Under the pieces are notes generated by a model. That model was not told where the DNA came from, did no database searches, and saw only the letters and a list, made by a program, of their open reading frames with translations. From positions 1 through 53,369 of the forward strand of contig CAYUVA010000033.1 of assembly GCA_964448115.1 (NCBI GenBank): 53,369 nt of DNA, in the 5' to 3' direction. A program made the position numbers and the translations under genes. Positions 1-53,369 of the stretch are shown in pieces; within the stretch, counting starts at the first letter, position 1; each line of letters opens with the position of its first letter. The stretch is from an uncultured bacterium (lineage in GTDB: Bacteria; CAYUVA01).

Positions 1-463
1 TCCGGTCCATATTCGCCGCTGAACAGGCATCCATTGTAGTCATACTGGGTGCTGGCACCCTCAAGCGTGTCTTTTAGGCTATCTCCGCATTCGATTATCG
101 CTGGATCGTTGCAGCGCGGTGTGGGAGTAGCGGTTAGAACAGGTGTCGGTGTAACATCAGGAGGCCAGCAATACATCGAAAGGTTGAAGTCCCCCTCATC
201 TAGGTAATACATGGACTCGGCAACTAGATAGTAAGAACCGGCATCGAGATTCACTATCCAGTTAGCCGGCCAGTCGAAGCAGGCTGCAATACACGATTCG
301 GGATCAAAGCAATCTTGAATAATAAAAAGATGCAAAAAACGAGAGCTGATATTCTCTGTAATGACCTGTACATTCCTCTGCTCGGTGAGGGTGAAAGAAT
401 AGACGCGCTCCGGTCCATATTCGCCGCTGAACAGGCATCCATTGTAGTCATACTGGGTGCTGG
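1..463. repeat. 55 bp exact direct repeat (1-55 and 409-463) inside the PPC-repeat gene
   Basis: tccggtccatattcgccgctgaacaggcatccattgtagtcatactgggtgctgg occurs twice, offset 408 bp (136 codons, in frame). Confidence 0.9.
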
Positions 464-1775
464 AGCCGGTCAGAGTATCCTTTAAGCTATCCCCGCATTC
501 GATTGGTAAGGGATCATTGCATCTTCGAGCTAAGGGAATACACTGCATGAAAAGGCTGTAATCGATCTCGGTAAGCTCTGAGGAACCATCCACCATGAGG
601 AAATATTCCCCAGAATCGAGTGGCACGGTCAAATCCTGGTATCCATAAGATTCGCTCCAGGCTATGCAGGTGTTAAGGTCGCTGCAATCGGAGTAAAGAT
701 ACAGGTATGTGGGTATAGTCGGCTCCGGGAAAAGCAAGAAACGAACATCGAGAAGCTGCGGCACATGCACCCGATAAACCTTCTCCCCGCTGAATGCTGC
801 ATGATATCCGCAGTTGTGATAATCATGGTATGATGAGCCTCGCAGGGTGTCGATCACGAAGTCCTCGCAGTATAAATCAGTCGGCATAAGGCATGGATCG
901 CTCGGCGTTTGGCACTGCACCGATAGCGAAAAGTACCCGATATGGGTCTCGAACCAGCCATCGACCAGCAGGTAGTACTCCCCCGCCTCCAGGTGGGTGG
1001 TGTGATCGATCATTCCCCCGGTTACGACTGCCGAGGCCACGCAACTGTTATGATCCGCACAGTCTGTAAGCACAAATAGATTCAAGGAGATATCATCAAT
1101 AGGATCCAACTGGAGGCGAACATCGTAATCGTCATCAAGCACCAGCCGGTATGCCTTCTCGGGTCCACGAAAGGTGGTCGGGTAGCAGTTGTAGGTATTG
1201 TAATACGAACGCTCTGCGGTTTGCCCTATGACCGTTTCTCCGCAGGTGATACCGGTAATATTATCGCATGGATTGCTCTCCTCAAGGCACCTCGTGCTAA
1301 GCGTGTAGTCTCCATTGTCATCAGCACTGGCACCATCCACTAGAACATAGTAGGTGCCGGGTCCGAATATGACGATCATCCTCTCGTCGCCATCGCCGTC
1401 GGCTGCTGCTGCACAGGTCTCCCAGGACTCGCACTCCAATAGAAAGAACAGGTCAAGATCCTTATCCTCAAGCGAATGCAGCTCGAAGAGCATCCAGGTC
1501 TCCTGTGTAAAGGAGACTTGATAAGCGTTCTCGGGTCCATAGCTTTGCTTACCAGAGCATGGATACCAGTTGTAGTATGACTGCCCGCTTAGCGAGCCTT
1601 GATGCTGTTCATCGCAACCGAGCGGTACAATAGAGCTGCACGGATTTTCTTTAGAGAGCGAGCTTAGGTTAGGTAAGTCAATGTTTCTAAGGTCTATGAT
1701 CTTGATATTTTGACCATATACTGGACTGAGCGAAAGTATAAAACTTACTAATAAGGCAATAGGCAGGTATTTCAT
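1..1775 (-). CDS. Secreted protein with tandem Cys-rich PPC-like (pre-peptidase C-terminal) beta-sandwich repeats; 3' end runs off the window
   Basis: Not in the ORF track because there is no stop in the window. Manual translation from ATG at 1775 (RBS GAGGA) gives signal peptide MKYLPIALLVSFILSLSPVYG, then at least 4 full ~115-135 aa repeats (C..I.CG...Y..C...GPE..Y...C....C...G.YYL.VDG...C), a PT linker (PPDVTPTPVLTATPTP) and the start of a fifth repeat. The frame is open for 591 codons. Confidence 0.8.
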   Translation of the reverse strand, partial: MKYLPIALLVSFILSLSPVYGQNIKIIDLRNIDLPNLSSLSKENPCSSIVPLGCDEQHQGSLSGQSYYNWYPCSGKQSYGPENAYQVSFTQETWMLFELHSLEDKDLDLFFLLECESWETCAAAADGDGDERMIVIFGPGTYYVLVDGASADDNGDYTLSTRCLEESNPCDNITGITCGETVIGQTAERSYYNTYNCYPTTFRGPEKAYRLVLDDDYDVRLQLDPIDDISLNLFVLTDCADHNSCVASAVVTGGMIDHTTHLEAGEYYLLVDGWFETHIGYFSLSVQCQTPSDPCLMPTDLYCEDFVIDTLRGSSYHDYHNCGYHAAFSGEKVYRVHVPQLLDVRFLLFPEPTIPTYLYLYSDCSDLNTCIAWSESYGYQDLTVPLDSGEYFLMVDGSSELTEIDYSLFMQCIPLARRCNDPLPIECGDSLKDTLTGSSTQYDYNGCLFSGEYGPERVYSFTLTEQRNVQVITENISSRFLHLFIIQDCFDPESCIAACFDWPANWIVNLDAGSYYLVAESMYYLDEGDFNLSMYCWPPDVTPTPVLTATPTPRCNDPAIIECGDSLKDTLEGASTQYDYNGCLFSGEYGP

Positions 1776-1830
1776 TTCGTTTTCCTCATCCACCTAACAA
1801 AGGTTCAACTTATTAGTATAATGCAAGATG

Positions 1831-1859
1831 ATATTAATTCAATTAATCATCAATGTCAA
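1831..1859 (-). promoter_or_regulatory. Putative sigma70 promoter for the PPC-repeat gene
   Basis: Minus strand TTGACA-17 bp-TAATAT. Confidence 0.5.
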
Positions 1860-1912
1860 TAAGAAGTTAGCGCAACCAAGATTATTTTCAAGGTCAACTG
1901 TAAATCAAACAA

Positions 1913-1941
1913 TTGAAACCATAGAAACTATATATTATAAT
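1913..1941 (+). promoter_or_regulatory. Putative sigma70 promoter for CDS 1995
   Basis: TTGAAA-17 bp-TATAAT, with RBS GAGGTG before ATG 1995. Confidence 0.55.
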
Positions 1942-1994
1942 TTCTCTCATGTTGTGAGTTTAATTTACCTTAGTTTGGTTGTAGAGGTGAAACG

Positions 1995-4541
1995 ATGAAA
2001 CGGAAAGCATACCTGGCTCTTTTGGCGATTATCATAGTCGCTCTTGGCGTGCAAACAGCTAATGCCGGCTGGAAGACCGCGCTGTCCATACCCTCGGATG
2101 ACATGTTCATGGATGTCGATGCGGTCAGCGAAGAAGTGGCTTACTGCGTTGGAATGACCGATACCCCTCCTGCACAGGGCGCTTGCATCTTCGGCACAAA
2201 AAACGGCAAGGACTGGAATATGCTCCCCTTTACCGAGATGTCCTTTTTCTTCGGTGGGGTGAGCTTTATCAATGCCAATGTCGGCTGGTGCGCCGGCATG
2301 GGCTTCCCCACCATGGGACCTATCATGTACAAGACCATCAATGGCGGGCAGACCTTCACGCCACAGGCCATGCCCTTCGTCTTCGGCGCAGCCATCTTGG
2401 GGCTTGAGTTCGCTGATGGTTTCAACGGCTGGGCTTGCGGAGACGGCGGAAGCATTTTTCACACCAATAACGGCGGGGCAAGCTGGGCGCAACAAAACAG
2501 CGGCGTCCCCTCCGAGTATCGCGTGGTCGGACTCAGCTTCCTCAATGCACAGCAGGGCTTTGCCTGTGGAGGCTCATTCACCAGCGAGGGCAAATCCCCG
2601 TATCCAGCGCCTTACGATAACCTCCTCGCCGAGAAGGAGGTCTATGGCGGATTTGTGCTAAAGACTACTAACGGCGGGCAGACCTGGACATACCTAGCTA
2701 AGGAACTCCCCTACTACTTCATGAACTGCTTCTTCTTGGACAGTCAGAATGGCTGGGTGGTCGGAGACACCAACGGCGCGGGGAATGTTTATCACACTAA
2801 CGATGGCGGGCAGACCTGGGAGACGCAGACCCTCCCCCCGCACCCAAATGGCGACTACTGGATCTATGATGTGCACTTTTTTAACGAGAACGAGGGCTGG
2901 GGTGTCGGCGGAGGCGTAATAGCTGGCACAAATGTACCCTTCTCGGCTATCATAAAGACAGTCAATGGCGGAGAGACCTGGACTCTGGACAACAGTTGGA
3001 GCGGCGACCACACGCTCATGGCCTGCGACTTTGCCACCCCCAACAAGGGATGGGCTTGCGGAACCGAGCTGACCCTGATCGTCTATGAGGGAAGCGAGGA
3101 GCCTGGGGACAGGGAGCCTCCATACATCGAGAACCGCCAGCCTGCCGATGGAGCAACCGATGTGCCCCGCAACACGGACATAAGCCTCGATGTAAAGGAT
3201 AACAAGCGAGGGGTCAACTCGGGCACCATTGTCATGACCGTGCAGGGGGAAACCGTGCAGCCGACCTTGACACAGGTAGCCAATGGATACCGCGTTGTAT
3301 ATGACCCCGCTGACGATTTCGCTTATGATGAGGTGGTGGAGGTTACCTTTATCGCCTGTGATATGGCTATCCCACCCAACTGCATGGAGACAGAGGTTTA
3401 CCACTTCACCATCGAGTCCGATCCCGGCACCCCTGACACCGCGCCTCCATACATAGCCTCCATATCTCCATCCCATGGACAGACCGATGTTCCGGTTGAT
3501 ACAGACATCGTTATCCGACTCAAAGACGATGACTCCGGCTTGAACCTGGTAACGCTTGAGGTTACTGTCGGCGGAGTCGCCTATAACTACGATTCTGCGG
3601 GCGTTAACATAAGTGGCACCGCCAACGATAGTACAATAACCATCGATCCAACCAGTGATCTACCTGCCGGCTCCGCAGTCGAGATCACGGTCTATGTCTG
3701 CGATCAGGCAGCCTCACCAAACTGCCTCGATGTTACAGGCATACTTTTCAACACCGAAACTCAGGCTGGACCCACCCCGACTCCGACTCCGCAGGATAAG
3801 GATGCTCCCCAGATTATGCTAGGTGGATACGAGCTAGTTCAAAACAGCGACCAAACCCTGCAGGTAACCATGAGGGCTTATGTGCCCGATGATGATGTCC
3901 AAAGCGTCGAGATTTATCTAAACGGACAGCCGAGCGGGATTCAACTGCTCGACAACGGCTTCATGAACGACTACGCAGCCGGCGATGGGATTTATGGCTT
4001 CTATGTGCCCAGCCTGCAGAAGCACCTGGTCGAAAGCGCGGTGCTGCTGGAACTGGTGGCAACCGATGCTGCTGGCAATCGAAGCCTGACCTGGCCTTAT
4101 CTCACCTGCCTTGCGCAGAGTGCCACTGCTTATGGGTATGATGGCTATAAGGCCGATGCTGGATGGGAGCTTGCCAGACTGCTTGCCATGCATGGACAAG
4201 ATATTCCCAGGAGAAAAGGCGCTGGCGACCCGCAGATACTCTTTGCCGGCTACTGGGATACGCAGCTCAGCTATGACCGTGGCGGAAGGCTGACCATACT
4301 CGCTTATGTGCAGGCTGCTGCTGGAGTCAAGAGCGTTGAGCTTTATTATCTCGGAGCACCAAGCGGAATTAAGCTCAAGGATGATGGCATCAGCGGCGAT
4401 TTCACGGCTGGAGATGGAGTTTATGGTTACACACTGAGTTTCGCGCCCTTCGAGCTTCCCTCGTTTGTGCTATTGCTGGAGATAGTCGCCGAGGATAATG
4501 CCGGCAATCGCAGCGTTCTGTGGCCTTACCTGAGGTGGTAG
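1995..4541 (+). CDS. Secreted YCF48/BNR-like beta-propeller protein with two Ig-like (Big_5-like) domains, a PT linker and two C-terminal WPYL modules
   Basis: Signal peptide. Repeated 'F.....GW.CG..G.I..T.NGG.TW' motifs. Two 'PPYI....P..G.TDVP..TDI' domains. PTPTPTP linker. Two ...GDG.YG...GNRS..WPYL domains. Confidence 0.8.
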   Translation: MKRKAYLALLAIIIVALGVQTANAGWKTALSIPSDDMFMDVDAVSEEVAYCVGMTDTPPAQGACIFGTKNGKDWNMLPFTEMSFFFGGVSFINANVGWCAGMGFPTMGPIMYKTINGGQTFTPQAMPFVFGAAILGLEFADGFNGWACGDGGSIFHTNNGGASWAQQNSGVPSEYRVVGLSFLNAQQGFACGGSFTSEGKSPYPAPYDNLLAEKEVYGGFVLKTTNGGQTWTYLAKELPYYFMNCFFLDSQNGWVVGDTNGAGNVYHTNDGGQTWETQTLPPHPNGDYWIYDVHFFNENEGWGVGGGVIAGTNVPFSAIIKTVNGGETWTLDNSWSGDHTLMACDFATPNKGWACGTELTLIVYEGSEEPGDREPPYIENRQPADGATDVPRNTDISLDVKDNKRGVNSGTIVMTVQGETVQPTLTQVANGYRVVYDPADDFAYDEVVEVTFIACDMAIPPNCMETEVYHFTIESDPGTPDTAPPYIASISPSHGQTDVPVDTDIVIRLKDDDSGLNLVTLEVTVGGVAYNYDSAGVNISGTANDSTITIDPTSDLPAGSAVEITVYVCDQAASPNCLDVTGILFNTETQAGPTPTPTPQDKDAPQIMLGGYELVQNSDQTLQVTMRAYVPDDDVQSVEIYLNGQPSGIQLLDNGFMNDYAAGDGIYGFYVPSLQKHLVESAVLLELVATDAAGNRSLTWPYLTCLAQSATAYGYDGYKADAGWELARLLAMHGQDIPRRKGAGDPQILFAGYWDTQLSYDRGGRLTILAYVQAAAGVKSVELYYLGAPSGIKLKDDGISGDFTAGDGVYGYTLSFAPFELPSFVLLLEIVAEDNAGNRSVLWPYLRW

Positions 4542-4633
4542 AAGGTTTAGATGGATAGAGCTTGGGGGAGGGGCATTCCTGCTCCCTCTCCCTCTGGAGT
4601 CTGTCTCAAAAAGCGAAACAAGCCCCCCCACCA

Positions 4634-4756
4634 TGTCATTCCGACCGAGCTTGTTCCGATTTATTCGGAACAAGCGAGTGGAGGAATCTACTTAAATCCA
4701 ATGCCTTGAATAGATCCCTCGACTCGCTCGCATACGCTCACTCGCTTGGGATGACA
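4634..4756. repeat. REP/MITE-like nested palindromic element
   Basis: Outer inverted repeat tgtcattccga...ttgggatgaca. Inner gaggaatcta/tagatccctc. Perfect hairpin cttgttccga-tttat-tcggaacaag. Confidence 0.7.
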
Positions 4757-4858
4757 GGGTGGTGGTGTGTCATGACTTCCATAGAAATCAAGACTCCGCA
4801 CGGGATGACAGGCTGGAAACATCCCAACTTCCTGAGAAAGTAACAGAGTGATGCGGTT

Positions 4859-4880
4859 ACTGGTTCAGCGCTGAACCAGT
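4859..4880. repeat. 22 bp perfect palindrome
   Basis: actggttcagc|gctgaaccagt. Confidence 0.8.
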
Positions 4881-4904
4881 TAACTTTGCATCGCCATCCT
4901 CTCT

Positions 4905-4928
4905 TCACGGTATCACGGTATCACGGTA
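4905..4928. repeat. Tandem repeat (tcacggta)x3
   Basis: Direct reading. Confidence 0.8.
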
Positions 4929-4938
4929 CCACTTTCCT

Positions 4939-4953
4939 CTTTGTGCCTTGGTG
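4939..4953. repeat. Left copy of a 15 bp inverted repeat flanking the Kelch gene
   Basis: ctttgtgccttggtg is the reverse complement of caccaaggcacaaag at 7811-7825. Confidence 0.7.
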
Positions 4954-4993
4954 GTTTAAAAACCCTCAAGCATCAAGCCTAAAGTCTATTACA

Positions 4994-5022
4994 TTGACAG
5001 GGATGAAATAATAAAATATCAT
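4994..5022 (+). promoter_or_regulatory. Putative sigma70 promoter for the Kelch-repeat gene
   Basis: TTGACA-17 bp-TATCAT. Confidence 0.6.
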
Positions 5023-5076
5023 CCAATCCAGGAATTAAAAATGAACACTAGTCCTTATGTTTTTGGGAGGTTAAAA

Positions 5077-7779
5077 ATGAACCTTAATAGGGTAACGCCA
5101 CTTCTAATCGTCCTTATTATCATAAGCATAAGCTCCATAATATCCCCTGCAACCGCCGGCGATAAAGCAAAACAGGAGATGGTCTGGGAATACATCGGCG
5201 CCTGCCCGAGCGCCCGAGGTAGTCATGCCATGGCTTACGATTCCGATCGCGGCAAGGTGGTGCTATTCGGGGGAGTTGAAAACGACACCTGGGAGTATGA
5301 TGGAATCATCTGGGAGGAAATAAACACAACCAGTGCTCCGAGTGAACGACGTAATCATGCCATGGTTTATGATTCCACTCGTGGCAAGGTGGTGCTATTC
5401 GGAGGATGGGATGGATTATCTTATATCAATGACACTTGGGAGTATGATGGAAGCGATTGGATCGATATTAACACAACCAACGCACCGAGCGCACGTTATA
5501 CTCATGCCATAGTTTACGATTCCGCTCGTGGCAAGGTGGTGCTATTCGGTGGATATGATGGATCATACCGAAACGACACCTGGGAATATGATGGAGATGA
5601 TTGGGTAGAGATAAGCACAACCAACGCACCGAGCGCACGTTATGATCATGCCATGGATTATGATTCCACTCGCAACAAGGTTGTACTATTTGGGGGATGG
5701 GATGGATCATCTTACTTTAATGACACTTGGGAGTATGATGGAAGCGACTGGGAGGAGATAAACACAACTAATGCACCGAGCGCACGATCTCATCATGCCA
5801 TGGCTTATGATTCCGCGCGTAACAAGGTTGTGCTATTCGGGGGATATAATGGCTCATCAAACTTAAACGACACCTGGGAGTATAATGGAAGCGATTGGGA
5901 ATATATAACCACTGCGATCGCACCAAGCGCACGAGATGATCATGCCATGGATTATGATTCCGCTCGTGGCAAGGTGGTGCTATTCGGGGGATTAGATGGA
6001 GTTGACGAATTAGACGACACCTGGGAGTATGATGGAAGCGACTGGGAGCAGATAATCACGGCAATCGCACCGAGCGCCCGCATACAGAATAATATTGCTT
6101 TCGATTCTTCTCGTAACAAGATTGTGCTATTTGGTGGAACAAGTTTATCTGATACAAGGTTAAACGACACTTGGGAATATAATGGAACTTATTGGGAAAA
6201 TATATCTACAGAAAATGCACCAGAGGAAAGATATGGTCAGGCGATTACTTATAATGCTGTCCATGGTAAAGTTGTATTATTTGGAGGAGTAACAGATAAT
6301 CGGTTAAACGATACTTGGGAATATGATGGTATAGATTGGGAAAAAATAAACACCCAAAACGCGCCAAGTGCTCGTCAATATCATAAGATAGCTTACGATT
6401 CGGACCGTGGCAAGGTGGTGCTATTCGGGGGATGGGATGGGTCATGTAAAAACGACACTTGGGAGTATGATGGAAGCAATTGGGTGCAGATAAGCACTAC
6501 AAGCGCGCCGAGTGCACGATGGAGTCATGCCATGGTTTATAATTCTGTCCAAGAAAAAGTAGTTTTATTCGGTGGAAGGGATGGAGAGAATTATTTTAAT
6601 GATATTTGGGAATATAATAGTGTTGACTGGGCGCTAGTAAGCACTTCAACTGAACCGGATGCTCGCGTTAATCATTCTATGGCTTATGATTCCATCCGTG
6701 ACAGAGTAATCCTATTTGGCGGGTGCGATGAAAGTAATTACTTTAATGATACATGGGAGTATGATGGCGCTAACTGGGAACAATTAATCCTGGCAATCCA
6801 ACCGAGTGAACGCAGATTTCATGCAATGGCTTATGATTCCGCTCGAGGCAAGGTGATGTTATTCGGAGGAGGAAATGAAAACGATTATTTCAACGACACT
6901 TGGGAGTATTATGAATTGTCTCCTACGCCGACTACAACTCCTACTAGTACGCAAACATTAACACCAACAAAAACCAATACCCCTACAGCAACCAGGACAC
7001 CGACCTCGACTGCAACTACCATGCCGACATTCACTCCAAGACCCACTTTCACATCAACGCCGACACCCACCCCGCAGCCATACCCCTATAACCGCATTTT
7101 AGTTGCCGGGTATTGGGATACTTATGTAGATAGAATATTAGATAGCGTTGTATTCATGAAAGCTTTACCAGGCGCGCTGGATGGATATTATATTATTGGC
7201 GTTGAGCTATGCTACCTTCACGGTGATTCAGCCATTCCATTGGGTATAGCTCTCGAATACAAACCGCCTTGGCATGAATTGTCATTCACAATTAATAAGT
7301 ACTCAGTTCCACCTGGCTCGTATCCCTTTGGTTTGGTGGCGCATTATCTACCGCCAAAGGACAGCGAGCTTTGGCCTTATCTTGTCGTTGAGCCTGGACC
7401 ACCGACACTGACACCGACAGCAACTCCCACGCCCACCGATACACCGACCGGTATGCCCACCTTAACACCGACACCGTCTGGTACGCCCACCGCCACGCCG
7501 ACCGAGACGCCTATCCCGCCGGTGGCGTGCTTTACGATTGATCAAGATTGGCATGTACCAGATGATCCCTTCAAGTGCGATGCCTCTTGCTCCGAAGGGG
7601 CGACCGAGCTTGAGTACTGGTGGGACTGGGACGATGGAACTGGCTATCACCAGGGCAGCGACTACGAGGAGCATGCCTATACTTGGGACGATCTTGGTTA
7701 TCACGATATCACGCTTAAGGTTATCGATCTTTATGATCAGGAGGATACATATTCCATCAGGATAGAGGTTGTGGAGTGA
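5077..7779 (+). CDS. Secreted Kelch/galactose-oxidase-type repeat protein (12 repeats), with PT linkers, a WPYL module and a C-terminal PKD domain
   Basis: Twelve 'PSAR..HAM.YDS.R.KVVLFGG....NDTWEYDG..W' repeats. The PKD-like end reads 'F.CDAS.S...YWWDWDDG...H.Y...G...ITLKV.D'. Start moved from 5041 to 5077 because of RBS GGGAGG and the signal peptide. Confidence 0.85.
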   Translation: MNLNRVTPLLIVLIIISISSIISPATAGDKAKQEMVWEYIGACPSARGSHAMAYDSDRGKVVLFGGVENDTWEYDGIIWEEINTTSAPSERRNHAMVYDSTRGKVVLFGGWDGLSYINDTWEYDGSDWIDINTTNAPSARYTHAIVYDSARGKVVLFGGYDGSYRNDTWEYDGDDWVEISTTNAPSARYDHAMDYDSTRNKVVLFGGWDGSSYFNDTWEYDGSDWEEINTTNAPSARSHHAMAYDSARNKVVLFGGYNGSSNLNDTWEYNGSDWEYITTAIAPSARDDHAMDYDSARGKVVLFGGLDGVDELDDTWEYDGSDWEQIITAIAPSARIQNNIAFDSSRNKIVLFGGTSLSDTRLNDTWEYNGTYWENISTENAPEERYGQAITYNAVHGKVVLFGGVTDNRLNDTWEYDGIDWEKINTQNAPSARQYHKIAYDSDRGKVVLFGGWDGSCKNDTWEYDGSNWVQISTTSAPSARWSHAMVYNSVQEKVVLFGGRDGENYFNDIWEYNSVDWALVSTSTEPDARVNHSMAYDSIRDRVILFGGCDESNYFNDTWEYDGANWEQLILAIQPSERRFHAMAYDSARGKVMLFGGGNENDYFNDTWEYYELSPTPTTTPTSTQTLTPTKTNTPTATRTPTSTATTMPTFTPRPTFTSTPTPTPQPYPYNRILVAGYWDTYVDRILDSVVFMKALPGALDGYYIIGVELCYLHGDSAIPLGIALEYKPPWHELSFTINKYSVPPGSYPFGLVAHYLPPKDSELWPYLVVEPGPPTLTPTATPTPTDTPTGMPTLTPTPSGTPTATPTETPIPPVACFTIDQDWHVPDDPFKCDASCSEGATELEYWWDWDDGTGYHQGSDYEEHAYTWDDLGYHDITLKVIDLYDQEDTYSIRIEVVE

Positions 7780-7799
7780 GGCGTTAGGCTTGGTTATTG

Positions 7800-7825
7800 A
7801 ACCACTAAGGCACCAAGGCACAAAG
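7800..7825. repeat. Right copy of the inverted repeat (aaccactaaggcaccaaggcacaaag)
   Basis: Contains the exact reverse complement of 4939-4953 and an internal aaggcac tandem. Confidence 0.7.
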
Positions 7826-7874
7826 AAGAAAGGAATGTTGTCGGTTAAGACGCTAAGGCGAAAATAAAGCAAGG

Positions 7875-8594
7875 ATGAAGAAGGCACGCAATACCACGGT
7901 CTTAAGGTGTCTCATCGCTGTTATGTGTATATCCGTCTGTGGGTGTGTGCATAGAGGCGAGATCAGGCAACTTGCTGAGGTTGCCGGCGAGCGTATATAT
8001 ATCGAGGGAGTTCCCTTTTTCGAGCAGGTGGGAGCGACCTGCGGGGCATCGGCTCTGGCATCGGTGATGAATTACTATGATTACAACATTAGCGCGGAAG
8101 TGATAGCTGAGCAGCTCTACAATCCCCGCAAAAAGGGAATTCTTACCATGGACCTGCTCGTATTCGCACACCAACACGGCTTCAAGTCGAGCGTCTTTCA
8201 GGGCAGCCTCGACAAGATAGAGCAGTACCTTCGACAGGGTAAGCCGCTTATAATACTGCTCAAGCTGACCGATATACCCGAATCCCCGATTAGATTGTTT
8301 TCGCTCCAGGACGAGTATCATTTTATCGTAGTTACCGGCATTTTCCCCGATGATGGAGCGCTCATTTGCCACAGTGGAAAGGGTCAAGACATCGTTGTTC
8401 CTCGGTCGGTCTATTATAAGCCTTGGGCAGCGACCGACCTCGCAATATTCTTGGTTTTTCCTGAGGTGGAAGAAGACCTTTTAATGATCCAGACATTGTT
8501 AGAACAAGGGAACTTCTCGGACAATTTGAGACAGATGTTTCGGGATCAGTCAGATTTTACCTTCACGCTCTTAGTCTCGAAGACCAGCAAATAA
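7875..8594 (+). CDS. C39-like cysteine peptidase, probable lipoprotein
   Basis: 'GVPFFEQ...TCGASALASVMNY' (Q/C) and 'HFIVVTG' (His). Lipobox-like VCGC. Confidence 0.75.
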   Translation: MKKARNTTVLRCLIAVMCISVCGCVHRGEIRQLAEVAGERIYIEGVPFFEQVGATCGASALASVMNYYDYNISAEVIAEQLYNPRKKGILTMDLLVFAHQHGFKSSVFQGSLDKIEQYLRQGKPLIILLKLTDIPESPIRLFSLQDEYHFIVVTGIFPDDGALICHSGKGQDIVVPRSVYYKPWAATDLAIFLVFPEVEEDLLMIQTLLEQGNFSDNLRQMFRDQSDFTFTLLVSKTSK

Positions 8595-8980
8595 GGAACC
8601 GCTGGGCGATTGTCCCTGTCCCTGAAGGCGTTGAACTTCTGCGAGTTAATCCAGATCACATAAGCCTTGCCCGGCTCCAGTCTCACCGGCAATACGCAGG
8701 TGCGCTTGTCATCGAGATACTTTACCTTGCCATTGATTTCAGGGAAGGTCTGGTCATCTAATTTAACCCAAGACCACATGTTCTCGGTCAGCATATCCTT
8801 GCTGAAGGTCACCTTTATCTCGCTAAGTGAAGGATCGACCTCGGTATCGCCGGAGACAGGTAGCGTCTTCACTACTACCGGTGGCATGGTCTCCACAGAG
8901 ACATTCTGTTTGACAAAAAGAGCGTAAAGCGAGCCGGCTACCAACACTAAAGGAATAATAAACGCAAACAACTTATTCAT
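8546..8980 (-). CDS. Membrane-anchored or secreted Ig-like (Big_5-like) domain protein
   Basis: N-terminal hydrophobic helix, then 'PPVVVKTLPVSGDTEVDP...IKVTFSKDM...LEPGK.Y'. Start set at MNKLF after RBS AAGGAGG. Confidence 0.65.
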   Translation of the reverse strand: MNKLFAFIIPLVLVAGSLYALFVKQNVSVETMPPVVVKTLPVSGDTEVDPSLSEIKVTFSKDMLTENMWSWVKLDDQTFPEINGKVKYLDDKRTCVLPVRLEPGKAYVIWINSQKFNAFRDRDNRPAVPYLLVFETKSVKVKSD

Positions 8981-9005
8981 GCTTGAACCTCCTTTTAATT
9001 CAGGT

Positions 9006-10664
9006 TTATCTTTGCAGGGCATTTATCGCTTGATTCAGGTCGAAAATCAGTATCTTAGCGATATTAGGATCCCTTTTGGGCAACATCCGGGCATCGAGGG
9101 GCAGGTAATTCTCTCTTAGGACCGGATGATAGAGGACATAATGGTTCTCGAAAACCATAAGCGGCATTGTTCCAGAATTCATTAGCCCATCGAGAAACTC
9201 GCTCTCCCATACATACCGCTCCCAATCGACGATCAGATAGACCGCTCCCAACTCCCTCGCTTTCACCGCACCAGCCCAATCAACGGGCATGCGCAGGCTG
9301 TTCTGTTTGCCAAGGTAAAATGCGAAGATAGGGGTCATCGTGGATACATTGCCCAAGCCCTTGTGGCTGCTCATGTAGTCGATAGCCTCTCCATAGCCTG
9401 ATCGAAGCGCATGGATGCTACAGATCTCGCTGCTTACACTAATGATAATAACAGCACAAAGTAATGTCGCAACCGCCAGGGAGAGCTTACCTCCTAGTTT
9501 TCGAGCTACCATATTTATTATCCAATTCAGGCAGTATCCGCTTGCAATGGCGAAGAAGGGGAGGCAGACGGTGATCGTACGAAAGAGACGCTGAGAGGCA
9601 AAGGAATAAAAAAGTAGCGGAAATAGCCCGAAGGCAAGGATATATAGTCCCTTGACATCCCGCCTTAACGCCAGCAGTAGCATACCGAGCATGTAAAGGC
9701 AGAATAACAAGGCAGAATCCATTCTCCAAAGCTGCTTGAGATAATAAAAGGGATGCTCGAAGTCGAAGCGGGACTCGGTGGCGAACTTGTGCCTCATCGC
9801 CTCGAGGTAGCTACCCGGCTCGTATCTCAAGTAATGAGGGCTGAAGGTGATATAATAAACCATGTTAACAGTAGCGACGATCACTAGAAGTCCAGTTGTA
9901 AAAGCAACGACCAAGATGAAAAGCTGCTTGTGCCAGCTTCCTTTCCCTCTAATGCTCCCGATAAGGATAAATAAATAAGGCAGCGGAACTATAATGATCC
10001 ATCGATAGCTAGTTGTGATTGATGCTCCAAATAGCAGACCTGATGAAAATAGAGCTAGTAATCGAGATCTTCCTTGAATCTCCAAGCCAAAGTATAAAAC
10101 CACCACCGATGCAAGCAAAAACAGTGTTGAATCGATCTCATGCATATTGAGTCGAGAATAGAATATATGATATGGCATCAAAGCCAGAATAAAGCTGGAG
10201 AATACAGCGATGCGCGCATCGAACATCCGCTTTGCAACCATATAGACCAACGCGACCTGCAAGGCGGCGCAAATCACGGAGAGAATGGCTCCCGTGTAAT
10301 CCCCAAGCCCTACAAACGCAGAGAAAAGGCTTATCAGGATCACATGAAGCGGCTTCCAGATAAAGACCGGGAAGCCAGGGTAGCCCATTGGCGATGCTGG
10401 CATGCTTGAGCTAAATCCGAGCCAGTTGAGCAAGGTCAGCCAAAGCTGCTCGACTCTCCAGGAGAAGAACTTTGCTCCCATGAGGAACAACCCCTCATCC
10501 CAGAAGAGCAGCCCCTTGGCGGTCAGCTTGTATGCCCTAATCAACACCGAGACTAGGATTATCCCTCCAATCAGCCATGCATCATAATTCCATGTTTTGT
10601 TCAACTCGCTCCTTGCAGTCATTGATATCATAATATACCAGTATGGGAGGATAAAATTGACCAA
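9006..10664 (-). CDS. GT-C membrane glycosyltransferase (GT39/PMT_2, ArnT-like)
   Basis: Many TM helices, 'LFWDEG' acidic loop, 'KPLH', 'P..I.YSR' motifs. True start is probably ~10622-10631. Confidence 0.75.
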   Translation of the reverse strand: MVNFILPYWYIMISMTARSELNKTWNYDAWLIGGIILVSVLIRAYKLTAKGLLFWDEGLFLMGAKFFSWRVEQLWLTLLNWLGFSSSMPASPMGYPGFPVFIWKPLHVILISLFSAFVGLGDYTGAILSVICAALQVALVYMVAKRMFDARIAVFSSFILALMPYHIFYSRLNMHEIDSTLFLLASVVVLYFGLEIQGRSRLLALFSSGLLFGASITTSYRWIIIVPLPYLFILIGSIRGKGSWHKQLFILVVAFTTGLLVIVATVNMVYYITFSPHYLRYEPGSYLEAMRHKFATESRFDFEHPFYYLKQLWRMDSALLFCLYMLGMLLLALRRDVKGLYILAFGLFPLLFYSFASQRLFRTITVCLPFFAIASGYCLNWIINMVARKLGGKLSLAVATLLCAVIIISVSSEICSIHALRSGYGEAIDYMSSHKGLGNVSTMTPIFAFYLGKQNSLRMPVDWAGAVKARELGAVYLIVDWERYVWESEFLDGLMNSGTMPLMVFENHYVLYHPVLRENYLPLDARMLPKRDPNIAKILIFDLNQAINALQR

Positions 10665-10685
10665 GATATTGATATGCTGTATAAC
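10657..10685 (+). promoter_or_regulatory. Putative sigma70 promoter of tRNA-Pro
   Basis: TTGACC-17 bp-TATAAC, 10 nt upstream of the tRNA. Confidence 0.45.
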
Positions 10686-10695
10686 TCTGGTAACT

Positions 10696-10770
10696 CGGGG
10701 CGTAGCGCAGCCTGGTTAGCGCGCCTGCCTTGGGAGCAGGAGGTCGCTGGTTCAAATCCAGTCGCCCCGA
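10696..10770 (+). tRNA. tRNA-Pro (anticodon UGG); CCA not encoded
   Basis: Cloverleaf: CGGGGCG/CGCCCCG acceptor stem, GCGC D-stem, CCTGC-CTTGGGA-GCAGG anticodon arm, GGTTCAAATCC T-loop. Confidence 0.97.
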
Positions 10771-10872
10771 TAAAACCGAGTAATGCACGAGTAGCATAAG
10801 CTTCATACGAGAAAAAATATAACTCAATCCACTTAGTTTGGCGGTTCAAAATCCCTCACACCTCAAGCCTTA

Positions 10873-10914
10873 TAAAAAATGGGATATGCCCGCGTTGTTC
10901 GCCGGACATATCCC
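10873..10914 (-). terminator. Intrinsic terminator of groEL
   Basis: Stem gggatatgcccg/cggacatatccc followed by a T-tract on the minus strand. Confidence 0.65.
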
Positions 10915-10947
10915 GCATAACGAAAGATCTATCTATCGTCGGTCAGC

Positions 10948-12606
<1,659 letters not shown>

Positions 12607-12675
12607 TTAATCGAATCTTTCAATCTATTTATTAACCTCAAGATTTCCTTATGTTCCCAATAAATTAACATTACA

Positions 12676-13125
12676 TCAGTCAAGTACAACATCCTTATGT
12701 TGTTCGCTATCTTTTGAGGTTTTTGGCATCCTGACGGTCAGGATTCCATGTTTTAACTTGGCGGTGACAGCATCAGCATCGACGCTGGATGGGATGTTAA
12801 ACCTTCTACTGAAGACGCCGTGCTGTCGTTCAGCTCTAAGGAATCTTCCCTCTTTGTCGCTAAGGGCAGTTCGTTTCCTTTGCCCGAAGATGAGCAATTG
12901 GTTTCCCTGTAGGGTTATAGCCACCTCGTCCTTGGCGAAGCCGGGCAATTCCATCTCTAGCCTGAATTCCTCGGCATCCTCGATGATATCGACTGCTGGC
13001 ACAAGGGTCTCCTCATCTCCCTTACACCATCGTTTTGAGCCGAAGTGCTGCCTCATGAAAAGCTCGTCGAGCATCTCACGGAGCCTCTTTAGCGCTATGT
13101 ACGGGTTGTCCTTTTTTACGGTCAT
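12676..13125 (-). CDS. Hsp20/alpha-crystallin small heat shock protein
   Basis: 'PAVDIIED...ELPG...ER.HG.FSRRF..P..VD...A.LKHGILTVRMPK'. Confidence 0.93.
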   Translation of the reverse strand: MTVKKDNPYIALKRLREMLDELFMRQHFGSKRWCKGDEETLVPAVDIIEDAEEFRLEMELPGFAKDEVAITLQGNQLLIFGQRKRTALSDKEGRFLRAERQHGVFSRRFNIPSSVDADAVTAKLKHGILTVRMPKTSKDSEQHKDVVLD

Positions 13126-13159
13126 AACATCTCACCGCCAGAAATCTTAAGCGTATTGT

Positions 13160-13189
13160 AATATAATATTTGAGTGAGTCTATGTCAAG
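13160..13189 (-). promoter_or_regulatory. sigma70 promoter of hsp20-groEL with an overlapping HAIR-like (HspR) operator
   Basis: Minus strand TTGACA-17-TATATT. The overlapping CTTGACA-N7-ACTCAAA (13169-13189) resembles the HAIR consensus CTTGAGT-N7-ACTCAAG. Confidence 0.6.
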
Positions 13190-13293
13190 TGTTTTTTAAA
13201 TTTCAATTTATATCAGGAACTCTGAATATCAATCTCACCATGAAAAGTCCAGTCAATTGATTGAATCTGAGCCTTGTGATAAATAATCGTTCT

Positions 13294-13641
13294 ATGTTCG
13301 GCATCGGTTTCTCAGAGATAATACTCATCCTCATCGTCGTTCTCATCATCTTCGGTCCCAAGCAAATCCCAGAGGTAGCTCGTTGGTTGGGAAGAACATC
13401 GCTCTATCTGCGAAGGCTTCGCTACGAATGGGAACTTAAGATTCAAAGGGAACTGATGGAAGAAAATATAAAAGAAGATCAGCAAATAGAGGATGACTGG
13501 AAACTGCAATATAAAAGAGCTTACCCATCTTTAACACAAAATAAGAACAATGAACAAGAAACCGAAAGAGAGCAACCCCAGGGACAAGAAGAAAAACAAG
13601 GAAACGGACCAGGAAAGCCAAAAGCAGGACGAAAAGACTAA
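13294..13641 (+). CDS. tatB: Twin-arginine translocase TatA/TatB family subunit
   Basis: MFGIGFSEIILILIVVLIIFGPKQIPEVARWLG; immediately upstream of tatC. Confidence 0.85.
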   Translation: MFGIGFSEIILILIVVLIIFGPKQIPEVARWLGRTSLYLRRLRYEWELKIQRELMEENIKEDQQIEDDWKLQYKRAYPSLTQNKNNEQETEREQPQGQEEKQGNGPGKPKAGRKD

Positions 13642-14482
13642 GGCTGCGACGGAGAGCGAACATGATCTTGGCGAGATGGGCTTTTTGGATCACCTGTCTG
13701 ACCTGCGCAAGCGTCTTTTGTATTCTCTTTGTGCACTTGCCATCGGCTTCATAGGTGCATTTATCTTCTCTAAAGATATCCTCACCATCCTTATACTTCC
13801 CCTAGAGAAAGTTATGCCCCAGGATGGCGACCTTGTTGTATTGAATCTACAGGAGGGGTTCATGAGCCATATCAAGGTCTCCATTCTTGCTGGATTCCTA
13901 TTCGCGCTGCCTATCATATTCTGGCAGGTTTGGCTCAAGTTCATCCACAAGGGATTGTATAAACATGAGCAGGTCTATGCAATAATATTCGTCTTCATCA
14001 CCACCATTAGTTTCTTTGGCGGCGCCGTATTCGGCTATTTCATGGTATTTCCTTATGGATTCGAGTTTTTCTTACAATGGGTCGGAGAGCTGGGGGTGCC
14101 TAAAATATCCCTGGCTCAATATCTCGCCTTTATCACCAGGCTGTTTATCGCCTTTGGAGTCGTGTTCGAGTTGCCGGTGATTATCGTATTATTGAGTCTT
14201 TTAAAGGTGGTTAAAGCCAGGTGGCTCTTTAGAATGAGCAAGTTTTTCATTGTGCTTGCTGTAATCTTCGCTGCCATGATCACCCCCCCAGATTGGATAA
14301 CTCAGCTCATGATCGCCGGACCGCTGATATTGTTATATTTCATCGGCCTTATTACAGCAGCCATAATAGAGGCTATAAGGGGAGATAAGAAAACACAAGA
14401 TCACCAGCAAACTAAACAAGATAGTGATCTAAAAAAAATGGCTGACAAGATAGAGGATGACTCCGACTCGCCCGCCGGTTAA
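13550..14482 (+). CDS. tatC: Twin-arginine translocase TatC
   Basis: 'M.FLDHL.DLRKRL', 'GLYKHE', 'FG.VFELP', 'ITPPD'; six TM helices. Start uncertain. Confidence 0.95.
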   Translation: MNKKPKESNPRDKKKNKETDQESQKQDEKTKAATESEHDLGEMGFLDHLSDLRKRLLYSLCALAIGFIGAFIFSKDILTILILPLEKVMPQDGDLVVLNLQEGFMSHIKVSILAGFLFALPIIFWQVWLKFIHKGLYKHEQVYAIIFVFITTISFFGGAVFGYFMVFPYGFEFFLQWVGELGVPKISLAQYLAFITRLFIAFGVVFELPVIIVLLSLLKVVKARWLFRMSKFFIVLAVIFAAMITPPDWITQLMIAGPLILLYFIGLITAAIIEAIRGDKKTQDHQQTKQDSDLKKMADKIEDDSDSPAG

Positions 14483-15915
14483 AGCATAGCTGATACATAC
14501 TGCAAGCGGAAATATGCCAAAGCATACTCGAAATCAGTAGCGTTCAGGTTCACCTTGGCTTGCACCAGCTCGACCCTGCTGTCCAATAGCTCCTTGAATG
14601 TGATTACCCCAAGGTCGAACTGCGTCTGCATATAACGATAGGTCTCCTCGGCAAGCTGTAGGTGTTTACGGGAAGCATCGAGCGCAAGCTGGGCTTCCCT
14701 AAGGATATCATAGGCTGCCAATACCTGCTCCTTTACCGAGATCTCCTCCTTTTGCCTTTTGTATTCAGCACTCCTCAGCGCCAACTTTGCTTCCTCGATG
14801 GGAACCGTTACATGAGAGCCATCGAATATATTCAGACGAACCTGATCCCGGTCTGTGTATCGATTCCCCTCCACAAAATCAGAAGAATGATTAATAGAAA
14901 TCGATGTATTATCGACCAGCGAAAGGGCAACGGTGAGATCCATCATCCAGTAATCACCGGTGAATTCATCCCTCATCCCCTCATAGACATACTCACTGCG
15001 CAGCTTGTTGTAATAGCTCGAGTAACCGGCGCCCAAGTAAATGCTCGGTAGTCGCGCTGCCTTGGCTACTTTCAGGTATTCACGATACATCTTGATATCC
15101 TCGTCTAGTTTCTTTAGCTCCTGCCTGTTGGATAGCGCATGTTCGATGAAGGATGAAGGATCATCCGGAATATTATCGGGAACCGCCTGGCTCGATTCTA
15201 CGACCTCGAATTCCCGATCCGGCGGCTGATCCAATAATATCATCAGGGATCGCTTTGTTCCTTTAAGGGTGTCCCTTGCAGTTTGTAACATTAGCTTTGA
15301 GTCGAGAAGGAATGCCTCCTCAGCCATGACCTCGAGCGGTATCCCCTTCCCTAGCTCCACCTTTCGTTTGACCCTGGCTAGCGATTCCTCTGCCTTTAGT
15401 ACCGTCTCCTGGTGAACTTTTAAGTCTGCCTTTGCCCGAAGGATGGCGAAATATTGCTGCTTGACCGAGAAAAAGAGATCTCGGCGAGTGATCTCATAGG
15501 ACAAATCGGTTACATTGAGCTTGTGTTTGGCAGCCTTATAGGAGCTGCTGATCTTGCGCCCGGTATAAAGTGGTTGTAATAAGCCGATATCGAATGTCCT
15601 GTTGAACTGATATATAGGAATAAATGGAGAGTTGGGATCCAAATCTCCCCGATGGTAATCGGTCTGGTTGAAGCCAAGAGTTACCTTTGGATAGTACATT
15701 TCTCTGGCATCACCTACTCTAAGCTGGTCGATCTTCGCCTGCTGTTCGATAAGTTCTAAAGATACCGTCTCTTCGGCAGCGATCTTCAAGCAGCTATCTA
15801 GTGTCAGAACTTCCTGCGCTCTTACCATGGATAGCGAAGTTAGTGAAAAGTGCGATATGATGATGATGATGAATATCGAGATCCTCGATGCCATGCCTTT
15901 GTATCCAGCGTTCAT
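14479..15915 (-). CDS. TolC family outer membrane protein
   Basis: Two OEP-type repeats ('YYPKVTL', 'LYTGRKI', 'RLPSIYL', 'G.IT..ELLD'). Start set at MNAG after GAGGAAGG. Confidence 0.85.
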   Translation of the reverse strand: MNAGYKGMASRISIFIIIIISHFSLTSLSMVRAQEVLTLDSCLKIAAEETVSLELIEQQAKIDQLRVGDAREMYYPKVTLGFNQTDYHRGDLDPNSPFIPIYQFNRTFDIGLLQPLYTGRKISSSYKAAKHKLNVTDLSYEITRRDLFFSVKQQYFAILRAKADLKVHQETVLKAEESLARVKRKVELGKGIPLEVMAEEAFLLDSKLMLQTARDTLKGTKRSLMILLDQPPDREFEVVESSQAVPDNIPDDPSSFIEHALSNRQELKKLDEDIKMYREYLKVAKAARLPSIYLGAGYSSYYNKLRSEYVYEGMRDEFTGDYWMMDLTVALSLVDNTSISINHSSDFVEGNRYTDRDQVRLNIFDGSHVTVPIEEAKLALRSAEYKRQKEEISVKEQVLAAYDILREAQLALDASRKHLQLAEETYRYMQTQFDLGVITFKELLDSRVELVQAKVNLNATDFEYALAYFRLQYVSAML

Positions 15916-16054
15916 CTCAATCCTTCCTCGATCTTTGGTTGTAAGCTCTATTTGAATCAAGCCTAATGTCTATCAGAAAATGCAAGAATTGAAAAATTAG
16001 CAAAGAGCTTGACATATCCCTCAAGAATCATAAATTACAACCCGGAGAGCGTAT

Positions 16055-16759
16055 ATGGCTATTACAGACAAAGAGATCGAGCAAAACATAGCAAGGGTTA
16101 AAGATCGCATCGCAAATGCTGCAACTAGAGCGGGAAGAGAACCTGGTGACATAACATTGGTTGCAGTGGCGAAGACTCATCCTGTCGAGCTTATTGAGCA
16201 AGCAGTCAAGCACGGTATCAGCGATATAGGGGAGAATCGGGCACAGGAGCTTCGTGATAAGGCACAAAAGCTAAAAGACCTCTGCCGATGGCACTTTATC
16301 GGACCCATACAGAAGAATAAGGTAAAGTACCTGGCACAATATGCTTCGGTGGTTCACTCTATCGACCGTATGGAGATCGCCGAAGAATTGCAAAAGCGAC
16401 TAGATAGGCTAGACAAGACAATGGAAGTGCTCATCGAGGTTAACATAGGAGATGAACAGCAAAAGGCTGGAACCGGTCCCAAAACCATCGAACCTCTAAT
16501 CATCGGCATCGAAAGACTGGATCGCCTGAAATTATGCGGGCTAATGTGCATCCCCCCCTTTTTGGATGATCCAGAGGCGACCAGACCCTATTTCATAAGA
16601 ATGAGACAATTAGCTGAGCGGTTGCAGGGGTCCGGCTACGAGAATTTAACTCAGCTTTCAATGGGGATGACTGCCGACTTCGAGGCAGCCATCGAGGAGG
16701 GAGCGACCATTGTTCGTGTAGGCACCGCCATCTTCGGTCCCAGAGCCTGTCAAGTATGA
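16055..16759 (+). CDS. yggS: YggS/PROSC PLP homeostasis protein
   Basis: LVAVAKTHP, GENRAQE, WHFIG, LSMGMTADF and VRVGTAIFG motifs. Confidence 0.97.
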   Translation: MAITDKEIEQNIARVKDRIANAATRAGREPGDITLVAVAKTHPVELIEQAVKHGISDIGENRAQELRDKAQKLKDLCRWHFIGPIQKNKVKYLAQYASVVHSIDRMEIAEELQKRLDRLDKTMEVLIEVNIGDEQQKAGTGPKTIEPLIIGIERLDRLKLCGLMCIPPFLDDPEATRPYFIRMRQLAERLQGSGYENLTQLSMGMTADFEAAIEEGATIVRVGTAIFGPRACQV

Positions 16760-16821
16760 ATTCAACAGATAATCCGCCGAAAAAGATCGCTATACTATTT
16801 AGCTCAAATCGATTACCTGAG

Positions 16822-17520
16822 TTAAAAAATGCTTTTTAACACCACCTTTGCTATGCGAGCGAAATCAGAGATCGGCTTGAAGTAAGAAGGGGTATCTGTC
16901 GAACCATAGATCGCCTTTATGGGAACATAGCTGATCTTAGAACCCTGTCTTAAAAACTCGAAGATGAGATGAGTCTCAGTCTCATACCTGCCGGGTGGAA
17001 TATTTATCTTGCGCAGAATCCGCGTTGGGTATAGTCGATAGCCAGATTGCGTGTCTTTTATCCAGCATCCAGCCGCAAGTGAGATAAAAAGGATGCCTAC
17101 AGCGTTAGAGATCCTGCGAACTAATGGAATTCTCTCCGAGCCTCGAATCCGCGATCCGATGATAAGCTGCGAGGGATTCTCCTGGTGAATTCGCACAAAT
17201 TCAGTGATGTAAGCAGGATCATGCTGCCCGTCTGCATCGAGGGTTATGATAGCGCTTACCTGGGGATGATTCTCAAGTATATAAGAAAAGCCGGTGGTCA
17301 AGGCGCACCCTTTTCCCATGTTTCGAGGGTGTACTAATACTAGTGCGCCGGCACCCTTAGCGACCAAGCCGGTTTCATCATCAGAGCCATCATCGATAAC
17401 CACAACGGTTAGCAAAGTAGCAAGGGTTTTATCTACCACCTGGGCAACGCTTTCTTGGGCATTATAGGCTGGTATCAAAGCAGCAATCTTATCATATCTA
17501 TTATTTGTCAATCTGCTCAT
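16822..17520 (-). CDS. Glycosyltransferase family 2 (DPM1-like)
   Basis: IPAYN, DDGS.D, N.GKG.A, LDADGQHDP and DTQSGYR motifs. Confidence 0.92.
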   Translation of the reverse strand: MSRLTNNRYDKIAALIPAYNAQESVAQVVDKTLATLLTVVVIDDGSDDETGLVAKGAGALVLVHPRNMGKGCALTTGFSYILENHPQVSAIITLDADGQHDPAYITEFVRIHQENPSQLIIGSRIRGSERIPLVRRISNAVGILFISLAAGCWIKDTQSGYRLYPTRILRKINIPPGRYETETHLIFEFLRQGSKISYVPIKAIYGSTDTPSYFKPISDFARIAKVVLKSIF

Positions 17521-17538
17521 TGCTGGGAATAAAAAGAC

Positions 17539-17573
17539 ATAGACCTATCCTCCTTGAGGGAGAATAGGTCTAT
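17539..17573 (-). terminator. Intrinsic terminator after the 150 aa secreted protein gene
   Basis: atagacctat(cctcc)...(gggaga)ataggtctat hairpin, followed by GTCTTTTT on the minus strand. Confidence 0.7.
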
Positions 17574-17603
17574 TAGTTTTCTTGTATAGCCTTTAGGTTC
17601 GCC

Positions 17604-18056
17604 TTATTCGTAAATGAAGGTAATACCTATAGCCATACCTATGTGCCAATAGAAGATAGCACCGTAGCCCTGAACTTCGGATCTAGCCTCGCTTGAGTCA
17701 TACGGGCTGGGCCAACGGAGCACCAAGCTTCCACGGTCAGCATTGTTGTTCATAGAGAAATCCCTGGCTGCCTTACCTGTATAGTAAGCGTAAGCAGCGC
17801 CTGGCGTCAGGTAGATGGTGTCGCTGGTTGCGATCGTTGTATAATCGCTGTCATCATAGTAATCAACGGTTACAGTGAAGGTCTCATCGGTAACATTCTT
17901 GACCGTTACCCAGGTGTCTTCCAAGGTCGCCTGTGTGCCAGGAAAATCATTAACAAACCAGGGGAAGTTGATGGTGTTGCCAACAACGCCAAATGCCATG
18001 GAGGCTGCCAACAGTAGCCCTAGAACCATTACTGAGAAGATTCCGAATCTTTTCAC
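17604..18056 (-). CDS. Hypothetical secreted beta-rich protein (150 aa)
   Basis: GTG start with RBS GGAGG, signal peptide ending ...SMAFG, alternating beta-strand pattern. Confidence 0.8.
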   Translation of the reverse strand: MKRFGIFSVMVLGLLLAASMAFGVVGNTINFPWFVNDFPGTQATLEDTWVTVKNVTDETFTVTVDYYDDSDYTTIATSDTIYLTPGAAYAYYTGKAARDFSMNNNADRGSLVLRWPSPYDSSEARSEVQGYGAIFYWHIGMAIGITFIYE

Positions 18057-18175
18057 TTAGCTTTTTCCCTCCTTTCAATCATAATTTATATTCCAAAGGC
18101 TTTCATCTTTCCTTATGGACTCAGCTATTTCATTGTAGCTTATCAAGCTTATACTTTCAACCCCTATGATCCAGC

Positions 18176-18203
18176 ATTATACAGCAGAGATTTCTTATGT
18201 CAA
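18176..18203 (-). promoter_or_regulatory. Consensus sigma70 promoter
   Basis: Minus strand TTGACA-16 bp-TATAAT, both hexamers perfect. Confidence 0.7.
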
Positions 18204-18245
18204 GACTAATTTCAATTTCCATAGAATTACCATCATTTAAATTTG

Positions 18246-18263
18246 TTGCACATTTTATGCCAA
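18246..18263 (-). promoter_or_regulatory. Putative sigma54 (-24/-12) promoter
   Basis: Minus strand TTGGCATAAAATGTGCAA with exact GG-N10-GC spacing. Confidence 0.45.
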
Positions 18264-18552
18264 CTGTCAACTTGAACTTAAAGACCCTTTATGATATTCA
18301 TCCTTTCATACATCATCAATCATCATGGCGACTTTCATCATAATTTATAGGGATATTCTAAACTTCCTGGGCTAACTAACACTTGACAAATATTGACACA
18401 TATTGTCCGATGCTAGCTCTACACTACTTCAATTTTCCATTTGCAAAATCCAAACCGAGAATTTGGGCATAAAGATGTTGTTTTCTTATTGAAATGGTTA
18501 TATATTATACTAAATTAAACGGGGTGGATTTTGAGATTCGCTCCAGGAGAAT

Positions 18553-19740
18553 ATGTATGTGAGCACGAAAATCCAGAAATTCATCGATGCTGAGGAGCTT
18601 AGGGTCAGCGGAAGGCTTGACCAGGCTTTGAAGCTATATATGGAGATATTAGAGGAGGATCCTGTCTTTTATCCTGCCCTTGAGAAGATCGGCGATGTAT
18701 ATATGGACGATGAATCGCCAAACCGAGCACTCGAATACTACTTCAAGGCATGCAAGGGATTCAAGGAGGAAGGAAGCGACACAAGAGCAGCAAATGTGCT
18801 CAAAAAGATGATAAAGATCGATCCCCGCTCAACTACCAGGTTCCTCAAGGAGGCGAGAAGATTATTGCATGACATAGAATCGGATACACTGAAGGTCATC
18901 CCCTCTGGGATGGTCTCCGAGCTGGTCTCCCGCCCCGCATTCTTAAAAGACCTCAATGAAGAGCAGTTTGCCGCTATGGTAAAAAGGATGGATGCGGTGG
19001 AGGTGAAAAAGGGAAAATATCTATTCAAGGATGGAGATGAGGGGGATTCAATATACTTCGTATTCAAGGGAGTTGCTGCTATTGTAACCAATGATAAGAA
19101 AGGACAGGAATTGGAGCTGGCTAGATTCACCAGGGGGGATTTTTTCGGCGAGTATGGCTTTTTTACCGGAGGTAAGCGATCCGCATCGGTAAAAGCACTG
19201 ACCGACCTGGTCGTCTTCGAGTTAACCAAGAGCAGCGTGGACGCTTTGCTTAGGGACAAACCAGAGATCACCAAGATACTCTATCAGTTCTACAAATACC
19301 GCGTGCTTGATATCGCACTTGCAAGATCCAGGCTCTTTTATGACCTGACACCTGAGGAAAGAAAAAAGATCATCAATTCCTTCCAATTCATAAGAGCGAA
19401 AAAGAACGACCTGATCATACAAGAAGGCAAGGAAAGCGATGAGCTCTATCTGATTAAAAGCGGCGAGGTCAAGGTCTTCACCAGAGATCCTAAATCAAAG
19501 AAACCTATTTTGCTTGCCATACTGGGACCTCATGACTTCTTCGGAGAGATCGCCTTTATCACCAATCAGTCGCGCTCCGCATCGGTGGTGGTCAGCAAGG
19601 ATTCCGAGCTGTTGCGTATTGAGAAACGGAAAATGGAGGATATTATCTACCAGTTCCCGCAGATCTCTAAGCGATTGCAGAGCGTCTTCAAGGAGCGCAA
19701 CTATCATAAAAGCTCGGTCAATACCAAGCAGAATCCCTGA
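18553..19740 (+). CDS. TPR plus tandem cyclic-nucleotide-binding domain protein
   Basis: N-terminal TPR-like helices; two 'GDFFGE......RSASV' cNMP signatures. Confidence 0.88.
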   Translation: MYVSTKIQKFIDAEELRVSGRLDQALKLYMEILEEDPVFYPALEKIGDVYMDDESPNRALEYYFKACKGFKEEGSDTRAANVLKKMIKIDPRSTTRFLKEARRLLHDIESDTLKVIPSGMVSELVSRPAFLKDLNEEQFAAMVKRMDAVEVKKGKYLFKDGDEGDSIYFVFKGVAAIVTNDKKGQELELARFTRGDFFGEYGFFTGGKRSASVKALTDLVVFELTKSSVDALLRDKPEITKILYQFYKYRVLDIALARSRLFYDLTPEERKKIINSFQFIRAKKNDLIIQEGKESDELYLIKSGEVKVFTRDPKSKKPILLAILGPHDFFGEIAFITNQSRSASVVVSKDSELLRIEKRKMEDIIYQFPQISKRLQSVFKERNYHKSSVNTKQNP

Positions 19741-19743
19741 TCG

Positions 19744-20394
19744 CTATATGAAACGGGCTAGCAGCTTTAGGCTCATTCGTCCGCTTCCCCTGGTCAGTTT
19801 CCTTCCCCAGGAGGTCGGCTGAGGTGCATCATCTTGTTCATGGAAAAACTCCATACCCTCGATATCTATCCCCAACTCCCTGTACATTCGATCAACAAGA
19901 TCAATGATGCTTCTGTCCATCAAGTCGGGGAGATTAGCTCTTTCAAGGTATTTTTTATCCTCGAAGATGCTGTAATTCAAAAGGATCTCTATCGTAGCGC
20001 CCGTTTTTCCCAGGCGCCGAACCTGCCGAATGGATTGCTTATCTGGTGTTATCAGTTTCCTTAAAAGACCAGACCATGGATAATTGATGTAGATCCTATC
20101 AGCTAAACCGTTAAGCTCCGCCGGCATGTTTTCCAAGGAAGCGATTACGAATATGATATTATCCAAACCACCGCGGGCAGGCTTTTTGTATATCTTTGAC
20201 GAGATCTTCTCCAACTGCTCGCGACAGGGATCGATGCCGATATGGAACACAGCTCGATTTTCCCTTGCCAGGCGATACAGGAACTTGCCATCGCCGGTGC
20301 CTAGATCCATTACCACCTTTTCATAAGGGCTGTGCAGGTAATGGAATGCATCAGCATCGATGAACTCACTTCTTTTCCCTTTTAGGATCTCCAT
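19744..20394 (-). CDS. 16S rRNA (adenine(1408)-N1)-methyltransferase, NpmA/KamB family
   Basis: ILKGK, DLGTGDG, GIDP, KKPARGGLDN, YPWSGLL and TSWGRKL motifs, colinear with NpmA as recalled. Confidence 0.85.
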   Translation of the reverse strand: MEILKGKRSEFIDADAFHYLHSPYEKVVMDLGTGDGKFLYRLARENRAVFHIGIDPCREQLEKISSKIYKKPARGGLDNIIFVIASLENMPAELNGLADRIYINYPWSGLLRKLITPDKQSIRQVRRLGKTGATIEILLNYSIFEDKKYLERANLPDLMDRSIIDLVDRMYRELGIDIEGMEFFHEQDDAPQPTSWGRKLTRGSGRMSLKLLARFI

Positions 20395-20481
20395 TGAAAT
20401 TTTTTTAACATAATCTTAAGCGGTTTGAAAAAGGGATGCCACTGATATATAAATTACCAGGAGAAACCTAGGGAGATAGCG

Positions 20482-22383
20482 ATGCGTAAAGTAATTTTCC
20501 TTTGTATGCTTTTTATCATAGCACTTGCAGCGCCAAAGCTGGCTTATTCTGAAATGAGGCAACCATGCTCTACCAGCCAGATTAGGAGCCTAGGAGATGT
20601 TGATCTCGATATGGCTTTAGCCATCCTTGACTGCGTGTCCGATCACAGAGAGCAGATGGCTCAAAGGCGCTTGAAGCGGGTTCATAAGTCGGTCAGGTCC
20701 GACTATGAGCCACAGCCCTTGATGGCAGCAGCCTGTTCGGTTTATCTCAATGTACCGATCGGTGTCCCTTTGGCAGGCTTTGGCGGGGGGGCAAGGCGAG
20801 CCACACTGCCCGATGTTAATCCGGATAACTATGTGGTGCTTTTTAATCCCTCCGAGGGTGTGCTTGATCCCCTGCGAGCCAAGATCCTTATCCTTGATGA
20901 CGGCTTCAACAAGGTCTGCATCATAAGCGTTGATGCTGTCGGCTCCACGGCTTATATAACCGAGGCAATAGCCGATCGCATCGCCGAGACCGGTATTGAC
21001 CTGGATCACCTACTAGTTGCCGGCACCCATACCCACTCCGGTCCTGGCGATCTCTCAGAGCTTGCAATGTGGTGGTTCATTGCAATGGATGTCTTTGATG
21101 AACGCATCTTCGAGCATGTAGTTGATCGGGTGGCACAAGGTGTCATCACTGCAAACCAGAATCTCCAACCAGCACGCATGGGGATCGGCTCCATATATGT
21201 TTATGACCTGAGCAAGAATCGGCGCCATGATGGTGGCGATATCGATCCCGAGGTCGGGCTTGTCAAGGTAGAGACCACAGGTGGTGAGCCGATAGCTATC
21301 GTGTTCAACTTCGCCTCTCATAATACCTGTATGGGGTCGAGCAACATGAAGTTCTCCGCGGACTGGAGCGGCTTTGCCGAGCGATACCTGGAGTACATCC
21401 TGCCTGGACTCACTGCCATGCACATCCAGGGCGCAGAGGGGGATCAGAAGCCGGTGCGAGGGGGCTACGATGGCGCTCAGTGGGTCGGCGAGGAGATGGC
21501 TTATCGGATACTTGATAATATCAGCGACCTGAACACCAGCGCATACTGGCAGATCCAGACCGAGAACATGGTGATAGATCTCCCCAAGGCGCAGTTGCAA
21601 TTAAATGCCTGTGATGATGAGTGGCTCGGCTGGCTGCCGGACTGGGTGCTTATCAACCTTGACCTCTTTGTCGAGAAGCAGGCTCGCATCCAGGCAATTC
21701 GCTTCAATGATGATGTGGTGATTACCATTCCAGGCGAACCATTGGTCGCGCTGGCACAGGAGATTAAGGGGATGGGACCCTATATGGATTACAATCATGT
21801 CCATGTATATGGCTTGGCGAACGGGCATATCTCCTACATCGCGCCGCCGGAGGAGTTCGAGCATGGCGGTTACGAGGTCTGTGCAACCATGTATGGACCC
21901 GAGCTTGCCGGGCTGATGGTGGAAAGTTGCCTGGAGACGATGCGCCGCGCCCGAACCTACCCGACACCGACACCAACCCCGACACCGACAAATACGTTGA
22001 TACCAACTAGCTCCCCGTGGCCAACACCGGAGCCGACAGAGACCCCAGCACCGACCGCCACAGCGACCATCCCCATTGCTCCAAGTATATTATTCGCCGG
22101 GTACTGGGATACTTATATAAGCTCAGCTAACGGCGGCAACCTTGATATCATTGCCTACACGATGCGGGGATTTTATGATGTGCGCGATGTCGAGTTATAC
22201 TACCTGGGGATCCCCACCGGGCTTATACTTCCCCTAGACATCAATATTGATTACCTATTCTGGTTAAAGGATATGTTGATCGAGCCAGGTGCGCCGCAAG
22301 GGGAGTATCTATTCACGCTCATCGCCAGCGATTATCTGTCAGTTACCAGCAACCCCTGGCCGTACTTGGTGGTACCAGAATAG
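20482..22383 (+). CDS. Secreted neutral/alkaline ceramidase family protein with PT linker and C-terminal WPYL module
   Basis: 'THTHSGPG', 'NFASH', 'GAEGD', 'PGE', 'GLANG..SY' and 'GGYE' motifs. Confidence 0.85.
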   Translation: MRKVIFLCMLFIIALAAPKLAYSEMRQPCSTSQIRSLGDVDLDMALAILDCVSDHREQMAQRRLKRVHKSVRSDYEPQPLMAAACSVYLNVPIGVPLAGFGGGARRATLPDVNPDNYVVLFNPSEGVLDPLRAKILILDDGFNKVCIISVDAVGSTAYITEAIADRIAETGIDLDHLLVAGTHTHSGPGDLSELAMWWFIAMDVFDERIFEHVVDRVAQGVITANQNLQPARMGIGSIYVYDLSKNRRHDGGDIDPEVGLVKVETTGGEPIAIVFNFASHNTCMGSSNMKFSADWSGFAERYLEYILPGLTAMHIQGAEGDQKPVRGGYDGAQWVGEEMAYRILDNISDLNTSAYWQIQTENMVIDLPKAQLQLNACDDEWLGWLPDWVLINLDLFVEKQARIQAIRFNDDVVITIPGEPLVALAQEIKGMGPYMDYNHVHVYGLANGHISYIAPPEEFEHGGYEVCATMYGPELAGLMVESCLETMRRARTYPTPTPTPTPTNTLIPTSSPWPTPEPTETPAPTATATIPIAPSILFAGYWDTYISSANGGNLDIIAYTMRGFYDVRDVELYYLGIPTGLILPLDINIDYLFWLKDMLIEPGAPQGEYLFTLIASDYLSVTSNPWPYLVVPE

Positions 22384-22402
22384 CAAGACAAAGGATAGGT
22401 AC

Positions 22403-22855
22403 ATGAGCTACATCGATGAGAACCTGATGGATGGCGAGGTGGTGGTCTATCGCACAAGGCTTCACTGGATAGTCTTTGCCTGGCCGTTTTTCTGGGTGGC
22501 GTTGTTTGCAGTGATGCTAGGAATGGGCGATCCAACAGCTCCGCTGGCTTGGATAACCATCATCTGCGCATTGATAACTGGAATCCCAGCCCTGATCAAC
22601 TATCTCACCTCCGAGTTCGGCCTAACCAACAAGCGAGTCATCATCAAGGTCGGGTGGCTTAAGCGGTATTCCTTCGAGACCTTGCTGAACAAGATCGAGG
22701 GAATACAGGTCTCTCAGAGCATACCAGGCAGGATGCTGGACTACGGCACAATCATCATAACCGGCACCGGAGGCTCCAGGGAACCATTCGTCAAGATAAG
22801 CTCTCCGCTTGAGTTTCGTCGCCAGGTGCAGCAGCAGATAGCAAGCAAAGCCTAG
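22403..22855 (+). CDS. Bacterial PH-domain (bPH_2) membrane protein
   Basis: 'MSYIDENL..GE.V.YR..LHW', two TMs, 'LTNKRVI.K.G', 'GR.LDYGT'. Start moved to ATG 22403. Confidence 0.85.
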   Translation: MSYIDENLMDGEVVVYRTRLHWIVFAWPFFWVALFAVMLGMGDPTAPLAWITIICALITGIPALINYLTSEFGLTNKRVIIKVGWLKRYSFETLLNKIEGIQVSQSIPGRMLDYGTIIITGTGGSREPFVKISSPLEFRRQVQQQIASKA

Positions 22856-22866
22856 TTAACCGGTAT

Positions 22867-24561
22867 ATGTCTAAATACTTTGATAATAGGCTGCATATCT
22901 TACTTGTTTCAGGGCTAATATTATCGATTGCAGCCATCGCATACCCAAGACAGGCTTCAACGGACACGGTCGGGCTGATCATTAATTCCTTTGCTGAGAT
23001 GATCGCAATCCACTTCAGGCAAAGGGAGCTTACGGTCGCCTCCTTTGATGGAAGTTACCTGTACCTCATAGGCAATGATATCCACAAAATAAAGCCAAAA
23101 GACACAGGAAGGCTCTACAGGGATTATATCTCGGAAGCAATGGTGGAAAATATCGGCACTGTCGAGATCCTCGAGCTGGCTGGCAAGGTCGCTAAAGCAA
23201 GGCTGTTGGATATCTCCCCCGGATTGGTGCCTCGCAAGGGTGATATAGCTGTTTTCTTAAACCGCGCAGGAAGAATCGGTATAACAGAACCTATCTTATG
23301 GACAAAGGAAGAACTGGAGCCAGTAAAAAATATATTCAAGGGGATGTTGATCCTCAATCTTAGGGAGCATGCCAATATATTCCCCGTTGATATCAACATA
23401 GAATCAGAGCGGTCTATGAGATGGATGTTCAGCAAGCAGAGAGAAAAGATGGCTGATGAGATTCGAGGGATAGGGGTCGATTATCTCGTACTGTGGGGTA
23501 TAGAGCGAAAGGGCGATTTTCTTATATTGACCGGATTTCTGGTTTCAGCAGCGGAACTTCTCCCCTTGGAACAACCGCATGCGGCAGGAAGATGCTCGAT
23601 ATCTTACATGAATTATACCCAGAAGATGCTGTTTGATAAACCGAGTCAAAAAGGGGATCAGCTTGAGGCAAAGGTATTCATGCAGTATCCCGGCGAGCTA
23701 TTTGATATGGCATTTGCAAAGGATGATAAAGGTAACCTGTTGCAATTGTACCTGGTCAGCGAGGATGGCATACTCATTTATCTTATAGATGGCGATGCGG
23801 TGAGATACAAAGGTATAATCACGCCTACATCATTATTCACAGAGCAGAATATCCCCCAAAAACGACCCGTGGTGCGCACCCAATTCCATAGGCTCATAGC
23901 CAAAGACCTCGATAAGGATGGAGACCCGGAGCTATACTACTATTCTAGCGATCACGGGAACACAATCGGGATAAAGCCTTCGCTCAGCGGCAAATCAAAG
24001 GTATTCTGGCAGGTTGATGAGATCCTACTCGACGCTGGATTCATAGGAGACAAGCCTTATGTTGCTACCTGTGCCAATCAGCCCGGGAGCGACTATTGTA
24101 TCGACCAGGTCAACATTCAAGATCCCTTTGCAGCCAGGGTGATAAAAGAGCTGAACGCCGGCCTCAACTTTGAATTTTATTCACTGCTTCTTGCCGAATC
24201 TCCCGGTGGTAAGCATGACCTTGCCCTAACAGAGACGGTCAATGATGAACTGGTCATCTTCGACACCAGACTAAAGGATGTCTATTACACGATCCCTGAC
24301 TGCGGACAGGGGAGCTGGGTGGGGAATATAGACCGCGACCCTTACCTGGAGGCTTTCGTGCCCTCAACTAGAATCGATGGCACGGATATCATGCGGATGA
24401 TAAAGTTGTATCCCAAATCCGCAGGGATAAGATGGACTAGCCAGGAAATACAGGGAACAATAAGGCAGATCAAGATGATCGATCACGACCAGGATACGAA
24501 GGATGAGATCTTCGTGTTGGTAATAAATGAAAATAACTCTATTATATATAGATTTGACTAG
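22867..24561 (+). CDS. Hypothetical exported protein with C-terminal FG-GAP/VCBS-like motifs
   Basis: Signal or TM segment; DLDKDGDPEL, NIDRDPYLE and DHDQDTKDEI motifs. Confidence 0.6.
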   Translation: MSKYFDNRLHILLVSGLILSIAAIAYPRQASTDTVGLIINSFAEMIAIHFRQRELTVASFDGSYLYLIGNDIHKIKPKDTGRLYRDYISEAMVENIGTVEILELAGKVAKARLLDISPGLVPRKGDIAVFLNRAGRIGITEPILWTKEELEPVKNIFKGMLILNLREHANIFPVDINIESERSMRWMFSKQREKMADEIRGIGVDYLVLWGIERKGDFLILTGFLVSAAELLPLEQPHAAGRCSISYMNYTQKMLFDKPSQKGDQLEAKVFMQYPGELFDMAFAKDDKGNLLQLYLVSEDGILIYLIDGDAVRYKGIITPTSLFTEQNIPQKRPVVRTQFHRLIAKDLDKDGDPELYYYSSDHGNTIGIKPSLSGKSKVFWQVDEILLDAGFIGDKPYVATCANQPGSDYCIDQVNIQDPFAARVIKELNAGLNFEFYSLLLAESPGGKHDLALTETVNDELVIFDTRLKDVYYTIPDCGQGSWVGNIDRDPYLEAFVPSTRIDGTDIMRMIKLYPKSAGIRWTSQEIQGTIRQIKMIDHDQDTKDEIFVLVINENNSIIYRFD

Positions 24562-24591
24562 TAAATATCTTCACTAGAAATAGGAGGTATC

Positions 24592-24903
24592 ATGATGAAA
24601 GATAAACAAGATGAAAGCTCAAGGCAGATACAGATCCAGATCGAACCTGAGGTGGAAAAAGGTAGGTATTTTAATGTTGCTACCATATTACACAGGGAGA
24701 CCGAGTTTCTGCTCGACTTCGGATTGGCACTGCCGGGAAAGCCTGCTATTAGAGTTGTAAGCAGGGTAATCACTCATCCTACTCATGCAAAACAGTTTCT
24801 TTTAACCCTGCAGGAGAACATTCGCAGATACGAGGAGAGGTTCGGCGCCATTCCCCTGCCCGAGGGACCAATCCACGGCATTGCCCCGGACAAGATAAAC
24901 TAA
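24592..24903 (+). CDS. DUF3467 family protein
   Basis: 'G.Y.N.A.I.H...EF.LDF......SRVI..P.HAK.F...L.ENI..YE..FG.I'. Confidence 0.85.
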   Translation: MMKDKQDESSRQIQIQIEPEVEKGRYFNVATILHRETEFLLDFGLALPGKPAIRVVSRVITHPTHAKQFLLTLQENIRRYEERFGAIPLPEGPIHGIAPDKIN

Positions 24904-24930
24904 GAAAAAACGCTTTCGAGCCATCAAGGT

Positions 24931-26616
24931 ATGTTACCTGGATCCGACCCCATAACCAAGAGGCGGGATAAGGCTGTTGCGTTCATCATCGGTCTGCTTA
25001 TCGTTGTGTTCGCATTGTACCTGCGACTAACCGGCATAACCTGGGGTATCAGGGATCTTAACCTTCCGCATCAATCATTTCATCCAGACGAGGTCGGCAA
25101 CCTGAACTCCATAGTCAATACCAATCCCAAGCTCTACACCGACTACGACCGCTGTTGGTATTACAACAAGGGCATTTTGATGCACACAATCTGGAGCGCG
25201 ACACTATACCTACTGGGATTGAAAAAGGATGTTTACAGCATCGATGGTAACATCCTAAGCTCTATGTATCTTGCGATGCGCCTGGTAGTCGTGCTTGCCT
25301 CGCTTGCAAACCTGCTGTTGGTGTATCTTATCGCAAGAATATTGTATCCAGGAATTTATGCAGCTCTGATGGCAGCTTTTTTACTTGCCATAATCCCTGC
25401 CGAAGTAATCAATGCGCATTACGCCAAGACTGATATTCCGGCTGAGACTCTATTGCTCCTATCATTCTTTTTTATTAGCAGATTTTTTCTCAAGGAAGCA
25501 AAAAATAAAGAGCTGATACTTGCTTGTCTTTTTGCAGGATTAGCTATTTCAACTAAATATTCGAGCATAGTTATACTTTTTCCGATCGCTTATGCTGCCA
25601 TCGTGAAAAGCGATGCCGCTAGGGATCTGAAAAGGTTTGTAAAACTCGCCCTTGGCGGGATGGTTTTCGTTCTACTTGGCTTTTCGATCGGCTGCCCGGA
25701 TATCTTTTTACATACTAACGAATTCATTGATGGGCTAAAGGAACAATATATAGTCCAACATAGTGCGCCGGGAGACACGATAGGGAGAACGACCAGATAT
25801 ACCGACTTTATTGTGAGAGTACTCCCTTACTCGATGAGCATCAGCGGATTTTTCTTGGCTTGCATAGGGGTATTCTTGAGCTTCTTTTTGCTGAATAAGA
25901 AGCCTGTCTGGCTCATCTTCTGCCTGGTAATCCCGTATCTTCTTTGGTCAATGACCTCATGGCCGCTGGTTAGATACAGCACATTGTTGATGCCCTTTCT
26001 GGGCATGCTGATCGGAATGGGGGTTGTAGAGATAGTGAGCAACTTTCGCTTCCTGCCCTGGATGCAGATCTACCTATCGGTTTTTATTGCTGTTTTGTGC
26101 TTACTGACCATGTCAGTGAGCATAAGATATGTCAATGCCATGGCTGGCGAGGACCCCCGGGAGCTTGCCAAAGAATGGATCGAGGAGAATGTATCCCCTG
26201 CCAGCCGAATCGGATTAGTGCATCCGGGGCTTTATCCCAATCCGAGATTGGACGAGCGAAGATATGCCTTGGTATCAATGTATGAGGATATCGACTATCT
26301 CGACACCGATGCCCTGGATCTTGTGGTATTGAGCAGCCTTACCTATAACCAAGTGCTCAGGGTCGATTCTCTTGATCCAAGGGCGAGCAAATTTTATGGT
26401 TTCTTACTCGATGATTCTAGCTTCGATAAGCTAGTTGCCTTCGATAATTACCCCAAAGGTAAACTATTCAAGGGTTTACTGCCTCCCAAGGATCCCCCCA
26501 TAGACTGGCTGTATCCCTTCCCAATCATTCTTGTCCTGGAACCGAAGATATCCTATTGTGGAAGGCTGGCAGGGGGGCAACCCCCAAGACAAAATCAGTA
26601 TATAATCATTCGATGA
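24931..26616 (+). CDS. GT-C membrane glycosyltransferase (GT39/ArnT-like)
   Basis: 'SFHPDE' loop, 'AHYAKTD', 'GLAISTKY'; many TMs. Confidence 0.8.
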   Translation: MLPGSDPITKRRDKAVAFIIGLLIVVFALYLRLTGITWGIRDLNLPHQSFHPDEVGNLNSIVNTNPKLYTDYDRCWYYNKGILMHTIWSATLYLLGLKKDVYSIDGNILSSMYLAMRLVVVLASLANLLLVYLIARILYPGIYAALMAAFLLAIIPAEVINAHYAKTDIPAETLLLLSFFFISRFFLKEAKNKELILACLFAGLAISTKYSSIVILFPIAYAAIVKSDAARDLKRFVKLALGGMVFVLLGFSIGCPDIFLHTNEFIDGLKEQYIVQHSAPGDTIGRTTRYTDFIVRVLPYSMSISGFFLACIGVFLSFFLLNKKPVWLIFCLVIPYLLWSMTSWPLVRYSTLLMPFLGMLIGMGVVEIVSNFRFLPWMQIYLSVFIAVLCLLTMSVSIRYVNAMAGEDPRELAKEWIEENVSPASRIGLVHPGLYPNPRLDERRYALVSMYEDIDYLDTDALDLVVLSSLTYNQVLRVDSLDPRASKFYGFLLDDSSFDKLVAFDNYPKGKLFKGLLPPKDPPIDWLYPFPIILVLEPKISYCGRLAGGQPPRQNQYIIIR

Positions 26617-26629
26617 ACTGATAAATAAA

Positions 26630-28132
26630 GTGAAGAACCAACGGAGAAAATGGTTATTCCCGGTGCTGGTAGCTTTCTTGCTCTCATTTGCACTCAGGCT
26701 ATATGATATAAAGGCTCCCTTGATCGACTATCACAGCGGCAGGCAGATCGACACCGCCATGATCGCCAAGAATTTTTATAATAATGGCTTCAAAATATGG
26801 CTCCCGCAGATCGATACGCAGGGAGCGGAGCCGGTCTTCTTGGAGAGTGAGTTTCATATTTACCCCTTTATAGTCTCTGTGATTTACCTGCTTCTTGGAA
26901 TACAGGATCTGATAGGGAGGCTTGTATCTGTATTTTTTTCATCTGCTAGCGTGTTTTTTCTTTACAAGATTGCCTCCTTCTATTTCAAGAGACCGATAGA
27001 TGATATCATCGTCTTTCTCTACGCCATATCCCCATTGGCGATCAAGTATGGCAGAGCATTCCAGCCGGATGCGACCCTTGTGTTTTTCTTATCTGCTGGA
27101 ATTTACTTCTTTTTTAGCTATGCAAAGAGGGCTAAGAAATCTCACCTCTGGATCGCTTTATTATTCATAACCATAAGCGGGCTGATGAAGCTCACCTCGC
27201 TGTATATTTTGCTTCCCCTTATGTACCTTGGGCTTAAGGCTAAGCGAACATCCTTCTTGCATTTATTTAAGATGCTTATCTTTATATTAGTCGTGATAGG
27301 TGTGCCGCTGTGTTGGTATGTGTATGCACACCATCGAGGCATGGAGGCTGCCTCGTGGGGCATCTTTAAGCACCTGAATTTTTACGAGACGATCAGCTTT
27401 TGGGCAAAACCTGGCTGGTACTTGGAAATATCGCGGGTTCTATTCACGCAGATACTTCCCTTGCCGCTATCATTGCTGCTACCTCTTGGTTTATTCCAAC
27501 TGCATAGAAGCAAAATAGCCAGGGAGCTTTTTTTCTGGTTAGGAGGCGTTTTCATATTCTACCTGGTAAGCGCCTGGTCTCTTTTTCGCCACGAGTACTA
27601 CCATCTGCCGAGCATCATTCCCTATCTTTTAATATGTGGATTTGCGCTTGATAAAATGAAGTTACTCTCTCGGGCATATAAATACAGCGGATTTCGAGAA
27701 CTCTCAGCATACCTGATGCCATGTTTCTTTGCTGTCTTCATTCTAATCGTTGGATATTCTGCATATCTGCCCTGGATCTTTACTAAGGATACCAGATGGC
27801 ATTCGTGGAATATGGAGCAGTATGTTGTGGGAAAATATATTAGCCAGGCATACCCGCATTCGCCGATCCTTATCTCCCCCTCAAATATAAGCATTTATTA
27901 TGCAAATGCGACCGGTTGGGCAGTGATTCCAGGTTTATTCTCGGTTGAGGATCTTCGTAGATGTATTGCTGGAGGCGCCGAGATATTTATATTTTCTTTG
28001 CCCCCGCATGACTCACCATGGCAGGCAAAGTACAGCTTCTCGCATGATATTATCAACTACTTAAAGGGAAAGGGACTTCATAAGATACAGGTTAATAACT
28101 CCTGGCTTTTTATTCTCAAGCCATCGCATTGA
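26630..28132 (+). CDS. GT-C membrane glycosyltransferase (GT39/ArnT-like)
   Basis: 'RQIDTAMIAKNF', 'ESEF..YP', 'YGRAFQPD', 'HEYY'; many TMs. Confidence 0.8.
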   Translation: MKNQRRKWLFPVLVAFLLSFALRLYDIKAPLIDYHSGRQIDTAMIAKNFYNNGFKIWLPQIDTQGAEPVFLESEFHIYPFIVSVIYLLLGIQDLIGRLVSVFFSSASVFFLYKIASFYFKRPIDDIIVFLYAISPLAIKYGRAFQPDATLVFFLSAGIYFFFSYAKRAKKSHLWIALLFITISGLMKLTSLYILLPLMYLGLKAKRTSFLHLFKMLIFILVVIGVPLCWYVYAHHRGMEAASWGIFKHLNFYETISFWAKPGWYLEISRVLFTQILPLPLSLLLPLGLFQLHRSKIARELFFWLGGVFIFYLVSAWSLFRHEYYHLPSIIPYLLICGFALDKMKLLSRAYKYSGFRELSAYLMPCFFAVFILIVGYSAYLPWIFTKDTRWHSWNMEQYVVGKYISQAYPHSPILISPSNISIYYANATGWAVIPGLFSVEDLRRCIAGGAEIFIFSLPPHDSPWQAKYSFSHDIINYLKGKGLHKIQVNNSWLFILKPSH

Positions 28133-28235
28133 CTAATACTTATCCTTGTTTTAATTATCAGGTAGAATGTGAATAGAATATGAGCTGAGATTGTTATAAA
28201 AGCTAAAAACGAAAAAGAAAGGAATTTTAGCAACT

Positions 28236-28793
28236 ATGTATTCCAAGAAAGTTATGGAACACTTCATGAATCCACGCAATGTCGGTGATCTTGAAGATGC
28301 CAGCGGAGTCGGCGAGGTCGGAAATGCTGCCTGTGGTGATATTCTCAAGCTCTATATAAAGGTTGACGAGAACGGTATTATAACCGATGCCAAGTTCAAG
28401 ACCTTCGGTTGCGGCGCTGCCATTGCTTCAAGCTCTATTGCCACGGAGCTTATCATCGGTAAGCATATAGAGGAGGCGAGAACCCTGACCAATAAAGCCA
28501 TAGCCGAGGCGCTGGATGGCTTGCCTCCACAGAAGCTGCACTGCTCGGTGCTCGCTGCTGATGCACTCAATAAGGCGATCGATAACCACCTGGGCATTGT
28601 ACGCGAGGAGGATAACGAGATAATCTGTATCTGCAATCAGATCCCCCGCAAGGTTATCGAGGAGGCTATCTCTCACGGTGCTTTCACGCTGGAGGCTGTC
28701 GCAAAGAAGACCGGCGCCACAACCGGCGAATGCGGAGGAGTGGTCTGCGGGGAAAAGATCAAGGAAATGCTGAAAAAATATGAACAGGTATAA
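28236..28793 (+). CDS. iscU: Fe-S scaffold IscU/NifU-N fused to a BFD-like [2Fe-2S] domain
   Basis: YS.KV..HF.NPRN.G, ACGD, FGCG and LHCS motifs, then C.C...TG.CGG..C. Confidence 0.88.
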   Translation: MYSKKVMEHFMNPRNVGDLEDASGVGEVGNAACGDILKLYIKVDENGIITDAKFKTFGCGAAIASSSIATELIIGKHIEEARTLTNKAIAEALDGLPPQKLHCSVLAADALNKAIDNHLGIVREEDNEIICICNQIPRKVIEEAISHGAFTLEAVAKKTGATTGECGGVVCGEKIKEMLKKYEQV

Positions 28794-28822
28794 ACTATCA
28801 TAATATAGATGGAGAGATACAG

Positions 28823-30010
28823 ATGAGAGAAGTTTATCTTGATAATAATGCTACCACCGAGCTTGATCCCGAAGTGAAAAAGGCGATGATCGAAGCTATG
28901 GAGGCTTATGGGAATGCCTCCAGCCACCATCATTTCGGGCATAGAACAAAAGAGCTTATCGAACAGGCTCGCGAACAGACCGCAAAGATCATCGGCGCAG
29001 AGGCTTCCGATATCGTTTTCACTGGCAGCGGATCAGAGGCGAACAACCTGGCAATAAAAGGAGTCGCCTGCGAAGGGCTGGTCTGTAAGGGGCTGGAGAT
29101 AAAGGCTGGCAAGCATATAATAACCTCACAGATCGAGCATCCATCGGTGCTCAATACTTGCAAGTGCCAGGAACAATTCGGTTTCAAGGTAACCTACCTG
29201 CCAGTCGATAAATACGGGCTGATAGACCCAGGATTGGTCGAAAAGGCGATAAATCCCAACACATCGCTGATAACTATTATGCTCGCCAACAACGAGATCG
29301 GCACCATCGAGCCGATCAAGGAGATCGCAAAGATCGCTAGAAAGCATAATCTCCTCTTCCATACCGATGCGGTTCAGGCAGTTGGCAAGGTCGATATCGA
29401 TGTTCACGAGCTTGGCGTTGATATGCTATCCCTAACCGGGCACAAGATTCATGGGCCCAAGGGTAGCGGAGCGCTATACCTACGCAAGGGATTATCGCTC
29501 TGTCCTCTAATACATGGCGGGGGGCAAGAGAAACGACGCCGAGCCGGCACTGAGAATGTCATCGGTATAGTCGGACTCGGGAAAGCGCTCGAGATCGCTC
29601 GCAAGAGCATGCCTGAGGTGCCACAAAGGATGCAGAGATTGCGTGATATGCTCTGGGAGGGCATAAAAAATAGCATACCTGAAGTGAGCCTGAACGGGCA
29701 CCCAACCCTGCGCCTGCCTAGCACGCTAAATGTCGCCTTCAAGTACATCGAGGGGGAATCGATCCTGATGATGATGGACTCGGTAGGTATCGGTGCATCA
29801 ACAGGCTCCGCCTGTTCCTCCGACTCACTGGAGCCATCTCATGTTCTGCTCGCTATCGGTCTTCCCCACGAGGAAGCACATGGAGCGGTCCGCTTCAGCG
29901 TCGGCAAATTTAACACCGAGGAAGACATTACTTATACTTTGGAAAAGCTACCTCCTTTAATAGCGCGCCTACGAGAGATGAGTCCCTTGTACAACGCAAA
30001 GACAAGCTAA
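28823..30010 (+). CDS. iscS: Cysteine desulfurase (IscS/NifS, group I)
   Basis: YLDNNATT, HTDAVQ, GHKIHGPKG, RAGTEN and STGSACSS motifs. Confidence 0.95.
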   Translation: MREVYLDNNATTELDPEVKKAMIEAMEAYGNASSHHHFGHRTKELIEQAREQTAKIIGAEASDIVFTGSGSEANNLAIKGVACEGLVCKGLEIKAGKHIITSQIEHPSVLNTCKCQEQFGFKVTYLPVDKYGLIDPGLVEKAINPNTSLITIMLANNEIGTIEPIKEIAKIARKHNLLFHTDAVQAVGKVDIDVHELGVDMLSLTGHKIHGPKGSGALYLRKGLSLCPLIHGGGQEKRRRAGTENVIGIVGLGKALEIARKSMPEVPQRMQRLRDMLWEGIKNSIPEVSLNGHPTLRLPSTLNVAFKYIEGESILMMMDSVGIGASTGSACSSDSLEPSHVLLAIGLPHEEAHGAVRFSVGKFNTEEDITYTLEKLPPLIARLREMSPLYNAKTS

Positions 30011-30016
30011 TACGCT

Positions 30017-30230
30017 CCCCCCCTTAATCCCCCCGTGAACGGGGGGAATAATTCTTAGAATTTCGTCATCGCTTGNNNNNNNNNNNNNNNNNNNNNNNNN
30101 NNNNNNNNNNNNNNNNNNNNNNNNNNNNNNNNNNNNNNNNNNNNNNNNNNNNNNNNNNNNNNNNNNNNNNNNNNNGAATTTCGTCATCGCTTGAGTTGTC
30201 CCTCAATCACACCGTGAACGGGGGGAATAA
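30017..30230. repeat. REP-like hairpin repeats on both sides of the assembly gap
   Basis: ccccccgtgaacggggggaataa (30029-30051) and a degenerate copy caccgtgaacggggggaataa (~30210-30230). gaatttcgtcatcgcttg occurs at 30058-30075 and 30176-30193. Confidence 0.7.
30076..30175. other. Assembly gap (100 N)
   Basis: Run of N. Confidence 1.
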
Positions 30231-30245
30231 CAGTGGAGCTTCTAT

Positions 30246-30276
30246 TGACTCAGCTCTGCCATGAAGCGGGTCTTGT
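30246..30276. repeat. att-like direct repeat, left copy (displaced pilT 3' end)
   Basis: tgactcagctctgccatgaagcgggtcttgt is identical to 36943-36973. On the minus strand this copy reads KTRFMAELSQ*. Confidence 0.9.
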
Positions 30277-30419
30277 TTTTATCTTCCTTAACATTTACCC
30301 TATATATATAGGGATGCATTAGGTTTCGGCTTGAAATGCTTTGATTGGCTCGCTCCCAATCATAATACATCCAAAATAGGCTAGGATATTAACGGCTGAC
30401 CTAAAAAAGGACGCATCGC

Positions 30420-33400
30420 TCACACTCGATTATCATTCTCGTTATATACTAAAGAATACAGTACAGGGAGAACAAACAATGTAAGCATCAACGCACTTGT
30501 CAGTCCCCCAAGAACCACGATAGCCAGCGGACGTTGGATCTCAGCCCCTATCCCGTTGCTATAAACCATAGGCATCAAGCCAAAGAGGGTGGTCATTGTG
30601 GTCATTACAAGTGGTCTTAGGCGCACGCGGCAAGCGGTTATTATTGCATCACTAGTGGTTGCCCCCTGCTTTTTCGACTGGTCTATAAATGTAATCAGCA
30701 CCATCCCATTAGCGACTGCCATGCCTAGTAATGCTATGAACCCAATAACTGCCGAGACACTCAAGTTCACCTTTAGAATCATTATGGCAAAGATTCCCCC
30801 AACCAGGGCAAAGGGTAGATTTGTCAGCACTAATAGTGCGCTTCTCAATGACCCCAGCCCGGAGTAAAGCATCAGAAATATCAGAAATATACACAAGGGA
30901 ACTATTATACTCAGCCTCCTCATTGCACGTTTTTGGTTCTCGAACTGTCCTCCAAAATCAATGAAGTAATTAAAGGGCAATTCTTTCTCTACCCCTGCCA
31001 GCTTGTCTTTGAGCTCACTGATGAAGCTGTCTATGTCCCTATCCACGACATTGCACTCCACTACAACTCTCCTTAAGTTGTTTTCTCTGCTTATTTGCGC
31101 GGCAGTCTCCACCTTCGCAACCTCGACCAGGGATTCTAATGGGACAGTGTAGCCCATGGGACTCGGCACCAGTATCCCTTTTATGGCTTGCACATCGGTT
31201 CTCGCATGTTCTGGATATCGAAGCTGGATGCCGAAACGACGCTCTTTCTCCACCACAGTGGTAGCTACCTTGCCCCCTATGGCGATCTCCACAATATCAT
31301 TAATATCCTCAACATTTATCTTATGCCTGGCGATCCTTTCTCTATTGATGATCAGTTCGATCTGTTCCAGACCCGAAATCTGCTCCACCTTGACATCCAC
31401 AGCGCCGCTGGTTTCGATTAGTACGCTTGCTATCTCATCAGCGATCTCCTTGATTTTAACAAGATCATCACCGAAGATCTTGATAGCCACATCTGACTTT
31501 ATCCCGGAGATAAGCTCATTAACTCGCAGCGCTATAGGCTGCGAAAAAGATGGTCTTATACCCGGTATCATGCTCAGTTCCTCTCGAATATCCTCGATGA
31601 GATCAGCCTTTTTCCTTCCTGGTTTCCACTTGTCATAAGGTTTAAGGATAATTATCATGTCATTTTGCTCTGGACCCATCGGGTCTTCGGAGATTTCTGC
31701 TCGACCGGTTTTTGTAACGATTGTTTCAATTTCTTCGTACTTAAGTAGCCTTTTTTCAATGAAGGTCCCTACTTCTTTCGCTCCCTCAAGCGAGGCGGTA
31801 GGGAAGCGCACTATATTTATAGCGATCGCGCCCTCATCTAGCTCGGGCAGAAACTCCATCCCCAGCCATGGAAGCATTGATACAGCTGACAGCAGCAAAA
31901 CAACAGTTGCAGCTATAACCAGCCATCTGAACCTGAGTGCCAGTTTGAGCAGGGGGTGGTAGATGAGGTCAAGATACCTTACTATCGGATTCGCAACTCT
32001 TGGTCGCTTAAATGGCAAAAGTATCCAGCCTATTACAGGAGCTGCGACAAGAGACACAAAAAGGGAACCAAACATGGCGAAACAAAGAGTTAAAGCGAGC
32101 GGTTTGAACATCTTGCCCTCCATTTGCTCCAGGGAGAACAAGGGGAGGAATACGATAATAATGATTAAAATGGAGAAGATGACCGGTCGCGCCACCTGTG
32201 CAACTGCCTCTGTAAGAATTATCAGCTTATCCGATTCTGTAGGATCATTTTCTGAAAGATGGCGCACCATATTTTCGATAACGACTATAGAACCATCTAC
32301 GATAATACCGATAGCTATGGCGATCCCCCCCAGAGACATTAGGTTTGCCGTAACCTCTGAATAATCCATAAAGATAAAAGCGATCAGAGCTGATATGGGC
32401 AATGAAATGGATACGATAAGCGCAGCCCTTAAATTCCAAAGGAAAAGAAACAAGATGATTATAACTAGTAATCCACCCTGCATCAGAGCGTTGGTTATTG
32501 TATTCACGCATCCCTGTATCAGTAAGGTGCGGTCGTAGAAGGTGTTTATCTTTACCCCTTCAGGAAGGCTTTTTTCGATCTGAGTTATCTTTTCCTTAAC
32601 TCGATTTACCACTGACTTGGAGTTCTCCCCCTTGAGCATGATAACCATCCCGGCTACGGTCTCCCCCATGCCATCTCGCGTAACCGTGCCCCAACGAGTT
32701 ACATGGCCTATCTGGACATCAGCCACATCCGAAAGAAAGACCGGTGTTCCATCCTCAGCCTTAAGCACAATTTTCTCGATATCCTCGATGGAGCCAATCA
32801 ATCCGACACTGCGTATGTTGAACTGCTCCCAACCTTGAACGATAAAGCGACCTCCAGCATTGGCATTATTGGCTCGAATCGCCTCGAAGATTTCCTTTAA
32901 TGTTATCCTATATTTTATTAGCATCTCCGGTTTTGCTAAGACATTAAACTGCTTGACCATTCCGCCGAAGCTGTTGACCTCATTAACTCCCGGTATTGCC
33001 CGTAACTGGGGGGCAATCACCCAGTCCTGAATGGTGCGCAGCTCTGTAGGAGAGTGGCGATCGCTGCTCAATGTATATTGATATATCTCACCAAGCCCTG
33101 TGCTTATAGGTCCCAACTTAGGCTCCACGCCTTCGGGGAGGTTTTCCTTGGCGAGCTGCAATCGCTCAAAGACCAACTGGCGTGTGAAGTAGGTATCATA
33201 ATTATCCCCAAAGATTACCACCACCTGTGATAGACCAGTTTTGGACAGAGACCTCACCTGAACTACCCCAGGTAAGCCACTCATCTCCACCTCTATGGGG
33301 AAGGTAATCTGCTGCTCAACATCGACCGGCGTAAAGCCGGGAACCTCGGTTAGTATCATCACCTGAATGTTGGTCACATCCGGAAAGGCGTCTATTGGAA

Positions 33401-33497
33401 GCCTCGAATAAGACCTTATGCCCAGGATGATTATAGCGATAATGAAAAAAACGATCAGATTTCTTTGCCTGAAAATATTTCTAATCAATCCAGTCAT
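30420..33497 (-). CDS. czcA: CzcA/CusA family heavy-metal efflux RND permease
   Basis: LPIDAFPDVTN.QV, GLGEIYQY, ANLMSLGG.AIAIG..VDG, EGKMFKPLA, RLRP..MT and GAEIQRPLA motifs. Confidence 0.95.
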   Translation of the reverse strand: MTGLIRNIFRQRNLIVFFIIAIIILGIRSYSRLPIDAFPDVTNIQVMILTEVPGFTPVDVEQQITFPIEVEMSGLPGVVQVRSLSKTGLSQVVVIFGDNYDTYFTRQLVFERLQLAKENLPEGVEPKLGPISTGLGEIYQYTLSSDRHSPTELRTIQDWVIAPQLRAIPGVNEVNSFGGMVKQFNVLAKPEMLIKYRITLKEIFEAIRANNANAGGRFIVQGWEQFNIRSVGLIGSIEDIEKIVLKAEDGTPVFLSDVADVQIGHVTRWGTVTRDGMGETVAGMVIMLKGENSKSVVNRVKEKITQIEKSLPEGVKINTFYDRTLLIQGCVNTITNALMQGGLLVIIILFLFLWNLRAALIVSISLPISALIAFIFMDYSEVTANLMSLGGIAIAIGIIVDGSIVVIENMVRHLSENDPTESDKLIILTEAVAQVARPVIFSILIIIIVFLPLFSLEQMEGKMFKPLALTLCFAMFGSLFVSLVAAPVIGWILLPFKRPRVANPIVRYLDLIYHPLLKLALRFRWLVIAATVVLLLSAVSMLPWLGMEFLPELDEGAIAINIVRFPTASLEGAKEVGTFIEKRLLKYEEIETIVTKTGRAEISEDPMGPEQNDMIIILKPYDKWKPGRKKADLIEDIREELSMIPGIRPSFSQPIALRVNELISGIKSDVAIKIFGDDLVKIKEIADEIASVLIETSGAVDVKVEQISGLEQIELIINRERIARHKINVEDINDIVEIAIGGKVATTVVEKERRFGIQLRYPEHARTDVQAIKGILVPSPMGYTVPLESLVEVAKVETAAQISRENNLRRVVVECNVVDRDIDSFISELKDKLAGVEKELPFNYFIDFGGQFENQKRAMRRLSIIVPLCIFLIFLMLYSGLGSLRSALLVLTNLPFALVGGIFAIMILKVNLSVSAVIGFIALLGMAVANGMVLITFIDQSKKQGATTSDAIITACRVRLRPLVMTTMTTLFGLMPMVYSNGIGAEIQRPLAIVVLGGLTSALMLTLFVLPVLYSLVYNENDNRV

Positions 33498-33521
33498 GTT
33501 AACATTACCTTTACGCTATTA

Positions 33522-34880
33522 TCATTCCGCACAACCAGCCCCCATCTTAGTCCGCAGAACATCCGATTTTAAGATAAAAGCTCCAGCGGTTACGACCTGT
33601 TCACCAATCGCAACCCCATCGAGAATCTCAACCCCAGAGTCAAATATCTGCCCGACGGTTACCCTTCTCCTTATGAACAGGTTATCTTTTAACTGCTTAA
33701 AGACAAAGGATGCGCCCTCATCGCTCAGTACCGCCTCGGTTGGCACCAATAACGACTTATCATGTGTAGGCAAAGGGATGGTTATATGACAGAACATCCC
33801 TGGGCGCAGCAGTCCTTCATGGTTCTTGACCGTTATCCTCACCCTTATAGTGCGAGTGCTCTCCTGCATAATATTGCCTATATAATCGACCTTCCCATCG
33901 AACCTATGCTCCGAATAGGCATCTACACTCAGCCAGGCGCGTATCGAACTGTTACTCGATGCTCTTAACAAACTCAATAGATAAGGCTCATAGACATCTG
34001 CCCATACCCACAACGAGTTTAGATCGGAGACAGATAAAAGCTCGTCTTGATTAGTTATATAGCTGCCAACCGCAACCTGAAGCTCAGTAACATAGCCGCT
34101 TATGGGAGCTTTGACTGAAGTCGATCCTATATCGAACGAGCCAGGATTGGATAGCTTCTCGATATCACCATTGCTCAGACCTAATAAACATAGCTTTCGT
34201 TTCATAGCTTCCAAAGTTATCACGTTGCTTTTGTATTCAGTCTTTGCCTGAAGCATTTCTTTCTCGGAGCTTATCTTCTGGTCATATAACACTTTCTCTC
34301 GTTCATAACTTTGCCGGCTTAGCTCCATTATAGCTTTTGCCTTCAGGTAGTCGGCTGTGGCTTCGCCGAGTTCTATGCTATCGATGGTTAAAAGCGGATC
34401 CCCTTTCTCTACCTTTGTTCCATAATCGACAATGACTTCTCTCACTACCCCGCTAATGCGGGATGATACTTGAACGGTCCTCGATCTGTTTAATTTGATC
34501 TCACCAGTTGTTTTCAGGTTTATGCTTGGCTTCTTAAGCCCTACTTTGGAGATCTTCACCAATCCGTCAGAGCCATCTGCACCTAGGAGGCTTGGATCAA
34601 TGTTTACCGCTCCCACCTCGAATCGACAATGACCACAATCAATTGACTTGATATTATGCTCGCATTCGAGGTCTAAGATCTCGTCTATGCTCATATCCAG
34701 AGTGTTTAGGTCTCCATGATATTCGTGGTCATGACCATTCTCATCGTGTTCATGGACTGATTCTAATTCTGGCTCCCGCTTTTCTTGCTCATTTTGCGAA
34801 TAATTAGCATTAATGAACAAGAAAACTGTTAGAAAAACCATTATCAACAATATAAATTTACTGATAGCTTTTCTCATCAT
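33522..34880 (-). CDS. czcB: CzcB-type RND periplasmic adaptor with His/Cys-rich N-terminal region
   Basis: 'SRISG.V', 'V.KGD.L', 'APISG.V', 'TRT..VR', 'LRPGMF'. Start MMRK after GGAGG. Confidence 0.9.
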   Translation of the reverse strand: MMRKAISKFILLIMVFLTVFLFINANYSQNEQEKREPELESVHEHDENGHDHEYHGDLNTLDMSIDEILDLECEHNIKSIDCGHCRFEVGAVNIDPSLLGADGSDGLVKISKVGLKKPSINLKTTGEIKLNRSRTVQVSSRISGVVREVIVDYGTKVEKGDPLLTIDSIELGEATADYLKAKAIMELSRQSYEREKVLYDQKISSEKEMLQAKTEYKSNVITLEAMKRKLCLLGLSNGDIEKLSNPGSFDIGSTSVKAPISGYVTELQVAVGSYITNQDELLSVSDLNSLWVWADVYEPYLLSLLRASSNSSIRAWLSVDAYSEHRFDGKVDYIGNIMQESTRTIRVRITVKNHEGLLRPGMFCHITIPLPTHDKSLLVPTEAVLSDEGASFVFKQLKDNLFIRRRVTVGQIFDSGVEILDGVAIGEQVVTAGAFILKSDVLRTKMGAGCAE

Positions 34881-36180
34881 TTCCTCCTGGCAATTTGTTT
34901 TCCTTATTTTTGTTTTCACCAAGCGAATAAGCACCGGTTAGGCGATCAATGCTGCTCTTTATTAGATGATATTCTTTTAATGCTTGTAGATACTGGCTTC
35001 GTGTCTCAAAAAATGTTCTCTGTGCGTCGAGAACATCGAGATACTCGAACTTGCCCTCTTCATATCCCTCCTGAGCTGAAATGAAGGCTTTTTCAGCACT
35101 AGGCAGGATGCTCTCCTTTAAGGTAATAATCTCATCCAGAGCAGTCTGAAGCGATTGATATTGCTGGTTTAATTCGGTACTTATCCTGGTTTCAACCATC
35201 CGCTGTTCAGCATGAGCTTTTGACCAATCGTATCTAGCTGCTGCGATGTTGCCCTGATTTCTGTCCAAGATAGGAATGGGGAGAGAGACCCGGATGATAG
35301 AGGTTACCTCATCGCTTTCATTGAAATAGTTGCCCCCCACGCCGATAGCGAGGTTCGGGTACCGCTGTGCCTTCATCAGCTCCAGGTTTGCCTCTTTAAG
35401 CACCATGTTTGTAAAGGGTCGGATGGCATCCGGATTATTGGTAAGAGCTTTGGCTAACTCTTTCAATGGAGGTGCTAGGTTTATATCTTGCAGATCCCAT
35501 AGCACCTTTTGGAAGTTCGGCTTTTCATTACCCCAATTTGATGACAGCTTGATCCTGCTCGCATTGAGCGAACCTTGAGCCTTTTTTAGCTCCAGCTTGC
35601 TTTGCTCAAATGCTGTCTCTGCTTTTATTTGCTCCAGATAGGATACAGCCCCAGCTTCCACCTTGTCTTTGACAGCCTGATACATCTGTTCGTTCAATTG
35701 AGCTAGCTCTTCAGTTAATACAACCATATCCTGCCAGAATGCCACCTGGATGAGTGCAGCAGTGGTCTCAGCGAGTATGTCTTGCTTCAACGATTCGAGC
35801 TCTAGGAGGGTGATTTTTTTCAAAGACTCTGCGATCTGGATACGCTTGTTTCGCTTTTTACCTAGTTGAATTTCTTGACTAAGCATGATGGTATTTTCAG
35901 CAGCCTTGTAACCACTAGCGAACTTTGCAATCTCCAACTCTAGCTCAGGATTTGGCAACAGACCTGCCTGCCGGACATTTTCGTTATCAATGCTTATTTG
36001 TTTTCTGTACGCGATGAGACTCGGACTGTGTTCCAGGGCTAGTTTCCATGCCGCTTCGATGGTCAAGAGATCGACCGGCTCGATATTTTCAGCATAAACA
36101 GCAGTGGTTACTAATGATAAGAACAATATCGCCCATAATTCGATGATAATAATCGCCTTGTTTATCAGATTCATTTTCAT
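34858..36180 (-). CDS. czcC: CzcC/TolC family outer membrane efflux protein
   Basis: 'AGLLPNPEL', 'GKKR..R', 'LPIPILDRNQGNI', 'YLDVLDAQRT'. Confidence 0.9.
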   Translation of the reverse strand: MKMNLINKAIIIIELWAILFLSLVTTAVYAENIEPVDLLTIEAAWKLALEHSPSLIAYRKQISIDNENVRQAGLLPNPELELEIAKFASGYKAAENTIMLSQEIQLGKKRNKRIQIAESLKKITLLELESLKQDILAETTAALIQVAFWQDMVVLTEELAQLNEQMYQAVKDKVEAGAVSYLEQIKAETAFEQSKLELKKAQGSLNASRIKLSSNWGNEKPNFQKVLWDLQDINLAPPLKELAKALTNNPDAIRPFTNMVLKEANLELMKAQRYPNLAIGVGGNYFNESDEVTSIIRVSLPIPILDRNQGNIAAARYDWSKAHAEQRMVETRISTELNQQYQSLQTALDEIITLKESILPSAEKAFISAQEGYEEGKFEYLDVLDAQRTFFETRSQYLQALKEYHLIKSSIDRLTGAYSLGENKNKENKLPGGNDEKSYQ

Positions 36181-36303
36181 TACCTAAAAAGCTCCTACAG
36201 TTTTTCACTTTTTATTGTGTTTATTGGGGAATTTTATGATTGTATAGCCTTATTCAGAGTGTGGTGATGAAAAACGAGTGAAAAATATTATATCTGGGAT
36301 TGC

Positions 36304-36729
36304 TCAGATCAGAAGAACGGTTGTGTAAATCAATTTCAGAGTAGATGAACCATTAAACTGCCCTGTAACATGAGATGCCCATTCCATACCTTGGATAGGA
36401 TCCGATCTGCTGGTGAATCCCATACTTATGGCTTGGTTGAGTACAAGTTGAACCTGTTGGGTAGGTAAATAATGATCTTTGATAGGGATATTGATGCAAT
36501 CTCCACATAAATCATCTTGCGAAGCATTGATTTCATCAATACACCCTAGATCCATATGTGTCGCCAGGCAATACTTGTGATTTACGCTGTATTCGACCTT
36601 GATCTGTCGGTCAGCATCTTGGCAGATAACCATAGCAACATCGCCCCTGAAGCAACTGTACAGCAACAATAATACAATGCCTGTAACTACTGGTTTTAAT
36701 CTAATAACTGTTTTAGATAATTGTTTCAT
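36304..36729 (-). CDS. Small Cys/His-containing exported protein upstream of czcC (CzcI-like position)
   Basis: N-terminal hydrophobic segment, 'VIC...VE', 'CGDCINIP', C-terminal 'TTVLLI'. Confidence 0.55.
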   Translation of the reverse strand: MKQLSKTVIRLKPVVTGIVLLLLYSCFRGDVAMVICQDADRQIKVEYSVNHKYCLATHMDLGCIDEINASQDDLCGDCINIPIKDHYLPTQQVQLVLNQAISMGFTSRSDPIQGMEWASHVTGQFNGSSTLKLIYTTVLLI

Positions 36730-36938
36730 TACCTTTAGAATAATATCATCAATATGTTGAACATTCTTGTATCGTAATTTATTCCCTTACAAAAGGCGCT
36801 CATAATATGATCAATAAAAATTCAGGTCTTGAGCCATTGCTGTTCACTTAAGGCTCTTGCCGAAATCATCCCAAAAAAGCAATTTCAAACTGAAGGTTTG
36901 GGCTAATGTGTAGGAAAGTCTTTTGGTTGAACCAGATC

Positions 36939-38006
36939 TCACTGACTCAGCTCTGCCATGAAGCGGGTCTTGTCAATTGCTTTCTTTCGGGCTTCCTCGA
37001 CGGTTACCTTTCCTTTTTCTACCAGGCGCCTTAGATACTGATCCATGCTGATCATGCCGGTGGTCTCATAGTCGGTCGATTGGATCAGTGAATTTATCTG
37101 ATAGGACTTTGCCTCGCGAATGAGGTTAGCCAAGGCAAATGACCCCTTTAGTATCTCCACTGCCGCCACCCTTCCCTTGCCATCAGCAGTCTTGAGCAAC
37201 TGCTGTGCCACCACCCCCTGAAGGCTCATCGAAAGCATGACCCGCATCTGCTCCTGGCGATCCGAGGGGAATACATCGATCAATCTGTCTATGGTCTTTG
37301 CTGCCGAGTTTGTATGTAAAGTGCCGAACACCAACGCCCCGGTCTCGGCGCAAGTTACTGCCAGGCTAATGGTCTCCAGGTCTCGCATCTCGCCGACCAG
37401 GATCACATCGGCAGCCTCTCTAAGTGCGCTCTTAAGCGCCGCGGCAAAGGTGTGCGTATGTGTCCCCAGCTCCCTCATGGAGATGAACGATTTCTTGGGA
37501 TTATGTACGAATTCTATGGGATCCTCGATGGTAACTACATGCTTCGAGTAGTTGTTGTTGATTATGTCTATAATGGCAGCCAGGGTGGTTGATTTCCCGC
37601 TACCAGTCGGTCCTGTAACCAGCACCAATCCCCGCTCAAGGTGCGCAAAGTACTCCAGAGCAAGGGGAAGATCAAGCTCCTCAAGCGTATGGATGCGCTC
37701 CGGGATTAGTCGGAAGGCTCCAGCAACCCCGTTGCGATCATAGTAGAGATTGACCCTGAACCTGCCGACTCCAGGAATATGATAGGCGAAATCGACATCG
37801 TGGTGTTCAAGATAATACTGTCTCAGGCGATCCGAAGGGATGATCTCATCGAACAGCTTCCAGGCATCGGCATCGGAGATGGTGCGGAACTTGATCGGCA
37901 CCAGGTCCCCGTTCACGCGCAAAATGGGAGAGGCGTTGGAGACCAGATGCAGGTCAGAGGCACCCTGCTCGACCACGATCTTCAGGAATGCATCAATCTT
38001 CGGCAT
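36939..38006 (-). CDS. pilT: Type IV pilus retraction ATPase PilT
   Basis: ASDLHL, GPTGSGKSTT, TIEDPIE, ILVGEMRD, GTLHT and ALANLIRE motifs. Confidence 0.93.
   Translation of the reverse strand: MPKIDAFLKIVVEQGASDLHLVSNASPILRVNGDLVPIKFRTISDADAWKLFDEIIPSDRLRQYYLEHHDVDFAYHIPGVGRFRVNLYYDRNGVAGAFRLIPERIHTLEELDLPLALEYFAHLERGLVLVTGPTGSGKSTTLAAIIDIINNNYSKHVVTIEDPIEFVHNPKKSFISMRELGTHTHTFAAALKSALREAADVILVGEMRDLETISLAVTCAETGALVFGTLHTNSAAKTIDRLIDVFPSDRQEQMRVMLSMSLQGVVAQQLLKTADGKGRVAAVEILKGSFALANLIREAKSYQINSLIQSTDYETTGMISMDQYLRRLVEKGKVTVEEARKKAIDKTRFMAELSQ
36943..36973. repeat. att-like direct repeat, right copy (current 3' end of pilT)
   Basis: Identical to 30246-30276. Confidence 0.9.
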
Positions 38007-39087
38007 CGGGCTGCGCCATCGCTTTTAGGAAGTCATCATCTATCAAGTGCTCGAACTTGGTCTTATCATGAGCCTTTTTGAACGCCTCATCGCCGGTAAT
38101 GATACCTTCGTTGTGAAGACGAAGTAGCTCTTCATCCATGATCTGCATCCCCAATCCCTTGCTGGTGGACATGATGCTTTGGATCATGTAAATCTTGTTG
38201 TCCCTGATTAGCTTGGGTAACGATGTTGTTGATACCAGGATCTCCATCACCGCCTTGAGCTTCCCCTTGACCGTTTTGACCAACTGTTGCGAGATAACCC
38301 CCTTTAGCGACTCACTGAGCATGGTGCGGATCTGCGCCTGTTGAGAAGCGGGAAAGGCGTCTATGATGCGGGTGATCGTCTTGGCGGCATCGGTCGTGTG
38401 CAGGGTCCCCAGCACCAGGTGCCCGGTCTCGGCAGCGGTGATGGCCATCTGGATTGTCTCTAGGTCCCTAAGCTCGCCGACCAGGATGATATCAGGATCC
38501 TCGCGCAGTGCAAAACGAAGCGCCGCTGCGAAGGTATCGGTATGCAAGCCGACCTGCCTCTGGTTGATAAGGCATTTTTTGTTAGTGTGGATGAACTCGA
38601 TCGGATCCTCGATGGTGATGATATGATCTCGCCGATTATTATTGCACTCGTCAATTATAGCAGCCAGGGTTGTCGTCTTGCCGCAACTGGCTGGCCCGGT
38701 TACCAATATCAATCCCTGGTTAAGGTAGGCGAACTTGCGAACTACCGGTGGCAACTCAAGCTCCTCAACGCTCGGTATCTTGGCTGGAATGCGCCGAAAA
38801 ACCCCGCTTGCGCCATGTCTCTGCCGAAACAGGTTCACCCTGAAACGCGCAAGACCCTCCACCTCGTAAGCGAGATCGAGATCATTCTTTTTTTCCAGTA
38901 TCTCTCGCTGCTTGTCGTTGAGCACCTCGGATATGAGCGCCCAGGCATCGGCATCGCTCAGGGTATGGTACTTTAAACGTATAAGCTCCTGCTGATGCCT
39001 GAAGATAGGGGGCGAGCCGGCGTGGATGTGCAGATCCGAAGCGCCCTGCTCAACCAATAATTTCAAGAATGTATCTATCTTAGCCAT
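37993..39087 (-). CDS. pilT: PilT/PilU family ATPase (second paralog)
   Basis: ASDLHI, GPASCGKTTT, IEDPIE, LREDPDIILVGELRD and GTLHT motifs. Confidence 0.9.
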   Translation of the reverse strand: MAKIDTFLKLLVEQGASDLHIHAGSPPIFRHQQELIRLKYHTLSDADAWALISEVLNDKQREILEKKNDLDLAYEVEGLARFRVNLFRQRHGASGVFRRIPAKIPSVEELELPPVVRKFAYLNQGLILVTGPASCGKTTTLAAIIDECNNNRRDHIITIEDPIEFIHTNKKCLINQRQVGLHTDTFAAALRFALREDPDIILVGELRDLETIQMAITAAETGHLVLGTLHTTDAAKTITRIIDAFPASQQAQIRTMLSESLKGVISQQLVKTVKGKLKAVMEILVSTTSLPKLIRDNKIYMIQSIMSTSKGLGMQIMDEELLRLHNEGIITGDEAFKKAHDKTKFEHLIDDDFLKAMAQPDAED

Positions 39088-39107
39088 CTATTGTAATGAT
39101 TAGATAG

Positions 39108-41867
39108 TCAAGCCTTCTTGCGCACAAAGTGCTCGAACTCCTTTTTATCAAAGGCTTTGCGGAAGGCTTCCTCGCCGGAGATGATCCCCTGCTTGACCAG
39201 GTCTCCGAGCGCTTGATCCATAGTTTGCATGCCGGCGCCTCGCCCCGTGGTCAGCACCGAGGCGACCTGATAGGTCTTGCCGTCCCGGATCAGCTTGGAG
39301 AGCGACGGCGTGGAGACTAGGATCTCGAATACGGCAGTTACACCACCATCGCGCTTGCGCACCAACTGCTGCGAGATCACCGCCTTCAGCGACTCGGAAA
39401 GCATGGTTCGTATCTGTGGCTGCTGGGTCGGCGGATAGGCATCGATGATACGGTCGATGGTCTTTGCCGTGCTGGTTGTATGCATGGTGCTGAAGACTAG
39501 ATGCCCGGTCTCGGCGGCGGTGATTGCCATCTGGATCGTCTCCAGGTCGCGAAGCTCTCCCACCAGGATGATGTCGGGGTCTTCGCGTAACGCCGCTCGC
39601 AGCGCAACCGCGAACGAATCTGTGTTTCTTCCCACCTCGCGCTGATTGACCAGGCAGTTCTTGTTGCTATGGATATATTCGATGGGATCTTCAATGGTGA
39701 TTATGTGGTCATTTCGTGTCTCGTTGGCATGGTTGATAAGGGCAGCAACCGTGGTGGTCTTGCCGCAGGTTGCCGGTCCGGTTACAAGTATCATGCCCTG
39801 GTGCAACTGGGTGAAGCGCTCGAAGATCTCCGGCATACCCAGTCCTCGAATGGTAGGCGCTTCTTCGGGGATGACCCTGAAGACGGCGGAGATGCCGAGA
39901 CGCTGCTGATAAATATTGACCCGAAAGCGATCCCCCAGCGGAGTCTCGTAAGCCATATCGAGGTCCATGTTCCTCTCGAAGCGCTCCCACTGCGCAGGAG
40001 CCATTATCTCCTGTAGCATGTTGACCACCTCATCCTCGCTGAATTTCTTTTCTCGGATCTTGATCACCTCTCCGTAGTACTTCATCATCGGCTCAAAGTC
40101 TGATGATATGATAAGATCCGAGGCGTTCTTCTCCCTCACCTCGACCAGGAGCTGATCGAGAATGGATAGGAAACTCCTTTTCCACTCCACCTCCCCCATC
40201 TTCTTGATCTGTTCGATATCGATGTGCTGCTCGTGCATCTTGAGTAGCTCCCTGGCTTTCAGTCGCACTTCCTTGTCAGTATCTGTCGAGAGCTGCTTCA
40301 ATATCTCGGTCACCCTAGGATCACCCTCATATCTGGACAGAGCGTTCAGGGCTTCCAGGCGAACATCCTTGGTCTGCTGTTCGGAAGTCATCTCCACAAG
40401 TGGCTCAACAGCAGCCGTATCACCGAGTTCTCCGAGAGCCTTTACGGCAGCGCCCTGTAAGGATTTGGTGGCGAGCAGCTTTTTAAGCAAGGGGAGCACC
40501 TTTGCCCCGCCGATACTGCCTAGTGCCTCTATGGCGCGCTCCCTTATCCACCAGTCATTATCCTTTACCAGGTTCAATAATGGCTTGAAAGCCTTTTGCG
40601 GCTTGATCTTGGCAACGATCTCGACCGCATAACGGCGCAGGTTCTCGTCCTTGTCATCCAATAGCGGCAAGATCATATCGGTTAGGGATTCATCACCTAT
40701 CTCTCCGAGCGCTGCTGCCACCTGTTCTCGTACCCACCAGTCCTCATCTCTGAGGAAGGTGAATAGATCGTGCATCAGGGTGCGATCCTTTAGCTTGGAC
40801 AGTATGTCAGCGGCGGCTCTTCTGATATTGACATCCGAGTCGCGCATCATATCGATCACCATCCTGCCCATGTTGATCGCCTTGCTCTTGCCCAGCTTGC
40901 TCATGGCGTTGACCGCCTCCTGGCGAACGAAGATATCCTTATCCTTAAGGCAGTTGATCAGCGTCGATATGGTGCCATGGTCGCCAGTTTTTGACAATAT
41001 TTTAAGCAGGGTAACCTTCAGGCGTGGATCAGCCTTGGCGATGGTAGTGATCACCCTGGCGTTTACCTTGGAATCAGCGACCTTCAACAGGCTCTCTGCA
41101 GCAGCGTGTTGCACCCTTGGGACATCGTCGCCAAGAAGATTTGCCAGGGCCTGCTGGGCAATAGCATCTTTATATAATCCGAGAGTTTCAGCTACCCGCT
41201 GGCGGACATGGTGATCCTGGTGTGATGCTAGGGTAACTAAGAACTCGACAACAGCGCGATCCTTTGAGGTGGCGAGGATCTCCAGGATGCCGTCTATATC
41301 ACGCTTCAAACTGCTTGAGATCGCCTCTTTTAAGACTCTTAGAGCCTCATTGGTGTCGAGATCGAAAAGCGCCTGGTAGGCAGTCAATTTACTATACCAT
41401 CCAGGCTCAGCAAGCATGTCCTTGAGCTTATAGAAGGTGCTGCGGTTTCCTATCTTGCGCACGACCCTCAGTGCTCCTTCCCTGAGATCGGGATCTTTAT
41501 TCTTGAGCAGCTTGAGTATTCGATGATCGTCATCGTTAGTGGCGGTCTGGTATAATACCTTGAAGATAACCTCTCTTGTCTGACCATCGATCACCGACTG
41601 TGCGCTATTGACCAGGTCTTCGACCAGCCTGGGATCATGCAACTTGATCAAGATCTCCTCGATGGCAAGCAGCTTCTCGCTTTTCAGCTTGGGATTGGTA
41701 TCTAGGTATGTACGAAAGAGGATATCGACCACCGAGCGCGCTGGAACATGGGGAAGGTTAAGGATATCGCGAACCAGCTTGCGTCGAGCCTCATCGTCTT
41801 CCCAGTCCCCTTTATTCAACTGGGCGATCAGGTTCCTGGCTTCCTTGGAGAATATTATCTTTGCCAT
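39108..41867 (-). CDS. HEAT-repeat/PilT-family ATPase fusion
   Basis: About 560 aa of 'L.D.D..VR..A..AL..IG' repeats, then a full PilT domain (ASDLII, GPATCGKTTT, IEDPIE, LREDPD, STMHT). Confidence 0.9.
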   Translation of the reverse strand: MAKIIFSKEARNLIAQLNKGDWEDDEARRKLVRDILNLPHVPARSVVDILFRTYLDTNPKLKSEKLLAIEEILIKLHDPRLVEDLVNSAQSVIDGQTREVIFKVLYQTATNDDDHRILKLLKNKDPDLREGALRVVRKIGNRSTFYKLKDMLAEPGWYSKLTAYQALFDLDTNEALRVLKEAISSSLKRDIDGILEILATSKDRAVVEFLVTLASHQDHHVRQRVAETLGLYKDAIAQQALANLLGDDVPRVQHAAAESLLKVADSKVNARVITTIAKADPRLKVTLLKILSKTGDHGTISTLINCLKDKDIFVRQEAVNAMSKLGKSKAINMGRMVIDMMRDSDVNIRRAAADILSKLKDRTLMHDLFTFLRDEDWWVREQVAAALGEIGDESLTDMILPLLDDKDENLRRYAVEIVAKIKPQKAFKPLLNLVKDNDWWIRERAIEALGSIGGAKVLPLLKKLLATKSLQGAAVKALGELGDTAAVEPLVEMTSEQQTKDVRLEALNALSRYEGDPRVTEILKQLSTDTDKEVRLKARELLKMHEQHIDIEQIKKMGEVEWKRSFLSILDQLLVEVREKNASDLIISSDFEPMMKYYGEVIKIREKKFSEDEVVNMLQEIMAPAQWERFERNMDLDMAYETPLGDRFRVNIYQQRLGISAVFRVIPEEAPTIRGLGMPEIFERFTQLHQGMILVTGPATCGKTTTVAALINHANETRNDHIITIEDPIEYIHSNKNCLVNQREVGRNTDSFAVALRAALREDPDIILVGELRDLETIQMAITAAETGHLVFSTMHTTSTAKTIDRIIDAYPPTQQPQIRTMLSESLKAVISQQLVRKRDGGVTAVFEILVSTPSLSKLIRDGKTYQVASVLTTGRGAGMQTMDQALGDLVKQGIISGEEAFRKAFDKKEFEHFVRKKA

Positions 41868-42133
41868 TGAAGGTTATTTCTCCCCATATCACGGTTTATC
41901 CGCTGCTATTGCCATTAAATATAACAAACAACTCGATCAGATTACAAGCTCGATAATTGCGCAATTGGAAAAGGATAAAATCAAGAAAGTTGTTTTTATT
42001 ATCTCTCATGTTAATCAGTGGTGCTGTCATTTGATTAAATCGTTTTTTTAGGTTAATAAAAAAGGGCAATGTATTATTTTATACATGCAGTAACTGTTTG
42101 GATCTATTTCAATTAAGCCGGAGAAACTCCTAT

Positions 42134-45100
42134 ATGTATGTAGATGAAGGTCGGTGTAGAAACAAGTTCATTCTATCACCCGGCATTAAGGTCAAGATAA
42201 TCGCCCAACTTTTCCTTGCCGCTATACTTGTTACCCTGGTCTCCTCGAACTCCCTTGCTATCGTTCCCCCAAAAGAAGGGGCTGTTTTACCCCCAAAGCT
42301 AAAGGAGATGATGGAAGTCGGGCTGGGAAGGGTCGAGAGTCCCGAGAAACCGCGCCTTACAACCACGACGGATGGAAAAAGCAGGCTAGCAGTTACTGGG
42401 ACCAGGTACTTACCGGTTCTTTGCGGAGAATTCTCTAATACCGGCTCCCATGACTGGCCTATATCGAACCTTCAGACCGAGCTTTTCGATGGACCATGGC
42501 CAACAGGGACCATGAAGCAGTATTACCAGGAGATCTCCTACAATAACTTCCAGGTAGATGGCACGGTTTACGGCTGGTACAAGGTGAGCAATACGAATAC
42601 CTATTACCAGGGACCCAACGGCTGCAACGGTTTGTGTAGCGAAGGGGCAAGCACATCGAATGCTGGTCGCTTTGTTTACGAGGTGATCCAGCTTGCCGAT
42701 CCCTCTATCAACTTTGCTCAGTATGATAACGATGGACCGGACGGGATTCCGAATTCCGGGGATGATGATGGCTATGTTGACACGCTGGTAATAGTCCATG
42801 CAGGCATCGGCGGCGAGTGCGGTGCTGGCAACCAGATCTGGTCGCATAGCTGGACGCTGAGCGGATGGTATCCTTACACGCAGCCGCCAAGAGTCAATAC
42901 ATATACAACCAATGATGCCCGCAACGGTGGAGGATATATCAGGATCAACGACTATGTGATCCAGCCTGGGCTCGCCTGCAATGGCTCGACTATGATCCAG
43001 ATCGGCGTCTTCTGCCACGAGTATGGTCATGCCCTCGGATTACCCGATCTGTATGATACAGATGGCAGCTCCGAGGGGGTCGGCAACTGGTGCTTGATGG
43101 CTGGAGGCAGTTGGGGAGGAGACGGAAGCCATCCTGAATACCCAGTCCACATGAGCGCCTGGTGCAAAACCAAGCTGGGTTGGCTAAATCCCATCGTGGT
43201 TACCTATGACCGCATAAACGAGGCTATCCCTCAGGTGGCTAATACCCCGGTTGCCTACAAGATGTGGACCAACGGCTCTCCAGCCAATGAGTATTTCCTG
43301 CTCGAAAACCGCACCTCGCAAAGCTCTGGCTTCGATCGCTATCTATACAACTCTGGGCTTTGTATTTGGCATATCGATGATGATACGACCACCAACCAGA
43401 AAGAGAACTGCGGTGGCTGTGTGGAAAGTGCCAGTCTTCATTATCTGGTGGCGCTCGAACAAGCCGATGGCGCCTGTCATCTGGAGTGCAATAGTAACCG
43501 AGGCGATGCAGGGGATGTATTTCCAGGAAGCAGCGGCAAGACCAACTTCAATAACACCACAAATCCGAGCAGCAAAAGATACAGCGGCACTAGCACCAAT
43601 GTCCAGGTTAACAATATCAGTTACTCCGGCGGGATCGTTTATGCGAGCCTCTATACGGGACTAGGCTCCGGTGCAACTCCCACATATACTCCGACTAGAA
43701 CGCCATCCAGAACACCGACCCGCACACCGACCTACACTCGCACTAATACCCCCAGCGATACGCCGACAAGGACACCAACCTTTACCAGGACAAATACACC
43801 AACCTACACTCCAACAAGGACGCCTACCTTTACAATTACGAACACACCCAGTAATACCCCAACTAGAACACCGACATGGACACCAACATCCACAAGCATC
43901 CCGACCGCTACTCCGAGCATAACGCCGACCTTTACCATGACAAATACACCAAGCAATACACCTACCAGAACACCGACCAATACGCCAACGAGGACTTCGA
44001 CTGCGATCCCAAGCGGTACGCCAACCATGACCGCCACATTGACTCCCACTACCACCCCTAGTAACACGCCCACTATGACCGCTACGGCAGTGCCGACCAG
44101 CACGCCAACGATAACCCCGACCGCGGTCAGCTTCGATCCCGACCTCTGCTGGGTAAGCTACAGCCCTACCGGCATGGATGTGCAGTGGAACCCGGATCTG
44201 AACACGATCACGGCTGACCTTGCCACCCTTTATAATGTGGGGGTGCGCGGGGTGATCACCTACTCAGCGCGAGATAATCTTAGATTTATTCCACAGATAG
44301 CACGAGATCTCGACTACCAGGGCGTGATCATGGGGATCTGGGACCCCACGAATGCCAGCGAGCTAAACGATGCCAAGTCGCAATCATCTTATGTTGATGC
44401 TTACTGCATAGGAAACGAGGGGCTGTATGCTGACTACAATCTGCAACAGCTCGTGCAGGCTATGGAGGATGTGCGCACAAGCACCGGCAGGTCAGTGAGC
44501 ACCTCGGAGCCTGCTTACGAATATATATACGATGATAACCTCGTCTATCTCGGCGATTTCTTGATGCCCAACAGCCATCCATACTGGGATCCGGCGGTGA
44601 GTAGCGTGAGTGATGCCATTGCCTGGATGCAGAACATGGATAGCCTGATCAAATCTAGGACCGATAGAATGGTCTTTCACAAGGAGACCGGTCTGCCGAC
44701 TGACGGGGATGTCAACTGCAGCTTCTGCAACCAGGCGGGACAGCGCGATTTTTACATCGACTTGCAGGACACGAGTCTATTATTCTCTTACTTCGAGGCT
44801 TATGATCAGGCATGGAAGACCTCGCATCCAGTGGAACCGTACTGGGGAATCTTTGATAAAGATCGCTTTCCCAAGCTGGTGGTGCCTTATATCTGCGGTA
44901 ATACTCCCACGCCGACACCGAGCGATACGCCGACCGCCATACCGAGCGCAACTCCGACTCTGACGCTCACCAACACGCCGACCGGGGCTCCAAGTGCTAC
45001 GCCAACCAACACGCCAACGGTTACAGAGACAATGACGCCGACGCTAACGCCTAGCAATTCGCCCTCGATTACGCCGACCAGAACGCCAAGCAACACTCCG

Positions 45101-48100
45101 AGCCTGACACCGACCGGAACCCCGAGCGCTACGCCGACTGCTACAGCAACCCCAAGCGCGACCGCCTCATCAACTCCGACCACAACTGTAACCGATACAG
45201 CAACGGTTACTCCGAGCAGGACGCCGACCAATACCCCATCTGTAACGCCAACTCGTACTCCGAGCAACACACCCACCTCGACCCAGACCACTTTGCCGAG
45301 CACTACCCCGACAATGACACCAAGTTTAACCCCGAGCGCCACGCCGACATATACACCCTGTTATAACGATGATCCCTACGAGTACGGCGCTGGGAATGAT
45401 ACTTATGAAAATGCTGTCTTTATGGATACAAATGGAGCGCCGATCCAGGAGCTTTTCTGCCACGATGCAGACCCTGACTGGCACACCTTCATTGCGAGCA
45501 CAGGGCGCGAATACACTATCTGGACATCGCAACTGGGCACCGATGTCCTAACCAGCATCTATCTTTATGGCAATCCGCCACAACCAACCCCACTAGCCTT
45601 CTGCGAATCGAGTCCACCTTATGGCGAGTGCTCCATCCAGTATTCCTTCAACTCCAGCGGGCAGTATTATTTCCTGGTATATCCATCTGATGGGAGCGCT
45701 TATGGCTTCGGCGCTGATTATAATGTCCAGCTTTTAGCCAACACCTTCACTCCAACCGGCGCCCCTACCCATACACCGAGTAACACTCCAAGCGGCACTC
45801 CCACCGAGCTTCCGTCGTTCACGCCGACCTTTACTCCAAGCGTAACGCCGAGTTTCACCCCGACCTTTACTCCTACCGATACAAGCACTACATCGCCGAC
45901 CTCGACCCCGAGCCGCACACCTACCAGAACACCGACCGCGACCTATACGCTAAGCCCTTCAATTACACCTACATCAACGCCATCATCGACACCTACTTAT
46001 ACTCATACGCAGGTTCCGACCGCGACTTTCACCCCCACTGCGACCGGCACCGCTAGACCCTTGCCTTATGTGGAGGACTTCGAGGCTGATCCTGATGGAT
46101 GGGGCTACTGGGGCGCATTATGGGAAAGAGGCTTCCCGACCATGGTCGGTCCCTCGACGCCCTATGAGGGGAGTGCCTGCATGGGGACAAACATCGATGG
46201 CTATTATATAAACAGCGGGCAGTACCACCTGATCAGCCCCAACCTGAGCCTTGCCGATGGGAACTTAACCATCCCGGTGCTCACCTTATATCACTGGTAT
46301 CTCTGCGAGCAGAACTGGGATGGCGGGAATATCAAGATAAGCATAGATGGCGGAGAGAATTGGTCAATCATCACGCCGACGCCATATTATGACTTTGGTA
46401 CTGTCAAAGGTTTGGGTTACAAGCCGGGCTACTCCAGCGAGAGCGCAGTCGGCTGGAGCATGGTCATGGCTGACCTGAGCGCATATATAGGTTATGATGT
46501 GCTCATTGATTTTCACTTCGGTACCGATGATGCTGGAGATCCCTTCCCCGGCTGGTATATCGATTATGTCGAGGTCTTCGATGGGATAATCTTGACCCCG
46601 ACAGCGACCCCCAGCGATACGCCGACGGCGACCTATACTCCAACCACGACAGCGACCCCGACCGCAACTCCGAGTGGTGTGCCGACAATTACTCCGAGTG
46701 CAACCCCGACCAACACCTTCACCTCAGCACCAACTGCATTGCCTACCCTAACACCGACTAACACCCCCACGGTTACGGATATACCGACCAGCACCAATAC
46801 TCCGACACTGACTCCATCGATTACCTCAACTCGTACTCCTACCTTGACGCCGAGCACAACCCCGACCGGTACCGCTACAAAGACCCCGACCCAAGCGCCG
46901 ACTCATACCATTACGCAAACGCCGACCCTGACTGCCAGCAGCACGCCGACCATCCTTCCCTCCTCGACGCCGACCGCAACCCCAAGCCCGACCGATACCC
47001 CCACCCGCACTCCAAGCAGAACACCAAGCAACACCCCGAGCAGAACGCCGACTTTAACCCCATCTTCCACTGCTACCAACACGCCGAGTCGCACCCCCAC
47101 CTACACGCAGACTACCTCGCCAACCGGGACCGCATCCATGACGCCGAGCGCTACGCCCACAACCACGAGCACCGGCTCGCCGACCGCAACCCCAAGCGAG
47201 ACTGCTACGAAAACCCCAACCACTACGCATACCCCGACAATTACAGATACGCCAAGCACCACCCCCACGCATACTCCGACAGGGACGAGTACTATAAGCC
47301 CGACCACCACCTGCACGGAGACGAGCACCCCTACGGTAACCTCGACACCGACCATCACATTGACCTCAACGCCGAGCACTACCCCGACTCAGACGGCGAG
47401 TGCAACTCCGAGCGCCACGGTTACCATGACGCCAACCCAGACCTTTACCCGTACTCCTACATTGACCCCCAGCGGCACGCCGACCAGCACACCCTCGCCG
47501 ACCCCGATACTTCTCCCCTACTTTGAGGACTTCGAGGATGCTGCTATCTTCGAGGTCAGGGGCACATCAACGGTATGGGAATGGGGGCAGCCGATGTGGG
47601 TAGGACCCGACTCGGCTTACAGTGGCGTTAATTGCTGGGGAACGAATATCGATGGCAACTACGAGGATGTAAGCTCATACAGCGACCTGGTCAGCCCGGT
47701 GATCGACCTTGGTTCCGTGTCTGGGACGCCGATGCTCAGCTTCTGGCACTGGTATCAGATCGATGGCTTCTCGGAGCATGCCTACGATGGTGGCAATATT
47801 CGAGTCAGCGTTGATGGTGGAACAAGCTGGCAGGTAGTATTCCCCGAAGGTGGCTATCCGTTCGACGAGGTCGATGGCTTGGGCGGCGAGCCTGGATATA
47901 GCTACAATCCGAATCCTGCCTGGGAAAAGGTTCAAGTCGATCTGAGCGATTATGCCGGGAGTATGGTGCTAATCGGGTGGCGCTTAGGTATGGACTGGTC
48001 GCGAGATCCGCTGCCTGGCTGGTACATCGATGATGTGAGGATCTATGAGTATTCCGCTGCCACAGCCACGCCGACAGTAACGCCTACAATAGAAGGTACT

Positions 48101-48529
48101 TTTACAGCCACAGCCACGGCAACCCCCGGCTCGCGGACATCAACTCCAACCCAAACAGCCACGCCATCTCGCACCCCAACAAGAACTCCACCCCCTGGCT
48201 ATGCGCCTGAAATAATGATCATGGGCTATATGAGCAGTCGCCTAGGCACAGCCGGTGGCGGCGATCTCACCATCATAGCCCTGGTTGCCGACCTGGATGG
48301 CTTGGAAGATATCCAGTGGGTACAGCTTTACTACCAGGGCGTTGAGACCGGGATCACGCTTTGGGATGATGGTCGTCATGCTGACTTTGACCCCAATGAC
48401 GGCGTCTATGGCTTTTATATAAGGATCGGCGCAGGTGCACCTTCAGGACTCTACTTGATCGAGATCCGCGCTTCAGACACCATTGGGTTGATCAGTCCCC
48501 TGGCACCATATCTCAATGTGAAGGAATGA
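42134..48529 (+). CDS. Giant secreted M6 (immune inhibitor A) metalloprotease with GH17-like domain, PPC-like domain, two MAM/cleaved-adhesin-like domains, five PT linkers and a C-terminal WPYL-type module
   Basis: M6: HEYGHALGLPDLY, IWSHSW, EYFLLENR. GH17-like: IGNE, KETGLP, FEAYDQ.WK, E.YWG. Duplicated 'LPY.EDFE...WE.G.P..VGP...DGGNI..S.DGG..W...PGWYID'. Start uncertain (42098 or 42134). Confidence 0.88.
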   Translation: MYVDEGRCRNKFILSPGIKVKIIAQLFLAAILVTLVSSNSLAIVPPKEGAVLPPKLKEMMEVGLGRVESPEKPRLTTTTDGKSRLAVTGTRYLPVLCGEFSNTGSHDWPISNLQTELFDGPWPTGTMKQYYQEISYNNFQVDGTVYGWYKVSNTNTYYQGPNGCNGLCSEGASTSNAGRFVYEVIQLADPSINFAQYDNDGPDGIPNSGDDDGYVDTLVIVHAGIGGECGAGNQIWSHSWTLSGWYPYTQPPRVNTYTTNDARNGGGYIRINDYVIQPGLACNGSTMIQIGVFCHEYGHALGLPDLYDTDGSSEGVGNWCLMAGGSWGGDGSHPEYPVHMSAWCKTKLGWLNPIVVTYDRINEAIPQVANTPVAYKMWTNGSPANEYFLLENRTSQSSGFDRYLYNSGLCIWHIDDDTTTNQKENCGGCVESASLHYLVALEQADGACHLECNSNRGDAGDVFPGSSGKTNFNNTTNPSSKRYSGTSTNVQVNNISYSGGIVYASLYTGLGSGATPTYTPTRTPSRTPTRTPTYTRTNTPSDTPTRTPTFTRTNTPTYTPTRTPTFTITNTPSNTPTRTPTWTPTSTSIPTATPSITPTFTMTNTPSNTPTRTPTNTPTRTSTAIPSGTPTMTATLTPTTTPSNTPTMTATAVPTSTPTITPTAVSFDPDLCWVSYSPTGMDVQWNPDLNTITADLATLYNVGVRGVITYSARDNLRFIPQIARDLDYQGVIMGIWDPTNASELNDAKSQSSYVDAYCIGNEGLYADYNLQQLVQAMEDVRTSTGRSVSTSEPAYEYIYDDNLVYLGDFLMPNSHPYWDPAVSSVSDAIAWMQNMDSLIKSRTDRMVFHKETGLPTDGDVNCSFCNQAGQRDFYIDLQDTSLLFSYFEAYDQAWKTSHPVEPYWGIFDKDRFPKLVVPYICGNTPTPTPSDTPTAIPSATPTLTLTNTPTGAPSATPTNTPTVTETMTPTLTPSNSPSITPTRTPSNTPSLTPTGTPSATPTATATPSATASSTPTTTVTDTATVTPSRTPTNTPSVTPTRTPSNTPTSTQTTLPSTTPTMTPSLTPSATPTYTPCYNDDPYEYGAGNDTYENAVFMDTNGAPIQELFCHDADPDWHTFIASTGREYTIWTSQLGTDVLTSIYLYGNPPQPTPLAFCESSPPYGECSIQYSFNSSGQYYFLVYPSDGSAYGFGADYNVQLLANTFTPTGAPTHTPSNTPSGTPTELPSFTPTFTPSVTPSFTPTFTPTDTSTTSPTSTPSRTPTRTPTATYTLSPSITPTSTPSSTPTYTHTQVPTATFTPTATGTARPLPYVEDFEADPDGWGYWGALWERGFPTMVGPSTPYEGSACMGTNIDGYYINSGQYHLISPNLSLADGNLTIPVLTLYHWYLCEQNWDGGNIKISIDGGENWSIITPTPYYDFGTVKGLGYKPGYSSESAVGWSMVMADLSAYIGYDVLIDFHFGTDDAGDPFPGWYIDYVEVFDGIILTPTATPSDTPTATYTPTTTATPTATPSGVPTITPSATPTNTFTSAPTALPTLTPTNTPTVTDIPTSTNTPTLTPSITSTRTPTLTPSTTPTGTATKTPTQAPTHTITQTPTLTASSTPTILPSSTPTATPSPTDTPTRTPSRTPSNTPSRTPTLTPSSTATNTPSRTPTYTQTTSPTGTASMTPSATPTTTSTGSPTATPSETATKTPTTTHTPTITDTPSTTPTHTPTGTSTISPTTTCTETSTPTVTSTPTITLTSTPSTTPTQTASATPSATVTMTPTQTFTRTPTLTPSGTPTSTPSPTPILLPYFEDFEDAAIFEVRGTSTVWEWGQPMWVGPDSAYSGVNCWGTNIDGNYEDVSSYSDLVSPVIDLGSVSGTPMLSFWHWYQIDGFSEHAYDGGNIRVSVDGGTSWQVVFPEGGYPFDEVDGLGGEPGYSYNPNPAWEKVQVDLSDYAGSMVLIGWRLGMDWSRDPLPGWYIDDVRIYEYSAATATPTVTPTIEGTFTATATATPGSRTSTPTQTATPSRTPTRTPPPGYAPEIMIMGYMSSRLGTAGGGDLTIIALVADLDGLEDIQWVQLYYQGVETGITLWDDGRHADFDPNDGVYGFYIRIGAGAPSGLYLIEIRASDTIGLISPLAPYLNVKE

Positions 48530-48635
48530 TAAGAATACCTTTTTATGCCTGGCAATACGAGTATCCAACCCTTGCCCCGAAGGGACGAAAGACAGCCCTC
48601 ATCGTGAAACGCAACCGTATAGCAAAAACAGGTAA

Positions 48636-50156
48636 ATGGAACAGATAATCATAAATAAAGGTCCCTACGACACCCGAATCGCCATCAAAGAAAATGACCA
48701 GCTAGTTGAGCTTATCATCGAGGGTCGCAAGCATAAACGGCTGGTTGGCTCGGTCATTAAAGGACGAGTAACCAAGGTACTCCCTGGCATGCAGGCTGCC
48801 TTTATCGATATCGGCTTGAGCAAGGATGCCTTCCTTTATGTGGAAGACTTCATTGAACCACTTGATGACCTAAGCGAGATGATAATCGATGGAGAAGAGG
48901 ATGAATTGGAGCGGGGAAACGAGCACCGGGAACGCATCTACGCCAAGCCGGATGATCTGCACATAGAGGATCTCCTCCAACGGGGGCAGCAGGTGCTCGT
49001 GCAGATCTCCAAGGAGCCGCTGGGCAGCAAGGGGGCAAGGGTTACCTCTTATATTAACCTGCCGGGTCGTTTTTTGGTTTACATGCCGACGGTTAAGCAT
49101 GTCGGTGTCTCGCGACGCATTATCGATGAAGGCGAAAGAGCAAGGCTAAAGTCTATCATAGAGGAACTCAGCAATGAATCGGAAGGCTTCATTGTAAGAA
49201 CCGTCGGGGAAGGGAAGGGGAAAGAGGATTTCGAGGCGGATATGAGAATGCTCAAGAAGGTCTGGGCGAAGATCCAACAAAAGGCTGAGAATATAGAAGC
49301 ACCTGCGTTTATCCATACTGACCTTGATCCTATTTATCGTGCGATCAGGGACTTTCTTACCTCGGAGACCGAGGCTATCCTGCTCGATTCCGAAGATGAC
49401 TACGAGAAATGCCTTGAGATGGTGAACGAGTACATGCCGGATAAGACCTCGAAAGTGAAGCTATTTACAAAAAATATACCGATCTTCGAGGAGTATGGCA
49501 TCGAGCAGCAGATCGAAAAGGCTTTGGGGAAGAAGGTTTGGCTCAAGTCCGGCGGTTACCTGGTCATCGAGCAGACGGAGGCGTTGACCTCGATCGATGT
49601 AAATACCGGTAAGTTTGTGGGCAAGGATGACCTGGAGGATACCATCACTAAGACCAACATGGACGCAGCCAGGGAGATAGCCAGGCAGATAAGGCTGCGA
49701 AACCTGGGCGGTATCATCGTAATCGATTTTATCGATATGCTTCTCAAGGAGAATCGTCAAAAGGTACTGGAGGTGCTCGAAGAAGAGATGTCCAAGGATC
49801 ACGCAAGAAGTTATATCTACAACTTCACGGCGCTTGGTCTGGTTGAAATAACTCGAAAAAGGGTGCGAAAGAGCCTTGATAAGCTTCTTTGCACCCCTTG
49901 TCCCTACTGCGATGGGTGCGGGCAGATCAAGGATGTGAGCACCGTCTGTTACGAAATCTATCGCGAGCTTTACAAGATGCTCTACCGCAATCCTGTAAAG
50001 GAGGTTACCTTGCGAGTTCATCCAAAGGTCGCTTTAGCGCTAAGAAACGAAGAGCAGCGTGTGATTCTTGATATCCAGGATCTTTTTGCCACTAGGGTCA
50101 ACATTTATTCTGATGATAACCTGCACCATCATACTTATAATATCTTGATTGGGTAG
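48636..50156 (+). CDS. rng: Ribonuclease G (Rne/Rng family)
   Basis: VLPGMQAAFIDIG, KEPLGSKGAR, IDVNTG, RLRNLGGIIVIDFIDM and CPYCDG motifs. Confidence 0.95.
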   Translation: MEQIIINKGPYDTRIAIKENDQLVELIIEGRKHKRLVGSVIKGRVTKVLPGMQAAFIDIGLSKDAFLYVEDFIEPLDDLSEMIIDGEEDELERGNEHRERIYAKPDDLHIEDLLQRGQQVLVQISKEPLGSKGARVTSYINLPGRFLVYMPTVKHVGVSRRIIDEGERARLKSIIEELSNESEGFIVRTVGEGKGKEDFEADMRMLKKVWAKIQQKAENIEAPAFIHTDLDPIYRAIRDFLTSETEAILLDSEDDYEKCLEMVNEYMPDKTSKVKLFTKNIPIFEEYGIEQQIEKALGKKVWLKSGGYLVIEQTEALTSIDVNTGKFVGKDDLEDTITKTNMDAAREIARQIRLRNLGGIIVIDFIDMLLKENRQKVLEVLEEEMSKDHARSYIYNFTALGLVEITRKRVRKSLDKLLCTPCPYCDGCGQIKDVSTVCYEIYRELYKMLYRNPVKEVTLRVHPKVALALRNEEQRVILDIQDLFATRVNIYSDDNLHHHTYNILIG

Positions 50157-50404
50157 GATATTTGCAGGTAGGTTGTTTTACATTTTGATAAATAATTGAA
50201 ATAAGATTATTGAGATCTGTTCTCAAGGTCGTAGTTGTATCTTGGAATAGGATTTGAAATGTGGTATGGTAATAGTGAAAAAATTGGTATATATATTCAT
50301 GTTGGCTCGATTCGAGATCTTGACACAAGATAACGAAACAAAGGAATATAACCCGAAGTAGGTGGCATGAAATTTGTAGTTACTACCTGTGGTAGGGACA
50401 CATA

Positions 50405-51241
50405 ATGGAAAACCACAATACCAACAACGAGTATGACAGAAAGGCAGCCAGGATACTGGCTAAGATGAAGGCACTCGAAGGTCTTAAAAACAAGGTACCT
50501 CCCCATCATATCGCTAAATACGAGGAATACAAAACAAAGCTAGAGATTCAACTTATCGACCTAATGTACCAAGAAACCGAGGAGATCTGGGGGGCTGTCC
50601 AGAGCGATGAAAAAGCTAAGCTCAGAAAAAAGGAAATCGAGCAACAGAACTTCGGTCATATCCTTGATGATCCCAATCTTACAATCGATAGGTTAGTGAG
50701 TATCATCGGCCGCATCGCTAACAGCGCGCATTTGAATGCTATCGCATACCACGAGAAATGGCGCTTTGTAAAGCAAGCAAGGATGGAGCTTATTAGAAAT
50801 CCAGACCTGCCGGTCATCACCGCCAACTCGATTATCAAACTCATGACCATCAAAGAGGTGCGCCATCTGCTCGATGATGGTAATGTAAAACCCTCCATGA
50901 AGAAACTGTTAAAAATCCAACTAAAGAAGCTTCAACTCAAGGAGCTTACTCCAGAACAGGTTACAGCCAAAACCGAACCCAACGGCGCTGAGTCGCGCAA
51001 GATATCGTTGCTTGCTGACCTGGTAAGGAGAGATGATACAAGTGAAAATATAATCTTGACCCTGGCTGAGAACGCCAATATTTCATCTAAGATACTTTTA
51101 ATGATTGCACGAAATGAACGATGGATTAGCAACATAAAGGTCAAAAAAGCTCTGATAAGAAATCCCAACACCCCAGAAAGGGTCAAGAGCTATCTTTTGA
51201 CCACGCTCGATCCTGATGAACGGGATATGCTATTTGATTGA
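50405..51241 (+). CDS. Hypothetical helical-repeat protein (LRV/HEAT-like motifs)
   Basis: Two similar segments ending 'W.....R.ELIRNPDLP' and 'W.....K.ALIRNPNTP'. Confidence 0.6.
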   Translation: MENHNTNNEYDRKAARILAKMKALEGLKNKVPPHHIAKYEEYKTKLEIQLIDLMYQETEEIWGAVQSDEKAKLRKKEIEQQNFGHILDDPNLTIDRLVSIIGRIANSAHLNAIAYHEKWRFVKQARMELIRNPDLPVITANSIIKLMTIKEVRHLLDDGNVKPSMKKLLKIQLKKLQLKELTPEQVTAKTEPNGAESRKISLLADLVRRDDTSENIILTLAENANISSKILLMIARNERWISNIKVKKALIRNPNTPERVKSYLLTTLDPDERDMLFD

Positions 51242-51297
51242 TTAACTCCGCCAGGCGATACTATATAAACAACCCTTTATATCAGGGAGTCTTGTTG

Positions 51298-52323
51298 ATG
51301 AGATTATCCCATCAGTTCACCCTCTTAATTTTGCTCTCCATTGCTTTGGCTTTATGTAGCAACATGCCTAGCATGGCGCTGGAGCTAACCGATGAGCTGG
51401 GAAGGGAGATCGAACTTGAGGGCGTGCCTGAGCGCCTGGTTTCCCTTGCACCCAATATAACCGAGATCATCTTCGCTCTTGGAGTGGGAGACAGATTAGT
51501 AGGCGTTACCGAGTACTGCAATTATCCACCGCAGGCAAAGAAGATAAAAAGCATCGGCGGTTTCATCGATCCTAACCTGGAGCTTATCCTTACCCTCAAG
51601 CCTGACCTTATCATCGGAACGGCAGATGGAAATTACCGATGGATGATTCAACGCATGGAGAAGGTGGGACTGAAGGTATATATCATAAATCCATCCAACT
51701 TTTCACAGCTTTTTTCTACCATAAGGGACATGGGATCATTGCTTGGAGTAAAGGAGGCTGGTGCCAGGCTTGCTGATTCATTAAAAAGGCGGATGGACAG
51801 GATCGCTGCCTCGGTCAAGGAGAATATAGGCAGTTCAAAGCCGACCGTATTTCTTCAGATCAGCCATCAGCCACTCGTAACCGCTAGCGATGGGACAATG
51901 GTAAATACGCTTATAGAGAAAGCCGGTGGGATAAATATCGCAAAAGGCTTGGATGTGAGATATCCGCAGTTCTCAATTGAGGAGGTGCTAAGGAGAAACC
52001 CGGATATCATTCTGGTCATGGGGAATAACAATGAACAACAAAAGAACTTGGCTGTGAAAAAATGGGAAGAATACAAGGAGATCAATGCTGTAAAAAATGG
52101 ACAGATTTTTATGATCGACCAAGATATTTATTCACGAACCAGCCCCCGATGCCTAGACGCCTTGCAGGAGCTACATTACATATTCTTGGAGTGCAAAAAG
52201 ACAAATAATGGCACATACATGTTTCTTAATCTGAGTAAGGGCGATATTGCTGCACTTTCCTTGAGTGATAATCGAATTATTCGCCGAAGCGGGGATGGTC
52301 ATCGGATAAAAGCACTTCCTTGA
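51298..52323 (+). CDS. btuF: BtuF-like cobalamin/iron-siderophore periplasmic binding protein
   Basis: 'D.LGR.I.L...PERLVSLAPNITEIIFALG.GDRLVGVT.YC.YP', 'PNLE.I..LKPDL', 'NPDII'. Confidence 0.85.
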   Translation: MRLSHQFTLLILLSIALALCSNMPSMALELTDELGREIELEGVPERLVSLAPNITEIIFALGVGDRLVGVTEYCNYPPQAKKIKSIGGFIDPNLELILTLKPDLIIGTADGNYRWMIQRMEKVGLKVYIINPSNFSQLFSTIRDMGSLLGVKEAGARLADSLKRRMDRIAASVKENIGSSKPTVFLQISHQPLVTASDGTMVNTLIEKAGGINIAKGLDVRYPQFSIEEVLRRNPDIILVMGNNNEQQKNLAVKKWEEYKEINAVKNGQIFMIDQDIYSRTSPRCLDALQELHYIFLECKKTNNGTYMFLNLSKGDIAALSLSDNRIIRRSGDGHRIKALP

Positions 52324-53369
52324 GTAGAGACTTGTCCTTGTCCCTGAAGGCGGCGATGATCTGCTTATACAAGCCGGCTGCGTTTCTTCCGCAGATATCG
52401 GTGCTCAGCCTCTTGGCACCCTCGGAGTACTTTATGCCAAACAGCCCGAAGCGAGGCTCGAAGCTGCCCCACTCGTAGTTGTCGGTCAGGGACCAGTAGT
52501 AATACCCGCCCAGCTTCACGCCCTGGTTCATGGTGCGCAGCAGCTCCAAGATGGTGCTCTTGAGAACCTGGTCCCGAAAAGCTCCATCATCTCTAGGCAC
52601 TCCTACATCGTTCACCCCGCGATAGCACATCCCGTTCTCCAGGACATGGATGGGCAAGCCTGCCGTGTTCCTCGCATAAGCTACGCTGAAGGTAGTGAAG
52701 CCCTCCGGCGCTACTCGCCACTCCCATGGCTTCTCGCGGAAACGGATGATGCGCGGGAAATCAAGCTCCATCAAGCCACCAACATAGGGATCATAGTAAT
52801 CGAAGGCGACAGTATCCACCCAGCGCTTGCGCTCGCTGCCATAGATGTGGTCGATACAGCAGGCGAAAGCCTTCTGCCCATAGCGAACCTTGTGCACCCA
52901 CTGCAGCATCTTCTCCACCGAGCGCCTGAGCTTGGGGGCGTTGCGATTTAGCCTTGCCGCATCGAGACCTTTGGCAAAATCATAAGCCTGCCGATGCAAA
53001 TAGCGATAGATGTCCCTTTTATCTATCCCATTCTCCTTTGCTAAGCAGATATCGAAGAGCATCTTGTCAACATAGTAGATCGCTGAACCCCAGGTGTTGA
53101 AGGTTATCATCGGCTCGTGCCAGTCATGCTGGCGGTAGATGCGCTTGATCTCTTCGTAGGCGAGCAGGTGCGTATAGAGCTGATTCTCCAGCGATGCGCG
53201 GTACTGCTTCAAGCCCCGCCCCTTCTCGCCGGCTGGGAAGTAGCTGAAAAGGTGCGCAGCCATGCTCAGCGTGAACGGCTCATTGAGCGATGTGAAATAA
53301 GGGATAGGCGCCACCTTGTGCTCATCGACCAGAAGCTGGTTGATCCTGGTTACAGCGAACCTTATGTAC
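52277..53369 (-). CDS. Glycoside hydrolase family 1, 5' part outside the window
   Basis: 'LNEP' acid/base, 'VLENG' nucleophile, 'YYWSLTDNYEWG....RFGL'. The frame is open to the window end. Confidence 0.88.
   Translation of the reverse strand, partial: YIRFAVTRINQLLVDEHKVAPIPYFTSLNEPFTLSMAAHLFSYFPAGEKGRGLKQYRASLENQLYTHLLAYEEIKRIYRQHDWHEPMITFNTWGSAIYYVDKMLFDICLAKENGIDKRDIYRYLHRQAYDFAKGLDAARLNRNAPKLRRSVEKMLQWVHKVRYGQKAFACCIDHIYGSERKRWVDTVAFDYYDPYVGGLMELDFPRIIRFREKPWEWRVAPEGFTTFSVAYARNTAGLPIHVLENGMCYRGVNDVGVPRDDGAFRDQVLKSTILELLRTMNQGVKLGGYYYWSLTDNYEWGSFEPRFGLFGIKYSEGAKRLSTDICGRNAAGLYKQIIAAFRDKDKSLLKEVLLSDDHPRFGE

Follow-up and report, generated by a model that had tools for sequence, protein, structure and literature searches.

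The window analysed here is a whole contig of 53,369 nt from an uncultured bacterium, and it holds a heavy-metal efflux operon set between two identical copies of a 31-bp segment, one of which closes a gene of the PilT family. By position, the features of the locus are as follows.

28823..30010, plus strand: NifS/IscS-type cysteine desulfurase gene (best model NifS TIGR03402, 530.7 bits against a cut-off of 530.75)
30011..30245, no strand: spacer from the NifS gene to the distal repeat copy, with a 100-N gap (30076-30175) and hairpin units of REP-like G/C sequence
30246..30276, minus strand: distal (left) repeat copy, which together with 30242-30245 encodes (D)KTRFMAELSQ-stop, written CAA TAG at its end; putative original gene end, attR-like
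30277..30419, minus strand: region 3' of the pump gene, with a perfect palindrome of 16 nt (30298-30313) and, at 30325-30342, the second arm of the inverted repeat
30420..33497, minus strand: CusA/CzcA-family heavy-metal RND pump, 1025 aa (TIGR00914, 1123.4 bits; cut-off 701.45)
33522..34934, minus strand: periplasmic adaptor, czcB-like (TIGR01730, 180.2 against 94.9)
34858..36180, minus strand: outer-membrane factor, czcC-like (PF02321 OEP, 155.1 against a cut-off of 22; top NCBIfam model IhpA, below its cut-off)
36304..36729, minus strand: orphan 141-aa ORF, first gene of the operon, with no family; an N-terminal hydrophobic stretch with Cys at its end, plus five more Cys
36730..36942, minus strand: AT-rich upstream (promoter) region, with a dispersed-repeat head (36866-36907) and an inverted-repeat arm (36876-36894)
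36943..36973, minus strand: proximal (right) repeat copy, within the final 11 codons of the PilT-family ATPase gene and followed by G TGA, which is putatively island-supplied; attL-like
36939..38006, minus strand: PilT/PilU-family ATPase, 355 aa, the target gene (TIGR01420, 430.7 bits; cut-off 319.1; residues 4-346 of 355)

Exactly four minus-strand ORFs, all intact, lie between the repeat copies and form a single promoter-to-terminator operon of 6,666 bp, with only 143 + 123 + 213 bp of non-coding sequence. The first-pass annotation had the repeat bracketing czcA, czcB, czcC and one small ORF, and the ORFs there (RND, adaptor and OEP by profile, plus the 141-aa ORF without a family) agree with it. 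The CusA/CzcA pump, the adjoining adaptor and the outer-membrane factor together constitute a heavy-metal efflux RND system, with the adaptor scoring 173.9 against the CzcB/NccB-specific TIGR00999—under that model's cut-off of 319.3. With its called GTG start, the adaptor gene shares 77 nt with the gene upstream, and that start may lie too far 5'. As in czcCBA systems, the trio runs in the order outer-membrane factor, adaptor and CusA/CzcA pump, with heavy metals as its predicted substrates; among 80 related pump loci, a czcC match was found in 44 and a czcB match in most, usually upstream of the pump and on the same strand. The island differs from such systems in having no regulator genes, in its orphan Cys-rich first gene and in a pump at most 69% identical to any that was compared. 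We saw no sign of recent mobility: the closest CzcA among 5.8 billion proteins was 68% identical (69% among species genomes, for a partial match), and no relative of the 141-aa ORF was found.

The gene that ends in the proximal copy is the last member of a HEAT-PilT / PilT / PilT cluster. It had been named pilT; membership of the PilT family stands, whereas identity with canonical pilT goes further than the match to TIGR01420. The genome gives about 23 PilT-like matches in all, this gene among them, and they are often arranged in tandem. These paralogues share at most 69% DNA identity, and none matches the 31-mer; the nearest relatives of the gene are about 55-59% identical, with those from metagenomes reaching only 55%. 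On the far side of the island, the gene initially called iscS does encode a cysteine desulfurase, but it scores best as NifS and comes after a NifU-type scaffold gene. In an empty site, this gene would converge on the PilT gene. The two sides of the 100-N gap in the intervening spacer have 18 bases in common.

The 31-bp direct repeat is perfect (30246-30276 = 36943-36973) and duplicates the last 10-11 codons of the target gene. Read on the minus strand, the 355-aa ORF terminates at the right copy as DKTRFMAELSQ-stop, spelled CAG TGA, and the left copy has the same Gln-stop in frame in other codons (CAA TAG)—by our arithmetic, a coincidence of roughly 1-2% for a random flank. The repeat starts at a conserved D-K-x-R/K-F motif that closes the PilT core in this subfamily and spans the tail only, so the ATPase remains whole; the locus thus presents a duplicated PilT 3' end with the gene left intact. 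In the window, the 31-mer matched twice at up to three mismatches, a count reached by 0 of 100 dinucleotide shuffles. The 3.98-Mb genome has these two copies and no other, even when up to four substitutions are allowed. We also searched the genome for pairs of perfect direct repeats spaced by 0.5-60 kb and counted their copies: the three other isolated perfect pairs of at least 30 bp that were checked (C1, 54 bp; C31, 46 bp; C27, 30 bp) belong to dispersed families of 5-15 copies, while the 31-mer pair has no third copy.

The edges of the repeat are sharp. Across its 31 bases (about 10 synonymous sites) there are no differences, followed by three in the next five bases and then no similarity, and alignment of the flanks past the repeat stays at shuffle level (scores at least as high came from 361 and 224 of 500 shuffles, respectively). 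This abrupt loss of identity on both sides fits two molecules that shared only the 31-bp segment. The distal Gln-stop is kept with different codons; therefore both repeat ends are real gene termini and not a random target duplication. Dyad symmetry in the 31-mer and its flanks did not rise above chance (best 6/11, reached by 697 and 867 of 1,000 shuffles).

Checking the base composition of the island, as the first reading had proposed, showed a mild shift. GC content is low, at 0.442 (5th percentile when 1,732 windows are compared), and third-position GC steps at the proximal repeat, from 0.65-0.67 in the three PilT genes (90th-95th percentile) to 0.38-0.51 in the island genes (2nd-16th percentile of 1,731 long ORFs). 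Tetranucleotide distance reaches only the 88th percentile, and codon-usage distance is unremarkable. The upstream region inside the island also contains, at 36866-36907, the 27-42-nt head of a host-specific dispersed repeat, which favours either a long stay in this genome or a donor closely related to it. An imperfect inverted repeat (18/19 nt) has its arms at 36876-36894 and 30325-30342, 48 nt inside each island end; a lead noticed post hoc, it was equalled by 8 of 500 shuffles and by 30 of 2,000 GC-matched genome pairs, and by 3 of 2,000 when the placement had to be as symmetric too. The dispersed-repeat piece accounts for one of these arms more simply than recombinase binding does.

Between the repeats, the four ORFs and their profile matches include no recombinase, relaxase or secretion gene, in line with the initial remark that no recombinase lies there. 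Across the 53-kb contig, no recombinase was found among the matched families; 10 of its 36 ORFs have no NCBIfam match, and only one of these—the 141-aa ORF—lies inside the island. The assembly contains two PF00589 genes, one XerD and one XerC-like, and returned no match to PF00239 (resolvase), PF00665 (rve) or PF01609 (DDE_Tnp_1). The first-pass annotation had offered a choice between a decayed island and one mobilised in trans. Decay finds no echo in the sequence, where gene debris is absent because four intact ORFs fill the segment. Mobilisation in trans has no candidate beyond the XerD and XerC-like genes in this 94%-complete assembly, and binning often loses mobile DNA.

Our preferred reading, held tentatively and at somewhat less than even chances, is that a circular cassette carrying a mimic of the gene end was inserted in Campbell fashion, probably with a recombinase acting in trans. 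The partners would be a circular DNA bearing a 37-bp imitation of the PilT-family gene end and the chromosomal gene end itself, joined by a single reciprocal crossover within the 31 identical bases. Afterwards, the PilT-family gene would end in island-supplied bases (CAG TGA), and its original finish (CAA TAG), along with the downstream hairpin spacer, would have been displaced by 6.7 kb to a place beside nifS. The catalyst would most likely be a site-specific recombinase from a helper element that is now gone from the genome or was never binned into it, and the island would be a passenger resembling a CIME, now stranded. The direction of the event (insertion as opposed to another rearrangement), the circular intermediate and the kind of enzyme are what we infer. 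The att-type integration into a gene's 3' end that had first been proposed finds backing in the unique repeat pair, the sharp edges and the retained Gln-stop, but not in any candidate for the trans-acting recombinase or in the mild compositional shift. A related thought, which we consider decidedly unlikely, is that the gene-end mimic may itself be the targeting device of a recombinase-free cassette: the metal-efflux unit would loop out and go back in through its short repeat, homing to a dispensable pilus-ATPase tail by means of either host recombination after DNA uptake or a trans-acting enzyme that binds the inverted repeats.

Any such account presupposes that the assembled order is correct, and an error of phase—the PilT gene in fact ending in CAA TAG and facing nifS, with the 6.7-kb operon and one repeat copy on a circle or elsewhere—appears very unlikely indeed. 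The run data consist of contigs that break right at the 31-mer and do not phase which arm continues into which; these contigs were presumably built at k = 31, which fits the pattern of the records. A public contig set offers no means of phasing a repeat whose length matches its k-mer. In run X1, the 31-mer is a separate 31-letter contig (depth 26) adjoined by four arms (depths 14, 9.4, 7.9 and 8.1); therefore, all four junction halves occur in reads, and the about equal arm depths put the island at the copy number of the chromosome. These joints largely answer the misassembly concern raised at the outset, and only the phase itself (integrated, or an empty site plus a circle) rests on the assembly. 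The distal copy is 70 nt away from a scaffold gap, and one low-depth contig of run X2 joins 36942 to 30246 at a depth of 3.4, as a circle or a tandem array would. That joint is ambiguous: it is also expected of a k = 31 graph that samples only the two island arms, and X2 leaves both 30176-30245 and 36974-37116 uncovered, while run X3, for the same sampling reason, shows the path as assembled (36903-37062). The genome assembly runs through exact repeats of 35 to more than 100 bp inside contigs, so the 31-bp repeat is within its resolving power, and equal arm depth would be improbable for a 6.7-kb circle without replication genes. Even a phase error would leave the biology unchanged, with attB and attP in place of attL and attR.

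Among explanations that accept the assembled order, host homologous or illegitimate recombination without a site-specific recombinase is possible, though on the unlikely side. DNA of a related strain with the operon behind its orthologous PilT gene could have circularised and integrated through one RecA-mediated crossover within the 31 identical bases; alternatively, it could have anchored in pilT and been joined illegitimately 37 bp short of the stop codon in the recipient, whose own gene end would survive as a stub. The lack of any integrase in the assembly except the Xer pair, the 31-mer's lack of dyad symmetry above chance and the near-native composition (in tetranucleotides and codon usage alike) all suit this account, as do the host-specific dispersed-repeat head, which suggests a closely related donor, and the many type IV pilus ATPase matches, which would be expected of a cell capable of DNA uptake. 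Yet 31 identical bases followed by abrupt divergence are odd for orthologous ends of close relatives, 31 bp is close to the lower length limit of RecA-dependent exchange, and no donor lineage was found, the PilT and CzcA relatives being distant. That no insertion took place at all, the operon being ancestral and the distal copy a leftover of local rearrangement (such as a recently duplicated PilT end or a paralogue otherwise deleted), seems to us very unlikely. The abundance of PilT paralogues, the absence of a strongly foreign composition and the fact that CzcA is as far from its nearest relatives as the PilT gene is from its own would fit such a history, but the paralogues are too divergent and do not contain the 31-mer, the gene-side edge of the distal copy does not fade into pilT-like sequence, a different stop codon straight after a perfect 31-mer requires a junction there, and the GC3 step falls at the proximal repeat. 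Transposition with a 31-bp target-site duplication, to which we give scarcely any credence, would explain a segment flanked by direct repeats with a weak inverted repeat near both ends. Against it, the inverted repeats begin 48 nt inside the ends and not at them, a transposase turned up in neither the island nor the assembly, and the exact missing base and an immediate stop would have to come from the island end by chance (about 2%, as an estimate); moreover, the target-site duplications of the transposases known to us are all far shorter than 31 bp.

Returning to the preferred insertion of a circular cassette, the closest known counterpart is the CIME, described in the ICEberg 2.0 article as a chromosomal segment bounded by attL and attR that has lost its integration and transfer genes (PMC6323972). 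The island resembles a CIME in its att-type direct repeats, which duplicate a protein-gene 3' end and whose att function is putative here, and in having no integration or transfer genes of its own, be they lost or never present. It departs from that type in that no cognate ICE or IME integrase was found (XerD and XerC-like genes only), nor a third att copy or an accretion partner; its cargo is one operon without relics of a conjugative element, in a target gene and a host phylum that are both new. In Streptococcus thermophilus, CIMEs lie beside ICESt1 and ICESt3 at the fda 3' end, with a 27-bp repeat. SGI1-type elements, which insert in the 3' end of trmE, encode an integrase and rebuild the gene, likewise have a short repeat over the last codons of the target and keep the frame with element-borne bases; unlike this island, they have a tyrosine recombinase beside one att site. 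IMEX, integrative elements that exploit XerCD at dif, share with the island the absence of a recombinase of their own, and XerD and XerC-like are the only tyrosine recombinases of this genome. Sites of the dif type have two inverted recombinase-binding arms around a 6-8-bp centre, whereas the 31-mer falls within coding sequence and has no two-arm dyad symmetry above chance.

Beyond this genome—the sole member of its phylum in the compared set, with no close relative in the collections—the peptide-end pattern of the 31-mer had no match in metagenome_contigs or viral_contigs, and no empty site, second occupied site or free element turned up in the collections searched. The genome itself has no further copy of the element flanked by other duplications, its CzcA paralogues reaching no more than 38% identity. 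The first-pass annotation had suggested looking for duplicated pilT 3' ends elsewhere, and that search came back empty: an exact copy of a gene's own 3' end (at least 16 nt, within 12 kb) accompanied none of the PilT-family genes compared, 127 of them from 80 metagenome loci and 13 of them paralogues in the genome, while the window, as positive control, returned the 31-mer. The locus is accordingly a tidy but single, unreplicated case, in which a known kind of island meets a new target gene. If it is a true att-bounded passenger, recombinase-less metal-resistance islands would exist in a deep uncultivated lineage, in a genome nearly devoid of mobile-element enzymes, and the end of a PilT-family gene would join the known protein-gene integration sites.

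Two identical copies of a 31-bp sequence, at 30246-30276 (distal) and 36943-36973 (proximal), bracket a 6.7-kb segment of contig C33, referred to here as the island; the 53,369 bp of this contig make up the entire window. The first-pass annotation had reported this direct repeat, and the observation is confirmed: the whole genome (G000; 3.98 Mb in 86 contigs, 94% complete) contains exactly these two copies, and none of 100 shuffles of the window yielded such a pair. The possibility that the 31-mer is a dispersed repeat, raised in the same annotation, was also checked, and G000 holds no third copy even with three to four mismatches allowed. A genome-wide scan for perfect direct repeats spaced 0.5-60 kb returned chiefly short repeats within genes and one large CRISPR array; three further isolated pairs of at least 30 bp (54, 46 and 30 bp) come from dispersed families with 5-15 members each, as against just two for the pair on C33. 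A very long CRISPR array lies within one contig (C15, ~75.4-84.1 kb); its 28-nt repeat, which carries a G/C hairpin, recurs in well over 100 units.

Read on the minus strand, the proximal copy holds the final codons of the gene for a 355-aa PilT/PilU-family ATPase (...DKTRFMAELSQ, CAG TGA), while the distal copy runs on into CAA TAG—the identical Gln-stop in different codons. The Gln-stop kept in both copies bears out the proposal of a gene-restoring, att-like repeat at this gene end. Between the copies there are no differences across the 31 bases, three in the following five and no similarity further out; the flanks beyond are unrelated, with local-alignment scores equalled by 361/500 and 224/500 shuffles. 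The onset of the repeat coincides with the D-K-x-R/K-F motif, with which the conserved PilT core of homologues ends, and only the variable tail lies within the repeat, so that the target gene was never at risk.

Four genes lie between the repeat copies, leaving just 479 bp of the island non-coding:

Between the repeat copies, minus strand: CusA/CzcA pump (TIGR00914, 1123 bits)
Between the repeat copies, minus strand: RND adaptor (family match)
Between the repeat copies, minus strand: outer-membrane factor (OEP match)
Between the repeat copies, minus strand: orphan Cys-rich protein of 141 aa, without a family match

As called (GTG at 34934), the adaptor ORF shares 77 nt (34858-34934) with the outer-membrane-factor gene, and the real start probably lies further downstream. 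Promoter and terminator scans gave scores no better than shuffles. The 141-aa ORF had zero matches in Pfam, and a word-based protein search returned nothing beyond itself; its language-model look-alikes, to be taken as leads only, were unnamed hypothetical clusters and one DUF8199 cluster. The best match of CzcA in the protein database is 68% identical, and the closest relatives of the pump (68-69% identity) are spread across many phyla. Among 80 CzcA loci in species genomes (39-69% identity), many share the efflux gene order of the island; none has a match to the 141-aa ORF, PilT or NifS nearby, and among the upstream ORFs at 44 of these loci none resembles the 141-aa ORF significantly.

To the left of the distal copy, G/C hairpin units form a spacer interrupted by a 100-N gap, and convergent nifU-nifS follow. 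REP-like units of this kind (a six-C/six-G hairpin) form short tandem arrays at 30020-30235 and elsewhere in G000 (C4 ~62.9 kb, C46 ~20.5-20.9 kb, C66 ~4 kb). Several 100-N gaps of the assembly coincide with such units, their two sides repeating each other; in the spacer the sides have 18 bases in common, and this gap (30076-30175) probably represents a tandem repeat left unresolved, not missing genes. The target gene is flanked on the right by another PilT gene and a HEAT-repeat-PilT fusion of 919 aa. G000 has an unusually large set of PilT-family ATPases, with 23 matches (window 36939-41867; C13, C44, C64, C10, C8, C17, C2); several clusters are headed by a ~920-aa fusion of HEAT/PBS-lyase repeats and a PilT domain, an arrangement also present in one distant genome (G022). 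Elsewhere on the contig, a 216-aa ORF (19744-20394, minus strand) resembles 16S rRNA A1408 N1-methyltransferases (NpmB, NpmA and KamB models) far under the cut-offs, which suggests a fold family only. The gene at 42098-48529 (plus strand) encodes 2,143 aa, including an M6-type metalloprotease domain, and lies within the stretch of most atypical tetranucleotide composition (42-48.7 kb, distance 0.33).

Whether the junctions could be an assembly artefact was addressed with contigs from three public sequencing runs (X1, X2 and X3) of one sample, probably the source of G000. In X1, contigs terminate at each repeat copy or begin one base within it, and the 31-mer forms a separate contig at depth 26, with its four arms at 14, 9.4, 7.9 and 8.1; the 31-mer is thus joined to all four flanks in real reads, at about one copy each. 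In X2, a 3.4-deep contig connects 36942 to 30246, as in a circle, and both chromosomal arms are uncovered; in X3, a contig follows the assembled path and the distal arms are uncovered. Uncovered parts in X2 and X3 carry no information. We discounted both joints, since either one is expected from a graph whose word length equals that of the repeat; the contigs of all three runs were presumably built at k=31, with which the pattern of the records agrees. The phase of the junctions rests on the G000 assembly, which passes through exact repeats of 35 to >100 bp and is therefore able to resolve 31 bp. At chromosomal depth, a circle of 6.7 kb lacking replication genes is unlikely, and the other phase would amount to attB plus attP instead of attL plus attR, leaving the biology unchanged.

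The first-pass annotation had also suggested looking for duplicated pilT 3' ends elsewhere, and none came to light: with a positive control, no 3'-end duplication was found near any of 127 PilT-family genes at the best 80 metagenome loci or near 13 paralogues in G000. Those loci are the best 80 of 594 metagenome relatives of the PilT protein, none above 55% identity. A degenerate gene-end pattern had no match in metagenome or viral contigs. G000 is the lone genome of its phylum in the genome set searched, and the 40 'relatives' there share only the domain. A PilT gene end is thus not a recurrent hot spot in the material examined. In one literature search, no paper was found to describe the end of a pilT gene serving as an att site, the pilT passages in PMC3826726 and PMC10322971 being irrelevant.

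A ~140-bp intergenic repeat family occurs elsewhere in G000 as four full copies (78-87% mutual identity) and one solo head, at C19 ~19.65 kb, C4 ~73.68 kb, C18 ~48.74 kb, C20 ~68.92 kb and C17 ~75.0 kb (L193-L197). It comprises a conserved 27-nt head, a strong internal hairpin and, at the far end, another head-like motif in direct orientation; solo heads are found on C17 and upstream in the island (36866-36907). The five dispersed loci had no match in Rfam, and the family may be a MITE, an operator or an RNA. An imperfect 18/19-nt inverted repeat (30325-30342 and 36876-36894) has its arms at matching positions, each 48 nt inward from an island end; few shuffles or GC-matched genome pairs show its equal, but one arm is the head of this dispersed repeat.

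The repeat appears to be the sole segment common to two otherwise unrelated molecules, one of them mimicking a gene end. An identity of 31 bases with such sharp edges is what one reciprocal crossover between a circle and a chromosome leaves behind; here, circular DNA bearing an imitation of the gene end would have recombined once with the chromosomal PilT gene end. A transposase is unlikely to have made the repeat as a target-site duplication: the island has no transposase and the assembly no PF00665 or PF01609 match, the weak inverted repeats sit 48 nt inside the ends, and the island end would by chance have to provide both the missing base and an immediate stop (~2%, by arithmetic estimate). 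Alternatively, the host's own recombination may have used the 31 identical bases. This explanation is strengthened by the native look of the island, which ranks at the 88th percentile for tetranucleotide distance and at the 5th for GC, whose codon usage is within range, and whose upstream region carries a 27-42-nt head of the host repeat family; a clear change in GC3 across the proximal repeat (0.38-0.51 versus 0.65-0.67) speaks against a fully native island. The shift in composition, which the first-pass annotation had proposed to check through GC and tetranucleotide profiles, is mild.

We favour a reading as an element like a CIME, a cis-mobilizable element defined in passages of PMC6323972 as bounded by attL/attR and without integration or transfer genes of its own; the enzyme is where this reading is weakest. 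The claimed absence of a recombinase between the repeats holds for all four island ORFs, and none occurs among the family-matched ORFs of the contig (of the 36 ORFs on the contig, 10, including one island ORF, lack an NCBIfam match). A CIME would be expected to have a cognate integrase, whereas the assembly offers only two PF00589 genes—a XerD above the cut-off and another, best as XerC, just below it—and the 31-bp repeat lacks a dif-like dyad. The resolvase, rve and DDE_Tnp_1 families have zero matches in the assembly, which reflects either a very poor mobilome or the loss of mobile DNA during binning; a helper element encoding the recombinase may have been lost or left unbinned. The earlier interpretation is thus partly supported, in its att-like, gene-restoring repeat and absent recombinase. 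The search for a cognate integrase found none, so membership among CIMEs or 3'-end integrative islands is putative rather than established. The segment would work like one of these, and would represent a known kind of element at a new target gene, of the PilT family.
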